Positions 1 to 64,000 of a stretch of DNA of 64,000 nucleotides are shown piece by piece. The number at the start of each line of letters is the position of its first letter. Positions within the stretch are counted from its first letter, which is position 1. This DNA is from Escherichia phage vB_EcoM_LNA4. The stretch lies in sequence record MZ311864.1, one strand, 5' to 3'. The translations under genes and the position numbers were made by a program. Below the pieces are notes generated by a model, which was not told the origin of the DNA, did not search any database, and was given only the letters and a program-made list of their open reading frames with translations.

Positions 1-629
1 TTTCCTGCGGATAGCCCCTCCAAGAACTTCTTACCGATTAAATACGCATCGGCGTAGTCAGCCTTTCCTGCTGCAAGAGTAACACCGTCTAACCACCCCG
101 GATAGTCGTAATCAACGGCCTTAACCATCATGGCTTTGTCCATCTTAACTTTGGAGCGTGATGATACCATTTTATTCTTCTTTTTGTCAAGCTTTTCCTT
201 AGTTACCCACTGCTCTTCCTCTGGAAGGAGGCTACGGGCAAAAGACTTAACAGAAGTCGGTGCAACAGTATGGATGTTAAAGTATTCAATAAAGTGATTA
301 CCACAACCATCCAAGCTAAGGGCAATGCAGTAGAACAGACCTGCAAGGTCCCTTGTGGCACTACCAATAGACCCAAGACTCAGTGCTTCCATCACATAAT
401 CATCTGGAGAATACTCAGTACACAGTTCATTTATCCTTTTACAGATATGCTCGATCTGCTCATAAACGGTGTCAAAGTAGTAAACTTCCGGGTTTTGCTT
501 TCCCTTGCTCTTGGTAGAACCAGTCCTGATCATCTCCCGATAAATAGGAGTCCCATCACTCCAGATAACAACGGCACAATGGGACAAAGACTGATCAACA
601 GACATCAAAACATAAGGGAACTCACTCAT
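1..629 (-). CDS. RNase H-fold nuclease, RuvC-like putative Holliday-junction resolvase (3' end beyond window start)
   Basis: Minus-strand ORF starting at ATG 629-627, checked codon by codon and open to position 1 (>208 codons). N-terminus MSEFPYVLMSVDQS. with Asp/Glu spacing reminiscent of RuvC. Absent from the supplied ORF track because it has no stop in the window. Confidence 0.3.
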   Translation of the reverse strand, partial: MSEFPYVLMSVDQSLSHCAVVIWSDGTPIYREMIRTGSTKSKGKQNPEVYYFDTVYEQIEHICKRINELCTEYSPDDYVMEALSLGSIGSATRDLAGLFYCIALSLDGCGNHFIEYFNIHTVAPTSVKSFARSLLPEEEQWVTKEKLDKKKNKMVSSRSKVKMDKAMMVKAVDYDYPGWLDGVTLAAGKADYADAYLIGKKFLEGLSAG

Positions 630-927
630 CTTTCCCGTCCACAGCATTCTCACGGAAAAGAACCAAGGAGCACTCAAGGTCACCGTAGGCAACACTTGTC
701 AACAGTAGCAACTTCTCTCCCTCAACAAGCTCACAGTCATTAAGAAGCAGGACTGTAAAGGCCTTATCTGGGTCAATGAAATCGTCTGTGAAGACAACAT
801 AGTCTCCGTGATCGGTTTCCAGCATTCTCCAAATACCTGTTCCGACCATGAACTTAGGTTTCAGAGAAGAAACAGCGAGGGCCTTAGAGTCCCTCATTAC
901 TGCTTCCATGATCATCCCGTCAATCAT
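622..927 (-). CDS. hypothetical protein
   Basis: Track ORF 622..1020 trimmed to the internal ATG at 927, which overlaps the TGA stop of the exonuclease gene (ATGA). Confidence 0.4.
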   Translation of the reverse strand: MIDGMIMEAVMRDSKALAVSSLKPKFMVGTGIWRMLETDHGDYVVFTDDFIDPDKAFTVLLLNDCELVEGEKLLLLTSVAYGDLECSLVLFRENAVDGKDE

Positions 928-2057
928 AAAACCCCCACACGGCGAAGCTCTGTACTCAAGGTGGTGTGATCGTTGGCAGTACGCTTCATATAGACCATCT
1001 GGAAGATGATTGAAGCCCACTGACCAGCACTCATTTTACGATGAGTCCCGTCCCACGAGGTAAACTCCACCCCGTTAGGGAACCAGGTTTTGTACTGGTC
1101 AACAATCGCAGTCCACATATCCTTTTCAGTCTGAAGGTGACCGATCAGGTTGAATGCAGCAGTATCCCCAAAACGCCCGGAGATATCGAATGACTGATAA
1201 GGTTTGATGTTGTCTGAGCTATCACCGCAGAGCATCTGGTAGCCAAAGAACTTACGTCCCCAGCCCTTGACCTTGTTACCTTCCATCCAAATCTCTCCCA
1301 TAGAATCATCAATGATCATTGGGATAGGGTGTTTCCATGTTTTCTCTTCGCTGTCACGCATAGTGTCAAAAAGAAGACCCGGCGTTCCCTTCTGGTCCTT
1401 ATCGAAGGATGCAACCATGTAGTTGAACTTGCCAGTGGCCTGGTAGAACTCCCACCCGGTGTTCATTAGCACAGACAGGTAATCGTCTGCCTCAACGCCG
1501 TCAATCACCTTGGCCTTGTACTTCTTCTTAACATATTCGCGTGTTTCCTGCAACAGCTTAGGACGCAGGGTGTCTTCACGGTTGCCCTTATAACGCTCAG
1601 GTGCCGGAAGTAACAGACGGAAGTTGTTTTCACCACCAAGAACACCCATCCCGTATTGGTTGTCCATTTCAAGGTGTTCAAAGATCGCATTGATCTTAGT
1701 TTTCAGGATGTGCAGGCAGTTTTCAACAGGCTCTGGAGTCTGAATGTCCTCAATCAGGAAGTCATCTCTTCCCCACGGAGTAAATTCACGTCCTTCTGCC
1801 TTTGCCTTGATTTCCATATTGGCGTTCTGGTCTTTCAACCAACCGCCTACCACCCTTTTGGTGGAACCCCAGAATTCTGTTCTGTTTTTGAAGATCTTTT
1901 CCCTGCCAGAAGCAATGTGCGTTGCCTTAATCGTGCGCTTCTCAGCGCCAGCAGCAGACACAAAGCAAGTTTGGTCAAGGTCTAAAGCGATCACACAGTC
2001 ATTCGTGACTTTATTTTTCCAATCTTTATCATACGGATATCCCACTAGCCCTCTCAA
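924..2057 (-). CDS. 5'-3' exonuclease / flap endonuclease (FEN-like)
   Basis: 377-aa ORF with IALDLDQT and GVEADDY acidic motifs typical of the 5'-3' exonuclease family. Confidence 0.55.
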   Translation of the reverse strand: MRGLVGYPYDKDWKNKVTNDCVIALDLDQTCFVSAAGAEKRTIKATHIASGREKIFKNRTEFWGSTKRVVGGWLKDQNANMEIKAKAEGREFTPWGRDDFLIEDIQTPEPVENCLHILKTKINAIFEHLEMDNQYGMGVLGGENNFRLLLPAPERYKGNREDTLRPKLLQETREYVKKKYKAKVIDGVEADDYLSVLMNTGWEFYQATGKFNYMVASFDKDQKGTPGLLFDTMRDSEEKTWKHPIPMIIDDSMGEIWMEGNKVKGWGRKFFGYQMLCGDSSDNIKPYQSFDISGRFGDTAAFNLIGHLQTEKDMWTAIVDQYKTWFPNGVEFTSWDGTHRKMSAGQWASIIFQMVYMKRTANDHTTLSTELRRVGVL

Positions 2058-2545
2058 TCGTTACTCAAATACTCGTCCAAATACCGGACATCCAGTTCCC
2101 ATTCCTCTCGCTTACTCCGTTCATGATACAAGGCAAATGCCTCGCTAACGTACTTCTCTGCGACCTGTCTGGAGACACCGTTCACCTTCATGAAGTGACG
2201 AAGGGCGATCTCTCCTCTTCCACGAATACCAGCAAGGCCGATATGTTTTACTTCGTGACATGACGGGCAGAGCGCGATAAGACCTTTCAGCGTTATCTTA
2301 CCATTACCAAAGTCCCAGATTTCGTGACACTCAACAGGGTGCTTATTCCCTTTACCACCACAAATCTCACATCTGTAATTGGCTTTGGCATAGCATTTCT
2401 TTCTTACGACATCCCATTGGGATTTAGTGAGGTGAGAGCGTAAGTTAGTAAACCAAGCTGTTTTCGGAACCAGTTCAATCTCTAATTTCAATTCACCTCC
2501 ACGAAGCTGCGATAACGACATCAATTGCTCTTTCCCAGCATTCAC
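2054..2545 (-). CDS. HNH-type endonuclease (Cys/His zinc-finger nuclease)
   Basis: CEICGG...HPVECHEIWDF...CPSCHEVKH arrangement; start may be a later Met because of the overlap with the downstream ORF. Confidence 0.45.
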   Translation of the reverse strand: MNAGKEQLMSLSQLRGGELKLEIELVPKTAWFTNLRSHLTKSQWDVVRKKCYAKANYRCEICGGKGNKHPVECHEIWDFGNGKITLKGLIALCPSCHEVKHIGLAGIRGRGEIALRHFMKVNGVSRQVAEKYVSEAFALYHERSKREEWELDVRYLDEYLSND

Positions 2546-3005
2546 CGAGAAGATTTAATCCTTGCCAGTTGGCAGGATCATCAATGCGTGTATCATATTC
2601 ATTCATTTTAACTCCCCAGATTGCGTCATATGGGGATGCCTCTACAAAGCGACGACCAGCATCTCTGTGGGTCAGTGCTGCCTCAAGGATGGATCGATTC
2701 GCCTTCATTTTCAGAACAAGACCGTTTGTTACAATGTCCATCCGGTTTTCTTCCCAGACACTATTGTCAAAGTCCCTGACTTTACGGCCCAGCGCTTTTG
2801 CCTCATTTGGATTATTAACCGTGGCAATACGTGCAGCAATCTCTTTATCATCAAAGAGCATTGCTTTCTGGAACATCATAAAGTGCTCAACCGTGAAGAA
2901 TTCATAGCCACCACAACGGATAGGGATTACCTGACGGAAGTGGTTGCTGAACATATCACGGTAAGTGAAGAAGAAAACATGCTTATCAGTTATTCTCATC
3001 ACCAA
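2493..3005 (-). CDS. NADAR (YbiA-like) domain protein
   Basis: MFSNHF, EHFMMFQKA, DAIWG and NLLGECWERA motifs resemble the YbiA/NADAR family. Confidence 0.6.
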   Translation of the reverse strand: MVMRITDKHVFFFTYRDMFSNHFRQVIPIRCGGYEFFTVEHFMMFQKAMLFDDKEIAARIATVNNPNEAKALGRKVRDFDNSVWEENRMDIVTNGLVLKMKANRSILEAALTHRDAGRRFVEASPYDAIWGVKMNEYDTRIDDPANWQGLNLLGECWERAIDVVIAASWR

Positions 3006-3010
3006 ACCTC

Positions 3011-3205
3011 TTAGTGGAATGTCTTTTTAGACGGACATGAACCAGCACCTTCTTTCACAACGCTCTCGGTACGATTACCGTCGCTGTAGATGCAGACTTT
3101 GGAGCTTCCATCAGTGTATTCATCCACCAAAGAAAGTGTGTTGACTGTGGCGAATGCCTGGGAAGAGAGCAGCGCTGCTGCTAAAAGAATTGTTGTGCGG
3201 ATCAT
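3011..3205 (-). CDS. small secreted protein
   Basis: 64-aa ORF with N-terminal signal-peptide-like segment MIRTTILLAAALLSSQAFA. Confidence 0.4.
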   Translation of the reverse strand: MIRTTILLAAALLSSQAFATVNTLSLVDEYTDGSSKVCIYSDGNRTESVVKEGAGSCPSKKTFH

Positions 3206-3268
3206 TTTGTATCTCCTTTATTAAGTTGAGACCCGATAATAATCTATCACCGGGCCTTTTGTCAACTC

Positions 3269-4159
3269 TTATTTACCTGCTGGCAGGGTAACGAATGGGG
3301 TCTGAGAGCCGCTGGTCATGTAGACTGGGGTCACACCGTTCCACTTGTTAATTGCTTCCAGTTGCATAATCTCTGGGTTTTTGCGGAGAGAATCACCACG
3401 AAGTTGGATGGATTCTGCTTCACCTTTTGCCAGCGCTACTTTAGCATCGGCTTCACCCTGAGCTTGCAGTCGCTTAGATTCAGCTTCACCGCGAGCGGCT
3501 TCGATCTGTTTCTGAGCTTCAGCTTTGGTCTGCTGGATTTCGTTTTCACGCAGCAGTGCTTTCTGAGTCGCTTCGATCTTCGCGTTGATGGACGCTGTTA
3601 CCTGTGGTGGGTAACGCAGGTCATCAGTGTAAGACAGTTTCACGATCACGATACCAATTGGGTCAAGTTTCGCTTTCAGCGTTTTCGTCACACGATCCAG
3701 AAGCTGAGATTTACCATCACCAGCCAGCGTACCGATATCCATCGTACCCGCTTCTTTGATCAGTGCATCAGAGATGTTCTGACGAATGTTTACATCAGTG
3801 ATTTCCTGAACACCTTTACGGTAAGTCTGGAAGATCTTGGTGACCTTAGAGCGGTCAACGTAGTATTCAACACCAACCTTCGCAGAGACTGTCATGGAGT
3901 CTTTGGTCTGGAAGTTAAACGGCTGGTCGTAGTTGTTCAACTGATTGAACGTTGGGAACTGATAGATCTCTTCGTTCCATGTCAGCCAATATTTACCAAC
4001 ACCGACTTCCTGTTGCTGAACGCCCTTCTCATCGCCGTACAGGTCAACCTTGACACCAACGTAACCTGCCGGGACGGTTGCACGTTCACAACCTGTCAGG
4101 CCAATTGCACCCAGAGCGATCAGGCCAGCGAAAACTACACGTTTGATATTCTTAAGCAT
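3269..4159 (-). CDS. SPFH/band-7 (prohibitin-like) lipoprotein
   Basis: Lipobox LTGC after a signal sequence, then an SPFH-like domain and an Ala/Glu/Gln-rich coiled coil. Confidence 0.5.
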   Translation of the reverse strand: MLKNIKRVVFAGLIALGAIGLTGCERATVPAGYVGVKVDLYGDEKGVQQQEVGVGKYWLTWNEEIYQFPTFNQLNNYDQPFNFQTKDSMTVSAKVGVEYYVDRSKVTKIFQTYRKGVQEITDVNIRQNISDALIKEAGTMDIGTLAGDGKSQLLDRVTKTLKAKLDPIGIVIVKLSYTDDLRYPPQVTASINAKIEATQKALLRENEIQQTKAEAQKQIEAARGEAESKRLQAQGEADAKVALAKGEAESIQLRGDSLRKNPEIMQLEAINKWNGVTPVYMTSGSQTPFVTLPAGK

Positions 4160-4299
4160 TGGTTTGGTTCTCCTCTTTGATTTTGTATTCAGTTTTTACA
4201 GTTTGGTCAACGTGATCGTCAACAATTTTCGCTACCAAGGCAGCGGCAGACTTATTTCTGGACCGGGCCAGATGCTGCAACTTTTCCCAGGTAGATGCT

Positions 4300-4503
4300 T
4301 TAAGATTTAGTAGCATCTAAGCCTCCACGTTTAAAGAACACTTTACGGACCCAATACCACACAACCGCCGGGGCTGAGAACACCAGGGCGAAACCGCCGA
4401 TAACGCCCAGTGTATCTTTAGCAGAAACTAAAGTTGGTACTGCGAACCCGAAGATGAAGCAAAGGAAAACAAATAAGCCAACACCATTCAGGTAATATTT
4501 CAT
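4300..4503 (-). CDS. small membrane protein
   Basis: 67-aa ORF with two hydrophobic helices. Confidence 0.4.
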   Translation of the reverse strand: MKYYLNGVGLFVFLCFIFGFAVPTLVSAKDTLGVIGGFALVFSAPAVVWYWVRKVFFKRGGLDATKS

Positions 4504-4838
4504 TATTGAGCACCTTCCGCAGCGGCTGGTTTGCCACGACCAAACAGAATATCTGCTTCGGTCATCTGCTCAACCTGCTCCTCAAGGTTTTTACGCTTTT
4601 TACCAGCCTGATACTGACGGTCAAACTCTGCTGCTACCAGCGTTTTGATGAATTTAGGATCGTAGTTGTGGCTGTCCTTTTCTACCGCAACGATGTCCTT
4701 GAACTGGCTCGCCGCATCTTTCTGGGCGATCTTCGCATCAACACCTTCCTGAATTACTTTCTTCAGGCGATCACGCTCTACTGGGTCAGAAGGCAGGGTG
4801 TTTTTCAGTTCTACTTTGATTTTAGGCATACGTGGCAT
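4503..4838 (-). CDS. hypothetical protein
   Basis: 111-aa ORF in the co-directional minus-strand gene string. Confidence 0.4.
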   Translation of the reverse strand: MPRMPKIKVELKNTLPSDPVERDRLKKVIQEGVDAKIAQKDAASQFKDIVAVEKDSHNYDPKFIKTLVAAEFDRQYQAGKKRKNLEEQVEQMTEADILFGRGKPAAAEGAQ

Positions 4839-4906
4839 AGTTTTGTTTCTCCTCTGTTTGTTTAGTCTGTTCAGTATAACTACTTAATTCTTTTTGTCAA
4901 ACACTT

Positions 4907-5152
4907 TTAATCAATGCCGACAATCTTTCCACCAGAACGCTCAATCTGAGCAATATACGCATCCAGTGTTCCGAGTGTACACTCATAGGCGTACTTCTTC
5001 TCACCACCCCAACGACGCTTCATTGTGAAGCGAATCACGTATTTTCTACGCGGCAATGGAGACACCGAGCTTTGGTCAATGCTGATTTTAACATTCAAAC
5101 GCTTTGCCAGTTCACGGAGGTCACTAAAGACCTTTTCAACATCTTCGTTCAC
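4907..5152 (-). CDS. hypothetical protein
   Basis: 81-aa ORF in the minus-strand gene string. Confidence 0.35.
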   Translation of the reverse strand: MNEDVEKVFSDLRELAKRLNVKISIDQSSVSPLPRRKYVIRFTMKRRWGGEKKYAYECTLGTLDAYIAQIERSGGKIVGID

Positions 5153-5206
5153 TTATTTCTCCTCTCTGTCTTGATAGGGGTCATTATACAGACCCCTTAT
5201 TCATTG

Positions 5207-5896
5207 TCAAGCAATAATTTTCGGACTTTCGAAAGTGCTTGGCTTCATGATCTTGCCATTGTTGTCGAAGAACACAAGGCGCGGATCTGTCGAGCTAGGG
5301 TCTTTGGCATTATACACCTTATGGCATCTAACACCAGAGTAACGACCATTAGACCTGTCCTCAATTGCTTTGCACTCCAGACGAAGAGCTTCATTATGCT
5401 CTTTATCAGGCCATAGGGCAAGAACATCCTGAAGATACGGATACTTCGTATCGTTAGAGTGTAAAACCTGCTGCATGTTGTAGTCAAGATTAATATCAAG
5501 ACGATAGCACAATGCAGTCACCAGCTTCAGTACATAAACAGGATCTTGCATGTTGCCATACAGGTTGTGTTCAAGATCACCAATGGTAAACGTCAATGTT
5601 GGTGAAGGAGTACAAGCCTCACGAAGATACTCAGGGCTTTTCAACTGACAAGCATATGAGGCCACAACAAAGAGATCACAGGCAGCATCAATAGTTTCAA
5701 TGCGATCTCCAACACGGAGTGCATCAACAAGTTCGTTGAATTCTTCGCGAATAAAGCCCCATTGCAGATCAAATGGTGTTGCTACATTGTTCCGAGCACG
5801 ATATGCAACATGGTTCCATTCAATCACATGCTCCGCGTATGCGTACAGATCTGATGGTTTTGTCATCGCTAAAAGTGTTTCGTAAACCTTACTCAT
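5207..5896 (-). CDS. hypothetical protein (possible all-alpha NTP pyrophosphohydrolase)
   Basis: 229-aa ORF; REEFNELVDAL...IDAACDL segment loosely resembles MazG-type EExxE/D motifs (weak). Confidence 0.3.
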   Translation of the reverse strand: MSKVYETLLAMTKPSDLYAYAEHVIEWNHVAYRARNNVATPFDLQWGFIREEFNELVDALRVGDRIETIDAACDLFVVASYACQLKSPEYLREACTPSPTLTFTIGDLEHNLYGNMQDPVYVLKLVTALCYRLDINLDYNMQQVLHSNDTKYPYLQDVLALWPDKEHNEALRLECKAIEDRSNGRYSGVRCHKVYNAKDPSSTDPRLVFFDNNGKIMKPSTFESPKIIA

Positions 5897-5905
5897 TGAT
5901 TCTCC

Positions 5906-6277
5906 TTAATTAATTACATCTGTTGCGTGATCACCTTCCGGTTGGTCACGAATAATTCTTAATGGCAAAAGAGCGCCGTTCTTAGCTACGAACAGGCATT
6001 TGTCGCCATATGTCCCATTCTTGTACCAAGAATAAGAAGTGTTAACCTTGTAGGCCATGCCGTCGAATTGACAGGTCATGGTGTTCCACAACGGTTTGGT
6101 AAGGGCCAGCGTTACCAGGCCCAACACAACAGCCCAAATCAACAGCATACGTTTCACCTTTCCCTGAATCCAGTCAATGAAATCGTCAAGCTTGTCTTTC
6201 CGGAAACGGTAGGCGATATAAATACCGCCCCCGGTTAACAGTGTTGCTCCAAAGAGCGCCAGCCAATACCAGATCAT
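5906..6277 (-). CDS. membrane protein
   Basis: 123-aa ORF with N-terminal hydrophobic helices. Confidence 0.4.
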   Translation of the reverse strand: MIWYWLALFGATLLTGGGIYIAYRFRKDKLDDFIDWIQGKVKRMLLIWAVVLGLVTLALTKPLWNTMTCQFDGMAYKVNTSYSWYKNGTYGDKCLFVAKNGALLPLRIIRDQPEGDHATDVIN

Positions 6278-6741
6278 TATGCACGTACCTCTGTTACCTT
6301 CACGGTTGCTTCACCGCGAAGCTGGATGTTAGAACCATCATCGAGAGTGAGAATGATATCGTCGCCACTGATTTTGTGACCCTTAACGACATAATCTTTA
6401 CCCCACATCTCTACCTTATCGCCCATCACGACATTTTTCGCCTTGTAATCACCAGGCAGGCGATCTTCATCGCTAACCGCTTCGTAAAGGTCGCTAAAAG
6501 CCTGTGGAGACATTGCTGTGAACTGATCGCCCACCTTTACAATGTAATCGCCTGGAAACGCCTGAACGCCGTTAACGTCCATATTTCGGATATCCCGTGT
6601 ATGGATCTCAGAATCTTTCCATACCCCGGTCTCGATCCACTTGGTCACTTGACCAACCCCGGTGCTAGACCCATTGAATACGTGTGCTTCAACCTCTTGA
6701 GGTTTACGACTATAGAATCCCATTAGTAGACTGGCTCCCAT
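6277..6741 (-). CDS. hypothetical protein
   Basis: 154-aa ORF, stop/start abutting its neighbours. Confidence 0.4.
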   Translation of the reverse strand: MGASLLMGFYSRKPQEVEAHVFNGSSTGVGQVTKWIETGVWKDSEIHTRDIRNMDVNGVQAFPGDYIVKVGDQFTAMSPQAFSDLYEAVSDEDRLPGDYKAKNVVMGDKVEMWGKDYVVKGHKISGDDIILTLDDGSNIQLRGEATVKVTEVRA

Positions 6742-8027
6742 GTTAATGTGTTAAGTTCACGTACACTCTGCCCCACTGGGAACTGAGGTACACCATCATC
6801 AGTACGCGACTGGAATGTAAAGTTGATGAAACCACCAACCAACAGCAACATCTTCGCCTGAGAACGTTCTGCGTGTGTGCCTTTCATTTTACAGTTGAAT
6901 CGTGTTCCGTCCTGTTCTTCGCAAAGCAGAACACCTTCACCATTTTTGTCCTCTACAGAATCAAGGACTTTGGCCTCACCGTCCTGGAACAGCTTCCATT
7001 TCTGGAGATCAGTGGATCGCTGCCCGAACTCATATTTACCTTTGAAGTTTCGGATGATAACACCCTCAAACCCGGCTTCCATGTAATAACCGATAAAGCG
7101 TTTCACAGATGCTTCGTCTTTCACGAACTCGCCATGAACGATAGCAATCTTAGGAACATCAATCTCACATTCTACAGCTTCAGCCACAGCATTAAGATCA
7201 GCCATACGGGTTTGATCATGATCCTGAGAGTGCCAAGGACTGTGTGCATTCACTGGAATATCAAAGATATGATACTCAAGGTCAAGACTCGAATAACCGC
7301 TATAACGATCAACATCCTTCACAGGTTTATACGTTGAAACAGCCCACACGTTACCGTCAAAGTCTTTCCAGAGGTGTTCCCCTGCTGCAACCGCCTTGTT
7401 GTAACGCTTGATATCTGCTTGATAATCTTTTTCGATCTCAGCTTCAATCTGCTCAGGTGTACGCCACTTCTTAGCGAGAGCAACAATCTTCTGTAGACTC
7501 AGGCCATGAATATACAGTTCCCCATCGAACTTGTCAAACCCGGAATGCTCTGCAAGTTCTTTAACCTGTTGCAAAAGAGCACCCTGCACTGGATACGTCT
7601 TATTACCACGGCTATTGAACACTGGAATGCCGTCCTTGTCAAGCGTGACAAGAGCACGAACGCCGTCGAGCTTTGGCTGCACATAGGCAGGATAAACGAT
7701 AGCTGAAAATCGTTTGATCGCATCATGCGCCAGCATAGGAGAGAAGTTCTCTTCCGTCTGCAACTCTTCCTTAGTCTCACGATAACCTAAACGGACTTGC
7801 TTTTCCCATTTGGATCTTGCTTCAAGAACCGCTTGGAATACGGCAGTAGTCTCATTGGAACGGCCAATGTTTTTCATTTCACACTTGGTACGCTTTTGTT
7901 GAATCTTTCCGTTTTCCTTACCGAAAGAAACGACAACCTCATCACCTTCTGTGGTTACATTCCAAACTTGGTACGATCCGTCTTTGTTGAGAGCGTACAG
8001 TGTTGGTGTGTCTAAACTAATTGACAT
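6723..8027 (-). CDS. ATP-dependent DNA ligase
   Basis: KLDGVR adenylation motif I, EGVIIRN motif IV and LQKWK motif V in a 434-aa protein. Confidence 0.7.
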   Translation of the reverse strand: MSISLDTPTLYALNKDGSYQVWNVTTEGDEVVVSFGKENGKIQQKRTKCEMKNIGRSNETTAVFQAVLEARSKWEKQVRLGYRETKEELQTEENFSPMLAHDAIKRFSAIVYPAYVQPKLDGVRALVTLDKDGIPVFNSRGNKTYPVQGALLQQVKELAEHSGFDKFDGELYIHGLSLQKIVALAKKWRTPEQIEAEIEKDYQADIKRYNKAVAAGEHLWKDFDGNVWAVSTYKPVKDVDRYSGYSSLDLEYHIFDIPVNAHSPWHSQDHDQTRMADLNAVAEAVECEIDVPKIAIVHGEFVKDEASVKRFIGYYMEAGFEGVIIRNFKGKYEFGQRSTDLQKWKLFQDGEAKVLDSVEDKNGEGVLLCEEQDGTRFNCKMKGTHAERSQAKMLLLVGGFINFTFQSRTDDGVPQFPVGQSVRELNTLTWEPVY

Positions 8028-8803
8028 TATTTCTCCTTCTTCTGTAAAGGCGTTTTTCCTTCAAGGTGGTCTTCAACCATCTTGATTAAACCGGGATTGC
8101 TGAAAGCATCAACAGCACCTGTACGATAAACGATAACACCCGCATCTTCATACATCAACTGCTCATCATAGCGAACACCGGGGTTAACAACCACCACCTT
8201 TGTTCCTCTCATGACAGCAGGGAAAAGTTCCCAGTTGAAGTTGATCACTGTGTTTGAACATCCAACCACAATCACCATATCCTCAGATGTCAAGCTGTCC
8301 AAGGTTGAGTATAGCTGCCCGTATGCAGGCGCAGTTTCACCAAAAAAGATAACGTTAGGCTTACACCAACCATAATCATCTGGGTCAATCTGCTCATAAC
8401 CAACATCAATGATCTTTTTAGGTGATCCAGCCTCAGTCTCAATCACCAACTCTTTCAGATAACCATGAATATAAAGCGTATCTTCTTTAGGAACACCTGC
8501 ACGTTCCAATAGATCATCAACGTTAGTTGTCAAGTTAATAACCTGGTTCGGATAGTTTTTATACCACTCTGCCACACGCATATGTGCAGCATTAGGATGC
8601 ACAGTTTGCAGTTCTGCACGACGCTTGTTATAAAAGGTGTGCGTCTTATGGTAAAAATTACCACGAAAGGCATGAATGTTGCAGACCTCTTCAAGGTCAT
8701 ACTCATCCCACAAGGCCTTACCGGAGTCGGTGTCAGTACGGAATGTACGAACACCGCTCTCAGCAGAGAAACCAGCACCACTAATTACATATAAACGCCT
8801 CAT
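8027..8803 (-). CDS. Sir2-family (sirtuin-like) NAD-dependent protein
   Basis: GAGFSAESGVRTFR, TTNVDDLLERAG and IHG motifs match Sir2 NAD-binding and catalytic signatures. Confidence 0.6.
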   Translation of the reverse strand: MRRLYVISGAGFSAESGVRTFRTDTDSGKALWDEYDLEEVCNIHAFRGNFYHKTHTFYNKRRAELQTVHPNAAHMRVAEWYKNYPNQVINLTTNVDDLLERAGVPKEDTLYIHGYLKELVIETEAGSPKKIIDVGYEQIDPDDYGWCKPNVIFFGETAPAYGQLYSTLDSLTSEDMVIVVGCSNTVINFNWELFPAVMRGTKVVVVNPGVRYDEQLMYEDAGVIVYRTGAVDAFSNPGLIKMVEDHLEGKTPLQKKEK

Positions 8804-9018
8804 GGATTAACCACCTCGCTAATAGCCCTCATTGCCCCATTATGGCCTTGGCAACGCTCATCAATACCTTTCATGTAGCAAATTTTACTTGCAACACGAT
8901 AGTTAGCGAACTGCCAAGCCTGCCATGCTGCTGTTTTCGCAGCGGGTTCTTCCCACGGGTGGGCGAGAGAGTTCCACCAATTTTCGAACTCAACCCACTG
9001 CATGTTTTCTTTGTTCAT
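8800..9018 (-). CDS. hypothetical protein
   Basis: 72-aa ORF overlapping the Sir2 start by 4 nt. Confidence 0.35.
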   Translation of the reverse strand: MNKENMQWVEFENWWNSLAHPWEEPAAKTAAWQAWQFANYRVASKICYMKGIDERCQGHNGAMRAISEVVNP

Positions 9019-9024
9019 TATTCC

Positions 9025-9909
9025 TCACTGTAATTTCAATGAGTTACGCAGACGACGCTCTTGAGCATCACGGGTTTCCTGCGGAACGCTGTGAATAGAA
9101 TCATTGCCATGACGGTTCTCTACCACCAAGCTAATGACGCGATACCCATTCTCGGCTGCGAGGTCGAGGTATGGTTTCAGTTCTTTTTCACTGGTAGAGG
9201 TGTTAGACACGATGATCCTACGGAAATTCCAACCCATCATGTCCTTAACTTCTGACTGGCACCATGTGTGTGCCGCCTGAATATTCTCAGGTTTCCAGTC
9301 ATAAACACCATCTTCCGTATAGTGGAATTTATCTGCTTCACAGACAGGCCACAAACCCTCTGACAGCATCTTTCCCGTTGTCATATTACGAGCACCAATC
9401 AGATACGCACCAGGTTGTTCGTGAACTATATGCGGGTCAGAATCATCACAAATTTCAAACATTAAAGTCAAACAAGATTGCCCTACATGTGTCCACATGG
9501 ATGGGTGGTTTGCCTTTTCAACACCACTCAAAATATGAGTTTTTGCAATATCTGCAAATTCGGAATCAAGAGTTCCGGTGGTGGATACTAAAACATCGCC
9601 TTTATAAATTGAGGCCGCTGCCATAAAGCCATTAACTTTACGAGGTACACACACCAACTGGTCTCGTGGAACATCGGTATTATTCTCGAAGCGGTTGAAA
9701 ATCTTCGTGAAAGGCCAGATAACAACGTTGTCTTCTGCATCAACAACCATGCCACGGCACTCCAGAAGACGTGCGTCTGTGTGCCACAGGTTATCCCAGA
9801 ACACATTGTTCTTATATTTCAGAACAGACAGACCCGCGAACGGGCCTTCGGTATAAGTCTTTTTGGTTACAAGCTTTTTAGCAACAAGGTCATCTACGTT
9901 AAATTTCAT
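9025..9909 (-). CDS. hypothetical protein (KxNG nucleotidyltransferase-like motif)
   Basis: 294-aa ORF; PRKVNGF resembles ligase motif I, but the other ligase motifs are not convincing. Confidence 0.35.
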   Translation of the reverse strand: MKFNVDDLVAKKLVTKKTYTEGPFAGLSVLKYKNNVFWDNLWHTDARLLECRGMVVDAEDNVVIWPFTKIFNRFENNTDVPRDQLVCVPRKVNGFMAAASIYKGDVLVSTTGTLDSEFADIAKTHILSGVEKANHPSMWTHVGQSCLTLMFEICDDSDPHIVHEQPGAYLIGARNMTTGKMLSEGLWPVCEADKFHYTEDGVYDWKPENIQAAHTWCQSEVKDMMGWNFRRIIVSNTSTSEKELKPYLDLAAENGYRVISLVVENRHGNDSIHSVPQETRDAQERRLRNSLKLQ

Positions 9910-9918
9910 TTGTGTCCC

Positions 9919-10095
9919 CTACTTTTTCTTGAAGAATGACTGGATTATACATGCCTCACGGCGGCTGTCAATACTTTGTTCTGGCATTGATGCCGCTGTT
10001 ACAAGTTTAGCAACATCGCGCTTGTCGATGGAGCCATACGCACCAGAATCCATCATGAAGAAAATCTTATCTTGGGTAATTTTATGAACTTTCAT
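9919..10095 (-). CDS. small hypothetical protein
   Basis: 58-aa minus-strand ORF (MKVHKITQDK...) found by hand, with an AGAGAGGA Shine-Dalgarno upstream; not in the supplied track. Confidence 0.35.
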   Translation of the reverse strand: MKVHKITQDKIFFMMDSGAYGSIDKRDVAKLVTAASMPEQSIDSRREACIIQSFFKKK

Positions 10096-10113
10096 AAGTC
10101 CTCTCTTAGGTAA

Positions 10114-10509
10114 TTAACTACGCTTTTCGTAACCTTCTGCCTGATAGTAGGTAGTATTGTGCGGCGTTTCAATGCTAAAACTGATCTGGCAGAGTTCTTG
10201 GGCTAAGAATGTACCAAGTTCTACAGCCATGTCAAGGATTTCATGCTCAGGTCGCTCAAAGCGAGGATATTGCATGATCCGGACAGTCATACCGTCCTCA
10301 ACACCCCCGGTATACACGTAGGTACACGGGGAGATCTGCACACAAGCGCCCTTCATTACCCACTGGCGGCACAGGTTTTCAGCCTGATTGTAGTTCCCAG
10401 CGATGTGAATTGTTGCATAGAACGACTTAGAAGTCTTCTTTGGTAAAAAGTTACGTTTCTTATTGTGCATATTATTATCCGTGATCAGCAGTGTAAATTG
10501 GTTTAGCAA
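10114..10509 (-). CDS. hypothetical protein
   Basis: 131-aa ORF. Confidence 0.4.
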   Translation of the reverse strand: MLNQFTLLITDNNMHNKKRNFLPKKTSKSFYATIHIAGNYNQAENLCRQWVMKGACVQISPCTYVYTGGVEDGMTVRIMQYPRFERPEHEILDMAVELGTFLAQELCQISFSIETPHNTTYYQAEGYEKRS

Positions 10510-11071
10510 GGCACATCAGAACAGCTTCACGCATCGTCAAAGGACGACCATGCACATCCCAACCCACATCAAGAATACGTCCACCAGGGGCCGTGTAGGA
10601 GCCGTGGCTGTGACCGTGCAGCATTACCGACCCGTGGTGAGCTTTATTCCATGATGCAAACGGATAGTGGGACATACACACCTTCACCTTTTCTTTCCCG
10701 GTGCTGAACTCAATTTCCTTATAGTCCACGACTTCATGACCAAACTCACGGAAGATACGTTTTGTCTGATGGTTGTCATGATTACCACCAACCAGAATGA
10801 TCTTCCCATTGATACGGCTCAGGATATCACGAACTTTTGGCTCAACTTGCTTACCATAGGCAATAACGAAATCACCAAGGTGTGCCACCACATCGTCAGG
10901 CTTGACGTTTTTGTTCCACGTCTTAACCATGTCATCGTTCATTTTGACAACGGAGGCTGAGTCTTCTTTCGGACCATACAGGTTCTTACGGAACTTATCA
11001 CACGATGGGAAACCAAGAATGTTGGTGTGCCACCAGTGAGTGTCTGACGTGACGTGATCAATTTGAATCAT
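10475..11071 (-). CDS. calcineurin-like metallophosphoesterase (Ser/Thr phosphatase-like)
   Basis: DTHW, GDFV, GNHD and GHSHG metal-binding motifs. Confidence 0.6.
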   Translation of the reverse strand: MIQIDHVTSDTHWWHTNILGFPSCDKFRKNLYGPKEDSASVVKMNDDMVKTWNKNVKPDDVVAHLGDFVIAYGKQVEPKVRDILSRINGKIILVGGNHDNHQTKRIFREFGHEVVDYKEIEFSTGKEKVKVCMSHYPFASWNKAHHGSVMLHGHSHGSYTAPGGRILDVGWDVHGRPLTMREAVLMCLAKPIYTADHG

Positions 11072-11352
11072 TTCTTTTTCCTTTTTGTTGTTTTCTTATA
11101 CAAACCTAAAGCCGCATTCTCTTTAGCGCAGGTGAGGACCTTTTCGATCTTGCGACGATCAACCTCCGGCATATTAAGCTCCCACCAACCCATCCAATAG
11201 ATCTGGTCTTTGGTCAGGGGTTCTGCCATAGGATCTTCTTCTTGTGCATTAAGCCTTGCGATGGCCTCTTTTATCACAGACACATCTGTTGTAAAAACAA
11301 ACGCTTCTGTATCGAACTTGTCTTTAACTGGCTTCTTAATATCTTTTTTCAT
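11068..11352 (-). CDS. hypothetical protein
   Basis: 94-aa ORF with 4-nt overlaps to both neighbours. Confidence 0.4.
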   Translation of the reverse strand: MKKDIKKPVKDKFDTEAFVFTTDVSVIKEAIARLNAQEEDPMAEPLTKDQIYWMGWWELNMPEVDRRKIEKVLTCAKENAALGLYKKTTKRKKK

Positions 11353-11639
11353 TTTATCTCCGTAGCCGGGTAAGCATAGAGGATTCCGTCACGAATGTTA
11401 CGGTTGTGCTGCCACACAATTAGCTTCATGCACACCAAATTAACTACATGACGATCACCATGAATGTAGACACTGGAGTCCATCCATGTCTTACCCCAGC
11501 CAACACGACTGTCTAGATACAGCTTAACACCATATCTCTTCTCCGCTGCACTCATAATCTCCAAGAGGGCTTCATAAGCCTCTTTGTAGATTGAGTTATC
11601 GCAGGTAATGCTCTTCATATCCAAATTAACCCTCCACAA
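11349..11639 (-). CDS. hypothetical protein
   Basis: 96-aa ORF. Confidence 0.4.
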   Translation of the reverse strand: MWRVNLDMKSITCDNSIYKEAYEALLEIMSAAEKRYGVKLYLDSRVGWGKTWMDSSVYIHGDRHVVNLVCMKLIVWQHNRNIRDGILYAYPATEIK

Positions 11640-11735
11640 TAGCCCTCAGAGCCTCTGAGCGGCCCTGTATTGAATTAAATGGGTGTAGGGAACCCAAGTG
11701 TACCACCACACCATTAAAACCTCTTAAAACGCCTC

Positions 11736-12080
11736 TCAGAGCGTTATACGAATCTCACTGAGATCCACCACACAATTATTACTCTCGATATGTTCCACTG
11801 TCAAGTCCTTATACCACACAACAGTGACATTTCTTCGTCTTAGACGACTACGTAATGACGTGAGGTAGTCTCCGAACACTTCCTGTTCAGACTTACCATC
11901 TGGTAAAACTACACACACATTTTGTTCTCTCATTGATTCATGAAACACATCACGAATCAACATGAGTCTTGACTTCTCCTCGTCAGTCTGTTCAGCTTTA
12001 CGACGAGGTTTACCACTCACAGTCTTCGACTGACCACACACCATATCACCAATATCTTTTGTTTGTTTACTTGACAACAT
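11736..12080 (-). CDS. hypothetical protein
   Basis: Track ORF 11736..12149 trimmed to ATG 12080, which is preceded by a strong AAGGAG Shine-Dalgarno; first gene of the leftward operon. Confidence 0.45.
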   Translation of the reverse strand: MLSSKQTKDIGDMVCGQSKTVSGKPRRKAEQTDEEKSRLMLIRDVFHESMREQNVCVVLPDGKSEQEVFGDYLTSLRSRLRRRNVTVVWYKDLTVEHIESNNCVVDLSEIRITL

Positions 12081-12304
12081 TACAATCTCCTTTAACAATA
12101 CGAGCATTCTACATGAACAAAATCTGAAGTCAACCCCTTGACAGCACATTCCTGTTCATTCATACTGCGGTTCATCAAGTGAACGACTCTTTGATAGTAG
12201 AACATATAGATCATGCTAAAAGATCTTGTTTTTAGATCTTATGTTTTATTGTTTTTATAAAAGAGTATTGTTTTATTTATTTTATATAGTATTTATTTCT
12301 GTTA

Positions 12305-12344
12305 TCAATTTGAGACTAGGCTTAGTGTCAATTTGAGACTAAGC
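12305..12344 (+). promoter_or_regulatory. direct repeat TCAATTTGAGACTA(G/A)GCT x2, candidate operator upstream of the HTH gene
   Basis: Two near-identical 17-bp copies at 12305-12321 and 12328-12344, 15 nt before the ATG of the HTH ORF, inside the AT-rich divergent region. Confidence 0.4.
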
Positions 12345-12358
12345 TATGGAGGAGAGAC

Positions 12359-12676
12359 ATGGGGTACATCGCGTCAGGTAAGCACATCTACGGTAACTTC
12401 GAACTGAAGTTGCTGTCGGTGACCTGCGCCTCGTCCAACGACAAGATTGTGTACCTCTACATGCGTCATCAGTATCACTACTTCAAGTCTCTCCGGAAAA
12501 CGTACCATGAGTCGCTTGACAGTATTGCTGATGCCACAGGATTATCGAGGGCAACTGTTGCCAGGTGTGTGAGCAACCTTGAAAAGATAAAGTGGTTGAC
12601 AAAGGACACAACACGCACCAATATGGGCCACAACAAAACGATTTACGAAATTCACAATTGGACAGAGGAGAAATAA
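12359..12676 (+). CDS. HTH DNA-binding protein (putative transcriptional regulator)
   Basis: SLDSIADATGLSRATVARCVSNLEK helix-turn-helix-like segment; GGAGGAG Shine-Dalgarno; first gene of the rightward arm. Confidence 0.45.
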   Translation: MGYIASGKHIYGNFELKLLSVTCASSNDKIVYLYMRHQYHYFKSLRKTYHESLDSIADATGLSRATVARCVSNLEKIKWLTKDTTRTNMGHNKTIYEIHNWTEEK

Positions 12677-12677
12677 A

Positions 12678-13490
12678 ATGAGTATTGAATTACGTTTGAA
12701 CAAACTGGTTGTTCCTGTAGACCACTTCACCTTTAAGGGTGGTGAGGAACAGGTCAAAATTGACCTAAAACACGCACCAAAAGGCGGTATTGGTTTCGTA
12801 GATATCACTGCCAAAATCAAAAATTCAACTGATGTCATGGCACTGGCTATGTTGGTGGATGCGTGTTCCCGTTTGGAAGGATTGCATAACCACGCAGAGT
12901 TCACCCTGCACCTTCCATACATCCCGTATGCACGTCAAGACCGTGTAATGAACCCAGGTGAAGCGTTATCTATTAAGGTTTTCGCAAACATTGTCAACTC
13001 GCTTGGTTTCGACACGGTTATCGTTGATGACCCGCACAGCGATGTCTCTGCTGCACTGCTCAATAACGTCCGTATCCGTGGTCAGGATGTTCTTATTTCC
13101 GAGATGAAAGATCTTGGCAACTCCACATTGCATAGCAACTCTTTGGTTGTGGTAGCACCTGATGCGGGTGCTCGCAAGAAAGCCCATAAGGTTGCTGACC
13201 GATTCAGTCTTCCTCTTGTTGAGGCTGGTAAAGTACGTGATTTGCAGACCAACGAAATCACTGGTACTGCGGTGTTCGGAGATGTTGAAGGTAAAGTGTG
13301 TATGATTGTTGATGATATCTGCGACGGTGGTCGTACATTCATCGCCCTTGCACAGGCCCTGAAAGAAAACGGTGCGAAACGTGTTATCCTGTACGTTACT
13401 CACGGTATCTTTTCTTTCGGTAAACAGGTCATCCTCGATGGTGGGGTTGATGAAATCTATGCGTATCATGACTGGACGGAGAATTTTTAA
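12678..13490 (+). CDS. ribose-phosphate pyrophosphokinase-family enzyme (Prs-like; candidate Adps)
   Basis: YARQDR and PRPP-binding loop MIVDDICDGGRT, VVAPDAGA; 270 aa. Confidence 0.7.
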   Translation: MSIELRLNKLVVPVDHFTFKGGEEQVKIDLKHAPKGGIGFVDITAKIKNSTDVMALAMLVDACSRLEGLHNHAEFTLHLPYIPYARQDRVMNPGEALSIKVFANIVNSLGFDTVIVDDPHSDVSAALLNNVRIRGQDVLISEMKDLGNSTLHSNSLVVVAPDAGARKKAHKVADRFSLPLVEAGKVRDLQTNEITGTAVFGDVEGKVCMIVDDICDGGRTFIALAQALKENGAKRVILYVTHGIFSFGKQVILDGGVDEIYAYHDWTENF

Positions 13491-14023
13491 TGACTGAATC
13501 AACAAGTTTTATTTTTGTTGTCGATACAGATTCCTATGCTGGTAATTTTGAGCGTGACATGTGCGCTCATATCACCGGGCAGATTGGTGAATGCGGTGTT
13601 GGTGCAGAGTACCGCCCCGATATTGAAGACCTAAAAGAAGACCATTACGATTTTGATCTCGAAAAAATCTGTGAGTGGTTAGAAAATAATGTTCTCCAGG
13701 TTCCAGATGAACACGCCTGCTATCGCCCATGTGCGATTTACCCAACACCGGGGCGTACAAACAACGGCGGTGGTGTGCATTCTGATGTGACCGCAAATAA
13801 TCCATTCAAGTGGCCTGCATACGAAAGTGTAGCTATCTACATCCGTGAAGAACCACCTGAAGATGTGGTACGTTTCATGGTCATCCGTGCTAACACTTTC
13901 TATATTCGTGCGACCAAGTGGTCACCAGCAAAAGAAATCAAGGTAAAAGGTTGCAGATTGGTTAAAGAAACGACAACTGTGAAAACAGAATCGAAATCTT
14001 TAGACTTTTCACTTGACATCTAA
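13490..14023 (+). CDS. hypothetical protein
   Basis: 177-aa ORF between the Prs-like and NadV-like genes, ATG overlapping the upstream stop. Confidence 0.45.
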   Translation: MTESTSFIFVVDTDSYAGNFERDMCAHITGQIGECGVGAEYRPDIEDLKEDHYDFDLEKICEWLENNVLQVPDEHACYRPCAIYPTPGRTNNGGGVHSDVTANNPFKWPAYESVAIYIREEPPEDVVRFMVIRANTFYIRATKWSPAKEIKVKGCRLVKETTTVKTESKSLDFSLDI

Positions 14024-14076
14024 ACCAAACGGGGTGTAGAATCACCCCATCAAAACACACAAAGGAGAAACAAAAC

Positions 14077-15762
14077 ATGCTTAATCAAGAAAGTCCTATC
14101 CTGTTTGCAGACTTTTACAAACCTTCACACATCTCCATGTATGATAAACGTTCTGAAATTGTTCAGGACAACATGACTCCGCGTAACGCGAAGCATTTCA
14201 TTCACTTTGCTGATAATGACAAGCGTGTCATGTTCGCAGGCATCCAAGGTTTTATTAAGTGGTTCCTGATCGATATGTTCAACAATAACTTCTTCAATCT
14301 TCCGAAAGAAGAGGCTGTTGCTGATTATCGTGAGGTTTGCGATTCAAGTATCGGCATCGGTATGGTTGAAACATGGGGCTTTGAGGCGCTTCATGATCTT
14401 GGCTATCTTCCTCTTGAAATTCGTGCTCTTCCAGAGGGAACACTGTCTCCTGTTCAGGTTCCAATGTTCACAATCCAGAACACGCACCCTGATTTTTACT
14501 GGTTACCGAACTTCTTGGAAAGCGTGATTTCAGCAGAAACCTGGAAAACTATCACAACTGCAACTACCTTCTGGCAGTATCGTAAACTGTCTGAAGCATG
14601 GGCTGCTGAAACCTGTGATAACAATCTGCACGTTCCATTCCAGAACCACTGCTTCGCATATCGCGGTGAATCTGGTACTCACGATGCAGCACAGAGCGAG
14701 TTTGGTCAACTGATCAACTCAATGGGTACAGACACTATTCCTGCGATTCTGTATGCTCGCCGTTATTACAACATGAAAGGTAAGTTTGTTGCCGGGTCTA
14801 TCCCAGCATCAGAACACAGTGTTGCTACAACCAACATCGGCTTCATCGTTGGTCGCCTGAAAACAGAACATCCTGATTTGTCTCTGGATGAACTGCGTTT
14901 CCTGGCTGAAGTTGAATTCCTGAAACGCTACATCACGGAAATTTTCCCGAAAGGTTTTGTTTCCTACGTAGCAGACAGCTATGACTTCTGGGCGATTATT
15001 ACTCGTGCAGCACTGATTCTGAAAGAAGAGATCATGGCGCGTGACGGTCGTGTTGTATTCCGTCCTGATTCAGGCATCCCAGAGCATATTATTGCTGGTT
15101 ATCGTTGTTATGGTGATTTCTTAAATGAAGATAATCTTCTTGAAGAACTGTCTTTAGATAAGGATTCGAAAGCGGAGGTTGTTATTTTAAAAGGGAAATA
15201 TTATTTCCTTGACCGTGATGAGAATAGCCATATCTGTGGCATTGGTAATGAGCTTACTCGCCACGAGGCTGTTGGTGCTGTTCAGTGCCTGTGGGATATC
15301 TTTGGTGGTGAAGTTAACTCCAAAGGCTATAAAGTTCTGGATACGCATGTAGGGTTAATCTATGGTGACTCGATTACCGTTGCCCGTGCAAAAGATATCT
15401 TTGAGCGTCTGAGAGATCGTGGTTTTGCATCCAGCAATATCGTATTTGGTGTTGGCTCTTTCACGACACAGTACACAACCCGTGATTCACTGGGTATGGC
15501 TGTGAAGGCAACTGGTGCGGTTATTGATGGTCAGCAGATCATGGTTGTCAAAGAACCGAAGACTGATCTCGGCAAGAAATCTGCAAAAGGTTTCCTGAAG
15601 GTTGTTCGTGATGATAATGGCGAACTGAGACTGGTTGACAATTGTCAGCTTGAAGATGTACAGTCTGACGATAACGAACTGCGTCGTGTGTTCTACAACG
15701 GCAAACTGATTGTCGATGAAGACCTGACAACGATTCGTGAACGAGCAGCCGCTCAACTGTAA
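14077..15762 (+). CDS. nicotinamide phosphoribosyltransferase-family enzyme (NadV-like; candidate Namat)
   Basis: 561-aa protein with RPDSG and GSIPASEHS Nampt-like motifs; AAGGAG Shine-Dalgarno. Confidence 0.7.
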   Translation: MLNQESPILFADFYKPSHISMYDKRSEIVQDNMTPRNAKHFIHFADNDKRVMFAGIQGFIKWFLIDMFNNNFFNLPKEEAVADYREVCDSSIGIGMVETWGFEALHDLGYLPLEIRALPEGTLSPVQVPMFTIQNTHPDFYWLPNFLESVISAETWKTITTATTFWQYRKLSEAWAAETCDNNLHVPFQNHCFAYRGESGTHDAAQSEFGQLINSMGTDTIPAILYARRYYNMKGKFVAGSIPASEHSVATTNIGFIVGRLKTEHPDLSLDELRFLAEVEFLKRYITEIFPKGFVSYVADSYDFWAIITRAALILKEEIMARDGRVVFRPDSGIPEHIIAGYRCYGDFLNEDNLLEELSLDKDSKAEVVILKGKYYFLDRDENSHICGIGNELTRHEAVGAVQCLWDIFGGEVNSKGYKVLDTHVGLIYGDSITVARAKDIFERLRDRGFASSNIVFGVGSFTTQYTTRDSLGMAVKATGAVIDGQQIMVVKEPKTDLGKKSAKGFLKVVRDDNGELRLVDNCQLEDVQSDDNELRRVFYNGKLIVDEDLTTIRERAAAQL

Positions 15763-15768
15763 TCAATA

Positions 15769-15788
15769 AGCCCCTTCGGGGGCTTTTC
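15769..15788 (+). terminator. rho-independent terminator (UUCG-loop GC hairpin + T-run)
   Basis: AGCCCC-TTCG-GGGGCT followed by TTTT, immediately after the NadV-like stop. Confidence 0.6.
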
Positions 15789-15801
15789 TGATAGGTACAC
15801 T

Positions 15802-16113
15802 ATGGAAAATCCATGCAAATGGCATGAAGTCCCAGTACGAGATTGCCTTACGTGTAATAACACACCAACAAACCCGTATTATATTAAGGAGCCTAAGATG
15901 TTTGGACCAGTAATGATGGAATGTAAAGTCTGCAAAGAAGAATTCGAGGCAGATCTCGAAGCCCACGGGCCAGGTGTTTGCATCATTTCCTTTGGTTGTG
16001 GACATACAATGCACGCAACAAAGACAGAAACCCGCTGGGTAAACACGAAAACGGGGAACGTTGACCTCGTTGAGACAGAAAAACAGATTAAGGGGTCCGA
16101 TTTCAGTGCGTAA
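15802..16113 (+). CDS. small Cys-rich protein
   Basis: 103-aa ORF with CxxC pairs. Confidence 0.35.
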   Translation: MENPCKWHEVPVRDCLTCNNTPTNPYYIKEPKMFGPVMMECKVCKEEFEADLEAHGPGVCIISFGCGHTMHATKTETRWVNTKTGNVDLVETEKQIKGSDFSA

Positions 16114-16315
16114 TTACGTTGCAAAACACGACCATAACCGCGCTTCTGTACACACAGACCAGAAGAAAGCGTGGGAACCAGACGTTCTTGACGGTCTTGA
16201 GGAGCATTTCCTTGAGATAGAGAATCCGAAAGAGGATGAAGAAGAGCTAACGCCAGAGCAAAAGCTGGCTATAGCAGAGTATTCACGGGGTGTCAAGGAC
16301 TCTGGAATTGTTTGA
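16106..16315 (+). CDS. small hypothetical protein
   Basis: Track ORF 16061..16315 trimmed to GTG 16106, which has an AAGGGG Shine-Dalgarno and overlaps the upstream stop. Confidence 0.3.
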   Translation: MRNYVAKHDHNRASVHTDQKKAWEPDVLDGLEEHFLEIENPKEDEEELTPEQKLAIAEYSRGVKDSGIV

Positions 16316-16344
16316 TTGACAAAAATAGTGACCGCTGATAAGAT
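16316..16344 (+). promoter_or_regulatory. sigma70-like promoter TTGACA-N17-TAAGAT
   Basis: Perfect -35 hexamer at 16316-16321, 17-nt spacer, -10 at 16339-16344; upstream of the ORF at 16395. Confidence 0.5.
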
Positions 16345-16394
16345 CTAAGTTATCGAAACAACTCGATTTCTTAATTAACTAACGGTAGGTCATT

Positions 16395-16640
16395 ATGTTT
16401 AAACTTAAACTTGTACACAAATCTGATAATGGAGAGTATCTTGAGCACGAATCACATCACCCAACCCTGGACGAAGCGACTGAAGAAGCTGATGATATCG
16501 CTTTTACTACGACTGGCTACGGCATTGAAACCTGGAAATATGTTGCATCCTTCGGAGAAGAAGGCGGCTTATACTATTTCTACCCCGTTGACGGTGATTC
16601 CACGATCAAGTACGCTCTCCGAATCTTCCGGACAGTCTAA
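16395..16640 (+). CDS. hypothetical protein
   Basis: 81-aa acidic ORF downstream of the promoter. Confidence 0.45.
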   Translation: MFKLKLVHKSDNGEYLEHESHHPTLDEATEEADDIAFTTTGYGIETWKYVASFGEEGGLYYFYPVDGDSTIKYALRIFRTV

Positions 16641-16703
16641 AAACCGCAAACAGCGCCGTGCTGAAGCGGCGATTACACGTTCAAAACGAAAAGGAGCAAA
16701 ACG

Positions 16704-16823
16704 ATGAAAGACGAATTTGACGGCTTTATTGGTTACGGTGAAGGAATTCGCCAAGCTGAAGACGTAGATTTTTTCGTTGGTTTCGGAGAGGGTATTTCCT
16801 CTGAAGAAAACTGGGGCGTTTAA
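16704..16823 (+). CDS. small hypothetical protein
   Basis: 39-aa ORF with AAGGAG Shine-Dalgarno; below the track length cut-off. Confidence 0.35.
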   Translation: MKDEFDGFIGYGEGIRQAEDVDFFVGFGEGISSEENWGV

Positions 16824-16825
16824 AT

Positions 16826-17005
16826 ATGGACCAGTGTATTGCTTTCTCAGAGAGGGATTGGCCCCATGAAAACCTTCGTGGAATGTATCACCACAGGGCT
16901 TGCAAGCAGTGCGGTAAAGAGTACATAGGTCCTAAAAGAGCGACGTTTTGTTTTATTTGCGAAAATAATGAAAAAGACGTTGACAAAGAAACCGACAGTG
17001 CGTAA
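16826..17005 (+). CDS. small Cys-rich hypothetical protein
   Basis: 59-aa ORF with two CxxC pairs; found by hand. Confidence 0.3.
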   Translation: MDQCIAFSERDWPHENLRGMYHHRACKQCGKEYIGPKRATFCFICENNEKDVDKETDSA

Positions 17006-17028
17006 TATTCACCTCACCAAGACGAGAT

Positions 17029-17105
17029 GGTTCTGTAGCTTAGCTGGTTAGAGCGCTTCCCTCATAAGGAAGAGGTCGCAGGTTCAATCCCTGCCAGAAC
17101 TACCA
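17029..17105 (+). tRNA. tRNA-Met/Ile2 (anticodon CAT)
   Basis: 7-bp acceptor stem, anticodon loop CTCATAA, T-loop GGTTCAATCC, encoded CCA. Confidence 0.6.
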
Positions 17106-17119
17106 AACGAGGAGAGACC

Positions 17120-17287
17120 ATGAATAAGATTTATGATTTTTTCGGAATTGGTAAACCCAAGAGCATGTCTTCAAACTGGGACTCCAGAATGGACTCATCT
17201 GTAGGGAATAGTAATTCTGTGTACGACCGTTATGATGTTTCACTCGGTCTTCATAAAGAAACGAAAAAAGATTCAAAAAACGATTGA
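17120..17287 (+). CDS. small hypothetical protein
   Basis: 55-aa ORF with GAGGAGAG Shine-Dalgarno, directly after the first tRNA. Confidence 0.4.
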   Translation: MNKIYDFFGIGKPKSMSSNWDSRMDSSVGNSNSVYDRYDVSLGLHKETKKDSKND

Positions 17288-17312
17288 CAAAGGAAGTACG
17301 AGATATTAGTAT
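17284..17312 (+). promoter_or_regulatory. sigma70-like promoter TTGACA-N17-TAGTAT
   Basis: -35 at 17284-17289, -10 at 17307-17312; upstream of the ORF at 17357. Confidence 0.5.
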
Positions 17313-17356
17313 TACCAACGTCAACAAGACATTAGCAAATAGAGGAGAAATACAAC

Positions 17357-17686
17357 ATGGCTAAGAAAAACGCAACTAAGAAAGTTTCTGCAATCGACGC
17401 AATCAAACAGCCTTTCCAGTTTGAGTCGAAGTCAACGCAGACTCACTCTGCACCACACGATGTTCGTCTGGGCGGTGTAACCAAGACCGTTTCCGTTCGT
17501 AAAAAGCGTCGTGATGAAGACGGCAACGTTGTATTCATCTGGGAATCCGTTTCCCGCGTTGAAGGTGGTCAGGTAATTTCTGCCTCACACCGTGTTCGCA
17601 CTGGCAAGACCAAGCGTGAACGCGCTGGTAAAGCCAAAGACGCTAAGGTTGTTGAAGCCGTAGCGCCGAAAGGTAAGAAGAAGTAA
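17357..17686 (+). CDS. basic Lys/Arg-rich hypothetical protein
   Basis: 109-aa ORF with AGAGGAG Shine-Dalgarno and highly basic termini. Confidence 0.5.
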   Translation: MAKKNATKKVSAIDAIKQPFQFESKSTQTHSAPHDVRLGGVTKTVSVRKKRRDEDGNVVFIWESVSRVEGGQVISASHRVRTGKTKRERAGKAKDAKVVEAVAPKGKKK

Positions 17687-17894
17687 TAAAGCTTTACTGA
17701 ACTGATGGTTTGTGTTGAAATGGCGCTGTCGAAAATTGTCGGCAGGGTCATAGTAAACAGTCGCCCCAGTTCGGTAATTAATTCCTCCGGCATGGGGATA
17801 GACGAAGCTGGCTGCGGCGATGCGTCTTAAAATAAAGGGCTGCGGCAACCGTGACGATTCCGTGCAACGTCTTGAAAAACACGGACCTGATTTC

Positions 17895-17970
17895 GGGGTA
17901 TTAACTCAGCGGTTAGAGTAGCGGCCACTTAAGCCGAAGGTCGAAGGTTCGAATCCTTCATGCCCCACCA
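17895..17970 (+). tRNA. tRNA (anticodon loop CACTTAA; candidate Lys-CTT with A33)
   Basis: Clean acceptor, D and T arms (GGTTCGAATCC) and CCA; position 33 is A rather than U. Confidence 0.45.
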
Positions 17971-18084
17971 TTTTTTGGAATGAGAGAGATACGGGTTCGA
18001 CTCCCGTTCTTGCTGGCCCGGCTCGCGTAATGGCGCAGGGCGATAGCTTAAATGGACGAAAGTGCTCTTGTTTCAAAAAACTTC

Positions 18085-18113
18085 TTGACAATGAAATTTT
18101 TAAAGTGTAGTAT
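18085..18113 (+). promoter_or_regulatory. sigma70-like promoter TTGACA-N17-TAGTAT
   Basis: -35 at 18085-18090, -10 at 18108-18113; upstream of the ORF at 18145. Confidence 0.5.
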
Positions 18114-18144
18114 CACAACTCAATTTTACGCAAAGGAGAACTTA

Positions 18145-18756
18145 ATGTCTGATTCTAAAACTGTAATTTCTGTAACTGAACGCGCTACCAAAGCTGTTGC
18201 AACTGCTGCAACTGGCCTGAGTAAGGTTGTTGCTGAACTGCAATCTCTGGCTGAAGGCTCTGAACGTATCAGTCAAGAAATTCAGTTCAAACAGCAAGAG
18301 CTTGGCAATATCGAAGTCCAGTTCAATGAAAAACTGGCTGAAGAAAAATCTAAGCTGAAGATCAAAGTTCTTGAAAATGAAGACGGTGTACTGAACACCC
18401 TTCTGAAGGCTCGTGGCCTTGTAGCTATCGAACCGGGTGTTGTAGATGGTCTGCGTCACGAACTGGCTGTCGCTCAGTCTGGCAATGAAGATGCGATCAA
18501 TACAGCAGTTGATGCTGCAAAACGTTCTGCTGCTATCGAACTGAACGCTGTTAAGTCCAATCTGGAATCAGCACACAAAGTTGCGATTGCTGAACTGAAC
18601 GCCAATACCAAGGCAGACAAAGATCGTATCGCAATGCTGACCGAACAGCTTGAAGCTGCCCGTGCAGACCTGAAAGCAGAACGCGAAACCCGTCTGGAAA
18701 TCGCTAAAGCTGATGCGAACCGCCAGGGTGTTGTAGTTAACACTGGTAAAAACTAA
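18145..18756 (+). CDS. coiled-coil hypothetical protein
   Basis: Track ORF trimmed to ATG 18145 with AAAGGAG Shine-Dalgarno; Ala/Glu/Lys-rich heptad-like sequence. Confidence 0.5.
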   Translation: MSDSKTVISVTERATKAVATAATGLSKVVAELQSLAEGSERISQEIQFKQQELGNIEVQFNEKLAEEKSKLKIKVLENEDGVLNTLLKARGLVAIEPGVVDGLRHELAVAQSGNEDAINTAVDAAKRSAAIELNAVKSNLESAHKVAIAELNANTKADKDRIAMLTEQLEAARADLKAERETRLEIAKADANRQGVVVNTGKN

Positions 18757-18765
18757 TACCGCCGT

Positions 18766-18783
18766 GCCGACACGGATGTCGGC
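18766..18783 (+). terminator. GC hairpin (terminator-like, no T-run)
   Basis: GCCGACA-CGGA-TGTCGGC immediately after the stop at 18756. Confidence 0.3.
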
Positions 18784-18833
18784 AAACATTTGAAGTACAT
18801 TTAAAATTTAAAGTTCATTGAGAGGAGAATTAT

Positions 18834-19481
18834 ATGTCTACTAAGATTTCTGTAACCCGCGCTCTGGCAACTCTGACCAAGATCGAGGGCAAGATCGAAA
18901 AGCGTATCGACCAGTTGAACACTGTTCAGATCGCAAAAGGGACGGAAGATCACCGTTCGATCCCAGGTTCTCTGGTTAGCATTGCTGACTTCGAGACTTC
19001 TGCTAAGGCAGACTTCCAAGGCCTGAAAGACCTGCTGGCAGTACGTGATGAACTGAAGGCGAAAGTTGTTCAGTCCAACGCAGTAACTCTGGTCACCGTT
19101 GGTGGTAAAGAGATGACAGTTGCTCAGGCAATTGAAGGCAAGCGCACAGTTGCTTACAAAGAACTGCTCCTGTCCAAGCTGAAAGCGCAGTACAACTTCG
19201 CTCAGAAGCGCCTTGATAAAGAAGTCGCTGACTTCGAAACCAAGCTGGAACAGGCCCGTGCTCCGTACATCAGTCGTGACAAAGCGCCTGATCCAGAGCA
19301 GATTAAGACGGTAGAAGGTCCGACCCGTCTGATGAGCACACCGTCTATCGTTGACCCGCTGGGTCTGGCAGACGTAATCCGAAATCTGGAGACAGAGATC
19401 GAAGACTTCAAATCCAACGTTGACTTTGTGTTGTCCGAGTCTAACGCACGGACTGAAGTGGAGATTGAGGGATCAATCTAA
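18834..19481 (+). CDS. hypothetical protein
   Basis: 215-aa ORF with GAGAGGAG Shine-Dalgarno. Confidence 0.5.
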   Translation: MSTKISVTRALATLTKIEGKIEKRIDQLNTVQIAKGTEDHRSIPGSLVSIADFETSAKADFQGLKDLLAVRDELKAKVVQSNAVTLVTVGGKEMTVAQAIEGKRTVAYKELLLSKLKAQYNFAQKRLDKEVADFETKLEQARAPYISRDKAPDPEQIKTVEGPTRLMSTPSIVDPLGLADVIRNLETEIEDFKSNVDFVLSESNARTEVEIEGSI

Positions 19482-19489
19482 AATAACTT

Positions 19490-19521
19490 GAGGAATTATG
19501 AAAAACATCTTGTAATTCCTC
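19490..19521 (+). terminator. hairpin GAGGAATTA/TAATTCCTC (terminator-like)
   Basis: 9-bp inverted repeat with a 14-nt loop, 9 nt after the stop at 19481. Confidence 0.3.
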
Positions 19522-19697
19522 TCGTTAACTGATAAAGTTTCAAAATGCTGTTTTTTGGTTAGCGAAGTTGGAAACATCTTGCCTCTACCGAGGCCGGAGG
19601 TTAAACTGCCTCGAACTTAATCATAAGGATGATACTTAACGTATGTTTCCGCAGACCACAACTCTGCCGAAAATATCGAATCGCGAATTCGAAAGAC

Positions 19698-19739
19698 TTC
19701 AAAGTTCAACATTCAAAGATTAAAGTTCAAAGCTTAATG
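19698..19739 (+). repeat. three tandem 14-bp units, each starting TTCAAAG
   Basis: TTCAAAG at 19698, 19712 and 19726 (14-bp period) within a 340-bp ORF-free region. Confidence 0.4.
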
Positions 19740-19868
19740 TTTAAACTTGAAACTTCTAAACCACAAAGCTAAAATTTCGTTGATTATTAAAATCCTGGGT
19801 CAAAGGTCCTTAGCTCACAAGATATGGCTAACCACACCTCCGGGCAGTTAATCGGAAACAGCATTCTT

Positions 19869-19943
19869 GCTCCTAAAGCATAAGTGGCGATGCAGCGGCC
19901 TTGTAAGCCGAGGAAGTGGGTTCGATTCCTACTGGGAGCACCA
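19869..19943 (+). tRNA. tRNA-Thr (TGT)
   Basis: Acceptor GCTCCTA/TGGGAGC, anticodon loop CTTGTAA, T-loop GGGTTCGATTCC, CCA encoded. Confidence 0.6.
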
Positions 19944-19949
19944 AACAAT

Positions 19950-20023
19950 TCGTTGATAGCCTTAGCGGTAAAGGCCCCCTCTGCGCAAGGGGTTCAGTGG
20001 TTCGAATCCACTTCAGCGAGCCA
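19950..20023 (+). tRNA. tRNA-like element, non-canonical (anticodon-position GCG, C37, 3-nt variable loop); possible pseudo-tRNA
   Basis: Good acceptor stem, T-arm AGTGGTTCGAATCCACT and CCA, but the anticodon loop CTGCGCA and D/variable regions are atypical. Confidence 0.3.
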
Positions 20024-20025
20024 AT

Positions 20026-20134
20026 GCAGGGTAGGCGGTTTGTCAACCGCGAGGTCCATCCAGACCTGAAAATAGCTCTCGGCTTGGAGTGGAGAGTGAA
20101 TACATAGGTGGTTAGATTCCACCACCCTGCTCCA
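20026..20134 (+). tRNA. tRNA-like element with a 38-nt insertion between anticodon arm and T-arm
   Basis: 7-bp acceptor GCAGGGT/ACCCTGC, D-stem GCGG/CCGC, anticodon arm AGGTC-CATCCAG-GACCT, T-arm GGTGG-TTAGATT-CCACC and CCA; far too long for a standard tRNA. Confidence 0.25.
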
Positions 20135-20325
20135 AAACATATTTTAAAGTGCATTAGCTCAGATTATTTGATTCACGGACTGATCATCTGTGAGGAGAAT
20201 GAGCCTAACTGAATGGAGTTTCAACGACAAAGGCCACGTTGTTGTAACAGAAGTTCTAAGGTCGTAGAGCGCTGTTCGCGGAGAACAGAGGTCGGTGGAG
20301 TCACCATGCAGCTTAAAATATGTTT

Positions 20326-20403
20326 GCGCTCTTGGTCCAATCTGGTAGAGGCATGGGTGTTAAGCTCCCAGGGTTCCCGGTTCGAGTCCGGGAGGGCGCA
20401 CCA
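20326..20403 (+). tRNA. tRNA with anticodon TAA (Leu-type) in a short-variable-arm scaffold
   Basis: Acceptor GCGCTCT/AGGGCGC, T-arm CCCGG-TTCGAGT-CCGGG, CCA; anticodon stem has a closing mismatch, loop GTTAAGC. Confidence 0.4.
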
Positions 20404-20406
20404 GAA

Positions 20407-20481
20407 CGGGGTATAGTCTAGAGGATAGGCAGGAGTCTTCTAAACTCCTTTACGTAGGTTCGAATCCTACTACCTCGACCA
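20407..20481 (+). tRNA. tRNA-Arg (TCT)
   Basis: Canonical cloverleaf; anticodon loop CTTCTAA; T-loop GGTTCGAATCC; CCA. Confidence 0.65.
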
Positions 20482-20486
20482 CTTAT

Positions 20487-20560
20487 GCGCGGTTGCTGGA
20501 GTGGCAACAGCTTCGGCTGCAAACCGAATGTCAGGTGTTCGATTCACCTACCGTGCTCCA
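20487..20560 (+). tRNA. tRNA-Cys (GCA)
   Basis: Anticodon arm TTCGG-CTGCAAA-CCGAA; T-arm AGGTG-TTCGATT-CACCT; CCA. Confidence 0.6.
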
Positions 20561-20599
20561 AGTTGTTGATATTTTTTGCTATAAATGATAAAATAACCC

Positions 20600-20628
20600 T
20601 TGACAGAGATATTGAACTCTGATAACAT
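20600..20628 (+). promoter_or_regulatory. sigma70-like promoter TTGACA-N17-TAACAT
   Basis: -35 at 20600-20605, -10 at 20623-20628; upstream of the ORF at 20647. Confidence 0.45.
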
Positions 20629-20646
20629 GAATAAGTGGGGTTAATT

Positions 20647-21012
20647 ATGGCAACAAAACAAGCACTTACCAAGCGTCGTAGAGGTAAGGGTCGTCCTTTA
20701 AAAGAGGAGTCTAACGCAATTCAGCTTGAGAAGAACATTCTTGATCTGAAAACAAAGATGATTGCTATGATCCCTGATGCACATATGGTCCTTCGTGATC
20801 TTATGATGAACAAGGATACTAAAGACAACATCCGTGAGAATATTGCTCGTTTCGTTATTGAGGAAGGTAAGCAAATGCTTTCTGATTACTTCGATGAAGA
20901 GAACGAAAATGAAGAAGAAACAAAGAACGTCGATGATGGTTCCGGAAAGGGCGCTGATAAACCAGTAGCAAAACCTTTCTCAACTGACATCGTACAGTTC
21001 AAACAAGGTTAA
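20647..21012 (+). CDS. hypothetical protein with basic N-terminus
   Basis: Track ORF trimmed to ATG 20647; TKRRRGKGRP basic segment, acidic C-terminal half. Confidence 0.45.
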   Translation: MATKQALTKRRRGKGRPLKEESNAIQLEKNILDLKTKMIAMIPDAHMVLRDLMMNKDTKDNIRENIARFVIEEGKQMLSDYFDEENENEEETKNVDDGSGKGADKPVAKPFSTDIVQFKQG

Positions 21013-21014
21013 TT

Positions 21015-21102
21015 GGGGCGGTTCCCGGAGCGGCAAACGGGCGGGATTGTAAATCCCTTGGCATCGCGTCCTTCGTAGGTTCGAGTCCTACTCGCCCCAC
21101 CA
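21015..21102 (+). tRNA. tRNA-Tyr (GTA), long variable arm
   Basis: Acceptor GGGGCGG/TCGCCCC, anticodon loop TTGTAAA, 17-nt variable arm, T-arm GTAGG-TTCGAGT-CCTAC, CCA. Confidence 0.55.
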
Positions 21103-21108
21103 ATTAAC

Positions 21109-21183
21109 GGGAGTATAGCTCAGTGGTAGAGCAAACGGTCGATAACCGTTAGGTCGCTGGTTCAAGCCCAGCTACTCCCACCA
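21109..21183 (+). tRNA. tRNA-Ile (GAT) with C33
   Basis: Canonical arms (GCTCAGTGGTAGAGC D-arm); anticodon loop TCGATAA has C at position 33. Confidence 0.5.
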
Positions 21184-21189
21184 ATTTAA

Positions 21190-21263
21190 GCGGTTAAGCA
21201 CAAGGTGTGTCGCAGGCCTTCCAAGCCTCGCAGAGTAGGGTTCGATTCCCTCTAACCGCTCCA
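21190..21263 (+). tRNA. tRNA-Gly (TCC)
   Basis: Acceptor GCGGTTA/TAACCGC; anticodon loop CTTCCAA; short D-arm; CCA. Confidence 0.55.
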
Positions 21264-21270
21264 AATAAAT

Positions 21271-21346
21271 GCTCCTATCGGCTAAACGGTCAGGCCGCCA
21301 GACTTTCAATCTGGAAATCCGAGTTCGATTCTCGGTGGGAGTGCCA
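21271..21346 (+). tRNA. tRNA-Glu (TTC)
   Basis: Anticodon arm CCAGA-CTTTCAA-TCTGG; T-arm CCGAG-TTCGATT-CTCGG; CCA. Confidence 0.6.
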
Positions 21347-21353
21347 AATTTGT

Positions 21354-21430
21354 AGGGACTTAGCACAATTGGCTAGTGCAGCGGATTCCAAATCCGCAGG
21401 TTCTGGGTTCGAATCCCAGGGTCCCTGCCA
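21354..21430 (+). tRNA. tRNA-Trp (CCA)
   Basis: Anticodon arm GCGGA-TTCCAAA-TCCGC; T-arm CTGGG-TTCGAAT-CCCAG; CCA. Confidence 0.6.
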
Positions 21431-21435
21431 GTTTT

Positions 21436-21511
21436 AGGAGGATGGTGTAATTGGTTAGCACACGGGGCTTTGATCTCCGGAGTTAGGGTTCGAGTCCTTA
21501 TCTTCCTGCCA
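21436..21511 (+). tRNA. tRNA-Gln (TTG)
   Basis: Anticodon loop CTTTGAT; T-arm TAGGG-TTCGAGT-CCTTA; CCA. Confidence 0.55.
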
Positions 21512-21625
21512 AGTTTGAGTGTTTTTATTTGAAAGCACTCATGCGTGGCCTAAGCATTTATCAGATGATGTTCAACCTGTGACGTTGAGGAAGTGGGAGC
21601 GATACCCACAGGTCACCCCAATTTT

Positions 21626-21718
21626 GGTGGAATGGTCGAGCGGTTTAAGACAGCACCTTGGAAAGGTGTCGGCCCCTTCAAACGGGGTCCGTAGGTTCGA
21701 ATCCTACTTCCACCGCCA
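21626..21718 (+). tRNA. tRNA-Ser (GGA), long variable arm
   Basis: Acceptor GGTGGAA/TTCCACC, anticodon loop TTGGAAA, ~21-nt variable arm, T-loop GGTTCGAATCC, CCA. Confidence 0.6.
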
Positions 21719-21732
21719 CTTTAGGAGATATT

Positions 21733-21888
21733 ATGCAGAAACTTTTGCGTTGTAAAAAGGTATTTGGACGCTGTAAGATTCACGGTAGTAACTGTGGTGT
21801 TGCAGATGAAATTCAATCAATCCCTATTACTCGTGCGAAAGAAAAAGCAGATCTTCGTAAAGAAATTAAAGAACAATTGGAAGATTAA
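21733..21888 (+). CDS. small Cys-rich hypothetical protein
   Basis: 51-aa ORF (track ORF trimmed to ATG 21733, AGGAG Shine-Dalgarno); its last codons overlap the 5' end of the next tRNA. Confidence 0.35.
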   Translation: MQKLLRCKKVFGRCKIHGSNCGVADEIQSIPITRAKEKADLRKEIKEQLED

Positions 21889-21969
21889 CCCTAACGGTAA
21901 GGGATCTCTTTGCTAAAGAGACAGTAGCCCCTGAAAAGGGGTGTGTCAGTTCAAGTCTGACATCTTCCT
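21879..21969 (+). tRNA. tRNA-Ser (GCT), long variable arm, CCA not fully encoded
   Basis: Acceptor GGAAGAT/ATCTTCC, anticodon arm TCTCT-TTGCTAA-AGAGA, variable arm with CCCC/GGGG stem, T-arm GTCAG-TTCAAGT-CTGAC. Confidence 0.5.
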
Positions 21970-21971
21970 CC

Positions 21972-22060
21972 GGAGAGCAGGCTGCATGGTGCAGACTCCG
22001 GTTTGAACCCGGTCCCATCGTAGCGATACGGTGACAGTTCGATTCTGTTGCTCTCCTCCA
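21972..22060 (+). tRNA. tRNA-Ser (TGA), long variable arm
   Basis: Acceptor GGAGAGC/GCTCTCC, anticodon loop TTTGAAC, long variable arm, T-loop AGTTCGATTCT, CCA. Confidence 0.5.
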
Positions 22061-22065
22061 AATAT

Positions 22066-22152
22066 GGGTTGGTAGCCAAGCGGCGACGTATGTCTAAGGC
22101 ACTCGACTTTTAATCGAGGGATCGTTGGGTTCGAATCCCACCCGACCCACCA
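22066..22152 (+). tRNA. tRNA-Lys (TTT) with expanded D region
   Basis: Acceptor GGGTTGG/CCGACCC, canonical anticodon arm CTCGA-CTTTTAA-TCGAG, T-loop GGGTTCGAATCCC, CCA; about 10 extra nt in the D region. Confidence 0.45.
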
Positions 22153-22157
22153 TACAA

Positions 22158-22260
22158 CGGGACGATAGTTTAATGAGGCTGGAAATGCGACGGCAACCAG
22201 CGGAGCAGAATGACGGGCATCCAGGACCGTAGGTGAGGTGCAAACCCTCAGATCCCGCCA
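22158..22260 (+). ncRNA. structured tRNA-like element (unclassified)
   Basis: 5' CGGGA pairs with 3' TCCCG followed by CCA; internal hairpins including TGAGG-TGCAAAC-CCTCA; not foldable into a standard cloverleaf by hand. Confidence 0.2.
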
Positions 22261-22321
22261 AATTGAAATAAGTTAAAATAATCCTTGCAAAAGATTGTTT
22301 TCACTGATAAAGTAATTACAT

Positions 22322-22410
22322 GGTTCTTTGACCGAGAGGCCGATGGTAGCAGGCTGTTAACCTGCCTGGAGTAATCCACGACGAAGGTTCGAATCCTTCA
22401 GGAACCGCCA
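22322..22410 (+). tRNA. type-II (Tyr-like scaffold) tRNA with anticodon GTT and discriminator G73 (candidate Asn decoder)
   Basis: Acceptor GGTTCTT/AGGAACC, Tyr-like D region CCGAGAGGCCGATGGTA, anticodon arm GCAGG-CTGTTAA-CCTGC, 17-nt variable arm, T-loop GGTTCGAATCC, G73-CCA. Confidence 0.45.
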
Positions 22411-22453
22411 AATTAGGTGATACGCTACCTTAAGTGCGAACTTGAAAATTAAT

Positions 22454-22530
22454 GGGGCCGTGGCTGACAAGGTAATGGTGCCGCACTGTCTATGCGGAAA
22501 ATGAGGGTTCGATCCCCTTCGGTCTCGCCA
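22454..22530 (+). tRNA. tRNA-Asp (GTC)
   Basis: Acceptor GGGGCCG/CGGTCTC (with G-U pairs), anticodon arm CCGCA-CTGTCTA-TGCGG, T-loop GGGTTCGATCCCC, CCA. Confidence 0.5.
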
Positions 22531-22713
22531 ATTTGATATGTTGATGTAAATTGCCGGAAGGCACTCAAAATGAGTTCGACATATCAAACCAAATACGCTC
22601 TTGCAGGAAAGGTTAGCCTCCCTGCAATGTCACACTAGGTGATCAGAGCGGATCAAATTAGCTAGCCAGCGATACCAGTTGCAGTGTCTGGGACAATTAA
22701 AATTCTGCACCTT

Positions 22714-22791
22714 CGGAGCGTAGCGCAGTCTGGTCAGCGTGGGAGCCTTGGATGCTCTGGGTCGCAGGTTCGAATCCTGCCGCTCCGACCA
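22714..22791 (+). tRNA. tRNA-Pro (TGG)
   Basis: Acceptor CGGAGCG/CGCTCCG, anticodon loop CTTGGAT, T-loop GGTTCGAATCC, CCA. Confidence 0.6.
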
Positions 22792-22796
22792 ATTTA

Positions 22797-22872
22797 GCAG
22801 GTATAGTTCAACTGGACAGAGCATCAGTTTACGAAGCTGAGAATCGGGGTTCGAATCCCTGTATCTGCACCA
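22797..22872 (+). tRNA. tRNA-Arg (ACG)
   Basis: Acceptor GCAGGTA/TATCTGC, anticodon arm TCAGT-TTACGAA-GCTGA, T-loop GGGGTTCGAATCCCT, CCA. Confidence 0.6.
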
Positions 22873-22907
22873 AATTAAGGCTTGGATTTCTTCGGACCCA
22901 AGCGCAC

Positions 22908-22984
22908 GGGCGATTGATGGAATTGGTATACGTGTCGGATTTAGATTCCGAATTTTGGGGGTTCGAGTCCCCTGTCGCCCACCA
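22908..22984 (+). tRNA. tRNA with anticodon TAG (Leu-type) in a short-variable-arm scaffold
   Basis: Acceptor GGGCGAT/GTCGCCC, anticodon arm TCGGA-TTTAGAT-TCCGA, 5-nt variable loop, T-loop GGGGGTTCGAGTCCCCT, A73-CCA. Confidence 0.5.
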
Positions 22985-22991
22985 ATCCTTC

Positions 22992-23067
22992 GGGACTGTA
23001 GCTCAGTTGGTAGAGCACCTGATTGAAGATCAGGGTGTCGGTGGTTCGAATCCACTCGGTCCCGCCA
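22992..23067 (+). tRNA. tRNA-Phe (GAA)
   Basis: Textbook cloverleaf: D-arm GCTCAGTTGGTAGAGC, anticodon arm CCTGA-TTGAAGA-TCAGG, T-loop GGTTCGAATCC, CCA. Confidence 0.7.
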
Positions 23068-23073
23068 AATAAT

Positions 23074-23146
23074 TGCGAGCTAGAATTCTGGTGAATTCAC
23101 GAGTCTCATAAGCTTGTTCAGAGGGGTTCGATTCCGCTGCTCGCAA
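23074..23146 (+). tRNA. tRNA-Met/Ile2 (CAT), CCA not encoded
   Basis: Acceptor TGCGAGC/GCTCGCA, D-arm GAAT/ATTC, anticodon loop CTCATAA, T-loop GGGGTTCGATTCC. Confidence 0.5.
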
Positions 23147-23163
23147 CTAACAGAGGACTTAAT

Positions 23164-23628
23164 GTGAAGATTTGTGGCAAGTGCAAAATAGAAAAAGACT
23201 TTGACCAGTTCCATAAGAAAGGAAAAGGTTATAATCATATTTGCAAAGTTTGCCGCAAAGAGTACATTAAGGATCACTACGAGAAGAACAAAGACGCTTA
23301 CAAGTCAAGATCTAAATCGTGGAAAGAAAACAATCCTCATCGTGTTATAGCTACACGATATGGTGTTGACGAAGATGTTGTTAAAGAAATAATGTCTGTC
23401 GGTAAATGCCAAATTTGCTCATCAACTGAAAACCTCGTGTTCGACCATGTTCACAAAACAAGCGAGCCTAGAGGTTGTTTGTGTCACTCATGCAATACAA
23501 TGCTTGGTCGTCTTGGTGATACTGAAGAACAAATCTTTAAGCGTATGGAAGCTATAAAATCTTATCTTACGCATCCAAAACAATGGGGTATCCAGGAACA
23601 GTCCTGCACCGTAAGTGTCCCTCAGTAG
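23164..23628 (+). CDS. HNH endonuclease (endonuclease VII-type motif), possible homing endonuclease
   Basis: GTG start; CGKCK...CKVC zinc-finger-like N-terminus and VFDHVHKTSEPRGCLCHSCNTMLG core. Confidence 0.5.
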   Translation: MKICGKCKIEKDFDQFHKKGKGYNHICKVCRKEYIKDHYEKNKDAYKSRSKSWKENNPHRVIATRYGVDEDVVKEIMSVGKCQICSSTENLVFDHVHKTSEPRGCLCHSCNTMLGRLGDTEEQIFKRMEAIKSYLTHPKQWGIQEQSCTVSVPQ

Positions 23629-23767
23629 GGAACACCCCACCAATTCAAAGTGGACACTAAGGAAGGTTTCGGCTGTGGAAACGGTTAGACACCCTCGACG
23701 AGTAAAATCCCTTCGCCACTTTTCATATTCTAATAATAATAAATATTCAATCTCCTCTCCTTTGCCT

Positions 23768-23797
23768 CGCCCCGCTCTTGCGGGGCTTTTCTTTTTC
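23768..23797 (+). terminator. rho-independent terminator
   Basis: CCCCGC-TCTT-GCGGGG hairpin followed by CTTTTCTTTTTC. Confidence 0.6.
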
Positions 23798-23837
23798 TGG
23801 TACACTCCAATGGTTAACTAAACCAAAGGAGAAAACC

Positions 23838-25262
23838 ATGCTTCATATCTACCCAAAAGAAGACTTCCAACGTGAATTCAACATCCTCAAAAGCCTGATC
23901 CCGAAAGGTGTGTATGAGATCCTTAAGCGCCTCGATGCTCGTGTTGCAGGTGGTACGCTGACATCACTTTTCTCTAACCGGGAAGTGAATGACCTTGATC
24001 TCTATTTCCCATCCTGGGAGAATCTTGAGGTTTTTCTGGCATACATGACTGATCGTGGACTCTTGGTTGGGGACAGCGATCTTACCCCAACTTCAAACAA
24101 CTGGGGCAACTCGAAGCGTTCATTCGTATACTTCCTTGAACTTGACAAGCCGGGTAGCCATAAAGACTACGTGAATGCCTTGGTATGCGAAAGAAAAGAA
24201 CGACCACCTACAGAGCTTTCAGCTAGCCAGCTTTCAAAGCTTTATTCTTTGCTTGAATCTCGTAATGGCAATGTTTTCAAGGCCATTCAAAAGGCCTCGG
24301 AAGATAACAACCCCGACACCATCTACAATCTGGGGATGACTGATAAGAGCGTCATGTTCACCAATCAATCCTCTCCCGTTATGCAGGTGATCGCATTTGA
24401 TGTTTTTGCTGATGCAGAGGCGATCTTTAACAAGTTCGATTTCACGATCAATATGGGCTGTTTTAGCTTTGCAAGCGAGAAATGGGAGTTTGATAGTCGC
24501 TTCCTGAAACACTTGGCTCAGAAAGTTCTGGTGATTAACCCAGGCACTGATTACCCCATTATCAGTATGCTACGCTCTGATAAGTATCGCGCCCGTGGCT
24601 ACACGATCTCTCGTCGAGAAACAATGAAGCTTGGTATTGCAGCGTCAGGACTTAAAATCGAGTCGTGGGAAGATGCCAAGGCACATTTGAGCGGGATGTA
24701 TGGTACAAACGTTGAAGACTTATTCAATGAAACAAGACCATTTTCATTTGATCTGTTATTTGATAAACTAGATTCAGCGGGGGATTATCTGATCGCCTCT
24801 ATCGCAACTGAATCCGAAAAAGGACAGTTCAGCAGATATCGTGGTCTGAAACCAGAGAACATCTTTACTATGTATCAACGGTTACGTATCAACACCGGGC
24901 GTCCACATTTCTCTAAGCTGTGGGGTGTCTGTCCGGCAGAGAACTTCTATTTGATGCAGGCCAACAATCCGCAACAGGCCGTTGGTCTTCTTGAGACAAA
25001 ACCTGCTGATAAACTCCTCAAGTACATGAACGTTTATATTGATGAGAAAGAGGCGTATGACGTTTACAAATCGTGGGGAGAGAAAGGAAAGACAGGGAGA
25101 TGGGGCGACAGATTATCAAAACCGGGGGCTGTGCTTCTGGAGGTCACTGTCCTTGACCCAACGAAAATCGCCTATGACGATGCACAGATTGACATTTTAG
25201 ATGATGAAGAAACGCTTCTGAAAATAGAGCGGCTTATTGAATCTAACGGGGATATTTCATGA
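23838..25262 (+). CDS. Pol-beta-superfamily nucleotidyltransferase (function unknown; candidate tRNA nucleotidyltransferase-like)
   Basis: Track ORF trimmed to ATG 23838 (AAGGAG Shine-Dalgarno); AGG-x12-DLDLY matches the hG[GS]...DhD nucleotidyltransferase signature; stop overlaps the i-spanin ATG. Confidence 0.35.
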   Translation: MLHIYPKEDFQREFNILKSLIPKGVYEILKRLDARVAGGTLTSLFSNREVNDLDLYFPSWENLEVFLAYMTDRGLLVGDSDLTPTSNNWGNSKRSFVYFLELDKPGSHKDYVNALVCERKERPPTELSASQLSKLYSLLESRNGNVFKAIQKASEDNNPDTIYNLGMTDKSVMFTNQSSPVMQVIAFDVFADAEAIFNKFDFTINMGCFSFASEKWEFDSRFLKHLAQKVLVINPGTDYPIISMLRSDKYRARGYTISRRETMKLGIAASGLKIESWEDAKAHLSGMYGTNVEDLFNETRPFSFDLLFDKLDSAGDYLIASIATESEKGQFSRYRGLKPENIFTMYQRLRINTGRPHFSKLWGVCPAENFYLMQANNPQQAVGLLETKPADKLLKYMNVYIDEKEAYDVYKSWGEKGKTGRWGDRLSKPGAVLLEVTVLDPTKIAYDDAQIDILDDEETLLKIERLIESNGDIS

Positions 25263-25663
25263 CAGACATATTGAACATGGTGATTTCCTTTATCAGGAAT
25301 AATACCAAACTGGTAGTTGCAGCATTCTTAGCCATTGCCCTGTTGTCCGGGGCAGTTTACACTAAACACTGGTACAACGACCAGATTACAGCATCTTATA
25401 ATCGTGGTGTGAAGGATACCGATGATAAGTGGGTCGCTAAACAACAAGAGAACAAGAATGCTAACCATGACTACAAAGACAATCAGCAGAAAGCTTCTGA
25501 TGAGTTGAGTAAACAACTTGAAGAAGAGAGGGCGAAGAATGCGAAGTTGCAGTCAGAGCTTGACAAGAAACAGGTCGCCTATCAGAACTCCGATAATGGG
25601 AAGAAGAAGGGTCTGGACAATGACTTTGTGGACATCTACAACGAGAGCCTGGGGTTGAAATGA
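25259..25663 (+). CDS. i-spanin (Rz-like)
   Basis: N-terminal transmembrane helix then a charged coiled-coil periplasmic domain; ATGA overlap with the next gene. Confidence 0.5.
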   Translation: MTDILNMVISFIRNNTKLVVAAFLAIALLSGAVYTKHWYNDQITASYNRGVKDTDDKWVAKQQENKNANHDYKDNQQKASDELSKQLEEERAKNAKLQSELDKKQVAYQNSDNGKKKGLDNDFVDIYNESLGLK

Positions 25664-25950
25664 GAAAGACAATCATAGCCGTATTGGTCGCTACAGCGCT
25701 TGTTAGCGGGTGCAGAAATCCTCCTGAAGTCGTACCTGTTGTGCAAAAGTTTAACCCGGCAGAGGTGCTAGCGAAGCCCCCTGCTGGGGCAATGGTTGAC
25801 CCTGTTGAACCAACACCACTCCCTTATGGTGCAGACAACTCGGTAAACAGTGCGATCATGAAGAAGAATAACATTGACGGAGCCAATGACCGTAGCAAAC
25901 TACGCATACTCCAGCAATATATCCGAAACATATTTGATCCTAAAAAGTAA
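25660..25950 (+). CDS. o-spanin lipoprotein (Rz1-like)
   Basis: Signal peptide with lipobox LVSGC and a proline-rich mature region; 96 aa. Confidence 0.5.
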   Translation: MRKTIIAVLVATALVSGCRNPPEVVPVVQKFNPAEVLAKPPAGAMVDPVEPTPLPYGADNSVNSAIMKKNNIDGANDRSKLRILQQYIRNIFDPKK

Positions 25951-25958
25951 TTGACAAG

Positions 25959-25990
25959 GCCCTTATTTTATGATAAGGGCTTTATTTTTA
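25959..25990 (+). terminator. rho-independent terminator
   Basis: GCCCTTAT/ATAAGGGC 8-bp stem then TTTATTTTTA, right after the o-spanin stop. Confidence 0.5.
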
Positions 25991-26049
25991 TCAGGTTTCA
26001 TGGTAAACTACCTCCTATAGGCCAATTTAAGGCACAAAATGGAGGTCTT

Positions 26050-27549
26050 TTGAGTAAAACATTCGGACCTGCCAGCCCCAAGCAGAAAATGATCCTGGAA
26101 AACAACGCACAAATCCTGATCATTGGGGGTGCGGCGGGGTCAGGTAAATCTTACCTGCTTCAATTGATGCCTCTCAACATTATCGACGACCCAAGAACGA
26201 ACTGCATTATGTTCCGTAGAAACACCCCTCAGTTGAAGGGTGGTGGTGGTCTGTATGATACTGCACGAGGCATCTACACACAGCTTGCTCCTGAATGGAA
26301 GCCACGCTTCAGGGAGAAAGACCTTGAGGCAATTTTCCCTTCCGGTGCGAAAGTTAAGTGGTCCCACATGGAATATGAGAAAGATAAGTATTCTCACCAG
26401 GGTCTGCAATATACCTTTGTAGGGTTTGACGAAGGAACACAGTTTGAATGGTCTCAGATCGAATACCTTATGTCTCGTCTTCGTTCTGAATCCAAATACC
26501 CAAGCCGCATGGTTATCTCCTGTAACCCCGACCCAGACCACAAGATCAAAGAGTTGATCGAATGGTATCTTGATGATGATGGGTTCCCGATCCCTGAGCG
26601 TGACGGTGTTATCCGTTGGTTCATTCGCCGTGATGGTGAATTCATTTGGGGGGAAACTGCGGAGGAGTTGATCGAGAAATATTGGGACGGTGTGGATGTT
26701 CGTAAGAAGCCAAAGCCCCTGTCCTTCTCATTCATCAGTGCGACTATCTTTGATAACCCACCGATGCTTGACAATAACCCGGATTACCTTGCCTTCCTTG
26801 AAGGTCTCCCAGAGATCGAAAAGGCACAGCTACTCCACGGTAACTGGAAGGTTCGCCCTGAAGGTGCAAACTATTTCCAGCGATCCTATTTGAAAGAAGT
26901 TCCTTGCCTTCCTTTGGGTGTGACATCAGTCCGTCCTTATGACAAGGCAGGCACAGAGAGAACCTCTGGCAACAGATATCCCGACTTTACCGCATCTGTT
27001 AAGGTGAGTAAAGATAGTGACGGGTTCTACTACCTGTCTGGTGACTATTGCCCTGAATTCGTTGATGACGGAATGTATTCAACGCAAACACAAGGTCGTT
27101 TCTGTAAAAAAGCTGGTGAACGAGATGTTATCATTAAGAAGCAAGCCCACTTTGATGGTGATGACGTTGTTATCATTTTCAACGTTGACCCAGGTCAGGC
27201 TGGCATTAGTGAGTTCACAACAAGTTCCCGTGAGCTTCTTGCTGAAGGATTTATCGTAGAACGAGATCCTACACCGGGTAACAAATCAAAACTTACACGC
27301 TTCACTCCATTTGCAAAACTGGCCCAGTCTGGCATGGTGCGTATCGTAAGAGATAGCTTTGATGCTAAAACTTACGAAGCCCTTATGACCGAACTTGAGA
27401 AGTTTAATGGAGAGCGAAGTACAACAACCCGTAAGGATGACTGGGCTGACTGCGTGGCTTCAGGTATTAACTACCTTGAGAAGAACGAAGTCATCAGACC
27501 TGTTGTAATCCCGAAAATTGTTGCTCCGACCTTGTATAAAAGACTTTAA
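26050..27549 (+). CDS. terminase large subunit
   Basis: Walker A GGAAGSGKS and Walker B FVGFDEGTQF; start set at in-frame TTG 26050 after GGAGG (ATG 26089 is the alternative); the track start 25951 lies inside the terminator. Confidence 0.7.
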   Translation: MSKTFGPASPKQKMILENNAQILIIGGAAGSGKSYLLQLMPLNIIDDPRTNCIMFRRNTPQLKGGGGLYDTARGIYTQLAPEWKPRFREKDLEAIFPSGAKVKWSHMEYEKDKYSHQGLQYTFVGFDEGTQFEWSQIEYLMSRLRSESKYPSRMVISCNPDPDHKIKELIEWYLDDDGFPIPERDGVIRWFIRRDGEFIWGETAEELIEKYWDGVDVRKKPKPLSFSFISATIFDNPPMLDNNPDYLAFLEGLPEIEKAQLLHGNWKVRPEGANYFQRSYLKEVPCLPLGVTSVRPYDKAGTERTSGNRYPDFTASVKVSKDSDGFYYLSGDYCPEFVDDGMYSTQTQGRFCKKAGERDVIIKKQAHFDGDDVVIIFNVDPGQAGISEFTTSSRELLAEGFIVERDPTPGNKSKLTRFTPFAKLAQSGMVRIVRDSFDAKTYEALMTELEKFNGERSTTTRKDDWADCVASGINYLEKNEVIRPVVIPKIVAPTLYKRL

Positions 27550-27564
27550 CAGAGGGGATAACTC

Positions 27565-29115
27565 GTGTCAACAAGATTTGCACAACCAGGGGCGGTTGTA
27601 AAGGCAGGGAATGAAAACCTTGCTGTTAGCCGCCTCCGTACCGGGGAATTAGGCTCTGGTGCTCTCTCCCAGCTTCGTGCAGAGTCCGAAGTGATGAAGG
27701 TAGAAGAGCTACGCTGGCCTTGCTTCCTAGCTACCGTAGAGGCGATGAAACAGGATCATACTGTCTCCACGGCGCTTGATACGAAATACGTATTCGTAAC
27801 CAAAGCATTCAACGATTTTAAAATCCTGTTTAATCGTGATAGTAAAGCTTCCAAAGATGCCGCAGAGTTTGTAGAGTACGCCCTGAAGAACCTTGCTAAC
27901 CAGCAAACTCTTCGTGACGTTGCTCGTAGTGCAGCAACTTTCAACGAATATGGTTTCTCCATCTTTGAGAAAGTATACCGTACTGAATCTGCTCCGTCAA
28001 AGTATGCAGGCTACATCACAATTGATAAGATTGCTTTCCGTCCTCAGTCAAGTCTTTCACGTTACAAACCTTGGGTTTTTGACGATGATGGTCGCACACT
28101 GAAAGGAATCTACCAAAGCAAACTGGCTTTTGCTAATTTCCAGAACGGACTGACTCAAGTATCATCTGCCATGACCTTGGTGACAAACTTAACATCCAAT
28201 GCTGATGAAGTGTTTATCCCAATCAACAAATTGATGGTTATGAGCCTTGGTGGTACAGAATCTAACCCGGCGGGTGTTTCTCCTCTGGTTGGGTGTTATC
28301 GTGCTTTCCGTGAGAAGATTCTGATTGAGAACCTTGAGACCATTGGTGCTTCTAAAGACCTCGGTGGTATCATCGAACTTAAAATCCCTTCTCAGATCCT
28401 GAACAAAGCGGCAATGGACCCTAAATCCCCAGAAGCTGATATGGTTCAAGGATTAATGGCTGACGCTGCAAACGCACACGCAGGTGAGCAGGCTTACTTC
28501 ATCCTCCCTTCAGATATGAACGCTCAGGGTGGGGAACAGTACAAGATGGCCCTCAAAGGCATTGACGGTGCTGGTAAGCAGTATAGCACACAAGAATTGG
28601 TGAACTCACGTAAGAAGGCGATCCTTGACCGCTTTGGTGCTGGCTTCATTAACCTTGGTAACGATGGTCAGGGTTCCTACAACCTGTCAGAATCCAAGCA
28701 ATCTATCCACGGTCACTTCGTTCAACGCGATATCGACATCATTGTTGAAGCGTTCAACAAGAACCTGATCCCACAGCTTCTGGCACTGAATGACATTCGT
28801 CTTTCTGATGAAGACATGCCAAAACTGAAGCCAGGTCTGATTCAAGAAGTGGATATGGAAGGCTTCTCTAAATTTGTTCAGCGTATCGGTGCTGTTGGAT
28901 ATCTTCCTAAGACTCCTACAGTTATCAACAAGATCCTTGAGGTCGGTGGCTTCGATGAAGAAATCCCGGAGGACATGTCCACTGAAGAACTTATGAAGCT
29001 GCTCGGAGAGGATACTAGCCGCTCCGGTGATGGTATGGGTGCAGGCACATCCGGAAATGGAACAGCGAAAATCTCTTCGAAAAGAGACAATTCTACTTCC
29101 AATATGGATAATTAA
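27565..29115 (+). CDS. portal protein
   Basis: 516-aa ORF immediately downstream of the large terminase; GTG start with AGAGGGG Shine-Dalgarno; assigned by position and size. Confidence 0.5.
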   Translation: MSTRFAQPGAVVKAGNENLAVSRLRTGELGSGALSQLRAESEVMKVEELRWPCFLATVEAMKQDHTVSTALDTKYVFVTKAFNDFKILFNRDSKASKDAAEFVEYALKNLANQQTLRDVARSAATFNEYGFSIFEKVYRTESAPSKYAGYITIDKIAFRPQSSLSRYKPWVFDDDGRTLKGIYQSKLAFANFQNGLTQVSSAMTLVTNLTSNADEVFIPINKLMVMSLGGTESNPAGVSPLVGCYRAFREKILIENLETIGASKDLGGIIELKIPSQILNKAAMDPKSPEADMVQGLMADAANAHAGEQAYFILPSDMNAQGGEQYKMALKGIDGAGKQYSTQELVNSRKKAILDRFGAGFINLGNDGQGSYNLSESKQSIHGHFVQRDIDIIVEAFNKNLIPQLLALNDIRLSDEDMPKLKPGLIQEVDMEGFSKFVQRIGAVGYLPKTPTVINKILEVGGFDEEIPEDMSTEELMKLLGEDTSRSGDGMGAGTSGNGTAKISSKRDNSTSNMDN

Positions 29116-29181
29116 TTTCAACTTACTGAAATAGCTTGCAAAAGAAAATGAACGGTGTTAAAATAACTATCAACGGGGAAA

Positions 29182-29811
29182 ATGATGAAATACACAAGTA
29201 TTGCTGACCTTCCTGCATCGGTATCTGATCTGTCTCTCGTTCAGAAGAGCAAGGTACTGAATATTGCAAATGGCCTGATTGCTTCAGGCCAATCTCCTGA
29301 AGCCGCTATCGAGAAGGCTTCCAAAGACGTTCTAAACGTGAACGTTAAAACTGAAATCAACAAGTCAACCTCTGTTGTAAGCGTTCAGAAAGACGCTGGA
29401 GAGCAGATGATTTCCTACGAAGTCATTTACGAACCAGACGCCAAAGACGCTCACGGCGAATGGATGTCTGCTGAGACAATCGCTAAAGCAAAGCAGTCTT
29501 TTGATAAGGCACACGAAGCTGGCATTGTTAAAGAGAACCTCTTCCACATGGTTGAGACTGACTCTTTCACAATCGAGAAGACTTGGATTCAGGAAGAATT
29601 TGATGTGGTGGTTATCGGGACCGAGCAGGTAATTAAGGCTGGCACCTGGGTAGCTAAAGTTAAATATAACGACCCTGTTCTCTGGGACCTGAAAAAGTCT
29701 AACGTTGTTGGTGGTCTAAGCATTCAGTGCTCCGGCTCTATCGACAAAGAAACAGGTGAGATCACCAATGTTGATTTCGGTGTCGAATATGTTGAGGAAG
29801 ATGGCGAATGA
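29182..29811 (+). CDS. head morphogenesis protein (possible prohead protease)
   Basis: Position between portal and scaffold genes; no diagnostic motif seen. Confidence 0.3.
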   Translation: MMKYTSIADLPASVSDLSLVQKSKVLNIANGLIASGQSPEAAIEKASKDVLNVNVKTEINKSTSVVSVQKDAGEQMISYEVIYEPDAKDAHGEWMSAETIAKAKQSFDKAHEAGIVKENLFHMVETDSFTIEKTWIQEEFDVVVIGTEQVIKAGTWVAKVKYNDPVLWDLKKSNVVGGLSIQCSGSIDKETGEITNVDFGVEYVEEDGE

Positions 29812-30809
29812 CAATTGCTAAAGCCAAAGCCATTAAAGAGAAAGGTATCGCACTCTGCCACGAGAGTCAAGGATTTTCTGCAAACCTGAGACCAGTGTCA
29901 CTTCTGATGAAGTCTGACCTGAAGCCAGAACAGATTACCGAAGACGTTATCAAGGCATTGCAGCAAGTTACTGTCTCTATGAGCTTTGAAGAGTTCCTGC
30001 GTAGATTCTTCTATATGTGGAGTGATGACGCTGAACTGCTTACCAAGCTGTTAGGCTTTGAAACTGAACTTGAAAATGAAGCTGCTGAAAATCCTGACGA
30101 TGAGTGGGTCCAAGCTTGGAATGCACAACATCAGGAATGGCTTGAAGAACGTATGGAGTCAATCTCCATTGCGAAAGCTGCAAACAGCGGTGAGAAAATC
30201 GACCTTGTTAAACAGTACGAACTGCTGAAGCTTCAGCAACTGTTTGAGAAAGGCGTAAGCGAATTAGGCCTGACCTTCACAGAAGGTGAGTCCAAAGATC
30301 TCCAGGTAACTGGGGTCGTCAAAGAAGCAGGTACTGACCCTGTAATTGATACATCCAAAGAAAATAAGGAGACCTCAGTGTCCGATAATGTTACTGATGT
30401 AACCAAGTCTCAAGAATACCTTGACCTGGTTAAGCAACTGGAAGATGCCAAAGCGAAAGCTGCTGCTGCTGATGAAATTATCAAGGCTGCGGAGCAAGTA
30501 GAAAAGAATGCTGCTCTGGCTAAAGCGAAAGGTTTCACCTTTGCTGCTGAAGCTGACCACGCATCACTGGCCGATTTCATCATCGAAAAAGCTAATGCCC
30601 CGGTAGTAGCTCTTCTGGAAAAAGCTCAGGCTCGTATTAGCGAACTGGAAACAGAAGTTGAAACCGTGAAGAAAGAATTCAGCACTGCTGAACACGGATC
30701 TGGTGCTGAAGCGCCTGTTGATGACATCAACAAGTCTGCTGAAGACATTCTGAAAGCAAACATCGAGAAAGCGAAAGCTCGCGCTCGTGAAGCTGCACAA
30801 AACGCCTAA
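29808..30809 (+). CDS. scaffolding protein
   Basis: Acidic, Ala/Glu/Lys-rich coiled-coil protein immediately upstream of the decoration and capsid genes. Confidence 0.4.
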   Translation: MTIAKAKAIKEKGIALCHESQGFSANLRPVSLLMKSDLKPEQITEDVIKALQQVTVSMSFEEFLRRFFYMWSDDAELLTKLLGFETELENEAAENPDDEWVQAWNAQHQEWLEERMESISIAKAANSGEKIDLVKQYELLKLQQLFEKGVSELGLTFTEGESKDLQVTGVVKEAGTDPVIDTSKENKETSVSDNVTDVTKSQEYLDLVKQLEDAKAKAAAADEIIKAAEQVEKNAALAKAKGFTFAAEADHASLADFIIEKANAPVVALLEKAQARISELETEVETVKKEFSTAEHGSGAEAPVDDINKSAEDILKANIEKAKARAREAAQNA

Positions 30810-30829
30810 TATCGAGGAGATTTAAATAA

Positions 30830-31249
30830 ATGGCTAATCCAATCCAAGGGTACTACTCTGACATCGTTCTGGGTAAAGTGGACTCTTCTGACCAGGGCTA
30901 CAGCTTCCTGGAAATGGAAATCACCTACAGCGCTGGCCTGAAGGCTGGTATGATCGTTAAGGCAGACGGTACTCTGGCTGCAACTGGCGATGCTGCAAGT
31001 GCATTTGGTGTGATCACCGACCGTGACCTTGTTCCTGCGTATGACGCTCCGCGTCCTTTCGTAGTGGGACAGAAGTACAACTTCGTCGTGGCTGTTCGTG
31101 GTCTGACCCTGAACAAATTCAAACTGTTTTTCGCTGACGGTACTACTGCAATCAACGCTGCCGCTATCGCTGCTCTTGAGGCCAAAGGTCTGAAGATCAC
31201 TGATAAATATTACGACGGTTCCGTTGAGATCCCAGTAACGTCTATCTAA
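30830..31249 (+). CDS. head decoration protein
   Basis: 139-aa Gly/Ala-rich ORF directly upstream of the major capsid gene (lambda D-like position). Confidence 0.4.
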   Translation: MANPIQGYYSDIVLGKVDSSDQGYSFLEMEITYSAGLKAGMIVKADGTLAATGDAASAFGVITDRDLVPAYDAPRPFVVGQKYNFVVAVRGLTLNKFKLFFADGTTAINAAAIAALEAKGLKITDKYYDGSVEIPVTSI

Positions 31250-31270
31250 TCTACACCAAGGAGAATAACA

Positions 31271-32284
31271 ATGGCAGTAGTACGCACTAATGACTTCCAG
31301 ATCGTCGATCTCGGCGCTACTCTGGAAATCGTACCACGTCAGTACCGTCTGATCACCAACATGGACCTGTTCACAGCGTACCACGGTGTAACGACTGTCG
31401 CTCAGGTCGAACGTGTTGATGAAGTTGTAACTGACTTCCCGGCTCGTCGTCGTCAGGGTGAACGTAACTACGTTGGTACTGAAAAGGCCCAACTGAAAAA
31501 CTTCAACATTCCGTTCTTCCCACTGGATCGCCAGATCACAGCGGCAGACGTGCAGAACTTCCGTAAGTATTTTACTGCTGACGCTCCGAAGTCTGTAGAG
31601 GATGTTGTTGCTCGTGTGGTTAAACGCATCCGTATCTCTCATGAACAACTGAAAGAAAAAGCAATGCTTCAGGCGATCATGGGTAAATCCTGGGCACCAC
31701 AGGACCCAACTGCTCAGTACAACTACTTCACCGAGTGGGGTGTTACTCAGCACACAGCCAACATCGACTTCACCGATGTAGCAACCGATCCAACCGACAT
31801 CATCGAAGCTGACGCTCGTGCGTACATCATCGACAATGCTGGTGACAACGGTAACAACTACGGCATCGTAGTTCTGGCTTCTCGTAAGTGGTTCTCAGCG
31901 CTGATCGCTCACCCGCTGGTAATGAACGCTTACCAATACTACGCTTCTACCCAAGAGCCGCTTCGTCGTCGTCTTGGCCAGGGCCAAGAAAACGCCAACA
32001 ACCGTATGTTTGTTCACAAGAACGTAACTTACATCGAGGATATCTCCAACTACATCCCTGATGGTGAAGCTTACATTCTGCCGCAAGGAATCGACGACAT
32101 GTTCCAGATTCACTATGCACCAGCAGATGACGTTCGTGAAGCGAACACTCCTGCACAGGAACTGTACCTGTGGTACAAATCTTCTGCATACCTGCGTGAA
32201 GAAAAGGTTGAGTCCGAAACTTCCTTCCTGACTGTTAACACCCGTCCGGAACTGGTTGTTCGCTCTACTGGTACTTTCGCATAA
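31271..32284 (+). CDS. major capsid protein (lambda E-like)
   Basis: 337-aa ORF with strong Shine-Dalgarno, followed by a very strong terminator; resembles the lambda gpE family by eye. Confidence 0.7.
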   Translation: MAVVRTNDFQIVDLGATLEIVPRQYRLITNMDLFTAYHGVTTVAQVERVDEVVTDFPARRRQGERNYVGTEKAQLKNFNIPFFPLDRQITAADVQNFRKYFTADAPKSVEDVVARVVKRIRISHEQLKEKAMLQAIMGKSWAPQDPTAQYNYFTEWGVTQHTANIDFTDVATDPTDIIEADARAYIIDNAGDNGNNYGIVVLASRKWFSALIAHPLVMNAYQYYASTQEPLRRRLGQGQENANNRMFVHKNVTYIEDISNYIPDGEAYILPQGIDDMFQIHYAPADDVREANTPAQELYLWYKSSAYLREEKVESETSFLTVNTRPELVVRSTGTFA

Positions 32285-32309
32285 GATAGCGTAACTGCTA
32301 CCTCTAAGA

Positions 32310-32346
32310 GGGGGAGGTGATTATTCACCTCTCCCTTTTTCTTTTT
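32310..32346 (+). terminator. strong rho-independent terminator
   Basis: 10-bp stem GGGGGAGGTG/CACCTCTCCC, loop ATTATT, then TTTTTCTTTTT. Confidence 0.7.
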
Positions 32347-32417
32347 CGTCACCTTAATAATAGCCACTTCATCAATGGTGTCAAGTGGTTTTTACTAAGG
32401 TAACCAATGGAGATTTT

Positions 32418-32942
32418 ATGGCTAATCAAAACTATCGTATTTTCCCGAACAAAGTAGAACTGTTCAAATTCTTCGGCACTTATGCTCCGGAACTGAATGT
32501 TGGTGTTTCCTCACGTCTTCCTCTGAATGGATTTTGTGTTGGAAAAGAGCATAAGGCTTTCCGCAACTCTGTTGAGTTCTTCAAGGCACTAGCAGAGATC
32601 TCTGGCCTAGATGTAGATGCTGAACATTCAACGCTGCGTATGGGTACATACATCGTATTTTTCAACAGTGCTCTTCCAAACCCTAACCGTCGCGGTAAGG
32701 CAGTTGAGGCGACTGTGGCTCCGAAGGTTGATGCTCCGGTGGTTGAGGTTAAGTCTGCGAGTTATGAAGCAATCCTAACAGAAGCAGAAGCCCTCAATGA
32801 TGAATCTGACAAAAAAGGAAGCAAGGATAAACTTGCTGACCTGGCAGCAACCAAAGGCATCACCCTTGCGAAAAACAAATCTTTCGAAAACATGATGGCT
32901 GACTTCAAGGCTGCTCTTGAAGAACTAGAGCCTGCAAAATAA
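32418..32942 (+). CDS. hypothetical structural protein
   Basis: Track ORF trimmed to ATG 32418 with GGAG Shine-Dalgarno. Confidence 0.4.
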   Translation: MANQNYRIFPNKVELFKFFGTYAPELNVGVSSRLPLNGFCVGKEHKAFRNSVEFFKALAEISGLDVDAEHSTLRMGTYIVFFNSALPNPNRRGKAVEATVAPKVDAPVVEVKSASYEAILTEAEALNDESDKKGSKDKLADLAATKGITLAKNKSFENMMADFKAALEELEPAK

Positions 32943-32951
32943 GGGGTAAAA

Positions 32952-35573
32952 ATGGCAGATTACAATGATAAGGTCGTTAACGCCGAACTGATCCTCCCAG
33001 AGGGCGGTGCGGGGGAGACCTTTGTTGATGATGGTCAATTCCACACGGAAGACACGACCACCGTCACACTTCTCGGTAATGGTACATCCACTACCCCACT
33101 GAAGGCAACTGTTATTGTAGATCCTGCTTCCGGAAACGCACTTGTAGCTGGCTCTGACGGTCTTTCCGTTGGTGTCAGTACAATCAGTGACAACCTGCTT
33201 GTATTGGCGGGTGGAAAGCTGTATGTTGCTCCTCCTCAGATCGTCATCCCAATTTCTACTAAGACTGGAAACACTCTAGTAGAAGTCACCGACCCAGGTG
33301 AAGAGGGGCTATATGTCCCGCCGGGTGAAAAGGGTGATAAAGGGGATCAGGGGCCGCAAGGTGAACCGGGTGTCGGTATTTACATCCAAGGTATTGTTGG
33401 AGATCCATCCCAACTACCGCCTGCATCAACAATGCAGGAAGGCGATACATACGTTATTGGAACACACTACTGGACTGTTGTAAACCAGCAATGGGTTGAC
33501 CTTGGTGACTTCGCTGGTCCACAGGGACAGGACGGTATCGGCTTGGTAATCAAAGGATCTTTCACCGACACTGCATTCCTTCCGCAAGATGGGAACACCG
33601 AAGGTGATACCTACATCATCCAGGAACAGATGTGGGTTTGGACAGGAAATGAAGACGGCTGGCAACCAGTTGGGCAAGTTGGACCAACAGGCCCACAGGG
33701 TGCTACTGGTGCTACAGGCCCACAGGGTCCTCAAGGTTTAAAAGGCGACAAGGGTGACAAGGGTGACCAAGGCCCTCAAGGTATTCAAGGCCTCACCGGA
33801 GAACAGGGTCCTCAAGGACCTAAAGGTGATAAAGGTGAAGATGCTGCCATTGTTAAACTGAAAGGTACTAAAGCCACTGAAGCTGATCTTCCGGCTTTCG
33901 GTAATGCTGTCGCTGATGCTTGGGTTGTACAGGAAAACAACCACGTATGGGTTTGGACATCAGATGGTGCCTGGGAAGATATTGGCCCTGTACAGGGTCC
34001 GAAGGGTGATCAAGGTGATGTTGGCCCTCAAGGACCACAGGGACAGAAAGGCGACCAAGGTCCAATCGGCCCTGATGGTGCCCCTGGCCCAGCAGGTGCT
34101 GAAGGCCCTCAAGGTATTCAGGGTCCAATCGGCCCTAAAGGTGACAAAGGCGATACAGGTCTAACTGGTCCAGTAGGCCCACAAGGTCCAGTTGGACCAA
34201 AGGGTGACCGTGGCGAAACAGGTTATGGTGCTCGCGTTCTTGGTACTAAAGGCTCAACCGTCGATCTTCCAGCTACAGGAACACCTGGTGACGCATGGAT
34301 CATTGTGCCTAACCTTTACGTCTGGAGTCAGTCTGATGCTCAATGGATCAACGTAGGTCCTTATGTAGGACCGAAGGGTGATAAAGGCGATACTGGGGAT
34401 GTTGGTGCAACAGGCCCTAAAGGTGATACTGGCGCTGATGGGCCGCAGGGTCCACAGGGTGATGTTGGCCCCCAAGGACCAGCAGGTGCTGATGGAGCAC
34501 AAGGACCAGAGGGACCTATGGGTGTTGCTCTTGTTCCGAAAGGTACTGTAGCTAGCCAAGCTGCATTGCCGACAGGTGCATCGCACGGGGATTATTACAC
34601 AACTGATGACACCGGGGAAGGCTTTGCTTTTGATGGTTCCGGTTGGATTAATCTTGGTGTTATGAGAGGTCCTCAAGGGGATCAAGGTCCACAAGGGCTA
34701 CAGGGCGACACGGGGCCACAAGGTCCGAAGGGCGACACAGGACTTACAGGACCAACAGGACCGCAAGGCCCTCAAGGTGAAATGGGTCCTGGTGTAGAGA
34801 TCATCGGCAAACTGGACAACAGTTCTGAACTACCTTCAACAGGTACATTAGGCCAGGGATACCTGATCAATGGTGACTTCTGGGGGTGGACAGGAACAAC
34901 CTACGAAAACCTTGGACCTATTCAAGGACCTCAAGGTGATGTTGGTCCAGCAGGACCAACTGGTCCACAGGGTAGCCAAGGGATTCAGGGTGTTAAGGGA
35001 GACCAAGGTACACTTTGGTTAAACTTTGCACGTAACCCAGGCCCTGCTGATGGTCGTGTTGGGGATTACTTCATTAACAAATCTACACTTGAATATTTCC
35101 AGAAAACCTCTGCTACGGTATGGGCTTCTCTCGGATATATGGGTGGTGGTAACGTTTATGATACCTCCTCTACCACACCACAAGCTCGTACAAGTTCAGG
35201 TTGGGTGGATGTTCCAGTTCTTGAAGCACCTACTGATAGCGGTTATTATGTTCGTGTAAACAGCGCATGGAAGAAGCTTGATCGTTACGATCTTCTTGTT
35301 ACCTCCACGACTGGTGCAATGGACGTTAACGTATCACAAGTGTTCAAAGTCGATGGTACTGCAAACAAGACCATGAGCTTTACAAACCTCCCTGCTGACC
35401 GAGCGATGACAATCGTGATCGTGTTTACTGGTTCCGGTGCGTCACTGACGTGGCCTGGAAACCTTGCATGGTCAAACGGTACGTCAGTAACTCTTGGAAC
35501 AACCCGTACAGTGGTGACTATCCTTTGGGATGGCACAAACCTGACAGGTACTACATCCTTAACGGTTAACTGA
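32952..35573 (+). CDS. collagen-like repeat fibre protein
   Basis: 873-aa protein with many Gly-X-Y tracts (GDKGDQGPQG, GPQGPQGLKGDKGDKGDQGPQG, etc.) interrupted by non-collagen segments. Confidence 0.6.
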   Translation: MADYNDKVVNAELILPEGGAGETFVDDGQFHTEDTTTVTLLGNGTSTTPLKATVIVDPASGNALVAGSDGLSVGVSTISDNLLVLAGGKLYVAPPQIVIPISTKTGNTLVEVTDPGEEGLYVPPGEKGDKGDQGPQGEPGVGIYIQGIVGDPSQLPPASTMQEGDTYVIGTHYWTVVNQQWVDLGDFAGPQGQDGIGLVIKGSFTDTAFLPQDGNTEGDTYIIQEQMWVWTGNEDGWQPVGQVGPTGPQGATGATGPQGPQGLKGDKGDKGDQGPQGIQGLTGEQGPQGPKGDKGEDAAIVKLKGTKATEADLPAFGNAVADAWVVQENNHVWVWTSDGAWEDIGPVQGPKGDQGDVGPQGPQGQKGDQGPIGPDGAPGPAGAEGPQGIQGPIGPKGDKGDTGLTGPVGPQGPVGPKGDRGETGYGARVLGTKGSTVDLPATGTPGDAWIIVPNLYVWSQSDAQWINVGPYVGPKGDKGDTGDVGATGPKGDTGADGPQGPQGDVGPQGPAGADGAQGPEGPMGVALVPKGTVASQAALPTGASHGDYYTTDDTGEGFAFDGSGWINLGVMRGPQGDQGPQGLQGDTGPQGPKGDTGLTGPTGPQGPQGEMGPGVEIIGKLDNSSELPSTGTLGQGYLINGDFWGWTGTTYENLGPIQGPQGDVGPAGPTGPQGSQGIQGVKGDQGTLWLNFARNPGPADGRVGDYFINKSTLEYFQKTSATVWASLGYMGGGNVYDTSSTTPQARTSSGWVDVPVLEAPTDSGYYVRVNSAWKKLDRYDLLVTSTTGAMDVNVSQVFKVDGTANKTMSFTNLPADRAMTIVIVFTGSGASLTWPGNLAWSNGTSVTLGTTRTVVTILWDGTNLTGTTSLTVN

Positions 35574-35578
35574 CAAAA

Positions 35579-35592
35579 GGGGCTTCGGCCCC
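35579..35592 (+). terminator. GGGGC-TTCG-GCCCC hairpin (weak T-run)
   Basis: Member of the repeated UUCG-loop hairpin family, after the collagen-like gene. Confidence 0.35.
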
Positions 35593-35608
35593 TTCTAAAG
35601 GAGAACAA

Positions 35609-36253
35609 ATGGTAGTATATTCCTACACACCGATGATCAGGTCTTCTGACGGTAAATACCCAGTATATCTTACTGATTTCAGGGCAGACAACCCTAACGT
35701 CAGCATTGGTACTTGGGTTTACTCAGAGAACATTGCAGAGTTCGGATATTTTCCGGTGATCCCTGTGACACCGCCAACTGGTGATGTTGTCATGGAAGGA
35801 CCTCCTGAATTTAACGACCAAACCCAGCAATGGGAACAGACATGGACATCTCGTGATTTCTTACCTGAAGAAATTGCTGCGAATCTCGAATCTGCAAAGC
35901 AGAGTAAGAAAGCAGAGGCACAGAACGTCCTCTCCCGCGATGTTGATTTAGGTATTCCATACCCGGTTGGTAACGTTGAGTATAAAGTCAGAGTGAAAAG
36001 CTTCGACCTCGCAACCCTTCTTACAATCAAATCGGTGCTGGATTCAGATGGTGACCAAAGCTCTGAAGTATATCCGTTCAGATTCCTTGATGGATATAAA
36101 TCAGACTTTACACACGCTGAAATGAAAGACCTTGTGATTCAGGTTTCTCGTGCTCAGTATGGTTTAATGAAGTCTTACTGGGCGTATCTTGATCAGGTCG
36201 AGCAGGCAACTACTCTACAAAATATCCCTGCACTCCCAGATTCATTCCTGTAA
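35609..36253 (+). CDS. hypothetical protein (fibre-associated)
   Basis: 214-aa ORF with GGAG Shine-Dalgarno. Confidence 0.4.
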   Translation: MVVYSYTPMIRSSDGKYPVYLTDFRADNPNVSIGTWVYSENIAEFGYFPVIPVTPPTGDVVMEGPPEFNDQTQQWEQTWTSRDFLPEEIAANLESAKQSKKAEAQNVLSRDVDLGIPYPVGNVEYKVRVKSFDLATLLTIKSVLDSDGDQSSEVYPFRFLDGYKSDFTHAEMKDLVIQVSRAQYGLMKSYWAYLDQVEQATTLQNIPALPDSFL

Positions 36254-36262
36254 GGAGTTGTC

Positions 36263-36814
36263 ATGGTAGCTGCAACAACGGGTGTTGGTGGTATAGTTTA
36301 TGGTAGGACTCTTGTTAGCCAAAAAACTGGCAAGAAAATAGATTTTGATGATATTGGTGTGATGACCAGCAGGGTTAAGTCAGAATGTTATTTCACTGGT
36401 CTTAACCTTGTTATTCAAACAACCCCTGTAAATCTGATAAGTCTTATAAAATCTTTACCGCATACAGGTTCGTTATCCCCATTCTTTAATACAACAACCA
36501 ATAAGTTGAATGTTTTTAATGAGGATGCGACCTGCGACTTCAAATTGAACGTTGCCGGATCTTGGGGAGGCTCTACAGGCAATAGAAGCATGACCGTAGA
36601 TTTCCCACAGACAAACGGCAACTCACTGACAAAGACAAGAGATGCTCAAGTAACCTCTGACATCCTTTCTTTCCCTACCTTCTTCAGTGTTGACAAAGGT
36701 GGTAACATTGCGACTAACGGTACAGACATAACAATAGTCTCTAACGGGTCCAATTTTACGATCACATCGCTGTTGATTATAGCTGAACAAATCATACCGA
36801 CCACAATGGTCTAA
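36263..36814 (+). CDS. hypothetical protein
   Basis: 183-aa Thr/Asn/Gly-rich ORF. Confidence 0.4.
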   Translation: MVAATTGVGGIVYGRTLVSQKTGKKIDFDDIGVMTSRVKSECYFTGLNLVIQTTPVNLISLIKSLPHTGSLSPFFNTTTNKLNVFNEDATCDFKLNVAGSWGGSTGNRSMTVDFPQTNGNSLTKTRDAQVTSDILSFPTFFSVDKGGNIATNGTDITIVSNGSNFTITSLLIIAEQIIPTTMV

Positions 36815-36834
36815 CCTCTAAAGGAGAAATAAAT

Positions 36835-37134
36835 ATGGCAACTTCTGGTGTAGCTGGTCTGCTTTACGCAACTAAACTCATCGACCTCGGTACTGGACAA
36901 TCCATCAGCGTTGCTGATATTATCTCAGGATCTGGTGGCGGTGGTTCAGTAGCTTGGGCCGACATCACAGGTAAACCAACCACTTTCGCACCTGTGGCAG
37001 CAACCACAAGCGTAGTTGGTGGTGTTAAGATGGCAGCAACCCAGGCAAACAGCACAGCAACTGATGCCGCTGGTCTGGTTACTGACTTCAACGCCTTGCT
37101 TGCAAAACTTAAAGCCGCTGGTATTATGGCGTAA
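36835..37134 (+). CDS. small Gly/Ala-rich fibre-like protein
   Basis: 99-aa ORF with a GSGGGGS linker. Confidence 0.4.
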   Translation: MATSGVAGLLYATKLIDLGTGQSISVADIISGSGGGGSVAWADITGKPTTFAPVAATTSVVGGVKMAATQANSTATDAAGLVTDFNALLAKLKAAGIMA

Positions 37135-37139
37135 TCAAG

Positions 37140-37160
37140 AGGCCCTTCGGGGCCTTTTAT
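37140..37160. terminator. bidirectional terminator hairpin AGGCCC-TTCG-GGGCCT
   Basis: Hairpin flanked by an A-run on one side and a T-run on the other, between convergent genes. Confidence 0.5.
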
Positions 37161-37561
37161 TTTAGGAGTGGCCTAACACCCGCTTCCATGTTCACGTTTA
37201 CCATTGGCTCTTTACCATCTTTGTAATATGTGCAGATGTATGCCCCCTTAAAACCTTGGGTCCCATACAGGATTGCAACATCATTCAAATATTGATACCC
37301 CTCTGTTTGTTCCGTGATTTCATTCATCTCTCCGGTCTGCACTACAGATACACCGGGTTTAAATGCCTTACGAAATGCTTGATCGCAAGAGAGCCGCACA
37401 AGACGATGAATGCTCGCTGTCTTTTCTTCTTTTGATAACCAGCTTGTCTCGATAGATCTTAGGTTGTCTTGGTCTGGGTGCTTCATGATATAGGTGGTAG
37501 TGACCAAAGCTGCAACAACAGCACCAACAACCAATGCAACAATTCCCTTAGTATTCTTCAT
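37157..37561 (-). CDS. membrane-anchored protein on the opposite strand (moron-like)
   Basis: Only minus-strand gene inside the plus-strand structural module; N-terminal transmembrane helix; its own upstream AT-rich region. Confidence 0.45.
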   Translation of the reverse strand: MKNTKGIVALVVGAVVAALVTTTYIMKHPDQDNLRSIETSWLSKEEKTASIHRLVRLSCDQAFRKAFKPGVSVVQTGEMNEITEQTEGYQYLNDVAILYGTQGFKGAYICTYYKDGKEPMVNVNMEAGVRPLLK

Positions 37562-37630
37562 AAAATGTTCTCCTGTATTCGTTAATTACCATTACGATAA
37601 CACGTTAGATCAGTCTGTCAAGCGTTTTTA

Positions 37631-37659
37631 ATGACAAATAGAATCTTTTATGATAAGAT
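37631..37659 (+). promoter_or_regulatory. promoter-like ATGACA-N17-TAAGAT
   Basis: -35-like at 37631-37636 and -10 at 37654-37659, upstream of the ORF at 37696; overlaps a TATGATAA motif. Confidence 0.4.
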
Positions 37660-37695
37660 ATTGATTAATAGAAGAGCAATCCAACAGGAGCGAAA

Positions 37696-38214
37696 ATGAC
37701 AGACCAAGAAATTATTGATTACATTCGACTGCTCCTTGGGTCAATTCCTCCAGAGGTCTTGCCTGATGAAACCATTTTGGCATTCCTTGCAATCGAAAAG
37801 GTAAAGGCTAATTGGCCTAACCCTGATGCAACCCCTTGCGACATGTGGCGTGTTATTTATAACACAATGGTCGATGTCGTTCGTTGGTTAATTCTGCAAG
37901 AAGTTAACTCTGGTGAAGCATCTATCACAGAACGTCTGGAAAAGATCGGTGACGAAACAATCCAGGTTAAGGGTGGTTCCACATACCAGAACTGGAAAGA
38001 CTTCCTGGACTGGCTGCAAGCTAACCCTGATTATGTGAATGATTGCCTCAGCGCGGTATCAAGTTTAGTCATTGTTGGCGGTGTCCGTCAAGATGAATAT
38101 CTTCGCGTTAAAAGGAATCCAAACTCAAGAGGTCCTTTCGATGTTGCAGGCATTGTACCCCAGACTGGTGTACCGGGAATCCCTCGTAGATACCCTCACC
38201 GCTGGCCTCGTTAA
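37696..38214 (+). CDS. hypothetical protein (head-tail region)
   Basis: 172-aa ORF with AGGAG Shine-Dalgarno. Confidence 0.4.
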   Translation: MTDQEIIDYIRLLLGSIPPEVLPDETILAFLAIEKVKANWPNPDATPCDMWRVIYNTMVDVVRWLILQEVNSGEASITERLEKIGDETIQVKGGSTYQNWKDFLDWLQANPDYVNDCLSAVSSLVIVGGVRQDEYLRVKRNPNSRGPFDVAGIVPQTGVPGIPRRYPHRWPR

Positions 38215-38232
38215 TTATCCTTCGCTTGATCG

Positions 38233-38261
38233 TTGATTTTGCTAAGATAATGTGGTAAAAT
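38233..38261 (+). promoter_or_regulatory. promoter-like TTGATT-N17-TAAAAT
   Basis: -35-like at 38233-38238, -10 at 38256-38261, 12 nt upstream of the GTG start at 38274. Confidence 0.4.
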
Positions 38262-38273
38262 ACCTAAACGGAT

Positions 38274-38756
38274 GTGGCTATGAGACCAAAATTCACAAGT
38301 AAGCAAGATCTGAGCCAGTTAGAGAACTTCTTCAAAGCTACCAAAGTGCTTGATTATCGTCAAGTATCATATGGTTACTACGACGACCCTCACTACTCAG
38401 GTCTTAATACTGCGACTCTCGCAGCGATTCACCAAGAGGGCTGGAACGGGCTACCTGCTCGCACATTTATGACCAGCGCCGCAGTTGCTTTCAATAAGGA
38501 ACTGAACAAACTACAACAAGATCTGTTTGCATATCTCGCAATGGGCGGTCAGAACCTGACCCCGATTCTCAACAGGATCGGTAAAGCCGGGGCGAGAAAA
38601 ATCCAATTCGTGATCGATACCGGACTATTCCCTCACAACACAGTATCTGATGCCTGGGCTGATGTCAAGGGATTCAAAGAGGCTATGTTCCACTATGGAG
38701 ACCTCAAAGAGTCCACAACATTCAGAATTTCAAAAGGTAAGGATTCGGGGGTATAA
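38274..38756 (+). CDS. hypothetical protein
   Basis: 160-aa ORF with GTG start. Confidence 0.4.
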   Translation: MAMRPKFTSKQDLSQLENFFKATKVLDYRQVSYGYYDDPHYSGLNTATLAAIHQEGWNGLPARTFMTSAAVAFNKELNKLQQDLFAYLAMGGQNLTPILNRIGKAGARKIQFVIDTGLFPHNTVSDAWADVKGFKEAMFHYGDLKESTTFRISKGKDSGV

Positions 38757-39190
38757 TGGCAGGTTACAAACTTATTGGTAAGAACAAACTGATCCCACGC
38801 CCAACATTTGTTGGACGACACAGAGAATACGCCAAAGTGGATATGGACAACCCGTTTGAAAACCAAGGCATCCAAATCAACTATGAAGAGTTCGATGTCC
38901 TTGAATGCGTTGTTCAGCCGCTTACTGGTAAGGCCGCACGAGACTATACTTCTCAACTGATGCAGGAAGGTGGGAGACAATATGACTCCTTCACCGTGTA
39001 TTCCTCAGTGATGTTACGTGGCCCGGTAGAGGGTTCTAATGAACTTGCTGACCAAATTAAGCTGATGAATTCCCGTGGGGAAATGGTGTGGTTCACCGTG
39101 ATAAAGTCTGATCCCTATCAGACCACAGGTGTTGCACGTTTCCGCGCTTACGTGGTGTCTGTTCCTGAAGGGACAAACGGAGGAATTTAA
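38756..39190 (+). CDS. hypothetical protein
   Basis: 144-aa ORF, start overlapping the upstream stop. Confidence 0.4.
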   Translation: MAGYKLIGKNKLIPRPTFVGRHREYAKVDMDNPFENQGIQINYEEFDVLECVVQPLTGKAARDYTSQLMQEGGRQYDSFTVYSSVMLRGPVEGSNELADQIKLMNSRGEMVWFTVIKSDPYQTTGVARFRAYVVSVPEGTNGGI

Positions 39191-39720
39191 TGGCAGGATT
39201 CACCAATTCCGATGAGATCTTTGATGCCCTGACAAAAACTGTAGGTTCTTTCTGCAAAGAAACAACAGGCCGAAAAGTTGTACTGGCAGGTGAAGATGAG
39301 ATCCCAAAAATTGATGGTGAATTCATTCTTGTAGACCTTACAGCAGTTGACCAGATTGACTGGCAGGCTGATGAAGGTTTGGATGCTAACGGCAATGCAA
39401 CGACGATTCACAACTATGAGGTTGTGTATACGCTCACAGCATATCGTGGAAAAGCTCCAAGCGCTCTTAGTAGGGTTTTACAGGCGATGAACTTACCATT
39501 CATTTACGATAAATATTTTCCGACCAATTCTCCTTTTGCATACTCATCCTCTTCGACGATTTCTCGTCTGAGAGTGCCTCTGAATGTGCAGAAGTTCGAA
39601 AACCGTGCTGTGGTGCTGATTACGTTCAACGTATGCTTCATCGAAACAGACACCGGAGCTTTCGAGGACCTGGAGAAGATCAACGCTCAACTCGTTTATC
39701 ACTTTCCGGATCAAGACTAA
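39190..39720 (+). CDS. hypothetical protein
   Basis: 176-aa ORF, start overlapping the upstream stop. Confidence 0.4.
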   Translation: MAGFTNSDEIFDALTKTVGSFCKETTGRKVVLAGEDEIPKIDGEFILVDLTAVDQIDWQADEGLDANGNATTIHNYEVVYTLTAYRGKAPSALSRVLQAMNLPFIYDKYFPTNSPFAYSSSSTISRLRVPLNVQKFENRAVVLITFNVCFIETDTGAFEDLEKINAQLVYHFPDQD

Positions 39721-39770
39721 AGAAAACCACTCGGTTATTGATAAGCATTCGCTTATTAGTGATCGTATAA

Positions 39771-39786
39771 GAGGGCTTCGGCCCTC
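39771..39786 (+). terminator. GAGGGC-TTCG-GCCCTC hairpin
   Basis: UUCG-loop hairpin family member between 39720 and the sheath gene. Confidence 0.3.
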
Positions 39787-39850
39787 ATAATACAGCACAA
39801 AGAGGTGCTGGTCAATAACTGTATGTACAGAAATAAAGAAGAGGAAACCG

Positions 39851-41263
39851 ATGGCTTATAATGATAAGGTGGTTGACGTTACGGTCACGCTTGGTACTCA
39901 ACCAATCGACACCAAAGGGTTTGAAACCCCGCTGTTCCTGGCTATCCACAACGTCTTCCCTGAACGTTTTCGCGCCTATACCGAACTCGATCAGCTAGTA
40001 GATGATGGATTCGCTCCAGGTTCCCCAGCTTATGTCTTCGCAACAAAAGCATTCGCTGGTACATTCCGTCCTCAGTACCTGATGGTTGGTCGTCAAGGCT
40101 TCACTAATACCATCGTGGACTTCACTGGACAGGTAAATACCGACCCTGAAGCGCCTGTAGCCCTGAACGTAGTTTCCGGTGCTTATCAGACCAGCGTTAT
40201 CGTGGCGGTAACTGGTGCATCCACCCCAACCAGTATTGCTACCGCTCTGGCAGCATCTCTGAATGGTGATGCAACACTGACCACTGTTTTAACTGCAACC
40301 GCCAGCGCAGGTGTGGTAACAATCGCTCCTAAGAATGGTGGTGCATTCAGCGTCGGTCGCGATAGCGGAAACATGACTATCAGCAACACCTCTGGTGAAA
40401 CTGTGTCCTCTGTTCTTCCTCAGATCCTGACTGCAACTGAGAACTGGTACTTCCTGAGCACCGAGTCTCACACCAACGCATCCATCCTGGCTGCTGCTGC
40501 ATTTGCTTCTGCTAACTACAAGCTGCATGTGTATGCAACCGCCGATGAACTGGTTAAAACTGCTGGTAGCAACTCCATTGCTAACCAACTGAAAGCCCTC
40601 CAGTACGATACTTCTATCGGTATGTATGATCCGCTTGCGGATAGCGCATTCTCTGAAGGTGGTATCATCGGTGCAATGGCTTCCAACGATCCTTCTTACG
40701 GTGACTCTATTCACCTGAAGACAATGGAAGGTGTGATTGCTCCTACCCTGAGCGCTACCGACCGTATGACCATTTGGGGACAAAACTTGAACTTCTACCG
40801 TATGATTAACGGTGTTGGTTCCTTCTACGAAGGTAAGTGTGCTTCTGGCAACTACGTAGACGTTGTTCGTTTCGGTCACTGGCTGAAGTTCCGCACAGAA
40901 GAGAGCGTGTTTGGTTACATGTCTCGTCGTTCTAACATGGGTCTCTCCATGAAGATGAGTGATGACGATCTGCCAAACCTGAAGTCCGTGATGATGAACA
41001 ACCCAATCAACGTTGGCATCACCAACGGCTCTATCCTGACGGGATATGATGACGTAAACAAAGTGTTCTACGATCCGGTGATCACAATCCCGCTTCGTGC
41101 AAACATCCCGACTAACGATCTGGCTGCTCGTACTCTGAACAATGTGAAAGTGGAACTTGTGTACAACACACCACTGCACTTCGTTAAGATCCGCATGACC
41201 GTTCTGTTAGATAAAACAGGGTCTAGTTCCGGAAACGGTCAGACTGTAACAGCAGGAGTGTAA
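39851..41263 (+). CDS. tail sheath protein
   Basis: 470-aa ORF directly upstream of tube, chaperone and tape-measure genes (P2-like order); assigned by position and size. Confidence 0.5.
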   Translation: MAYNDKVVDVTVTLGTQPIDTKGFETPLFLAIHNVFPERFRAYTELDQLVDDGFAPGSPAYVFATKAFAGTFRPQYLMVGRQGFTNTIVDFTGQVNTDPEAPVALNVVSGAYQTSVIVAVTGASTPTSIATALAASLNGDATLTTVLTATASAGVVTIAPKNGGAFSVGRDSGNMTISNTSGETVSSVLPQILTATENWYFLSTESHTNASILAAAAFASANYKLHVYATADELVKTAGSNSIANQLKALQYDTSIGMYDPLADSAFSEGGIIGAMASNDPSYGDSIHLKTMEGVIAPTLSATDRMTIWGQNLNFYRMINGVGSFYEGKCASGNYVDVVRFGHWLKFRTEESVFGYMSRRSNMGLSMKMSDDDLPNLKSVMMNNPINVGITNGSILTGYDDVNKVFYDPVITIPLRANIPTNDLAARTLNNVKVELVYNTPLHFVKIRMTVLLDKTGSSSGNGQTVTAGV

Positions 41264-41266
41264 TAA

Positions 41267-41740
41267 ATGAATACAGCTATCCTAACACCGTATGCTTACG
41301 ACCCTAAAAAAGTCAAGCTATACCTGATGACTCAGCGTGTTACTGGATTTGCCGCAGATACCAAGATCGTCGTTGCTCGTAACGAAGATAACATCATCCC
41401 CCACATGGGGGTTGATGGTGAGCTATCCGCTGCACTGTCCCGTAACCAATCTGGTGTTATGACAGTTTCCCTCCAGAACACCGCTTCTTGGAACGGAAAC
41501 TTCGCAAACTGGCAGAAACAAGCCTCCATCACCGGGCTGATCTTCTTCCCTGTCCTTCTTGAAGGTTCTCAGGGTATGGGTCTCAGCACTATCGGTTGGA
41601 TTCAGAAACAACCAGACCTGACCTACGGTACAGAAGTGGGCCAGATGGACTGGGAAATCGGTATCCTCGACGCTTGGTTAAGCCCAGATACTCTGTCTTC
41701 CGCAGGCTTCGGTCTTGCTGGTCTTGCAGGTATCGTATAA
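41267..41740 (+). CDS. tail tube protein
   Basis: 157-aa ORF between the sheath and chaperone genes. Confidence 0.5.
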   Translation: MNTAILTPYAYDPKKVKLYLMTQRVTGFAADTKIVVARNEDNIIPHMGVDGELSAALSRNQSGVMTVSLQNTASWNGNFANWQKQASITGLIFFPVLLEGSQGMGLSTIGWIQKQPDLTYGTEVGQMDWEIGILDAWLSPDTLSSAGFGLAGLAGIV

Positions 41741-41815
41741 GTGTTTCGTGTGCCACATGGACGTGGCCTTTCACACACGTAAGGATCTCTCAATCTCAAA
41801 GACGCAGGAGCGTAC

Positions 41816-42289
41816 ATGAATATCAGACCAACAACTGAAATCGACCTCGCAGGTCACAACTTTGTTATCACGCACTGGTCTCCTTCCAAGGTTATGAAAA
41901 ACCTTCCGAAGATCGGTCGTTATGTAGCAGTCCCTATGGCAACCATCTCTGGTTCCATGATGACTGGAGGCCAGAACCTATCTGACGCCCTCCCAACTGC
42001 TATTCTATACCTCTTTGAACAGATGGAGCAAGATGATATCGAAAAACTTTTCGCATTGATTCTTGAGGATGTATCCGTTGATGGTATGGCGGGTAAAGTA
42101 GATATTGACGCTCTGTTCCAAGATAAAATGTTAGACCTCATTAAGCTTGTTGCTAAAGTTCTGGAGATTAACTACGGCTGTTTTTTCACGAAAGACGGTT
42201 TCGCAGACCTTCAGGGACTTCTGGGACGCCTGGGACAGACCCATCAAGTGAATACGGTGGATCAGGCGACGGAAGTGGCAGCGGAGTAA
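41816..42289 (+). CDS. tail assembly chaperone (G/E-like)
   Basis: 157-aa acidic ORF upstream of the tape measure gene; contains a slippery heptamer near its 3' end. Confidence 0.5.
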   Translation: MNIRPTTEIDLAGHNFVITHWSPSKVMKNLPKIGRYVAVPMATISGSMMTGGQNLSDALPTAILYLFEQMEQDDIEKLFALILEDVSVDGMAGKVDIDALFQDKMLDLIKLVAKVLEINYGCFFTKDGFADLQGLLGRLGQTHQVNTVDQATEVAAE

Positions 42290-42567
42290 CACCGTCCAAA
42301 ATTTCGAAAGTCGTCCTGAGAGCTATGGAGTATGCAAAGAAAAATAGCTCACTGACTTGGTTCGATTACTTGTGGTGTCGTGCTCTGAAAAATTTCAAAG
42401 GGGAATCTTATATGTCCCTTGAACATGCGGATATGGCCTATCTGCTCAGGCTGAATGAATTTCTTGATGTGGAAGAGTTTGTCAACGATGTCCACGAGAG
42501 AGAGGAAGATAGTAAAGCAAAAGCTGCTCAAGCCGCTAACAAGCCGCGCCGTGGTAGAAGAGGTTAA
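41816..42567 (+). CDS. tail assembly chaperone frameshift product (GT/E'-like) via -1 frameshift
   Basis: The -1 frame is open from 42172 to 42567 and overlaps the chaperone ORF by 118 nt; the shift is predicted at T_TTT_TTC. Confidence 0.4.
42181..42187 (+). other. -1 programmed ribosomal frameshift slippery heptamer T_TTT_TTC
   Basis: In the zero frame the codons are tgt-TTT-TTC (C-F-F); X_XXY_YYZ pattern. Confidence 0.45.
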
Positions 42568-42620
42568 TCTCAAGCCGGGTTCCTTTTCGGGAACCTGGCT
42601 TTTTTATTGAGAGGAAATCA

Positions 42621-45014
42621 ATGGCGAACATTATTGTTACCCAGACAGTCAACAAGGTTGTTTGGGATGTTGATAAGACATCCTACGGACGCGCTCTGAA
42701 AGCCGTCAAGTCTTTGAAGACAGAATGGGAAAAAGCTGGTAAGGCGTTCTCTGCCAGCAAGTCCGACCCCGCAGCAGCACTAAAGCGTTCAGCAATGCAA
42801 GCTCGCCTTGTCAACAAAAGACTGCAACAGACTGAACGTGCTGAACAAGCAAAGACCACAGCCCACAATATCGCGATGGCGAAGAAAGAGGCTCGTGCTC
42901 GTGAAGCAATTGATAAGATCCAAAGAGCACGTAGGAAACAAGCTGTAGCCCAGCTTACAGCAAAACGCTCACCAGAGTCTCAGGCTGATTATAATGGACT
43001 AAAAGCTCGTCTGCGTCAAATGGAAAAAACAGGGGGTGGTTACGGTACTAATCCTGCAATTTCCGCTGCACGTCAAGCTGCACTGCAAGAAGAACTGGCT
43101 CGCCGTTCTAAATCAGGAAACGCTTCAGGTATGGTTGGTAGTGGTACTGCCTCTGATCCGGCACTGATTGCTCGTCAAAACCGTGCAATGCAACAGCAGG
43201 TCCAGCGTCAACAGCAGAAAGCATCCAGAGAGCAACTTCGTGCTCGTGAACAAGCTCGTAAGAAACAAGAGGCAGAAGACCTTCGTTACTCTCGTTATCT
43301 TGCAGGTAAAGAATCTACCGTAGCCAACGCTGCTGTACGTCTTCGTGCAAAATATGGTGATAACTACGCAACGAAACTCAAGGGTTTCGACTCCTTGAAA
43401 GAAAGATTCCTTGACAGCAACACAATGAAGTCTTCTAACTTCCGTGCTGAACTTGCTGCTATGGAGACCGGGCTTCGTAAAGCAAATCAGAACACCCTCT
43501 CCCTGACAGATGGGCTGAAGAACCTGCGTAGCACACTAGTCAGTGTCACTGCTGCTTACGGAGCATTCAACGCTGCTGCAAGTGTTGTAAGAACAGGTCA
43601 GTTCTTCCAGGGTATGGAGGCCACTATGTTGATGGTTTCTGATAACTCAGAGGAGGCTGGTAAGCGCATGAAGTTTGTCCGTGACCAGTCCTACCGTTTA
43701 GGTCTTGATCTTAAGGTAGCGGCACAGGGTTACACGCAGATGGCTATCGCTGCTGACGGTGTTCTGAGTAAATCACAGAACGATGAGTTGTTCAAGTCTT
43801 TCTCTGAGTATGCAACAGCCCTACAGGTTGACCCGGTTAAATACCAACGTGGTATTACCGCGATTCAACAGATGATGGGTAAGGGTCAGATCATGGCTGA
43901 AGAACTTAAGCAACAACTTGCGGAAGGTATTCCGGGTTCTTTACAGGTGTTCATTAAGGCTTCTCAAGAAGCATTCAATGACTCCACCATCGACGTAACC
44001 AAGATGCTCGACATGATGCAGAAGGGTGAGTTGAAGGCTGCTAAAGTTCTACCGTTCGTTGCCAAGTATTACTCTCAAGCTGCAAATAAGGGTGGCGCTC
44101 TACAGACCGCTCTGAAAGGTAACCGTGTTGCAATGCAGCGCCTGACGCTGACATGGATGGACTTCCAGAACAAGGTGTTTGCAAGTGGTTTTGGTGACTC
44201 ATTAACTGAAGCTTTCAACGAACTCTCAAAAATTCTTGACTCCAACGGGCCTTTGGCTCAGAATCTGGGTCAATTCTTCAAGGGGTTCACTGATGGGTTC
44301 ATGTTTATGGTCTACACTGTCTACAACACCTTTGTCCTCATCCAGGGGATCATGGAGCGCTACATCCCGATCTTCCGTAAAAACGGTGAAGAACTTTCCT
44401 CTGCATGGAAATGGGTTGGATGGGGTCTTGGTGCTCTGTTCTTTGCTTCTGCACTTTTCCGTGTGTTCAACATTCTATCCAAAATTGCTGGCCTTTCCGG
44501 AGCACTCGGCTTCCTGAAGACCATCTTTGGTGGCCCTGATGATGAGGAAGGCGGTGGCGGCGATGGTAAGAACAAGAATCGTAAAGGCCCTCGTTTCGGT
44601 AAGTTTGGTAAGGCTGCTCGCTGGTTTGGTCTTTACGGACTAATTGCCGGGGAGAGTATGCTTGCTGGTGATTGGGTGTTCGACCAAGCCCAGGACTACA
44701 GCGACAAGACCTACGGAACTGAGACCACCGCAGGTGGTAACCTTAAGAAAAACTCTTGGATGGGTCAGACGTGGGACTTCATCACAGGACAGAGATCAAT
44801 GACTGACCAGCGCAGACTTGATTATCTGAACCAGAATGGTATGGTTCCTGGACCAGCAGGGGCAGCAACACCTCCGATGGTCATTCCGACAGAACCTGTT
44901 AACGGTGAGATTACGATCAAAATCGACGCAGGCGAAATGAAGAACATGATTGACCAGCAGATTGAAGCTGCGAACATGGGTAACATCAACCTAATCCTTG
45001 GTGTTCCTCAATAA
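42621..45014 (+). CDS. tape measure protein
   Basis: 797-aa, Ala/Gln/Arg-rich coiled-coil N-terminal half, hydrophobic segments (WVGWGLGALFFASALF) and a Gly-rich region near the C-terminus; follows the frameshifted chaperone. Confidence 0.7.
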   Translation: MANIIVTQTVNKVVWDVDKTSYGRALKAVKSLKTEWEKAGKAFSASKSDPAAALKRSAMQARLVNKRLQQTERAEQAKTTAHNIAMAKKEARAREAIDKIQRARRKQAVAQLTAKRSPESQADYNGLKARLRQMEKTGGGYGTNPAISAARQAALQEELARRSKSGNASGMVGSGTASDPALIARQNRAMQQQVQRQQQKASREQLRAREQARKKQEAEDLRYSRYLAGKESTVANAAVRLRAKYGDNYATKLKGFDSLKERFLDSNTMKSSNFRAELAAMETGLRKANQNTLSLTDGLKNLRSTLVSVTAAYGAFNAAASVVRTGQFFQGMEATMLMVSDNSEEAGKRMKFVRDQSYRLGLDLKVAAQGYTQMAIAADGVLSKSQNDELFKSFSEYATALQVDPVKYQRGITAIQQMMGKGQIMAEELKQQLAEGIPGSLQVFIKASQEAFNDSTIDVTKMLDMMQKGELKAAKVLPFVAKYYSQAANKGGALQTALKGNRVAMQRLTLTWMDFQNKVFASGFGDSLTEAFNELSKILDSNGPLAQNLGQFFKGFTDGFMFMVYTVYNTFVLIQGIMERYIPIFRKNGEELSSAWKWVGWGLGALFFASALFRVFNILSKIAGLSGALGFLKTIFGGPDDEEGGGGDGKNKNRKGPRFGKFGKAARWFGLYGLIAGESMLAGDWVFDQAQDYSDKTYGTETTAGGNLKKNSWMGQTWDFITGQRSMTDQRRLDYLNQNGMVPGPAGAATPPMVIPTEPVNGEITIKIDAGEMKNMIDQQIEAANMGNINLILGVPQ

Positions 45015-45019
45015 TTTAA

Positions 45020-45041
45020 AGGGGCTTCGGCCCCTTTTTTA
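45020..45041 (+). terminator. rho-independent terminator AGGGGC-TTCG-GCCCCT + T6
   Basis: Immediately after the tape measure stop. Confidence 0.65.
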
Positions 45042-45095
45042 TTGTTTTATCTCAAGATTTATGATAAAATCGTAACATGTATAATGGGAGGACTT

Positions 45096-45968
45096 ATGGC
45101 ATTTGTATCCAACAACCAGTCCAAACCGCAACAGGGCAAGGCCACGGCTAACGTCGAGAAAAAGGTCAGTACAGCCCAGGAAGCCAGCGGTGAGGTGCAA
45201 TATACGCTCTTCGCCAGTGGTCTTAACTACGGCGGTAGAAACGTAGAGCTAAAGGACAAAAACTACACCAACGACCTCGCGATCATTTTCGACGTTGTTG
45301 AACAACACTCTTACACACGCACAGTTGATAAGACATCGTATGCTGTTGAAGAAAAGGTAAAATTCAGTGACCACGGTGTTATTGAGGATGGTAAATTCTC
45401 TTTCAGTGCCAGAGTTAACTCATCTCCTGTTTACCTGATCGAAAACAACTACCTTGACAAAGATACTGACGATCAAAACCCGGTTGCATCTCGTCGTCCA
45501 GAGAAGGCTCTGGAGATCCTTGAGAGACTGATTACTGACCGTCAGATTGTTACCCTTGTCACTGAAGACAAAATCATTGAGAACTATATCCTTACCTCGA
45601 TGGAGGCCGCTCGCAGCAACTCTGATGGTGCTGCTCTGGTATTCCAGCTTGAATTTACAGAGTTCCGTACATTCACCCTCGGTAAGACAGCCCTCGCAAC
45701 GGTGTACTCAGACCCTAAAAAGTCTGGTGGTAAGACCAAGCAGAAGGGTTCTCAACAATCTTCAGCAACAGACAACGAGGTTGAAGTAACAGCCCGACGC
45801 ACTAACTTTGCAGGCCCAAACAAAGATGGCTGGCAGAAGATTGCAGAGGGAATGGACTCAGGCAACTTCACCAAACAAGACCAGGTTATCGGCACACTTA
45901 CCCCGGATGGTAAAATCCGTGGTGCTGACGGGTCTATCATGGACTACAACAAAGCAGTGGGGAACTAA
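45096..45968 (+). CDS. tail protein
   Basis: Track ORF trimmed to ATG 45096 (GGGAGG Shine-Dalgarno); TATAAT at 45080-45085 upstream. Confidence 0.4.
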   Translation: MAFVSNNQSKPQQGKATANVEKKVSTAQEASGEVQYTLFASGLNYGGRNVELKDKNYTNDLAIIFDVVEQHSYTRTVDKTSYAVEEKVKFSDHGVIEDGKFSFSARVNSSPVYLIENNYLDKDTDDQNPVASRRPEKALEILERLITDRQIVTLVTEDKIIENYILTSMEAARSNSDGAALVFQLEFTEFRTFTLGKTALATVYSDPKKSGGKTKQKGSQQSSATDNEVEVTARRTNFAGPNKDGWQKIAEGMDSGNFTKQDQVIGTLTPDGKIRGADGSIMDYNKAVGN

Positions 45969-46318
45969 TGTCAGCTATTACTTTCTCATGGGACATTGAC
46001 GGGTTCGCTGACCAGACCATGCGTGTGGTTCTGGACAGTCAGACCTATGAAATGCGCTTCCAATGGAACGAGCGAGATGAGTCTTGGCTCGTTTCCTTTG
46101 GTGATGTTGGTCAAACGCCAACAATCTCTTTTAAACTCACAACAATTTTCGACATCTTTGCCCCTTTTAAATATCTGGAGAACATCCCCTCCGGGCAACT
46201 GCGTGTCTTTTCTTTTACACAGTCAACCAAACGCGTTGGTAGATACAATATCGGATTCCTGTCTGACTTGCAACTCCTTTATTCATCTCCTGACGAAGAG
46301 TTAACTGGCGAGGAGTAA
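45968..46318 (+). CDS. hypothetical tail protein
   Basis: 116-aa ORF, ATGA overlap with the upstream gene. Confidence 0.4.
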   Translation: MSAITFSWDIDGFADQTMRVVLDSQTYEMRFQWNERDESWLVSFGDVGQTPTISFKLTTIFDIFAPFKYLENIPSGQLRVFSFTQSTKRVGRYNIGFLSDLQLLYSSPDEELTGEE

Positions 46319-46320
46319 TC

Positions 46321-47310
46321 ATGCCTTCTTACAGAACACGAACATTCAAACTCACAATCGGCAAGCCCGTGTACATCGGGCAAAAGCCGACTAACATCTC
46401 TGACTACACCAACCAAAACACGAAAGATGCGTATGTCGTTAGTAATGAAACTGGCGCTGCAAACATCGAGTTTGAGGTGAAGAAAGATAACTCAAAAGAC
46501 CCTAACAAGGGGTATGTTACCCTTTACAACCTGTCTGATGAAACAGTAAGTTATCTCGATGCTAACCAGCGTGAGTCAATTGCCATTGTTCTGGAGGCAG
46601 GTTTTGATGGGGAAAACCAGACAATCTTTTCCGGGACAGTTGAATTTGTTCAGGATAAGTGGGATGGTCATACTCGCCAGACGAAGATGATCCTTGGTGA
46701 TGCAACGACCAACATTATGACGGCTAAGACTGCGAGATCTTACAAGAAGGGTACACCTATGGACACGGTGCTTAATGACCTTATTTCCGACTTGAAACTC
46801 CCTATTGGTAAGGTGGTTAAGTTCGGTAATCAAACTCTCCAGCAGTCAATGGCTTTTACCGGGAACGCTGCAAACAACCTTGAACGCTTGGCAAAGAACA
46901 CAGGTTCTACTTTCAGCGTTCAGGACGGTGCTGTGTATTGGACCACACAGGGGAAGCGTTTCCGTAATGCTGTTTTTGAAATCAGCGCGGAATCTGGGAT
47001 GCACGACTCACCAACCCCACAAAACCCGGAACCAGCAAAGCGCCGTCTTGAGAAAAAGAAGAAGTCTAAGAGCAAGCCAAAGACTAATAAGGGTCCTAGC
47101 CGTGCTGAGATCAAGGAAGACGCAGGTCTTGTTGTGGTAACAGAACTGAACGGTGCGATCATTCCTGAAAGCACGATCTATTTAAAAAGCCAGAAGTACA
47201 CAGGCTTCTACAAGGTAGTTTATCTTACCCATAAAGGCCAACTTGAAGGTGGTGATTGGGTGTCTGAAATCGGCCTTGCTGAAACCCGTGGCGGCATTGT
47301 GGAGGAATAA
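46321..47310 (+). CDS. tail/baseplate protein
   Basis: 329-aa ORF with a basic KRRLEKKKKSKSKPK segment. Confidence 0.4.
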   Translation: MPSYRTRTFKLTIGKPVYIGQKPTNISDYTNQNTKDAYVVSNETGAANIEFEVKKDNSKDPNKGYVTLYNLSDETVSYLDANQRESIAIVLEAGFDGENQTIFSGTVEFVQDKWDGHTRQTKMILGDATTNIMTAKTARSYKKGTPMDTVLNDLISDLKLPIGKVVKFGNQTLQQSMAFTGNAANNLERLAKNTGSTFSVQDGAVYWTTQGKRFRNAVFEISAESGMHDSPTPQNPEPAKRRLEKKKKSKSKPKTNKGPSRAEIKEDAGLVVVTELNGAIIPESTIYLKSQKYTGFYKVVYLTHKGQLEGGDWVSEIGLAETRGGIVEE

Positions 47311-48011
47311 TGGCATCAATTCAACGTATGGATGCTGCACTAAACCAATGGTTTGCTCGTCAGGCTCGTGATATCCACACAGGCCTGAGAGCCAGGGTTG
47401 TGGATGTGGATTATAATGTACCATCAGCAACCGTACAACCACTGGCTTCAACTAACTTCGATGATGGCACCGTAGACGCTTATCCTGCTGTTTTTGACGT
47501 CCCCCTGTCCATGCCTTCGGCTAACGGGGGAAAGGCTCGCCTGACGCTTCCTGTGAAGCCTGGTGATGTTGTAGGACTATCATTCTCTGAACGTAATGAG
47601 GGTGATGCAAATGACACGACAACCCACGGACTTTTTCCTGGTTGGTCAATCATTGGTGTACACAGTGATGGAAACGCGATGACCATTCACCCGGACAACG
47701 TGGAGTTATGGAACGACACTGTTCATTTCTCAATGACTCCGGAGGGGGACTTTACTTTAACAGGTCCACAAGGGACTTTCAAGGTAGATAAATCTGGTCA
47801 AATGCAATTCACAAACGGTGCTGCAACCTTGACAGCAAAGAGTGATGGGAATATCGAAATGAATGGTGCAAAGATCACCCCTGACGGGAACTTAATCACC
47901 GCCCGTGGTGTTAACATGAACGATTTCTATGATTACTTCATGCGACACACCCACCACTACACCTGGACGGACGGCTCTGGTCAGAGCGATACTGCCCGAC
48001 CTAACGCATAA
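47310..48011 (+). CDS. baseplate central spike protein (gpV-like)
   Basis: 233 aa; C-terminal His cluster HTHHY compatible with metal-binding spike tips; position upstream of baseplate genes. Confidence 0.4.
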   Translation: MASIQRMDAALNQWFARQARDIHTGLRARVVDVDYNVPSATVQPLASTNFDDGTVDAYPAVFDVPLSMPSANGGKARLTLPVKPGDVVGLSFSERNEGDANDTTTHGLFPGWSIIGVHSDGNAMTIHPDNVELWNDTVHFSMTPEGDFTLTGPQGTFKVDKSGQMQFTNGAATLTAKSDGNIEMNGAKITPDGNLITARGVNMNDFYDYFMRHTHHYTWTDGSGQSDTARPNA

Positions 48012-48020
48012 GGGGAATAA

Positions 48021-48638
48021 ATGGCAACTCTTTATTCTGACCTTCTAATGGACCCGGTTACTGGAGACCTTGATGTCTCCACGGGTCTTCAGATCATTGA
48101 GTCCAACCAGACAAGCCTCCGTCAAAGACTATGGCTTCGCTTCAACATCTGGGCTGGAAACTGGTATTTCGATGAGACTTTTGGTTTCCCATACCGAACA
48201 TATCTGAGCAAGAAGGTAATGAAAACTGTCCTTGACAACAAGATCAAGGAAGTGACCCGTCTTGAGCCTGACGTGCTTGAGATCACCTCATTCCACTCTT
48301 CAATGGATCGTACAACACGTAGTTACCAGGCCTTCTTCGAAGTAACAACTAAAGAGCAAGAGGTTGTAAGACTTGCTTTCGTAGGGCAGGATGAGTATTA
48401 TTACCCAATCCCTGATGAAGGTGCAACGGTTCTTTGTGACGACGATGGTTGGATTACGTGGGCTAACAAGCTTTACTACCTGATCAACTTCCGTCTGCCT
48501 CGCACTGGCGATGCTACATGGTGGAACACTTGGGCTGGTACGGATATTGATAACCCAATTCCGGTCGGTAGCCTGATGGATGACAAGAACAACGTCATCA
48601 CCACTGAAGATGGCAAGTCCATTAACCGTAACCACTAA
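48021..48638 (+). CDS. baseplate protein
   Basis: 205-aa ORF in the baseplate module. Confidence 0.35.
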   Translation: MATLYSDLLMDPVTGDLDVSTGLQIIESNQTSLRQRLWLRFNIWAGNWYFDETFGFPYRTYLSKKVMKTVLDNKIKEVTRLEPDVLEITSFHSSMDRTTRSYQAFFEVTTKEQEVVRLAFVGQDEYYYPIPDEGATVLCDDDGWITWANKLYYLINFRLPRTGDATWWNTWAGTDIDNPIPVGSLMDDKNNVITTEDGKSINRNH

Positions 48639-48648
48639 GGGGTAAATA

Positions 48649-49323
48649 ATGGCAGATGTTGCATTTCCAACAGTGAAGGTCTCTGACCTTCCTACTGCCG
48701 TCACCGTTTCCGGTGGCGATTTTGTTGTTACCGATCAGTCAGACACAACCAGAAAAGCTTCGCTGGACACAATTGTTTCCAAAATGAGCTTGACAAGAGT
48801 TGTGTTTTTTGCTGAGGGGGGTTATCTTGAGTCCAAAAAAGACCTCGCCTTCTTCGCAACTGATGGAAAATATTACACATGGAATGGGACTTACCCGAAG
48901 ACAATTCCAATGTCTTCATCCCCTGCGACAACCGGGGGAATTAGTTCTAATGCTTGGCAAGAGTTTGGTGCAAGTGGTGGAGGTAGCTCTACAGGTAAGG
49001 TTGTTAATTTAGGGAGCGTCCAGGGGACTGCAACCTGTAACCTTTCTCTTGGAGATACTTTCGTTGCTAATCTTACCTCCGGGCAGTGTGTGGTTGGTAT
49101 CACCAACCCATCTACCGCCCAAGGTATTTCCCAGACTTTCCAGTTATCTTTGACCCAAGGGACAGGTGCAAATCTCGTTTCATGGCCTAGTAACATTAAG
49201 TGGAACTATGGGCGAGAGCCAGTTCTTTCATACAAAACCGGAGTACGAGACATCTTCCAGTTCGTCACCTATGACGGGGGGAATACGTGGTTCGGCTCCC
49301 TCATTATGGCAGGAGTTGAGTAA
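48649..49323 (+). CDS. tail protein with conserved N-terminal anchor domain (short paralogue)
   Basis: N-terminal ~110 aa closely parallel those of the ORF at 52122 (PTVKVSDLPTA, GDFVVTDQSD.TRK, YTWNGTYPK). Confidence 0.4.
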   Translation: MADVAFPTVKVSDLPTAVTVSGGDFVVTDQSDTTRKASLDTIVSKMSLTRVVFFAEGGYLESKKDLAFFATDGKYYTWNGTYPKTIPMSSSPATTGGISSNAWQEFGASGGGSSTGKVVNLGSVQGTATCNLSLGDTFVANLTSGQCVVGITNPSTAQGISQTFQLSLTQGTGANLVSWPSNIKWNYGREPVLSYKTGVRDIFQFVTYDGGNTWFGSLIMAGVE

Positions 49324-52112
49324 TGGCAAAGTTAAGCCACAACATTGATAATGTGTTTCAGTTGATCGACGGACACATTCAGTTTCTTCAGAGAAACACC
49401 GGAGAGACAATCGATCCTACGGTTCAGCACTATATCCTGAACTTACAAAATGTTCTGGCTAACAACCGCCACTTCATCAACTGGACGGCGCAGGAAGCCC
49501 AACCAAATGGTGACGCAACAACCGAGGGTCAGTCAGTGCTGATCCTCGGCTGTGCTTATGCGTATCTCGCGTCTAATGACCCGAAATACCTTGAACTCGC
49601 AGAGGCCTATTGGCAGGCATATATCGACTGGTTCTTTGCGGGTCAGCCAATTCCTGATCCCCCTGCGGTATATCGCCCTAACTGGATCATTAATGGAAAA
49701 GAACCCCGCCTTGCTCACTACCCTCTTACCGATGATGGGTATCCAACCCACGGTGGTTTTAAGGGAAGTGTAATGTCATGGACAAACGGAAGAACCCTGA
49801 TCCCGCATGGCGCTCCTAATTGGGGTGAGTACCTTGACAAAGCTTGGTTTGCTTTTGACGGCAACCTTGGGTGGAACTCTGTCAACGCCACGGTGTATAA
49901 AGAAAACCCAGATGGAAGCACCAACTGGAATGAGTACGGTTCACAGTGGGATGTAGACTGGATCATTGATCGTCTGGGACGCAAGGTTGACTGGGATGGT
50001 AACATTCTCGAAGAGGGTCTTCCTGAATCCCAGTGGGGAACTGTTCAACTGAAGGATACCACAATCACGGGCAATTACAAGTTCAACTATGCGACATGTA
50101 ACCCTGTTGAGCATGGTGGATATCTGATGGGTAGAAATACCATGTGGCACAACCGCCCGGTTAACGTACCTATTGAAATGGGCTTCCAGGATAATGCCTC
50201 TGACGCAGAAACTTGGTGGTGCGATGCAAACTACGTGATGTATCAGATCACCGGGGAAAGAAAATACTGGCTTTGCTGGCAGTCTTCACTAATCGTCTGT
50301 GATAACTATTCAGATATCGACCGTTTTGACAAGTTCTTCCGTAAGTCAACATTCGCGACAATCCCATTCACCGACGGGATCAGTTATGACTACTCATATC
50401 CGTCAACGGCAATTCCTCAGTATTCTCGTGATTCTGATGGGTATATCGGTATTCGCCAAACTGTAGCAGCGCAAACTACCCTTGAGCAACAGGCAATCTG
50501 GTTCCGTGTTGACGGCACTTCAAAGCTCCGTGTTCAGTTCTCAGGGAAAGATGATGCTGGCAATGGGCTGCTATTCAGGCCAGAGCTTGATCTTAATAAA
50601 ACAAAATCTGAAACCGGAAGAGTAACCTATCGTTGTGGTCTTCCACGCGGTACAGACTCTATCGTTTCTATGGATATCCCCCTCTCAAACTTCGTGAGAC
50701 TAACCCCTCCGGGGGGCGGCAGTTACATTGTAGCAGACCCGCGTATTGTTGTTGATTGGGGATCTAACACGGTTATTGACTTCCAGTACCAGACAGGTAT
50801 CCTTGGAAGAATCAATGACCAAGCTTGTACGCTTGTGACCGATGCAGATGGTGGATGCACTATTGGTTTCTGGTTAACAGATACCGAGACCGCCGATCTT
50901 TCAGCGTTCACATACCGTTCTTATGCAGACAATTTTAACATTACCATCACCGACGACAACCTGTGGAGATGGTGGGCTATGGTTCCTGCGACCAACGGGG
51001 ATTGGACAACGCTCCAGTTGTCTCCGTCAAACTTTGTACTCAGCAGTTACCAACCCGACCACCCGGAAACAGATCCTAAACCAAACCAGATCAGTCTTCA
51101 CAATCTGAAGCAGATCAACTTGGCACCGGACACAGATCCGGTTGATGGTGTTAGCGCGAAGATCGACTGGTACTGTATCAACGCAGTTCCTGAGTTATAC
51201 ACCTCCACAGGTGGTGATGACTACACGATGTATTTCCGTATCACCGTGTCCGGGGACAACGCGTACAATGCTAAACTGGGCGACTGCACGATCATCGACT
51301 ACAAGACTAACAGCCTGTATTACACCCCAGGGTTGATTCCATTCTCTAACATTAGTGACCCTAACACGGCACTTTATGATGGGTGGCGAGGTCTTCCATA
51401 CCCAGGATATCAGTACCCAACCCTGTACTGCTTCAAAGGCCAGAATATCGACTGGACAAGGTTGAATAGTACGATTGATTTCCTGTACGACTCACAGATG
51501 TGGTTTTATAACACATTCCACCCTGTTATGCCGGGGCCTATGGCACAGGCATTTGTATGGGATCGATGGGATGCCCGTAAATATGGTCAACCAAACACCT
51601 TCACCATGAAACACTGGAACGAGAAGGCTTGGGACGGCTATGAGGCTCGTGCTTTCTTCTGTGTGTGTCGTTGCATCTATGAACTCTCTCAGCGTGGTGA
51701 GTCCATTCCTAGCAAGCTATTTACTGTTGCGAAGAACTGGGTTGATTATCTGAAGTGGTTCCAAGACAACAACGAGGGCCGTACCCCAACAATCTTTAAC
51801 CCTGACGGTACTGTTCTGGCACCAGAGGATGACTTTACAAGCCACATGTCAGCGTTGTTCATGGGTGGTTGCTCCATCCTCGGAATGGCGGGGATGCGTA
51901 ACCGTATTCCTAATATTGACATTGTGGCGGAGCGTTGTTTCAGTCTGATCCAAGAGAACTACATCATTCTTACTGCCAATCACCCTATGAATGGTAGCTG
52001 GTCTGTTGCCCCTCGTGCAGATACTGACAATGGGATGTTCTTTGGCTTCCATGCTGGGGAACTGTTACGAGGATTTGGACTGTATGCTATGTACAGAAAC
52101 CTTACAAGATAA
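49323..52112 (+). CDS. large tail protein (929 aa), function unknown
   Basis: Trp/aromatic-rich ORF between two anchor-domain genes. Confidence 0.4.
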   Translation: MAKLSHNIDNVFQLIDGHIQFLQRNTGETIDPTVQHYILNLQNVLANNRHFINWTAQEAQPNGDATTEGQSVLILGCAYAYLASNDPKYLELAEAYWQAYIDWFFAGQPIPDPPAVYRPNWIINGKEPRLAHYPLTDDGYPTHGGFKGSVMSWTNGRTLIPHGAPNWGEYLDKAWFAFDGNLGWNSVNATVYKENPDGSTNWNEYGSQWDVDWIIDRLGRKVDWDGNILEEGLPESQWGTVQLKDTTITGNYKFNYATCNPVEHGGYLMGRNTMWHNRPVNVPIEMGFQDNASDAETWWCDANYVMYQITGERKYWLCWQSSLIVCDNYSDIDRFDKFFRKSTFATIPFTDGISYDYSYPSTAIPQYSRDSDGYIGIRQTVAAQTTLEQQAIWFRVDGTSKLRVQFSGKDDAGNGLLFRPELDLNKTKSETGRVTYRCGLPRGTDSIVSMDIPLSNFVRLTPPGGGSYIVADPRIVVDWGSNTVIDFQYQTGILGRINDQACTLVTDADGGCTIGFWLTDTETADLSAFTYRSYADNFNITITDDNLWRWWAMVPATNGDWTTLQLSPSNFVLSSYQPDHPETDPKPNQISLHNLKQINLAPDTDPVDGVSAKIDWYCINAVPELYTSTGGDDYTMYFRITVSGDNAYNAKLGDCTIIDYKTNSLYYTPGLIPFSNISDPNTALYDGWRGLPYPGYQYPTLYCFKGQNIDWTRLNSTIDFLYDSQMWFYNTFHPVMPGPMAQAFVWDRWDARKYGQPNTFTMKHWNEKAWDGYEARAFFCVCRCIYELSQRGESIPSKLFTVAKNWVDYLKWFQDNNEGRTPTIFNPDGTVLAPEDDFTSHMSALFMGGCSILGMAGMRNRIPNIDIVAERCFSLIQENYIILTANHPMNGSWSVAPRADTDNGMFFGFHAGELLRGFGLYAMYRNLTR

Positions 52113-52121
52113 GAGGAATTA

Positions 52122-54260
52122 ATGGCAGAACTATTACCTACCGTCAAGATTTCGGACCTGCCGACTGCGACGGATTCTTTCGAGGGAGATTTTCTGGTTG
52201 TTGACCAATCGGATGCTACACGTAAATCCACATGGTCAAGCCTGTTTTCCCGCTTCGGTGTTATGCGTATGTTCTCATTCCAGGATGGTGGTACGCTGAC
52301 CTCCGCTAAGGACCAGGTAATTGACCGAACAACCAACAAGGTATACCAGTGGACGGGGACTTACCCTAAGCTGGTCCCTGCTAACTCAACCCCGGAAAGC
52401 ACCGGGGGTGTTGGCACCGGAGGGTGGTCAGTTAACGATCCTTCTCTCCGTGGAGACCTTGCCGGGATCAACGGATCAACCTACGTTGGTGGCCCTGCGG
52501 GTACGGTGGCACAATCCCTTGATGGGTTTGTAACACCCTCTCAGTTTGTTGGGAAATACCCATCAACAAGTGAAGCAGTAACTGCAATGGTTGCTTATGC
52601 GAAAACCAACAAGAAAGCTATTCTGGCTTGGGGCTGGGAACTGACACTAGAGACAAGTGTTTACATCGACGGTGTAGAGTGGTATGGTGGTGCATTCAAC
52701 CAGTCCGGCGGTAACCGCTATATGTACTTGTCAAACAGTACATTCCGTTGGACTACCTTTACTGGGGTTTGTACCCGCCACTACGGTGGGCGACTGATCA
52801 TCACTGATTCTGCTTGGTTAAACAACACAAACACAGCAGCAATGCTGATTCAGGCACTCCCTGTTGATGGTACAATTGACATTCTTGACAGTGATTTCCG
52901 TGGGTGTAAATACGGTATCCTGCAACAAGGTACTGGCGCTCTGATCACCCGTGCTCGTTTTGCTCGACTGAACTTCAATGATTTGACAGGCGATGCGATT
53001 GAGTGTAACGTTGTTAACCGTCACTACAAAGCGGGTGGTTTGACAATCGAAGATATCAACATTGACAATATCAACAACACAGACAACTCTCCTAACTGGG
53101 GTATCGGTATCGGTGTTGCTGGTCAGGGTCCATACGGTGCCAACGCTTCCGATGACCAGTACGTCAGTGGGATCATCATTCGTAACGTCAAGATGCGCCG
53201 TGTACGTCAGTGTATCCACTTCGAACTTTGCCGAGATTTCAAGGTAGAGAACGTAGAGGTTTACCCGGACGCTTCCGTTTCTAACGGTACACTTCTGGCA
53301 TCGGGCGGTGTTGTTTGCTACGGCTCTAAAGACTTCATCATTGATGGTGTTCGTGGAGAGATGGTTAATGGTGCAACACGCTTCATTTACTTTGGTTGGG
53401 GTGTTAACGCCGGAACATATGCTGCTCCGTGTCGTGACTTTACGTTGAGAAACGTTAGAACCCACACTGGGCTGGTAGACATCCCTGTGAGTGCCAGAGA
53501 TGACTGGACTAACACTGTGACGGTTGAGGATGTCGAGTGCGACACCTTCAAATACCGTGGTCTTGTTTCACGTCTTCGTCTTGCAGACATCCGTTGCAAT
53601 CTCTTTGATGGTATCGGTGACTACGAGGCAGGCCAAGGTGAGGCAGGTGGGGCTATGAAACGCTGGGCTTGGTGTTCTGCCGAGATCCTGAATATCAACA
53701 GCCTTGATGCTAACGGTGTTGCGAACGGTAGTTTTGGACAGGTTGGCTTCGACCATGTTACGACATACGGTTGTAACTTTGACGTAGTTCAACACTCCAA
53801 GACAAATGGTAACCGTGGTGTTACACTGTTGAACGCTGGGAACATTTACATCGCTGATAACGACCTTTTCCCACAAGGTAAAGAGTTCGTGAAAGGTGAC
53901 ATCATTCTTAAAAAGACTGGTGGTTTATTCGTTGTTGAAACTGGAGGTTCCTACATTGAAGCAAATGACTTTATCCGTGCTACAACAGTCGGATCTAAGA
54001 CCATTCAATGTGCTGCCGATTCCGGAGTAAGTCAGCCTTGGGCGACTCGTGCGTTTAAATCCGCAGGTCTCCAGTTGACCATCCCAGGAGCAGGCGCTGG
54101 AGGTACAGACCTGAAGACAACCGTCATTCGCGCTCCATATCAAAACGGGGCCTGGACAACACCGTTCTATCTGGATATTGCTGATCCTATTCAGACAGCC
54201 ACTCCTGATAATACGGCTCTTGTTTCAACAAACCCGGTAGTATACAGCGAAAGGACTTAA
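52122..54260 (+). CDS. tailspike-like protein (N-terminal anchor + beta-helix-like body)
   Basis: 712 aa; N-terminus paralogous to the ORF at 48649; the body has many Gly/Asn/Val-rich repeats typical of beta-helix tailspikes. Confidence 0.45.
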   Translation: MAELLPTVKISDLPTATDSFEGDFLVVDQSDATRKSTWSSLFSRFGVMRMFSFQDGGTLTSAKDQVIDRTTNKVYQWTGTYPKLVPANSTPESTGGVGTGGWSVNDPSLRGDLAGINGSTYVGGPAGTVAQSLDGFVTPSQFVGKYPSTSEAVTAMVAYAKTNKKAILAWGWELTLETSVYIDGVEWYGGAFNQSGGNRYMYLSNSTFRWTTFTGVCTRHYGGRLIITDSAWLNNTNTAAMLIQALPVDGTIDILDSDFRGCKYGILQQGTGALITRARFARLNFNDLTGDAIECNVVNRHYKAGGLTIEDINIDNINNTDNSPNWGIGIGVAGQGPYGANASDDQYVSGIIIRNVKMRRVRQCIHFELCRDFKVENVEVYPDASVSNGTLLASGGVVCYGSKDFIIDGVRGEMVNGATRFIYFGWGVNAGTYAAPCRDFTLRNVRTHTGLVDIPVSARDDWTNTVTVEDVECDTFKYRGLVSRLRLADIRCNLFDGIGDYEAGQGEAGGAMKRWAWCSAEILNINSLDANGVANGSFGQVGFDHVTTYGCNFDVVQHSKTNGNRGVTLLNAGNIYIADNDLFPQGKEFVKGDIILKKTGGLFVVETGGSYIEANDFIRATTVGSKTIQCAADSGVSQPWATRAFKSAGLQLTIPGAGAGGTDLKTTVIRAPYQNGAWTTPFYLDIADPIQTATPDNTALVSTNPVVYSERT

Positions 54261-54267
54261 ATAACAA

Positions 54268-54288
54268 GGGGCTTCGGCCCCTTTTCTC
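54268..54288 (+). terminator. rho-independent terminator GGGGC-TTCG-GCCCC + T-run
   Basis: Immediately after the tailspike stop. Confidence 0.6.
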
Positions 54289-54368
54289 ATTATAAGCCTT
54301 TATAATTAAATCACAATATGATAAAATAGCAACATCTTAGAGCAAAAATCTAGCAAGAGGAGGCGTTC

Positions 54369-55862
54369 GTGGCTGCTCAATATGGATTAAACGACTACGG
54401 CTTTGCGATCCCATCCCTTGATGATCTAATCGCAGATACAAAGCAGTCACTAATCCGAACTTTCGGTGAGAACTTCAACACACAGTCAAACACTATTGTT
54501 GATAAGCTTACCACAATTTTGAATGAAAGGGAGTACCAGTTAATCCTTCTGGCTGCGGCTGTGTATTCTGCACAGACCCTTGCAGGTGCTGAAGGTATTT
54601 ACCTGGATGAACTGCTTGGTCGTCGTGGTATTTATCGTCGTGGGAAAACAAGAGGCTCCGGTACGGTACAGATGGTTGTAAACAACACTGTGCCATACAA
54701 CATGATCTACAGTGCTGCAACATATAGCATCGACAGTGGCAACTTCGTACTTAACCAAGACACCCCGGTAGCTGGTAATATCCTTGCACAGCAAATCCTG
54801 AACCCGGACTGGGTGCTTGGTAACTACACCTTCCAGATGATGAACCAGAATGATGGTACAACTAAGACAATGGCCCTGACCCTGAGCAACAAAACGCCTA
54901 ACAGCGCTCAGATGAATGCCTTTATGTCTTCCATCAAAGACTTTATCATCCAGAACACCACGCAGTTAAACGAAGACAGAATCTTCATTGATTCTGCCAA
55001 CGGTGCTCTGTATATTGGTTATGATGCCAACAAAAAAATGATCGGTCTTAACAGCCGTGTTGATTTTCGTTCCTCCCCAGTTATCGGGCAGAGAACGATC
55101 ACGATGGATGTTATTGCCGCTGAAGCTGGTGAGATCTCTCGTGAAGCAAACACCGTAACAAACATCAGCCCAACCCCAAGTGGCTTTATCAGTATGACGA
55201 ACATGGCTGCATTTAACGATGGGTCAGACGTTGAAACCGATACAGACTACAAGGTCCGTGCTGCTAACAGTACAGCCGCTGGCGCTGCTGCTACCCGTCC
55301 TGCTGTCATCTCTGCTGTTCTTAACGTAGAGGGTGTCAGCAAGGTCCGTGTGTTCTCTAACAACACCGGATCAACGGATCAGTATGGTGTGCCTGCATAT
55401 AAGTTCGAAACTGTTGTGTATGGTGGTTCAACTGAGGATATCAGTCAAGCGCTTTATAACACAATTGCATTATCCAACGCAACCTATGGTAATGTCTTCT
55501 ATGATATCACCACAGAGGATGATCAGACAGAACGAATTTTCCACAGTAAGGCTCAGGCCCGTGAACTCGCACTTCGCGTTCGTTACAAAGGGAAACTTCT
55601 CTCAGTCACAGAGCAAAACACAATCAAAGATGCTTTGAAGGCAGTTGTTGATCCTTTAAACATCGCAGACACCCTGTACAACATTCAGTTGGTATCTGCG
55701 GTAGGTTCTTCAATCTCTCCTGGTCGATTCACTCAACTGTTTGTTGATGTAAAGAATGTTGGTCAACCAGACAGTTCCTACACAAACAGCGATGTGGTGG
55801 CCGGGATGACACAAGTCTTCGCACTGGATACAGACGACATCACCTTCCAGCAAATCATCTAA
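54369..55862 (+). CDS. baseplate protein (J-like)
   Basis: 497-aa ORF with GTG start after AGGAGG; position upstream of the fibre genes. Confidence 0.35.
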   Translation: MAAQYGLNDYGFAIPSLDDLIADTKQSLIRTFGENFNTQSNTIVDKLTTILNEREYQLILLAAAVYSAQTLAGAEGIYLDELLGRRGIYRRGKTRGSGTVQMVVNNTVPYNMIYSAATYSIDSGNFVLNQDTPVAGNILAQQILNPDWVLGNYTFQMMNQNDGTTKTMALTLSNKTPNSAQMNAFMSSIKDFIIQNTTQLNEDRIFIDSANGALYIGYDANKKMIGLNSRVDFRSSPVIGQRTITMDVIAAEAGEISREANTVTNISPTPSGFISMTNMAAFNDGSDVETDTDYKVRAANSTAAGAAATRPAVISAVLNVEGVSKVRVFSNNTGSTDQYGVPAYKFETVVYGGSTEDISQALYNTIALSNATYGNVFYDITTEDDQTERIFHSKAQARELALRVRYKGKLLSVTEQNTIKDALKAVVDPLNIADTLYNIQLVSAVGSSISPGRFTQLFVDVKNVGQPDSSYTNSDVVAGMTQVFALDTDDITFQQII

Positions 55863-55872
55863 CGAGGTAAGC

Positions 55873-56505
55873 ATGGCAGATTATCTAAAGGATGTCAACC
55901 ACATCCATACTCTGCCAGATTTCGTACAGGGTGGTATTGATTACCTCCCTGGCGATTTTCTGAAAGAGAAAGAAAACCTTGTCAAGTTCATGACGGTATA
56001 TCTCGAAAGACTTAAAGCAATTGACGAAATGTGGGTCAATCTGTCTGAAGGTAGATTACTGAAGAATGCAACTGGTGTCAACCTCGATGAGATTGGCAAG
56101 CAGGTGGGGATTGAGCGTAACGGTCTTAGCGATATGAACTATCGTGCGATCATCATCATCCTCCTTGCGAGTGCTGCGAAGCACGGTACAAGACCAGAGG
56201 TTATTGACACACTTGACCAACTGTTCGGGACAGGAAATTTCACCACGTATAAGGGTGACAACTACCGTTTCGACATTAACATTTCAAAGACGTGTTTTGA
56301 ATTGGAGACAGCCCTCCAGGAAATCCAAGACATGTTGCCTATGCCTACCCACCTGAGACTCACAGAGTCCAGCGGTACGGCTTTTGGTTTCTCAGGCGAT
56401 AAGTATGCACTTGGGTTTGGTTCAGTCCACTCAGGTGGTCGTACAGGTGAAGGTGGCCTTGCACACCTGACATATACGTCTGATGAAGAGAATACCTTGA
56501 TTTAA
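55873..56505 (+). CDS. baseplate/tail protein
   Basis: 210-aa ORF between the J-like and fibre genes. Confidence 0.35.
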   Translation: MADYLKDVNHIHTLPDFVQGGIDYLPGDFLKEKENLVKFMTVYLERLKAIDEMWVNLSEGRLLKNATGVNLDEIGKQVGIERNGLSDMNYRAIIIILLASAAKHGTRPEVIDTLDQLFGTGNFTTYKGDNYRFDINISKTCFELETALQEIQDMLPMPTHLRLTESSGTAFGFSGDKYALGFGSVHSGGRTGEGGLAHLTYTSDEENTLI

Positions 56506-56516
56506 GGGAGATAGCA

Positions 56517-57629
56517 ATGGCAGCGCCAACAGTACCTATTGAAATTTGGGCCTATGGGAACATTGTCCTCCCTAATACCCACGAGTTAAACAAATCCCGT
56601 CCTATTGATGACCTTTGGAACAAAGGTTGGGACATGGGTGAAAAACCTTCTTGCGAAGAGTTCAACTATGTGCTAAACATGGTTACGGCATGGGCCAAGT
56701 ACATCACTGGTGAACAGATCCCCGCTCTTGATAGCCGATTCCTACGTGTTACTCAGAACTTGGCTGATGTACCCAACAAGGCCACTGCTCGTACAAACCT
56801 CGATGTGTGGAGCAAGGGAGAGTCCGACACGCGTTATGTGAATGTGTCTGGTGACACCATGACCGGGAACCTTTCTGTTCCTCGTTTAGATTTGCAGGCA
56901 TCTTCTTCTGACTTTGCCTACATCACCACAACTAACCCAGCATCTGACTGGACATACTTTGATTTTGTTCTTGGTGATAATCCAGGGACGGCAGGGTCTT
57001 CCGGTGTTGATACAATGCGTTTCCGCTTCACACCTTCTGGTGGCAGCATCTTTAACATGATGGAGCTGAACGCTATCAGCGCCACTGCTGCCCTGTGTCG
57101 TGTAACAGGTAACATCATCGCGAGCGGAAGTATTCAGGGTTCTTCAATGACAGCAACCTCTGCAACTTTCACGAACGGTACAGTAAGCAACACCTGGACG
57201 GTAAACACCCTCCAGTCAACAACAACCCGTGCGACCAACGTTGTGGCTACAAACAACGTATCCACCGGGACACTGAACGTAAGCTCAACAACCACAACTG
57301 CTAACCTTGTTGTCCAGAACAACAGTGCAACGGTTGGTGGTCGTCACGTTGTCCGTGCTGTGAACGGTAACACTGCTGATGGTAACGGTAACGTAACAAT
57401 CTCCCTGCCTCCGCAAGGTGTTCAGGATGTTCGTCTGGGTTCAGAGATCTCTACGAACCGTTATTCTCTTGGTGGTGAATCCTTTGTGTATCGTGCGCCT
57501 GGGGGATGTGTTGTGACAGGTTTCAACATCTGGTCAAAATCTGGTAACAACGATGAATTCCGCGATATGTATTCTCGCCCAATCCAGAAGTATATCAACG
57601 GCGGTTGGTACACAATCGGACAGCTCTAA
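56517..57629 (+). CDS. tail fibre protein
   Basis: 370-aa Thr/Asn/Val/Gly-rich protein followed by a chaperone-sized ORF. Confidence 0.45.
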   Translation: MAAPTVPIEIWAYGNIVLPNTHELNKSRPIDDLWNKGWDMGEKPSCEEFNYVLNMVTAWAKYITGEQIPALDSRFLRVTQNLADVPNKATARTNLDVWSKGESDTRYVNVSGDTMTGNLSVPRLDLQASSSDFAYITTTNPASDWTYFDFVLGDNPGTAGSSGVDTMRFRFTPSGGSIFNMMELNAISATAALCRVTGNIIASGSIQGSSMTATSATFTNGTVSNTWTVNTLQSTTTRATNVVATNNVSTGTLNVSSTTTTANLVVQNNSATVGGRHVVRAVNGNTADGNGNVTISLPPQGVQDVRLGSEISTNRYSLGGESFVYRAPGGCVVTGFNIWSKSGNNDEFRDMYSRPIQKYINGGWYTIGQL

Positions 57630-57640
57630 CAGGAGGCTAA

Positions 57641-58156
57641 ATGGTACACCTTAAGAATGTGGAGATCTATACTCCTGAGAAAGTACCTGAAGAACTCGCA
57701 ACCTACGGGGTGATGTTCTTTAGATCTGAGGATGGTCAGGATTTCTACGAGGCCATCAAAGACATGAAAGAAGACACAATGAAGGTCTTATACGCAGATG
57801 GTATTGTAACAGGGTTTTCCCTTGATGCAAGCTCTCTGTATCCACCGGGTGCCTCTCTCGTTGAGGTCCCTCTGGATAAAGTCCCTGCGGATCTTGAACT
57901 TGGTCGGAAATATCTCTTTGATGCAAAGACTCTCAAATTCAAAGTCAACCCTGACTTCTTGACAAGAGATCTTGACATCCAGAAGCAAAACCTACTGGCG
58001 CTGGCGAACGATAAGATCGCCCAGTATCAGGATAAGGTGGATCTGGAGACCGCTACCAAGGGAGAGGTAACCGCCCTTAAGAACTGGAAAGCCTATAGAA
58101 TCAAAGTTCGTGAAGCGACTGACGTGGGTTCTCTACCAAAACAACCACGCGTGTAA
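57641..58156 (+). CDS. tail fibre assembly protein (chaperone)
   Basis: 171-aa ORF directly downstream of a fibre gene. Confidence 0.35.
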   Translation: MVHLKNVEIYTPEKVPEELATYGVMFFRSEDGQDFYEAIKDMKEDTMKVLYADGIVTGFSLDASSLYPPGASLVEVPLDKVPADLELGRKYLFDAKTLKFKVNPDFLTRDLDIQKQNLLALANDKIAQYQDKVDLETATKGEVTALKNWKAYRIKVREATDVGSLPKQPRV

Positions 58157-58165
58157 GGAGCTACC

Positions 58166-58480
58166 ATGTCCATTGATCTATTTGCTATCCTGAAAGCTGT
58201 CTGGGGCGTTGTCACGTTTGTCCTGATTGGTGTCCTTAGAATCACATACTCCGATTACAAAAAAACGCAAGAACGCCTTGATGAACTTGATAAAGATATC
58301 ATAAGGATTAAGGCAGAGATGGTCACAAAAGAGAAACTGGATGAGATTCTGGATAAGAAACTCAAGACTGTTCGTGATGACGTTTCAGAATTGCGTAAGG
58401 ACATCAAAGAAGACGTGGGTGATCTGAGAGCAGACCTGAGCAATCAGTTTAAAATGCTCATGGAGCGTCAACTTAGATGA
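58166..58480 (+). CDS. membrane protein (one transmembrane helix + coiled coil)
   Basis: Hydrophobic segment LFAILKAVWGVVTFVLIGVL then a charged coiled coil. Confidence 0.4.
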   Translation: MSIDLFAILKAVWGVVTFVLIGVLRITYSDYKKTQERLDELDKDIIRIKAEMVTKEKLDEILDKKLKTVRDDVSELRKDIKEDVGDLRADLSNQFKMLMERQLR

Positions 58481-58950
58481 TAAGTTCAGCACTGTATTTT
58501 ATTTGCTTTGCAGTGCTGCTGCTTAACGCTGACAAGGGAATACGGATCATGTCGATTTTTGGTATGATCCATATTCTTTTAGAGAATGCACTGTACTGGT
58601 GGTTCTCTGCTCACGGCGTTTATTTTGATTTGTCGTTGTATATGACCCTGTGTTGGTTGCTCGACATCGCCCTTTTATTCGGTACAGCGTGTGTATTGTC
58701 GGGATGGAAGAAGAAGTTGACACTTTCAGTGTCAGTTCCGATACTCTTCTGCCAGATAATAGTCATGCAATTTCCATTCCTCTTACCCTTTGCATTGAAC
58801 TTTGTCATCAACTCGTCATATCAGTCCTTAATGGAAGTGCTGATCCTTTGCGCCTCTTTCAAGGATAACACAATCAAAGAGTGGATAAAAACTGCAACAG
58901 TGGTAAGCCTCGTGGTTCTTGCAAGGTTCCTACCCATGTTAGTTCATTGA
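58477..58950 (+). CDS. polytopic membrane protein
   Basis: 157 aa with at least four hydrophobic helices. Confidence 0.4.
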   Translation: MISSALYFICFAVLLLNADKGIRIMSIFGMIHILLENALYWWFSAHGVYFDLSLYMTLCWLLDIALLFGTACVLSGWKKKLTLSVSVPILFCQIIVMQFPFLLPFALNFVINSSYQSLMEVLILCASFKDNTIKEWIKTATVVSLVVLARFLPMLVH

Positions 58951-58965
58951 GAATCTTGAGGAAAT

Positions 58966-59235
58966 ATGTTAAAATCAATAATGAAATTTTTGAAGGATCT
59001 CGTTAGGTCACCAGTTGATCCGGCGAAGGCCTCACACACAAAGTTCTGGAGCAATATCGGCCTGGCATCTATGACCGCAGTATTCCTCTATTGGGGATTC
59101 AAAGGCACGTTGACAGAGTGGTACATGTGGGTTTATGCACCCACTGTTGCTGCACCGCAACTTATCAGCAAACTCATCTCTCTCCGCTGGGGCGTAACAG
59201 AAGCCCAGCGCGAAGATCAAAAGTCAGACCAATAA
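58966..59235 (+). CDS. small membrane protein
   Basis: 89 aa with one central hydrophobic helix. Confidence 0.4.
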   Translation: MLKSIMKFLKDLVRSPVDPAKASHTKFWSNIGLASMTAVFLYWGFKGTLTEWYMWVYAPTVAAPQLISKLISLRWGVTEAQREDQKSDQ

Positions 59236-59245
59236 GGAGACTCTT

Positions 59246-61054
59246 GTGGCAGATATGACTCAATTTGAACAGGCTGTTGATCAGGTCATCGAAGACTCTG
59301 AACGCCTGCACAAAGTTGTCAACGGAACGGCTTCTGAAACTGTTGTTACTGAAGATGGTAGCACCATCCCAACAGTTCGTAAAGCACTTCTCGACAACTT
59401 ATTTTTCAAGACACCGCCTATTCCTTGGGTAGCCGGGTCTCAGGCAACGGTCTTTAACCAGCTTTACGCATTCAACGGTACAAATGGTATCCAGTGGTGG
59501 TATGCACCTGGTGCAACAGCAACCACCCCTGTAACCCTGCCTGCAAACCCATCTACCAGTGTAAGCTGGAGACTGTATAATGATGCGGCTGCGATGGCTT
59601 CCATCTATGCCCCTATCAACAGCCCGATCCTGACTGGTAACCCGCAGGCACCTACCCCTGCTGCTAACAGCAACAGCACCACGATTGCAACAACAGCCTT
59701 TGTGACAACAGCAATTGCAAGCGCACTGTCCAGCATCTCTGGTGGTAGCGTTACTTTTGCAAACGTAACTGTCTCTGGGGCAACAACACTGAATACCCTT
59801 ACCGTCAACGGCACAACTACGTTAAACGGTCCGGTGAACGCAGACAACTCTACGGGTCGTTTCCAGAACCTGATCTTGACTAAGCAGGCCTCCAGCCTGA
59901 CATTTGTCTACACAGATGCTGCTAACCCGACATTCTTCAAGACACGTCTTGATCCTTACGCGATCCAGACCCATAACCTGCAAACAGACATTATTGTCAA
60001 CGGTACAGTTTCCGCTGATGACACCACAATGTCAATGACGGGTGTTGGTAACAACGTCTTCGATTATGTTTATATTCGCGGTAATAACGCGAAAGATATC
60101 TCTGCTCCACGACTGAAAGTTTCAGGGATGACTGAGGTAGAGAACCTTCACATCACAGGCTCTGTAACTGGTTTAAGCTTCAGTGTAAATGGCTTAGATA
60201 TCAGCCCTAACTCTGTAACAACCACAGCAGGTATCACCGTAGGTTCCGATCTGCAAGTGAACGGGTCTGCAACGCTGGGGAACACCACGGTTTCAAGTCT
60301 TGAAGTGATCAATACCCTGAAGGTAGATGGTTCTACAACGCTTGTTGACTTCACAGCTTCAAGTGGTACAATCACAGGGCCTTTCACTGTCGGGGGACTA
60401 AGCAACCTGAATGGTGGTTTCACTACAGGATCAGCCAACGGTACAATCGGCGGCAACCTTTCTGTAACCGGATCAACAGAGCTTCTTTCTGGTCTGAATG
60501 TAACTGGCGATGTTGCGATCACTGGTAACCTATCAGCGACTGGCGATGTCAACCTGAATAACGGTTCCGGAACAACAACTGTCAACAACCTTGTGATCCA
60601 AGGTACTGTGACAGGGCTTACTGTTGACCTGACCGGACAATCCATCAGTGTGGCATCCTTGACCGCAACAGGATCTGTGACGACAGCAACACTGACTGTT
60701 CAGGATAGTGCAGACCTTCCTAATGCCCGTGTTGGATTCTTGACGCTGGTTGCGGAAGATGTTGAGAGTTCCACTGCGAACTGGACCCCAAGCGGGACAT
60801 CCAACATCTATACGGTTCTGGTTGACGCAGACCTGACAATCGGTGCATGGCCTTCTCCACCTAACGCATTCTCTGCAATGATTTACCTGACGCAGGATGC
60901 AACCGGAGGACACACGGTAACACTCGACCCTAACTATCTGGTGCTTAACAGCGAAACAATTAACCAGACAGCAGGGTCTGTGACTATTCTTCAACTTACC
61001 TACAACGGGGTTGAAGATGGGGTTATCGACACAGTGATTGTTCGTCGTCCATAA
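59246..61054 (+). CDS. tail fibre protein
   Basis: 602-aa Thr/Asn/Gly/Val-rich repetitive protein; GTG start after AAGGAG. Confidence 0.5.
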   Translation: MADMTQFEQAVDQVIEDSERLHKVVNGTASETVVTEDGSTIPTVRKALLDNLFFKTPPIPWVAGSQATVFNQLYAFNGTNGIQWWYAPGATATTPVTLPANPSTSVSWRLYNDAAAMASIYAPINSPILTGNPQAPTPAANSNSTTIATTAFVTTAIASALSSISGGSVTFANVTVSGATTLNTLTVNGTTTLNGPVNADNSTGRFQNLILTKQASSLTFVYTDAANPTFFKTRLDPYAIQTHNLQTDIIVNGTVSADDTTMSMTGVGNNVFDYVYIRGNNAKDISAPRLKVSGMTEVENLHITGSVTGLSFSVNGLDISPNSVTTTAGITVGSDLQVNGSATLGNTTVSSLEVINTLKVDGSTTLVDFTASSGTITGPFTVGGLSNLNGGFTTGSANGTIGGNLSVTGSTELLSGLNVTGDVAITGNLSATGDVNLNNGSGTTTVNNLVIQGTVTGLTVDLTGQSISVASLTATGSVTTATLTVQDSADLPNARVGFLTLVAEDVESSTANWTPSGTSNIYTVLVDADLTIGAWPSPPNAFSAMIYLTQDATGGHTVTLDPNYLVLNSETINQTAGSVTILQLTYNGVEDGVIDTVIVRRP

Positions 61055-61061
61055 TATCAGG

Positions 61062-61086
61062 GGCTGTCTTCGGACAGCCTTTTCTT
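61062..61086 (+). terminator. rho-independent terminator GGCTGTC-TTCG-GACAGCC + T-run
   Basis: Immediately after the fibre stop. Confidence 0.6.
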
Positions 61087-61098
61087 TAGGAGGTTTTA

Positions 61099-62802
61099 AT
61101 GTTTCCTATTCCAAGCCTGTTCCTGCTAATGGCGGGTGGTGGTACAACACCCCTACCTCCTGGCGGGGTGAAAAAGATCGCTTTCTCCAGAGAACAAACA
61201 ACTGGTGTAAAAAGGTCTATGGCTATTCTTCTAACAGACGGAAGACTATACACCCAAGGTGATAACGCGTGGGGTGAATGTGCAGACGGAACAACAAGCC
61301 CGTTCTACGACCACTGGAAACTCGCTGCAAGTAATGTAGCAGATGTTTTCGGTGTTGGGAAGGCTTTTGTAGTAAAATATAATAATGGTGGCTGGCAGTA
61401 TGCGGGGGACCAAGGACAATTTACAGGTGTCACCTCTAACATGATGGCGTGGACAAGTTTCCCATCCTCAATCACAGGGACTGTGAACCTTGCAAACCTC
61501 TCCAGTGTTATTGGTGGGGGTGGTAACACGTTGTGGTTGATGAACAATGGAACGCTGTATGGTAGCGGGTCCAATGCGAATGGGTGCCTTGGGTCAGGAA
61601 ACAGTAACTCAATCTCTATCCCAAGAACCATCAGCACCTCTTGTGTCAGGGCATACGGTCTACAGGCCTGTACTACATACCTCAACAACGTCGGTGTTCC
61701 TCGTGTCTGCGGTTCTCCATACGGGATCAATGGCTCGTTTGTTGCTATTATGAGTTATGCAAACGTAACGTTCCCAGGTGCCACAGGAACAATCTACGCA
61801 AAAGAGTGGATGTGTAACGAATCAAACACCATCGCCATTGCCTCCACCGGGGCATCAGACACAGATCACTATCTGTATACTCGTGGTATCACAACCAGTA
61901 ATGGTGCATACGAGAAAGTTGCCGGGTTTGGGCCTTTCACAACCTTCCGTGTGATCGAGGGCGGTCAGTCAAGATTCTTTATCGCTGATGATGTTTTATA
62001 TGCTCTTGGTGATTCACAGCGTACCCTTGGGCTTGGAGACACCACAACAGCGGTAACTGTGCCGACTGTTATCCCTGTGCCTACCGGGGCAGATTGGGAC
62101 CTTAGCAAGCTGACTTACGTGGCTGACATGAAAGGCGATAACCTGTCACAAGGTGGGACTATCGGGCACTGGATAGTTTATGATGGGAACCTATTCTACA
62201 CTGGGAGCGCAAAAGGATTCTTCGGGACCACAACCTCTGTCGGTAAGTTCACCAACGTTCCAGAGAACTCTTTCGAGGGTATCCGTGCCGACTCTATCAC
62301 AACAGGATCAATTGGCGTGGCGATTGTTGGTACTACGAAACAGCTTACGTGGTCTATTGATCCACCGGGGGCTGAAATCTATGACCTACAGTTTAGCTCA
62401 AGTCATCCAGAGTTTGCAACAATTGATGCGAATGGGCTTATGACCTTCGTTGCTGAGGGGGGTTTTGACATCACCATGACGGCGAAGACAGGGACAAGCG
62501 CAACAACCTTGACAGATACTTCAGGGGGTTATGCTTCAACACTTGGAATGGCTACTGATAGCCTTTCTGCGATGACTGTCGGTGAGACAAAACAGCTTGT
62601 TTATACGGTAACACCAGCGGGTGTTGAGAACCTTGACGGGTACTCTATCTCCTTCTCCAGTGAAGACCCAACGGTTGCGACAGTAAGCTCTACCGGGCTG
62701 ATCACAGCAGTTGCTGATGGTGGGACTCGTATCCATGCGACGGCAGCGGTCCAGACCGTAACAGCAGACGATAGCTCTTATCTGTCAGTGAACGCACCAT
62801 AA
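61099..62802 (+). CDS. receptor-binding/tail fibre protein with two C-terminal Big_2-like Ig domains
   Basis: 567 aa; C-terminal segments TKQLTWSIDPPGAEIYDLQFSSSHPEFATIDANGLMTFVAEGG and GETKQLVYTVTPAGV...TVATVSSTGLITAVADGG look like bacterial Ig-like group 2 domains. Confidence 0.5.
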   Translation: MFPIPSLFLLMAGGGTTPLPPGGVKKIAFSREQTTGVKRSMAILLTDGRLYTQGDNAWGECADGTTSPFYDHWKLAASNVADVFGVGKAFVVKYNNGGWQYAGDQGQFTGVTSNMMAWTSFPSSITGTVNLANLSSVIGGGGNTLWLMNNGTLYGSGSNANGCLGSGNSNSISIPRTISTSCVRAYGLQACTTYLNNVGVPRVCGSPYGINGSFVAIMSYANVTFPGATGTIYAKEWMCNESNTIAIASTGASDTDHYLYTRGITTSNGAYEKVAGFGPFTTFRVIEGGQSRFFIADDVLYALGDSQRTLGLGDTTTAVTVPTVIPVPTGADWDLSKLTYVADMKGDNLSQGGTIGHWIVYDGNLFYTGSAKGFFGTTTSVGKFTNVPENSFEGIRADSITTGSIGVAIVGTTKQLTWSIDPPGAEIYDLQFSSSHPEFATIDANGLMTFVAEGGFDITMTAKTGTSATTLTDTSGGYASTLGMATDSLSAMTVGETKQLVYTVTPAGVENLDGYSISFSSEDPTVATVSSTGLITAVADGGTRIHATAAVQTVTADDSSYLSVNAP

Positions 62803-62808
62803 CAAAAA

Positions 62809-62835
62809 GGCTCCCAATCGGGAGCCTTTCTTTTT
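62809..62835. terminator. bidirectional terminator GGCTCCC-AATC-GGGAGCC
   Basis: Hairpin flanked by an A-run and a T-run, between the convergent receptor-binding and HNH genes. Confidence 0.6.
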
Positions 62836-63265
62836 ATACAGCGTTCTTTGCTTCGCCGTGTTGCCTGTGCCACTCTTCATGATGAATAGGGCATAGCCAC
62901 ATAACCTCTAAAGGTTTATCATAATCACAATGATGAGCCTGTACATCTTCACTTCCGCAAACCCCACAGGGCTGTTTTAATAGCTTGCCGTCACGGATTG
63001 CGTTACCTGTTTTTATATGCACAGATCTCTTCTTCGGATTCTTCTCAATATACTTCCGTTTTGCACGAGTCGCAGCCTCTTTCCCGATACCTTTAACGTA
63101 TCGCTCTTTCATTGCTTTACGCTCAGGATTTTGGTCCCTTACCCGATCACGCTCTCTGAGACAAACCCTACACGAAGCGGTTAAGCCATCTCTCGATGCT
63201 GCCCTTTTTCCAAACTCTTGCGGGGATTTAAGCTCCCCGCAATTGCTACAATGCTTATAAGTCAT
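62834..63265 (-). CDS. HNH endonuclease, possible homing endonuclease
   Basis: CSNCG...SCRVC zinc-finger-like N-terminus and CGVCGSEDVQAHHCDYDKPLEVMWLCPIHH core. Confidence 0.5.
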   Translation of the reverse strand: MTYKHCSNCGELKSPQEFGKRAASRDGLTASCRVCLRERDRVRDQNPERKAMKERYVKGIGKEAATRAKRKYIEKNPKKRSVHIKTGNAIRDGKLLKQPCGVCGSEDVQAHHCDYDKPLEVMWLCPIHHEEWHRQHGEAKNAV

Positions 63266-63270
63266 TGATT

Positions 63271-64000
63271 CTAAAAGGGAATATCGTCATCGAAGTCCAT
63301 TGGGGGAGTGTCGTCGAAGTCAACAGGCGGTGCCTGAACTGTACCGCTCAGAGGCTCCTGTACGGGCTGTGACGGCTTCTGACCTTCTTCCTGTGCAGTT
63401 GCACTAGCATAGGCATAGAACGTCGCTGCAAGGGCATACGCTTCGCGTGTTGCCTTCTCAAGTTCATCTGCGTCGATAGTCTTGCCTTTAACAGCAATTG
63501 TCGTTACAGCAAACTTAACCGCATTGCCAACTGTCTGGCCTACATCCTTACCTTCAACCTCTGACAGTTCTTTAATCAGCTTGGTTGTGACATCATGTAC
63601 CACCTTACCAGCAGCCTCTACATCACCTTTAAAGCCGGAAAGCTTCAGGTTAACGAGGGCATTCATGGCATGACCAGCAGACACACCGACAGGATCATAA
63701 GGTGTACGCTTACCTTTTCCCCCTGCTCCACCACCCTGACCAGCAGGGCCATAGGCCTTGAAGCTGTTGATGATGTTACCAGTTCCCAGATCAACGAATG
63801 CCGCCAGACGACCACCTACAGATACCTCTGCCAGTTGCTCATCAGAGAGAACTACACGACCCTCACCTTGTTTCTCATCGTTCACAACTGCAACGTTGCC
63901 TTCGATAGACAGGATTTCGCCGTAGATCTTAGCACCCTTTCCACCACCAACCTGTGCAGGAGCACTTGACTGCGGAGGTGCGGCATCTGCCGGGGCATCA
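63271..64000 (-). CDS. SSB-like protein with acidic DFDDDIPF C-terminal tip (5' end beyond window)
   Basis: C-terminus ...VDFDDTPPMDFDDDIPF resembles the bacterial SSB tail; Gly-rich linker GQGGGAGGKGK; the reading frame stays open upstream of the track's GTG to the window end. Confidence 0.4.
   Translation of the reverse strand, partial: DAPADAAPPQSSAPAQVGGGKGAKIYGEILSIEGNVAVVNDEKQGEGRVVLSDEQLAEVSVGGRLAAFVDLGTGNIINSFKAYGPAGQGGGAGGKGKRTPYDPVGVSAGHAMNALVNLKLSGFKGDVEAAGKVVHDVTTKLIKELSEVEGKDVGQTVGNAVKFAVTTIAVKGKTIDADELEKATREAYALAATFYAYASATAQEEGQKPSQPVQEPLSGTVQAPPVDFDDTPPMDFDDDIPF

Follow-up and report, generated by a model that had tools for sequence, protein, structure and literature searches.

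Sequence anatomy of a motif repeated ahead of late operons in a Seunavirus: probable extended -10 promoters of the sigma-70 type

Results

The present analysis concerns a 64,000-nt stretch of Escherichia phage vB_EcoM_LNA4 (MZ311864.1; hereafter the window), a Seunavirus (Vequintavirinae) with 93.7% identity to Cronobacter phage GAP31. The phage is of the rV5/PVP-SE1 type, and the predicted motif-bearing promoters described below head its tail and baseplate operons. In the first of two similar intergenic regions, the tape-measure gene is followed by an intrinsic terminator (45018..45043, +; AAAGGGGCTTCGGCCCCTTT hairpin with UUCG loop and T-run, -13.5 kcal/mol), and every genus compared has a hairpin at the orthologous site, with stems that differ. 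A -35-like hexamer TTGTTT (45042..45047, +) lies 17 bp upstream of a -10 hexamer, and TTGTTTTA at this -35 position is kept in five genera. The extended -10 element T-A-TG-A-TAAAAT of the predicted promoter P45062 (45060..45070, +) consists of TRTGn and the -10 hexamer at 45065-45070, and sigma-70 geometry places the start at the A of CAT (45077, +), 7 nt past the hexamer. The 5'UTR would then be 20 nt, with the Shine-Dalgarno sequence GGGAGGA before ATG 45097, which opens a homologue of PVP-SE1 gp56 and rV5 gp048. A perfect TATAAT at 45080-45085 was rejected as the real -10: the start would fall inside the Shine-Dalgarno sequence, there is no -35 at 17 bp, and the hexamer is not conserved, reading TCTATT in FENT2 and being absent in other genera.

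The second region follows the tailspike ('colanic acid degradation') gene and has the same arrangement, with an intrinsic terminator (54266..54289, +; AAGGGGCTTCGGCCCCTT with a T-rich tail, -12.7 kcal/mol), a -35-like hexamer TTTATA (54299..54304, +) again 17 bp upstream of the -10 hexamer, and the extended -10 TATGATAAAAT of the predicted promoter P54319 (54317..54327, +; -10 hexamer 54322-54327). Here the start is predicted at the A of CAT at 54334 (+), for a 5'UTR of 35 nt before GTG 54369, the start codon of a baseplate-J/wedge gene homologous to rV5 gp036. At both sites the hexamer TAAAAT matches TATAAT at 5/6 positions, including A at -11 and T at -7.

The two copies, TATGATAAAATCGTAACAT at 45060-45078 and TATGATAAAATAGCAACAT at 54317-54335, are a near-identical pair and lie where the sequence-only reading had placed them, although the identity of 18/20 given there is 17/20 by direct comparison of the 20-mers, which differ at positions 12, 14 and 20. 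That reading also had each copy following a UUCG-hairpin terminator and preceding a late operon, which is borne out by the GGGGCUUCGGCCCC hairpins with U-runs and by co-oriented downstream genes. The same GGGGCTTCGGCCCC terminator precedes both, and each promoter lies 10–20 bp downstream of its terminator. The motif is 25 nt from the hairpin in one case and 34 nt in the other, and the intervening DNA is unrelated, so the two are not one duplicated terminator-promoter cassette. Outside the core the pair agrees at 9/12 positions, a borderline excess of similarity (P ~0.002 per pair, ~0.04 over 21 pairs); the promoter family as a whole typically has three of these matches. The downstream G-AACAT was rejected as a conserved extension: it is kept in close relatives only, and at the baseplate site it is retained in pEa56, partly in TH18, and lost in BIS47, Kashira, CB7 and rV5. 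It appears to be largely the CA of the start site.

The shorter 8-mer TATGATAA is present in seven copies in the window versus 1.47 expected (0/100 shuffles reach seven), distributed as had been described, with intergenic copies at 25969, 37649, 45060 and 54317 and coding copies at 14140, 2026(-) and 62916(-). It was rejected as the functional unit, since FENT2 and PVP-SE1 have G in place of one A, the copy at 25969 falls in a terminator, and three others lie in coding sequence. That terminator (25956..25983, +; -15.9 kcal/mol, z -4.1) holds the 8-mer at 25969-25976 in its loop and 3' arm, and its loop is different in PVP-SE1; the copy is thus part of a terminator and no promoter element, contrary to its earlier interpretation as a possible promoter motif before the terminase. 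The probable terminase promoter is instead TGGTAAACT at 26001-26009, the end of a variant family member, TTTATT-17-(TGg)TAAACT-A (25981..26009, +). Upstream of the ORF at 37696, the 37649 site coincides with another predicted variant, ATGACA-17-(TGa)TAAGAT-A (37631..37659, +). This variant promoter is invariant among Seunaviruses, with DNA upstream of its -35 strongly divergent.

Together with these four, at least seven such promoters are predicted in the window, in a family that is conserved throughout Vequintavirinae. TTGATT-17-(TGg)TAAAAT-A (38233..38261, +) lies upstream of the Neck1/tail-completion gene and is the orthologue of rV5 P056; its TGGTAAAATA is invariant in seven genomes, and the motif is kept at this site where no hairpin precedes. 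A TTTTGCT within it was considered as a T4 MotA box and rejected on sequence and spacing, by eye against the consensus. TTGCAA-17-(TGt)TAAAAT-A (29136..29164, +) is found between the portal and prohead-protease genes, and TTGATA-17-(TGa)TAAAAT-A (20566..20594, +) within the tRNA cluster, upstream of the ORF at 20635, where a second promoter sequence, TTGACA-17-TGATAACAT, follows it. The sites are non-coding and co-oriented with the downstream gene, with a predicted purine start about 7 nt past the hexamer. In the seven window sites the end of the -10 hexamer is 17–41 nt from the start codon; TG at -15/-14 is present in 7/7, TT(G) at 17-bp spacing in 6/7, and a generic sigma-70 scan independently flags four sites. 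The layout is TTGnnn, 17 bp ending in TRTGn, TAAAAT, A, 5 nt, and A at +1.

Intergenic enrichment had been named beforehand as one test of the motif, and for the core it was found. Measured against shuffles that keep composition, exact TGnTAAAAT has four copies in late intergenic DNA (1,059 nt) versus 0.05 expected, and five copies in all sense-strand intergenic DNA of the window versus 0.19 expected, numbers that 0/2000 shuffles reach in either case, for an excess of roughly 25- to 80-fold. In the complete GAP31 genome 7/17 copies are sense-strand intergenic and upstream of genes. The GAP31 copies at 39249 and 44462, on the minus strand and outside the window, are without TTG at 17 bp.

Three orthologous intergenic regions were compared among Seunavirus, Mydovirus, Henunavirus, Certrevirus, Vequintavirus and two unclassified genomes. 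In these regions TG(G/A/C)TAAAAT is kept across six or seven genera while the flanks are near-random, and TGnTAAAAT is almost the sole invariant block; AACAT downstream of it diverges. An anchored alignment comprised 20 sites, which are not independent because they come from only three orthologous groups. In it TG was found in 20/20, TAAAAT in 19–20/20, A after the hexamer in 15/20, T at -17 in 16/20, a purine at -16 in 19/20 (row reading), TT exactly 17 bp upstream in 20/20 with the next G in 14/20, and A at the predicted +1 in 15/20. On this pattern the functional unit is predicted to be TRTGnTAAAAT(A), an extended -10 preceded, at a spacing of exactly 17 bp, by a -35-like TTG and followed by an A where transcription is predicted to begin. 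An Rfam scan of the whole window matched tRNAs only, with none in the motif regions, and inspection of the opposite strand revealed no match to IHF or DnaA boxes.

Discussion

Patterns detected are consistent with the two 19-mers being the core of extended -10 promoters of the sigma-70 type that are read by host RNA polymerase, and we consider this the likely explanation. The combination of TTG at 17 bp, TRTGn-TAAAAT and A at +1 is the geometry of a promoter for sigma-70 holoenzyme, and since there is no phage-encoded RNA polymerase, the host enzyme with sigma-70 would bind. Region 2.4 would read TAAAAT, region 3.0 the TG, and region 4.2 the weak TTG of the -35. Starts at the A of each CAT (45077 and 54334) would yield short leaders with the Shine-Dalgarno sequences in them. 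A promoter just past a terminator suggests that transcription restarts at late-module boundaries, passing from the tape-measure gene to a baseplate-hub operon and from the tailspike gene to a baseplate-wedge/tail-fibre operon. Anatomy, position, enrichment and cross-genus conservation of the sites were observed directly, and from these we infer initiation, the form of the polymerase and its timing. The proposal of a late promoter is supported by sites that are intergenic, co-oriented, placed after terminators 17–41 nt from start codons, enriched, and conserved across genera. Its description as phage-specific is not supported, as the conserved unit is a canonical bacterial extended -10 with sigma-70 geometry, nor is the suggestion of an activator-binding site, for which there is neither a dyad nor a separate box.

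The TRTG motif is reportedly known from Voskuil and Chambliss in 2002 and from Mitchell et al. in 2003. Promoters of the TGn/-10 kind are a recognised class for sigma-70 (PMC2613000; PMC3950348). The window sites resemble the galP1-type extended -10 promoters of E. coli (PMC3488240; PMC2613000) in that a single base separates TG from the near-consensus -10 hexamer that follows, and they share with the class T at -17, a purine at -16, a weak -35 and a purine start about 7 nt downstream. They differ in that textbook members were functionally defined whereas the present sites are predicted from sequence, and in keeping a partial -35 (TTG), so that they are not strictly -35-less and are better described as -35(partial)/TGn/-10 promoters.

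The motif is real but not new, as it was already reported for rV5, where MEME recovered TggTAaAAtA upstream of late genes (Kropinski et al. 2013, PMC3606486, Table S4C), and it reveals no new mechanism. TGATAAAATc and TGATAAAATa at the two sites match this motif. From notes in the PVP-SE1 record and the rV5 map, P036 of rV5 corresponds to the window site at 54319 (baseplate wedge gene), P056 to that at 38253 (Neck1), and P048 to that at 45062 (the gene after the tape measure), and in both phages the late promoters are predictions. rV5 is a Vequintavirus and the window phage a Seunavirus. The rV5 paper makes no mention of a conserved TTG at 17 bp, of TRTG or of A at +1; its MEME hit for P048, TGTTGTAAAAAC, is interpreted here as the -35 of a promoter, TTGTAA-17-TGATACAAT. 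What is refined is the description: a motif published as "T4-late-like" becomes part of a complete extended -10 architecture of the sigma-70 type, conserved across genera.

A second promoter class is present in the same phages. Certreviruses, of the same subfamily, have the sigma-70-like early consensus AAAA(N3-4)TGTTGAC(N17-19)TATAAT (PMC7344957), and promoters of the A-tract plus TTGACA type occur in the early/tRNA part of the window as well, with TG in a minority. In contrast to the extended -10 late type, this early class has a strong -35, a variable -10 and optional TG, upstream of early or middle genes. The invariant TAAAAT-A and uniformly weak -35 of the late sites, compared with the early class, could mean a dedicated step of recognition or regulation. 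More tentatively, and with the odds against it, TRTGnTAAAAT-A with a weak -35 might be a dedicated late class of the Vequintavirinae, timed by a putative phage factor that remodels the host sigma-70 polymerase; candidates may be the Srd-like 'sigma-70 decoy' protein and the small phrog_639 regulator described below. If so, the late switch of a large subfamily of biocontrol phages would be unrelated to T4 gp55/gp33/gp45 or MotA/AsiA.

An alternative explanation could be a dedicated late promoter read by host polymerase with a phage specificity factor, i.e. a cryptic gp55-like sigma or co-activator, as at T4 late TATAAATA, but this we regard as unlikely. Both systems place an A/T-rich -10-region motif before virion genes of a large virulent myovirus, the invariant TAAAATA resembles TATAAATA, as the rV5 authors noted in likening their motif to the T4 late box (PMC3606486), and the early promoters, with their TTGACA, form a separate class. 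TATAAATA itself, however, is absent from late intergenic DNA, its two window copies both lying inside genes, and TAAAATA is here preceded by TGn, with TTG at exactly 17 bp and TRTG corresponding to contacts of sigma-70 regions 4 and 3 that T4 late promoters lack. Homologues of gp33, gp45 or gp55 were not reported for rV5, nor was a phage polymerase (PMC3606486), and in an annotation-level check 0/266 GAP31 gene products were named as sigma or late-transcription factor. One family member lies in the tRNA cluster, outside the virion operons. Possible regulators do occur: GAP31_031, encoded outside the window, matches the PHROG entries 'decoy of host sigma70' and 'Srd anti-sigma factor', and the window has an uncharacterised 'transcriptional regulator' (4503-4838, -; phrog_639), for which Pfam and PDB searches gave nothing significant (best E = 0.16, to a UPF0335 protein).

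It is still less probable that timing depends on a phage protein that disables -35 recognition, which would shut off TTGACA-dependent host and early promoters and leave the extended -10 promoters dominant late. The precedent is Thermus phage P23-45, likewise without its own polymerase, which uses -10/-35 promoters for earlier genes and extended -10 promoters, switched on by gp39, for middle and late genes, and T4 AsiA is analogous (PMC3950348). TGn/-10 promoters resist both AsiA and gp39 (PMC2613000; PMC3950348), and two clear promoter classes in one genome would suit such a switch. The late -35 hexamers of the window are weak (3–4/6), yet their TTG is conserved, and TT in 20/20 aligned sites argues that the region 4 contact is still used. 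In addition, the annotation of the GAP31 record lists neither an AsiA nor a gp39 homologue, and the rV5 authors thought that polymerase modification may not occur, as sigma-70-like promoters are spread genome-wide (PMC3606486).

There is very little to recommend a binding site for a phage DNA-binding activator or repressor in place of a polymerase element: the motif is short, invariant and intergenic, and the window encodes a small predicted regulator, but dyad symmetry and repeats are lacking, the n of TGn varies freely, and conservation tracks the sigma-70 contacts at each position, down to the 17-bp gap to TTG and the A where transcription would start. Least credible of all are readings of the motif as a signal in read-through RNA, whether for processing or as a translational operator, as a chance outcome of AT-rich intergenic DNA, or as part of a duplicated terminator-promoter cassette, even with the motif lying between hairpin and ribosome-binding site and the same hairpin before both copies, as the enrichment over shuffles rejects chance and neither the variable distance to the start codon, the unequal hairpin spacing, the Rfam result nor the hairpin-less Neck1 site fits such readings.

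If the sites are extended -10 promoters of the host type, they provide a late-region transcription map for GAP31/PVP-SE1-like phages, whose database records have no promoters there, and predict start sites and operon boundaries as terminator-promoter pairs after the tape-measure and tailspike genes. No 5'-end transcript mapping for Vequintavirinae was found in the searchable literature. A possible use is in the engineering of biocontrol phages, e.g. swaps of receptor-binding modules between the two promoters. As a separate observation on the region around the second of these, a TTGTGA-16-TATAAT match occurs on the minus strand within 54261-54368.

Results and Discussion

The two motif copies are located at 45060-45078 (TATGATAAAATCGTAACAT) and 54317-54335 (TATGATAAAATAGCAACAT), where the sequence-only reading had placed them, and base-by-base comparison of the 20-mers gives 17/20 identical positions rather than the 18 of 20 first counted. 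Upstream of both lies a GGGGCUUCGGCCCC hairpin with a U-run (-13.5 kcal/mol before the copy at 45060 and -12.7 kcal/mol before that at 54317), and co-oriented genes follow (ATG at 45097 and GTG at 54369, respectively), which confirms the reported order of terminator before and operon after each copy. The window belongs to a Seunavirus (Vequintavirinae, rV5/PVP-SE1 group) and shares 93.7% identity over 12 kb with Cronobacter phage GAP31, and its gene map was taken from annotated relatives. On that map the copy at 45060 lies between the tape-measure gene and a homologue of PVP-SE1 gp56 / rV5 gp048 followed by the baseplate-hub operon, and the copy at 54317 between the tailspike (“colanic acid degradation”) gene and the baseplate-J/wedge gene (rV5 gp036) followed by tail-fibre genes. 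The hairpin GGGGCTTCGGCCCC occurs identically three times in the late region (35579-35592, 45021-45034 and 54269-54282), with only a weak T-tail at the 35579 copy.

The core TATGATAA is present seven times in the window against 1.47 expected, with four intergenic copies (25969, 37649, 45060 and 54317) and three inside coding sequence, where it had also been said to occur. The functional unit is TGnTAAAAT rather than this 8-mer: parsed as a promoter, ATGATAAAAT reads TG-A-TAAAAT, i.e. an extended -10 (TGn) joined to a hexamer matching the -10 element at five of six positions. There are nine exact copies of TGnTAAAAT in the window, five of them intergenic, on the coding strand and upstream of genes (20586, 29156, 38253, 45062 and 54319), and in four of the five an A comes next. 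The terminase gene and the ORF at 37696 are preceded by relatives with a single mismatch, TGGTAAACTA (26001) and TGATAAGATA (37651), respectively. The core had been reported at both places; the 37649 site stands as the relative at 37651, but the copy at 25969 lies within a 12-bp terminator hairpin (-15.9 kcal/mol, z = -4.1), where it makes up the loop and 3′ arm; the loop differs in PVP-SE1. At the window sites TT(G) is found at 17 bp in 6/7, and the hexamer ends 17-41 nt before the start codon.

Enrichment was assessed against 2000 composition-preserving shuffles. Sense-strand intergenic DNA (4,329 nt) holds five TGnTAAAAT versus 0.19 in shuffles and late intergenic DNA (1,059 nt) holds four versus 0.05, counts reached by 0/2000 shuffles in either case, while the whole late plus strand of 36.9 kb has only six copies. 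The reassembled 148-kb GAP31 genome contains 17 copies, seven of them sense-strand intergenic and upstream of genes, and five of these seven lie in the structural region or before a virion-protein gene. A lack of intergenic enrichment genome-wide, which the sequence-only reading had held would count against the motif, is thus not what was found. Two more intergenic TGATAAAAT copies occur upstream of genes on the minus strand of GAP31, beyond the window (39241-39249 and 44454-44462); one precedes a virion structural protein gene, and neither has TTG at 17 bp.

Both intergenic regions are almost invariant in six Seunaviruses and vary less than the coding DNA on either side. FENT2, the most divergent member of the genus, retains T-TGATAAAAT, with the A of “TATG” changed to G at 54317, “AACAT” one base short at 45060, and TATAAT at 45080 replaced by TCTATT. 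Comparison was extended across genera at three orthologous loci, namely the intergenic DNA that precedes the baseplate-J gene, that follows the tape-measure gene and that precedes Neck1, in TH18, BIS47 (Mydovirus), pEa_SNUABM_56 (Henunavirus), Kashira, CB7 (Certrevirus) and rV5 (Vequintavirus), and TG(G/A/C)TAAAAT stands out amid diverged sequence in every region compared, with TGATACAAT at one rV5 site. Among 20 sites anchored on the hexamer, which fall into only three orthologous groups and so are not independent, TG is present in all, TAAAAT in 19-20, and A directly after the hexamer in 15. In the same alignment position -17 is T in 16/20 and position -16 is a purine in 19/20, giving the TRTGn form reportedly described by Voskuil & Chambliss 2002, which PMC2613000 cites, and by Mitchell et al. 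2003. At a spacing of exactly 17 bp before the hexamer, all 20 sites have TT and 14 have G next, which makes up the TTG of a -35 element; A occupies the expected +1 position in 15/20, and all other upstream columns stay at or below 1.2 bits. The conserved promoter columns are, on this comparison, under constraint, because neighbouring columns have drifted to near-random. The order of terminator then promoter is also kept across genera, with differing hairpin stems, which suggests that the late region is split into separately initiated units. Over 45015-45096 and 54261-54368, intergenic identity among Seunaviruses is, for example, about 99-100%, with many synonymous differences in flanking coding DNA, and these regions might be conserved linkers for exchange of tail-fibre/tailspike modules.

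Judged by their sequence, then, the sites combine all the elements of a sigma-70 holoenzyme promoter of the TGn/-10 type, the -35 being weak, and TGn/-10 promoters are an established class (PMC2613000; PMC3950348). The motif is real and non-random, and there is good support for reading it as a promoter that precedes late operons; “phage-specific” does not fit what is in sequence an ordinary bacterial extended -10 promoter, and a role in activator binding found no support. Transcription would be predicted to start at the A of “CAT” at 45077 and 54334, and most of the conserved “AACAT” extension is accounted for by this start. What similarity remains between the two copies (9/12 non-core positions) is borderline, about 0.04 after correction for 21 pairs, and is lost beyond close relatives.

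The motif has already been described for rV5, and the window provides a new genus-level instance. Kropinski et al. 2013 applied MEME to regions upstream of rV5 late genes and obtained eight TggTAaAAtA, named putative late promoters (PMC3606486), of which P036, P056 and P048 are positional orthologues of window sites 54319, 38253 and 45062. The published P048 match (rV5 32019-32123, minus strand), TGTTGTAAAAAC, appears to be the -35 portion of a better promoter, TTGTAA-17-(TGa)TACAAT, and 17 bp downstream of it comes a better extended -10, TGATACAAT. In the PVP-SE1 record this region has annotated terminators but no late promoters, and a literature search found no transcript mapping for Vequintavirinae. 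The present analysis adds a footprint traced across genera and the conservation of the -35 TTG and of the +1 A, and it reassigns the 25969 copy, now read as part of a terminator.

There are two promoter classes in the window, the late extended -10 type and an early TTGACA type. The latter, in the replication/tRNA part, has an upstream A-tract, perfect TTGACA, a 16-18 bp spacer and a variable -10 (TATACT, TAGTAT, TAATAT and others), with TG in a minority only; rV5 Table S4A contains the same class, with A-tract, TTGACA and variable -10 (PMC3606486), and it matches the Certrevirus early consensus (PMC7344957). The existence of two classes leaves room for a mechanism timing the late promoters, but the analysis turned up no direct evidence of one. 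Blocking of -35 recognition, as by AsiA of T4 or gp39 of Thermus phage P23-45, would make late promoters -35-independent, and conservation of the -35 TTG makes it less likely. The same TTG makes a mechanism of T4 late type less likely; the rV5 authors had compared TggTAaAAtA with the T4 late box and reported gp33/45/55 absent (PMC3606486), and product names of the GAP31 genome include no sigma, gp55/33/45 or AsiA-like protein. GAP31_031, beyond the window, matches the PHROG families “decoy of host sigma70” and “Srd anti-sigma factor”. Within the window, a predicted 111-aa regulator at 4503-4838(-) belongs to PHROG family 639 (phrog_639, “transcriptional regulator”), with no Pfam family and a best PDB match of only E = 0.16, to a UPF0335 protein (6cfx).

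Several further elements were observed. A strong early-type match (11/12; AAAACCAC-TTGACA-16-TATTAT) at 32357-32384 (-), in intergenic region 32285-32417, is antisense to late genes and points into the gene for the major capsid protein. It is unchanged across six Seunaviruses and is possibly an antisense early promoter. Also antisense to late genes is TTGACA-17-(TGt)TAAAGT at 27543-27571 (-), at the terminase/portal junction; as it overlaps the ribosome-binding site of the portal gene, the match may be due to chance. The lone minus-strand membrane-protein gene (37157-37561) is likely transcribed from TTGACA-16-(TGt)TATCGT at 37594-37621 (-), which has an A-tract upstream and is oriented divergently to the plus-strand promoter at 37631-37659; the DNA separating the two promoters differs strongly among Seunaviruses. 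TGnTAAAAT is absent upstream of the tail-sheath gene (39721-39850), where there is a hairpin, AGAGGGCTTCGGCCCTC, lacking a U-run and showing compensatory changes in PVP-SE1 and SSE121 (GGGGGCGCAAGCCCCC), preceded by a small palindrome, ATAAGC-N4-GCTTAT, of variable loop; the structure could be a stabiliser or processing structure of the sheath mRNA. Between tail tube and chaperone (41741-41815) is a long conserved hairpin, CGTGTGCCACATGGACGTGGCCTTTCACACACG, again without a U-run; rV5 has at the matching position a TTGACA-17-TGGTAAAAT promoter (P051) that Seunaviruses lack. The offset between window and GAP31 coordinates shifts by about 1.1 kb between window 4159 and 44000, which implies extra GAP31 DNA in that interval or loss from the window. 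Finally, the AT-rich divergent intergenic region 12150-12358, with two copies of a 14-bp direct repeat (TAGTCTCAAATTGA), adjoins the gene that the GAP31 annotation calls “replication initiation protein”; it could represent a replication origin or a region of divergent early promoters.

Follow-up and report, generated by a model that had tools for sequence, protein, structure and literature searches.

Two genes in the tail region of Escherichia phage vB_EcoM_LNA4 encode proteins that begin alike and end differently, with a third, larger gene between them, which raises the question of what the shared beginning carries and where it docks. The DNA analysed, referred to here as the window, is a 64,000-nucleotide stretch of record MZ311864.1 from a Seunavirus myophage (rV5/PVP-SE1-like) with 93.6% DNA identity to Cronobacter phage GAP31. 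The three open reading frames all lie on the + strand and encode proteins of 224 aa (48649-49323), 929 aa (49323-52112) and 712 aa (52122-54260). In the reading preferred here, the shared ~105 residues would act as an N-terminal head in two parts, by which two different appendages are mounted on the virion: a colanidase tailspike, and a small adaptor together with the 929-aa protein. The probability of this reading is put at roughly two in three.

The receptor-binding slot and its paralogous N-termini

The three genes occupy a variable receptor-binding slot that extends from the sheath-initiator gene to the wedge genes in rV5/phi92-like phages. The upstream edge is a sheath-initiator (gp25-like) protein of 205 aa (48021-48638, + strand), which is assigned by PHROG 4233/120 'baseplate wedge subunit' and by a tblastn match to phi92 gp139, the sheath initiator according to the phi92 cryo-EM paper. 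The Pfam domain PF10934 Sheath_initiator is present in its homologues from the metagenomic loci L009 and L021. The sheath-initiator gene lies directly 5' of module-bearing genes in the window, GAP31, the rV5-like phage Bas58, phi92, PD06, KB57, L009 and L021. The downstream edge is a Baseplate_J wedge protein of 497 aa (54369-55862, + strand; Pfam PF04865), a candidate docking partner that is 32% identical over 505 aa to phi92 gp145, the C-terminal domain of which is the attachment point of fibres I and III in phi92. It is followed by a DUF2612 wedge protein of 210 aa (55873-56505, + strand; Pfam PF11041), which is a phi92 gp146 homologue by position; at the counterpart position in GAP31, after the wedge gene, a 'baseplate protein' is annotated. 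A GC-rich hairpin and T run just 3' of the stop codon of the 712-aa gene (54266-54283, + strand) is terminator-like by consensus match alone. Overall, this is an ordinary example of a modular host-recognition locus in phages. Since it is well established that anchors are conserved and tips exchanged, the advance is incremental.

The 224-aa and 712-aa proteins are paralogous at their N-termini. BLASTP aligns residues 1-103 of the former with residues 1-102 of the latter with 48/103 identities (47%), 64% positives, 1 gap and E=8e-28. The similarity reported in the initial annotation is significant and starts at the first residue as described there, while the alignable length is 103 residues and not ~110. 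All other high-scoring pairs between the two proteins have E>10, from which it follows that the C-terminal parts are unrelated, as had been proposed. Four of the motifs listed earlier, PTVK[VI]SDLPTA, GDF[VL]V[TV]DQSD[TA]TRK, Y.W.GTYPK and S.P..TGG, are found as quoted. The fifth, given as DGG.L.S.KD, is there but was slightly misquoted, since the 224-aa protein reads EGGYLESKKD and the correct form is [DE]GG.L.S.KD. A tblastn search with either N-terminus against the whole window returns two copies with E of about 1e-27 and a runner-up with E=0.95; local HMMs built separately for the two halves of the module likewise give exactly these two copies and no third. The longest identical DNA run between the copies is about 11 nt, so they are old paralogues and not the product of a recent duplication, and on the same basis recent gene conversion between them is rejected. 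The pair is also found in GAP31, PVP-SE1, FENT2 and EspYZU12 with identities of 51-55% in the first half of the module and 40-48% in the second. The N-terminal similarity itself was previously noted in the GenBank record of PVP-SE1, where gp49 is described as a 'putative fusion protein' with an N-terminus similar to rV5 gp43.

The shared module consists of an anchor peptide of ~47 aa followed by the Pfam domain Tail_spike_N. In the 224-aa protein the anchor peptide covers residues 1-47 (48649-48789, + strand; local HMM E=9e-26) and is 51% identical to that of the 712-aa protein (residues 1-46; 52122-52259, + strand; local HMM E=1e-24). The Tail_spike_N domains occupy residues ~48-110 of the 224-aa protein (48790-48978, + strand) and residues ~47-108 of the 712-aa protein (52260-52445, + strand), where PF18668 scores 44.7 bits over residues 53-107 and 57.9 bits over residues 51-103, respectively, both above the gathering threshold of 25 bits. 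By phmmer, the domain of the 712-aa protein matches the tailspike heads 9occ, 9lna, 5w6h, 8x8m and 4oj5. Structure prediction of both N-termini had been suggested as a check; residues ~48-108 of each match domain D2 of the CBA120 tailspikes (TSPs) by sequence and fold. The Tail_spike_N domains have the D2-head fold of the CBA120 TSPs and G7C gp63.1, and the individual matches in sequence and fold are to the heads of CBA120 TSP1/3/4 and G7C gp63.1. The anchor peptide has no sequence homologue in the PDB and no solved structure contains it; in the AF2 monomer model of the 224-aa protein its pLDDT is below 50.

Distribution of the module and the colanidase body

The module has a mosaic distribution. 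An HMM search of 1.8 billion proteins found the whole module at residue 1 in about 20 clusters with protein lengths of 214-1599 aa, and the distal parts behind it include Beta_helix, Peptidase_S74 and Collar domains. The N-termini of 12 proteins with the whole module all align pairwise (28-98% identity) and most of their C-terminal parts are unalignable. The same N-terminus is found on unrelated distal parts both within and between genomes, and one distal part, the colanidase body, is found on differing N-termini here and in phi92. The anchor peptide alone also begins phi92 gp140 and the endosialidase gp143. On the small contig L020, a variant of the module lies beside P22-type (PF27050) and Dam genes, with no rV5-type baseplate genes visible on the contig, which argues that the module is not tied to a single docking partner.

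The locus had been proposed to hold a conserved baseplate-attachment module with exchangeable distal domains. The exchange holds between genera, but within Seunavirus the locus is conserved, and the baseplate binding in that proposal is conjectural. The comparison of related phages for domain swapping gives the same answer, with swapping seen between genera, whereas in Seunavirus the three genes are 75-99% identical, with the module conserved to no greater degree than the remainder. A recombination hot spot inside Seunavirus is rejected, as the domain-wise identities have no mosaic boundary at the edge of the module.

The distal part of the 712-aa protein (neck and body; 52446-54260, + strand) identifies it by homology as a colanic-acid-degrading tailspike. 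Residues 113-708 match chain residues 30-620 of PDB 6E0V (phi92 gp150) with a phmmer E of 1.1e-109, a homology that extends across the entire catalytic body of that structure, and the body is 36% identical over 603 aa to gp150 residues 208-798. The hydrolysis of colanic acid by phi92 gp150 has been reported in the literature, and the 712-aa protein is assigned to PHROG 6117 'colanic acid degradation'. The particle-binding N-terminus of gp150 (residues 1-207) does not align to the 712-aa protein and instead matches a 602-aa tail fibre protein of the window (59246-61054, + strand), which has the other type of anchor, the one used by phi92 for its colanidase. In this fibre protein, gp150 residues 10-114 match window positions 59258-59578 with 51% identity and the C-terminus of phi92 gp151 matches 60737-61048. 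The first appendage would then be a one-protein tailspike made up of head, neck and colanidase body.

The small protein and its 929-residue neighbour

Behind its head, the 224-aa protein features a Gly-rich linker and a C-terminal beta domain of ~110 aa (together 48979-49323, + strand), called C-dom here, which is recognized by an HMM and by the invariant motif QG.G.N...W......W.....P.L.. and is proposed to dock the 929-aa protein. C-dom is absent from Pfam and has no sequence homologue in the PDB. It is seen at the end of small proteins in phages and several prophages whatever their N-terminus, and the core motif is unchanged across Vibrio, Pseudomonas and Escherichia phages. The N-termini of these small proteins are lineage-specific: that of a T7-like podovirus (Autographiviridae) aligns with none of the others, another is annotated as Felix-O1-fibre-like, and further ones occur in a SU10-like phage, Rosemountvirus, an Enterobacter prophage and a P2-like Pseudomonas prophage.

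The adjacency of C-dom and the 929-aa family is strict. By tblastn, C-dom is found in 527 phage records, with one copy in each, while 531 records contain the 929-aa family, and the counts per genus nearly coincide; in the records common to both listings, the two matches are always neighbours on one strand, and the small gene lies 5' of the large one. An HMM of C-dom, examined over distinct lineages together with close Seunavirus and phi92-like relatives, matches the end of the open reading frame directly upstream of every unfused 929-aa homologue in this set; in the single exception, the partner is fused to the wedge protein gpI. In the window the stop codon of the 224-aa gene and the start codon of the 929-aa gene overlap as TAATG. 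No natural fusion of C-dom with the 929-aa family was found; the extra length of longer homologues is due to C-terminal extensions or to a P2 gpI domain at the N-terminus. In a mirror-tree test the pairwise identities of C-dom and of the 929-aa family correlate weakly (Spearman 0.23, p=0.19; Pearson 0.36) and thus give no clear signal of co-evolution. Mass spectrometry found gp41, gp42 and gp43 in rV5 virions (PMC3606486).

C-dom is probably a docking domain for the 929-aa protein and not an alternative receptor binder, and the gene adjacency suggests that the two bind each other physically. The 929-aa protein had been described as sitting between the two related proteins. Its position is as described, but it is likely the partner of C-dom and not merely an intervening gene. 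The second appendage would consist of two proteins, with a 224-aa adaptor (head, Gly-rich linker and 110-aa C-terminal domain) that may recruit the translationally coupled, anchorless 929-aa protein through its C-terminal domain.

The 929-aa protein (49323-52112, + strand) belongs to the phi92 gp141/rV5 gp42 family and models as an (alpha/alpha)6 glycosidase-like fold with beta-sandwich inserts. The model has the (alpha/alpha)6 barrel, with 8-11% sequence identity to the fold matches. The protein has no Pfam match, no PDB homologue by sequence and no recognisable anchor. Certain P2-like elements encode a direct fusion of the family to gpI, and this locates the family at the periphery of the baseplate. 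An initial reading of PMC8594841 had suggested that the 929-aa protein is the NGR-binding 'poly-GlcNAc deacetylase' fibre of Vequintavirinae; this is rejected because a 2026 preprint assigns that fibre to the phi92 gp142 type, the window has neither a gp142 homologue nor the GMSHY motif, and the predicted fold is an (alpha/alpha)6 toroid. A relationship of the 224-aa and 929-aa pair to the N4 gp64-gp65 sheath heterodimer is likewise rejected, since there is no match at the profile level and a search limited to three proteins gave one weak local match (929-aa residues 120-175 to gp64, E=6e-4).

Proposed docking of the head and relation to known systems

The position of the genes in a slot beside the wedge genes and low-resolution phi92 maps suggest that the shared N-terminus binds the baseplate, and the proteins that bear the head are presumably trimeric. 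The head would combine the ~47-aa anchor peptide of rV5/phi92-like phages with a beta domain of the Tail_spike_N type, the counterpart of D2 in CBA120 tailspike heads, and its docking site may be the periphery of the wedge or an adjacent appendage. Counting against this reading, 2-3 different proteins per genome bear the same anchor. A branched assembly is a possible but rather unlikely alternative, in which a single head would contact the baseplate and its paralogue would dock onto the first appendage, an arrangement like that of the CBA120 TSP complex or G7C gp66-gp63.1; the two heads would then differ in their partners. CBA120 heads of this type bind other tailspikes and not the baseplate, and the paralogues are only about 50% identical in all genomes, which is consistent with distinct partners. 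It is improbable that the 224-aa and 712-aa proteins are independent receptor-binding proteins and the 929-aa protein an unrelated third tail protein with its own attachment. The two do have the same head with unrelated C-termini and PHROGs label such proteins 'tail fiber protein'; however, C-dom occurs once per genome, only directly upstream of a 929-aa homologue and in diverse hosts and morphotypes. A receptor-binding tip would be expected to vary by host, whereas the core motif of C-dom is invariant. In addition, no anchor is recognisable in the 929-aa protein, and its start overlaps the stop of the 224-aa gene.

The shared N-terminus could alternatively be no more than a trimerisation or folding nucleus (head and neck) or an assembly-chaperone signal, with virion attachment elsewhere. 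The disorder predicted for the anchor peptide in the monomer, the need of CBA120 TSP4 for its N-terminal triple beta-helix to trimerise, and the occurrence of a module variant outside the rV5-like phages are in keeping with such a role, but it is quite improbable. The crystallized chain of gp150 aligns to residues 113-708 of the 712-aa protein alone and has no counterpart of the head, so the colanidase body evidently folds without it. In addition, the 224-aa protein has nothing else for attachment, and the module is always found at residue 1 before unrelated bodies, the usual place of an attachment domain. That the similarity is due to chance or low complexity is already refuted by the BLASTP E value, which was obtained with composition-based statistics, by the retention of the pair in four other genomes and by Pfam domain scores that exceed the gathering threshold.

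The head-mounted appendages of the preferred reading resemble those of CBA120 (Ackermannviridae), which has several appendages per phage with a common head followed by differing enzymatic bodies. PF18668-type heads mediate assembly of the branched TSP1-4 complex of CBA120, in which TSP1 and TSP3 bind partners via the head (PMC8825819). The window differs from CBA120 in that the domain is preceded by a 47-aa peptide for which no similarity to CBA120 D1 could be detected, and in a baseplate with wedges of the Mu/P2-like type, as in phi92. A Pfam search returned no XD (T4 gp10-like) domains. The gene order of phi92, with sheath initiator, gp140-like, gp141-like and wedge genes, is the same as here. 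In contrast, phi92 gp150 has an unrelated 207-aa N-terminus and is encoded downstream of the short-fibre genes, whereas the colanidase of the window occupies the slot of phi92 gp142/gp143 and features a gp140/gp143-type anchor with Tail_spike_N, a domain that phi92 gp140 lacks. The rV5 proteins gp43/gp42/gp41 and the PVP-SE1 proteins gp51/gp50/gp49 are direct orthologues of the products of the three genes; in rV5-like phages, however, the third gene encodes a hypervariable lateral fibre of 1266 aa and no colanidase. The docking of a larger enzymatic protein by a small or proximal anchor protein encoded by an adjacent gene is known from G7C gp66-gp63.1, the adaptor and endosialidase of K1E/K1-5, and T4 gp10-gp12. 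The pair described here differs in its distinct, putative ~110-aa docking domain and in a partner that is predicted to be an (alpha/alpha)6 toroid and not a beta-helix trimer, with gene adjacency as the sole ground for the proposed interaction.

Having several host-recognition appendages makes phages of the rV5, PVP-SE1 and phi92 groups candidates for use in therapy and biocontrol. The mounting tag appears to be the head of ~105 residues or only the initial ~47 of these, which offers a concrete junction for swapping depolymerase bodies. For engineering or modelling, it is probably best to handle the 224-aa and 929-aa proteins as a single unit. A broader proposal, held tentatively and at slightly less than even odds, is that C-dom is an undescribed, widely mobile docking domain that forms with the 929-aa protein a portable two-gene cassette for the tails of myo-, sipho- and podoviruses and P2-like prophages, with changes confined to the small protein's short N-terminal anchor. 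If so, fibre II of phi92 is predicted to be a gp140-gp141 complex. Fibre II attaches beside fibre I, which is assigned to gp143, and gp140 and gp143 are the two phi92 proteins found with the same anchor peptide. In the cryo-EM study of phi92 from 2026, no protein could be assigned to fibre II, and the prediction is testable against the existing phi92 maps (PMC13450770).

Two paralogous heads

The 224-aa protein (48649-49323, + strand), the 929-aa protein (49323-52112, +) and the 712-aa protein (52122-54260, +) are encoded as the initial annotation described. The N-terminal ~105 residues of the 224-aa and 712-aa proteins are 47% identical over 103 residues by BLASTP (E = 8e-28) and there is no significant BLASTP match outside this head, which bears out the proposal of similar N-termini on unrelated C-termini; one of the motifs quoted for the head needs a small correction, and its true form is [DE]GG.L.S.KD. 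Searches with tblastn and two custom HMMs located exactly two copies of the head within the 64-kb window. The longest identical DNA run between the copies is ~11 nt, and the pair is found at equal divergence in four other Seunavirus genomes. Judged from the sequences, the two heads are old, stably maintained paralogues.

The head features two elements, an anchor peptide and a Tail_spike_N domain (PF18668). The anchor peptide spans residues 1-47 in the alignment of both proteins and reads [LF]PTVK[VI]SDLPTA, 6-7 variable residues, and GDF[VL]V[TV]DQSD[TA]TRK. Its pLDDT is <50 in the monomer model, and a profile search of the PDB found no chain matching it. Of the phi92 proteins, gp140 and gp143, the endosialidase, carry the anchor peptide but lack the Tail_spike_N domain, and gp151 shows the opposite combination, which indicates that the two elements can occur separately.

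Distal parts and their exchange

From residue 113 to 708 the 712-aa protein is a homologue of the phi92 gp150 colanidase (PDB 6E0V, E = 1.1e-109). The C-terminal ~110 residues of the 224-aa protein are a beta domain with the invariant core motif QG.G.N...W......W.....P.L, for which no Pfam family and no PDB match by sequence was found. An HMM of the two heads returned 1970 matches among 1.8 billion representative proteins, mostly to the Tail_spike_N part alone; the whole module at residue 1 was found in ~20 clusters with lengths of 214-1599 aa. In twelve whole-module proteins all N-terminal pairs align, with 28-98% identity, and most distal parts are unalignable. The head of P0017 is 74-77% identical to those of P0019 and P0021, two other proteins of this set, with no similarity past the head. 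Pfam domains in the distal parts include Beta_helix, Peptidase_S74, and Collar. In rV5-like phages the third-gene orthologue is a 1266-aa lateral fibre, whose gene PMC8594841 counts among the hypervariable ones of that genus. Exchange in the reverse direction is indicated by phi92 gp150, in which the colanidase body is joined to an unrelated 207-aa N-terminus. Within Seunavirus all three genes are conserved with 75-99% identity, and the head is conserved no better than the bodies. The suggestion of a host-range locus with exchangeable distal domains is supported between genera, where most distal parts are unalignable and the gp150 body sits on another N-terminus, but not within Seunavirus, and the locus is a putative host-range cassette at genus scale, not strain scale.

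Compared with phi92, the 602-aa tail fibre protein (59246-61054) is mosaic: its start (59258-59578) is 51% identical to the gp150 N-terminus and its C-terminus (60737-61048) is 47% identical to that of gp151. Klebsiella phage KB57 (Mydovirus; L008 6842-14136) is without the 224-aa and 929-aa cassette, and the same slot holds three anchor-peptide proteins, one of them annotated as a colanidase, with the anchor and without Tail_spike_N.

Pairing with the 929-aa family and proposed mounting

The 929-aa gene had been described as lying between the two head genes. [quoted passage not shown] In tblastn searches the 929-aa protein matched 531 phage records and the 113-aa C-terminal domain 527, at one place each, with nearly equal genus counts (929-aa/domain: Escherichia 242/239, Salmonella 103/100, Vibrio 62/60, Erwinia 33/33, Campylobacter 23/23, Cronobacter 12/12). 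In records present in both listings the matches are always neighbours on one strand, the small gene preceding the 929-aa homologue. The domain HMM likewise matches the ORF that directly precedes the 929-aa homologue in Seunavirus, Vequintavirus and phi92-like phages, a SU10-like podovirus contig, the T7-like Yersinia phage phiR8-01, Rosemountvirus, the Felix-O1-like Erwinia phage phiEa21-4, a P2-like Pseudomonas prophage, and an Enterobacter prophage, in which it forms the C-terminus of a 560-aa protein. Each lineage has its own N-terminus on the small protein, unrelated to those of the others. The sole exception to the pairing among the lineages examined is a metagenomic P2-like element (L019, 6001-9294), in which the 929-aa family is fused to gpI without a small adaptor gene. 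The 224-aa stop and 929-aa start overlap as TAATG, with GGAG 8 nt upstream, and the rV5 orthologues (gp43, gp42, and gp41) all occur in virions (PMC3606486). A co-evolution test between the C-terminal domain and the 929-aa family gave a weak signal. Most simply, the 224-aa protein would be an adaptor mounting the enzyme-like 929-aa protein, an interaction that we infer.

Both heads would mount trimeric appendages at the wedge periphery, and for phi92 a gp140-gp141 complex is a candidate for fibre II. Alternatively, one head may dock on the other appendage in a branched arrangement. A module variant is also present in a small contig (L020) with P22-type (PF27050) and Dam genes and no rV5-type baseplate genes visible, thus the docking partner need not be identical in all cases.

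Pfam already curates Tail_spike_N as a family, and it is textbook knowledge that phages combine conserved anchors with exchangeable tips. The literature searched yielded no description of a separable 47-aa anchor peptide common to gp140- and gp143-type proteins, of the strict association between the C-terminal domain and the 929-aa family in phages of different morphotypes, or of the gp140-gp141 suggestion for phi92 fibre II. The shared-head observation is correct but ordinary, and its extension is moderately interesting. The GenBank record of PVP-SE1 describes gp49 as a 'putative fusion protein' with an N-terminus like rV5 gp43 and a C-terminus like a colanic-acid-degrading protein.

Several features of the 929-aa family were also observed. 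In L019 and in P0264 the P2 gpI (PF09684) wedge protein forms the N-terminus of the 929-aa-family protein, a fusion that locates the family at the periphery of the baseplate. Identity of the 929-aa protein is 78% to phi92 gp141, from another subfamily, but only 37% to the rV5-like Bas58 orthologue, from the same subfamily, so its history is incongruent with taxonomy. Six homologues of 1425-1620 aa (P0255, P0259, P0261, P0263, P0276, and P0279) have long C-terminal extensions, with fibre-like repeats in some and PF21722 in one, which suggests that the toroid protein may double as a proximal shoulder carrying additional distal domains. Gene 70 of phiEa21-4 (L011 1601-3106), a 'proximal tail fiber subunit', contains a segment common to the 929-aa family (E = 1e-47), corresponding to the beta-sandwich region at profile positions 471-639. 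Residues 120-175 of the 929-aa protein have one weak local match, in a three-protein search, to N4 gp64 (L012 6758-8011; 36% over 56 aa, E = 6e-4), which forms the small subunit of the heterodimeric non-contractile sheath; a profile search gave no confirmation of this similarity.

Genomic setting

Positions 48000-56000 align along their entire extent with Cronobacter phage vB_CsaM_GAP31 at 93.6% DNA identity; identity to Escherichia phage 4MG, Salmonella phage PVP-SE1, and further members of Seunavirus (Vequintavirinae) is 81-89%. In GAP31 the counterparts of the 224-, 929- and 712-aa proteins are annotated as 'tail fiber protein' (GAP31_221), 'tail protein' (GAP31_222), and 'colanic acid degradation' (GAP31_223), and the three genes are flanked by a gene for a 205-aa protein and a 'baseplate wedge subunit' gene. 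In every rV5/phi92-like locus inspected the sheath-initiator gene is followed directly by the module-bearing genes.

At 54266-54283, 6 bases past the colanidase stop and ahead of the wedge gene, a GC-rich hairpin (AAGGGGCTTCGGCCCCTT) with a T run after it has a terminator-like form on both strands. Several weak tblastn matches (25-35% identity) to the central part of phi92 gp151, annotated as a predicted coiled-coil, fall at 33534-35459 and suggest that a fibre-like protein with repeats is encoded upstream of the tail genes. Elsewhere in the window, 22 tRNA genes are clustered at 17029-23147, all on the + strand, and the GC skew changes from negative to positive near ~12000, which is consistent with a coding-strand switch.
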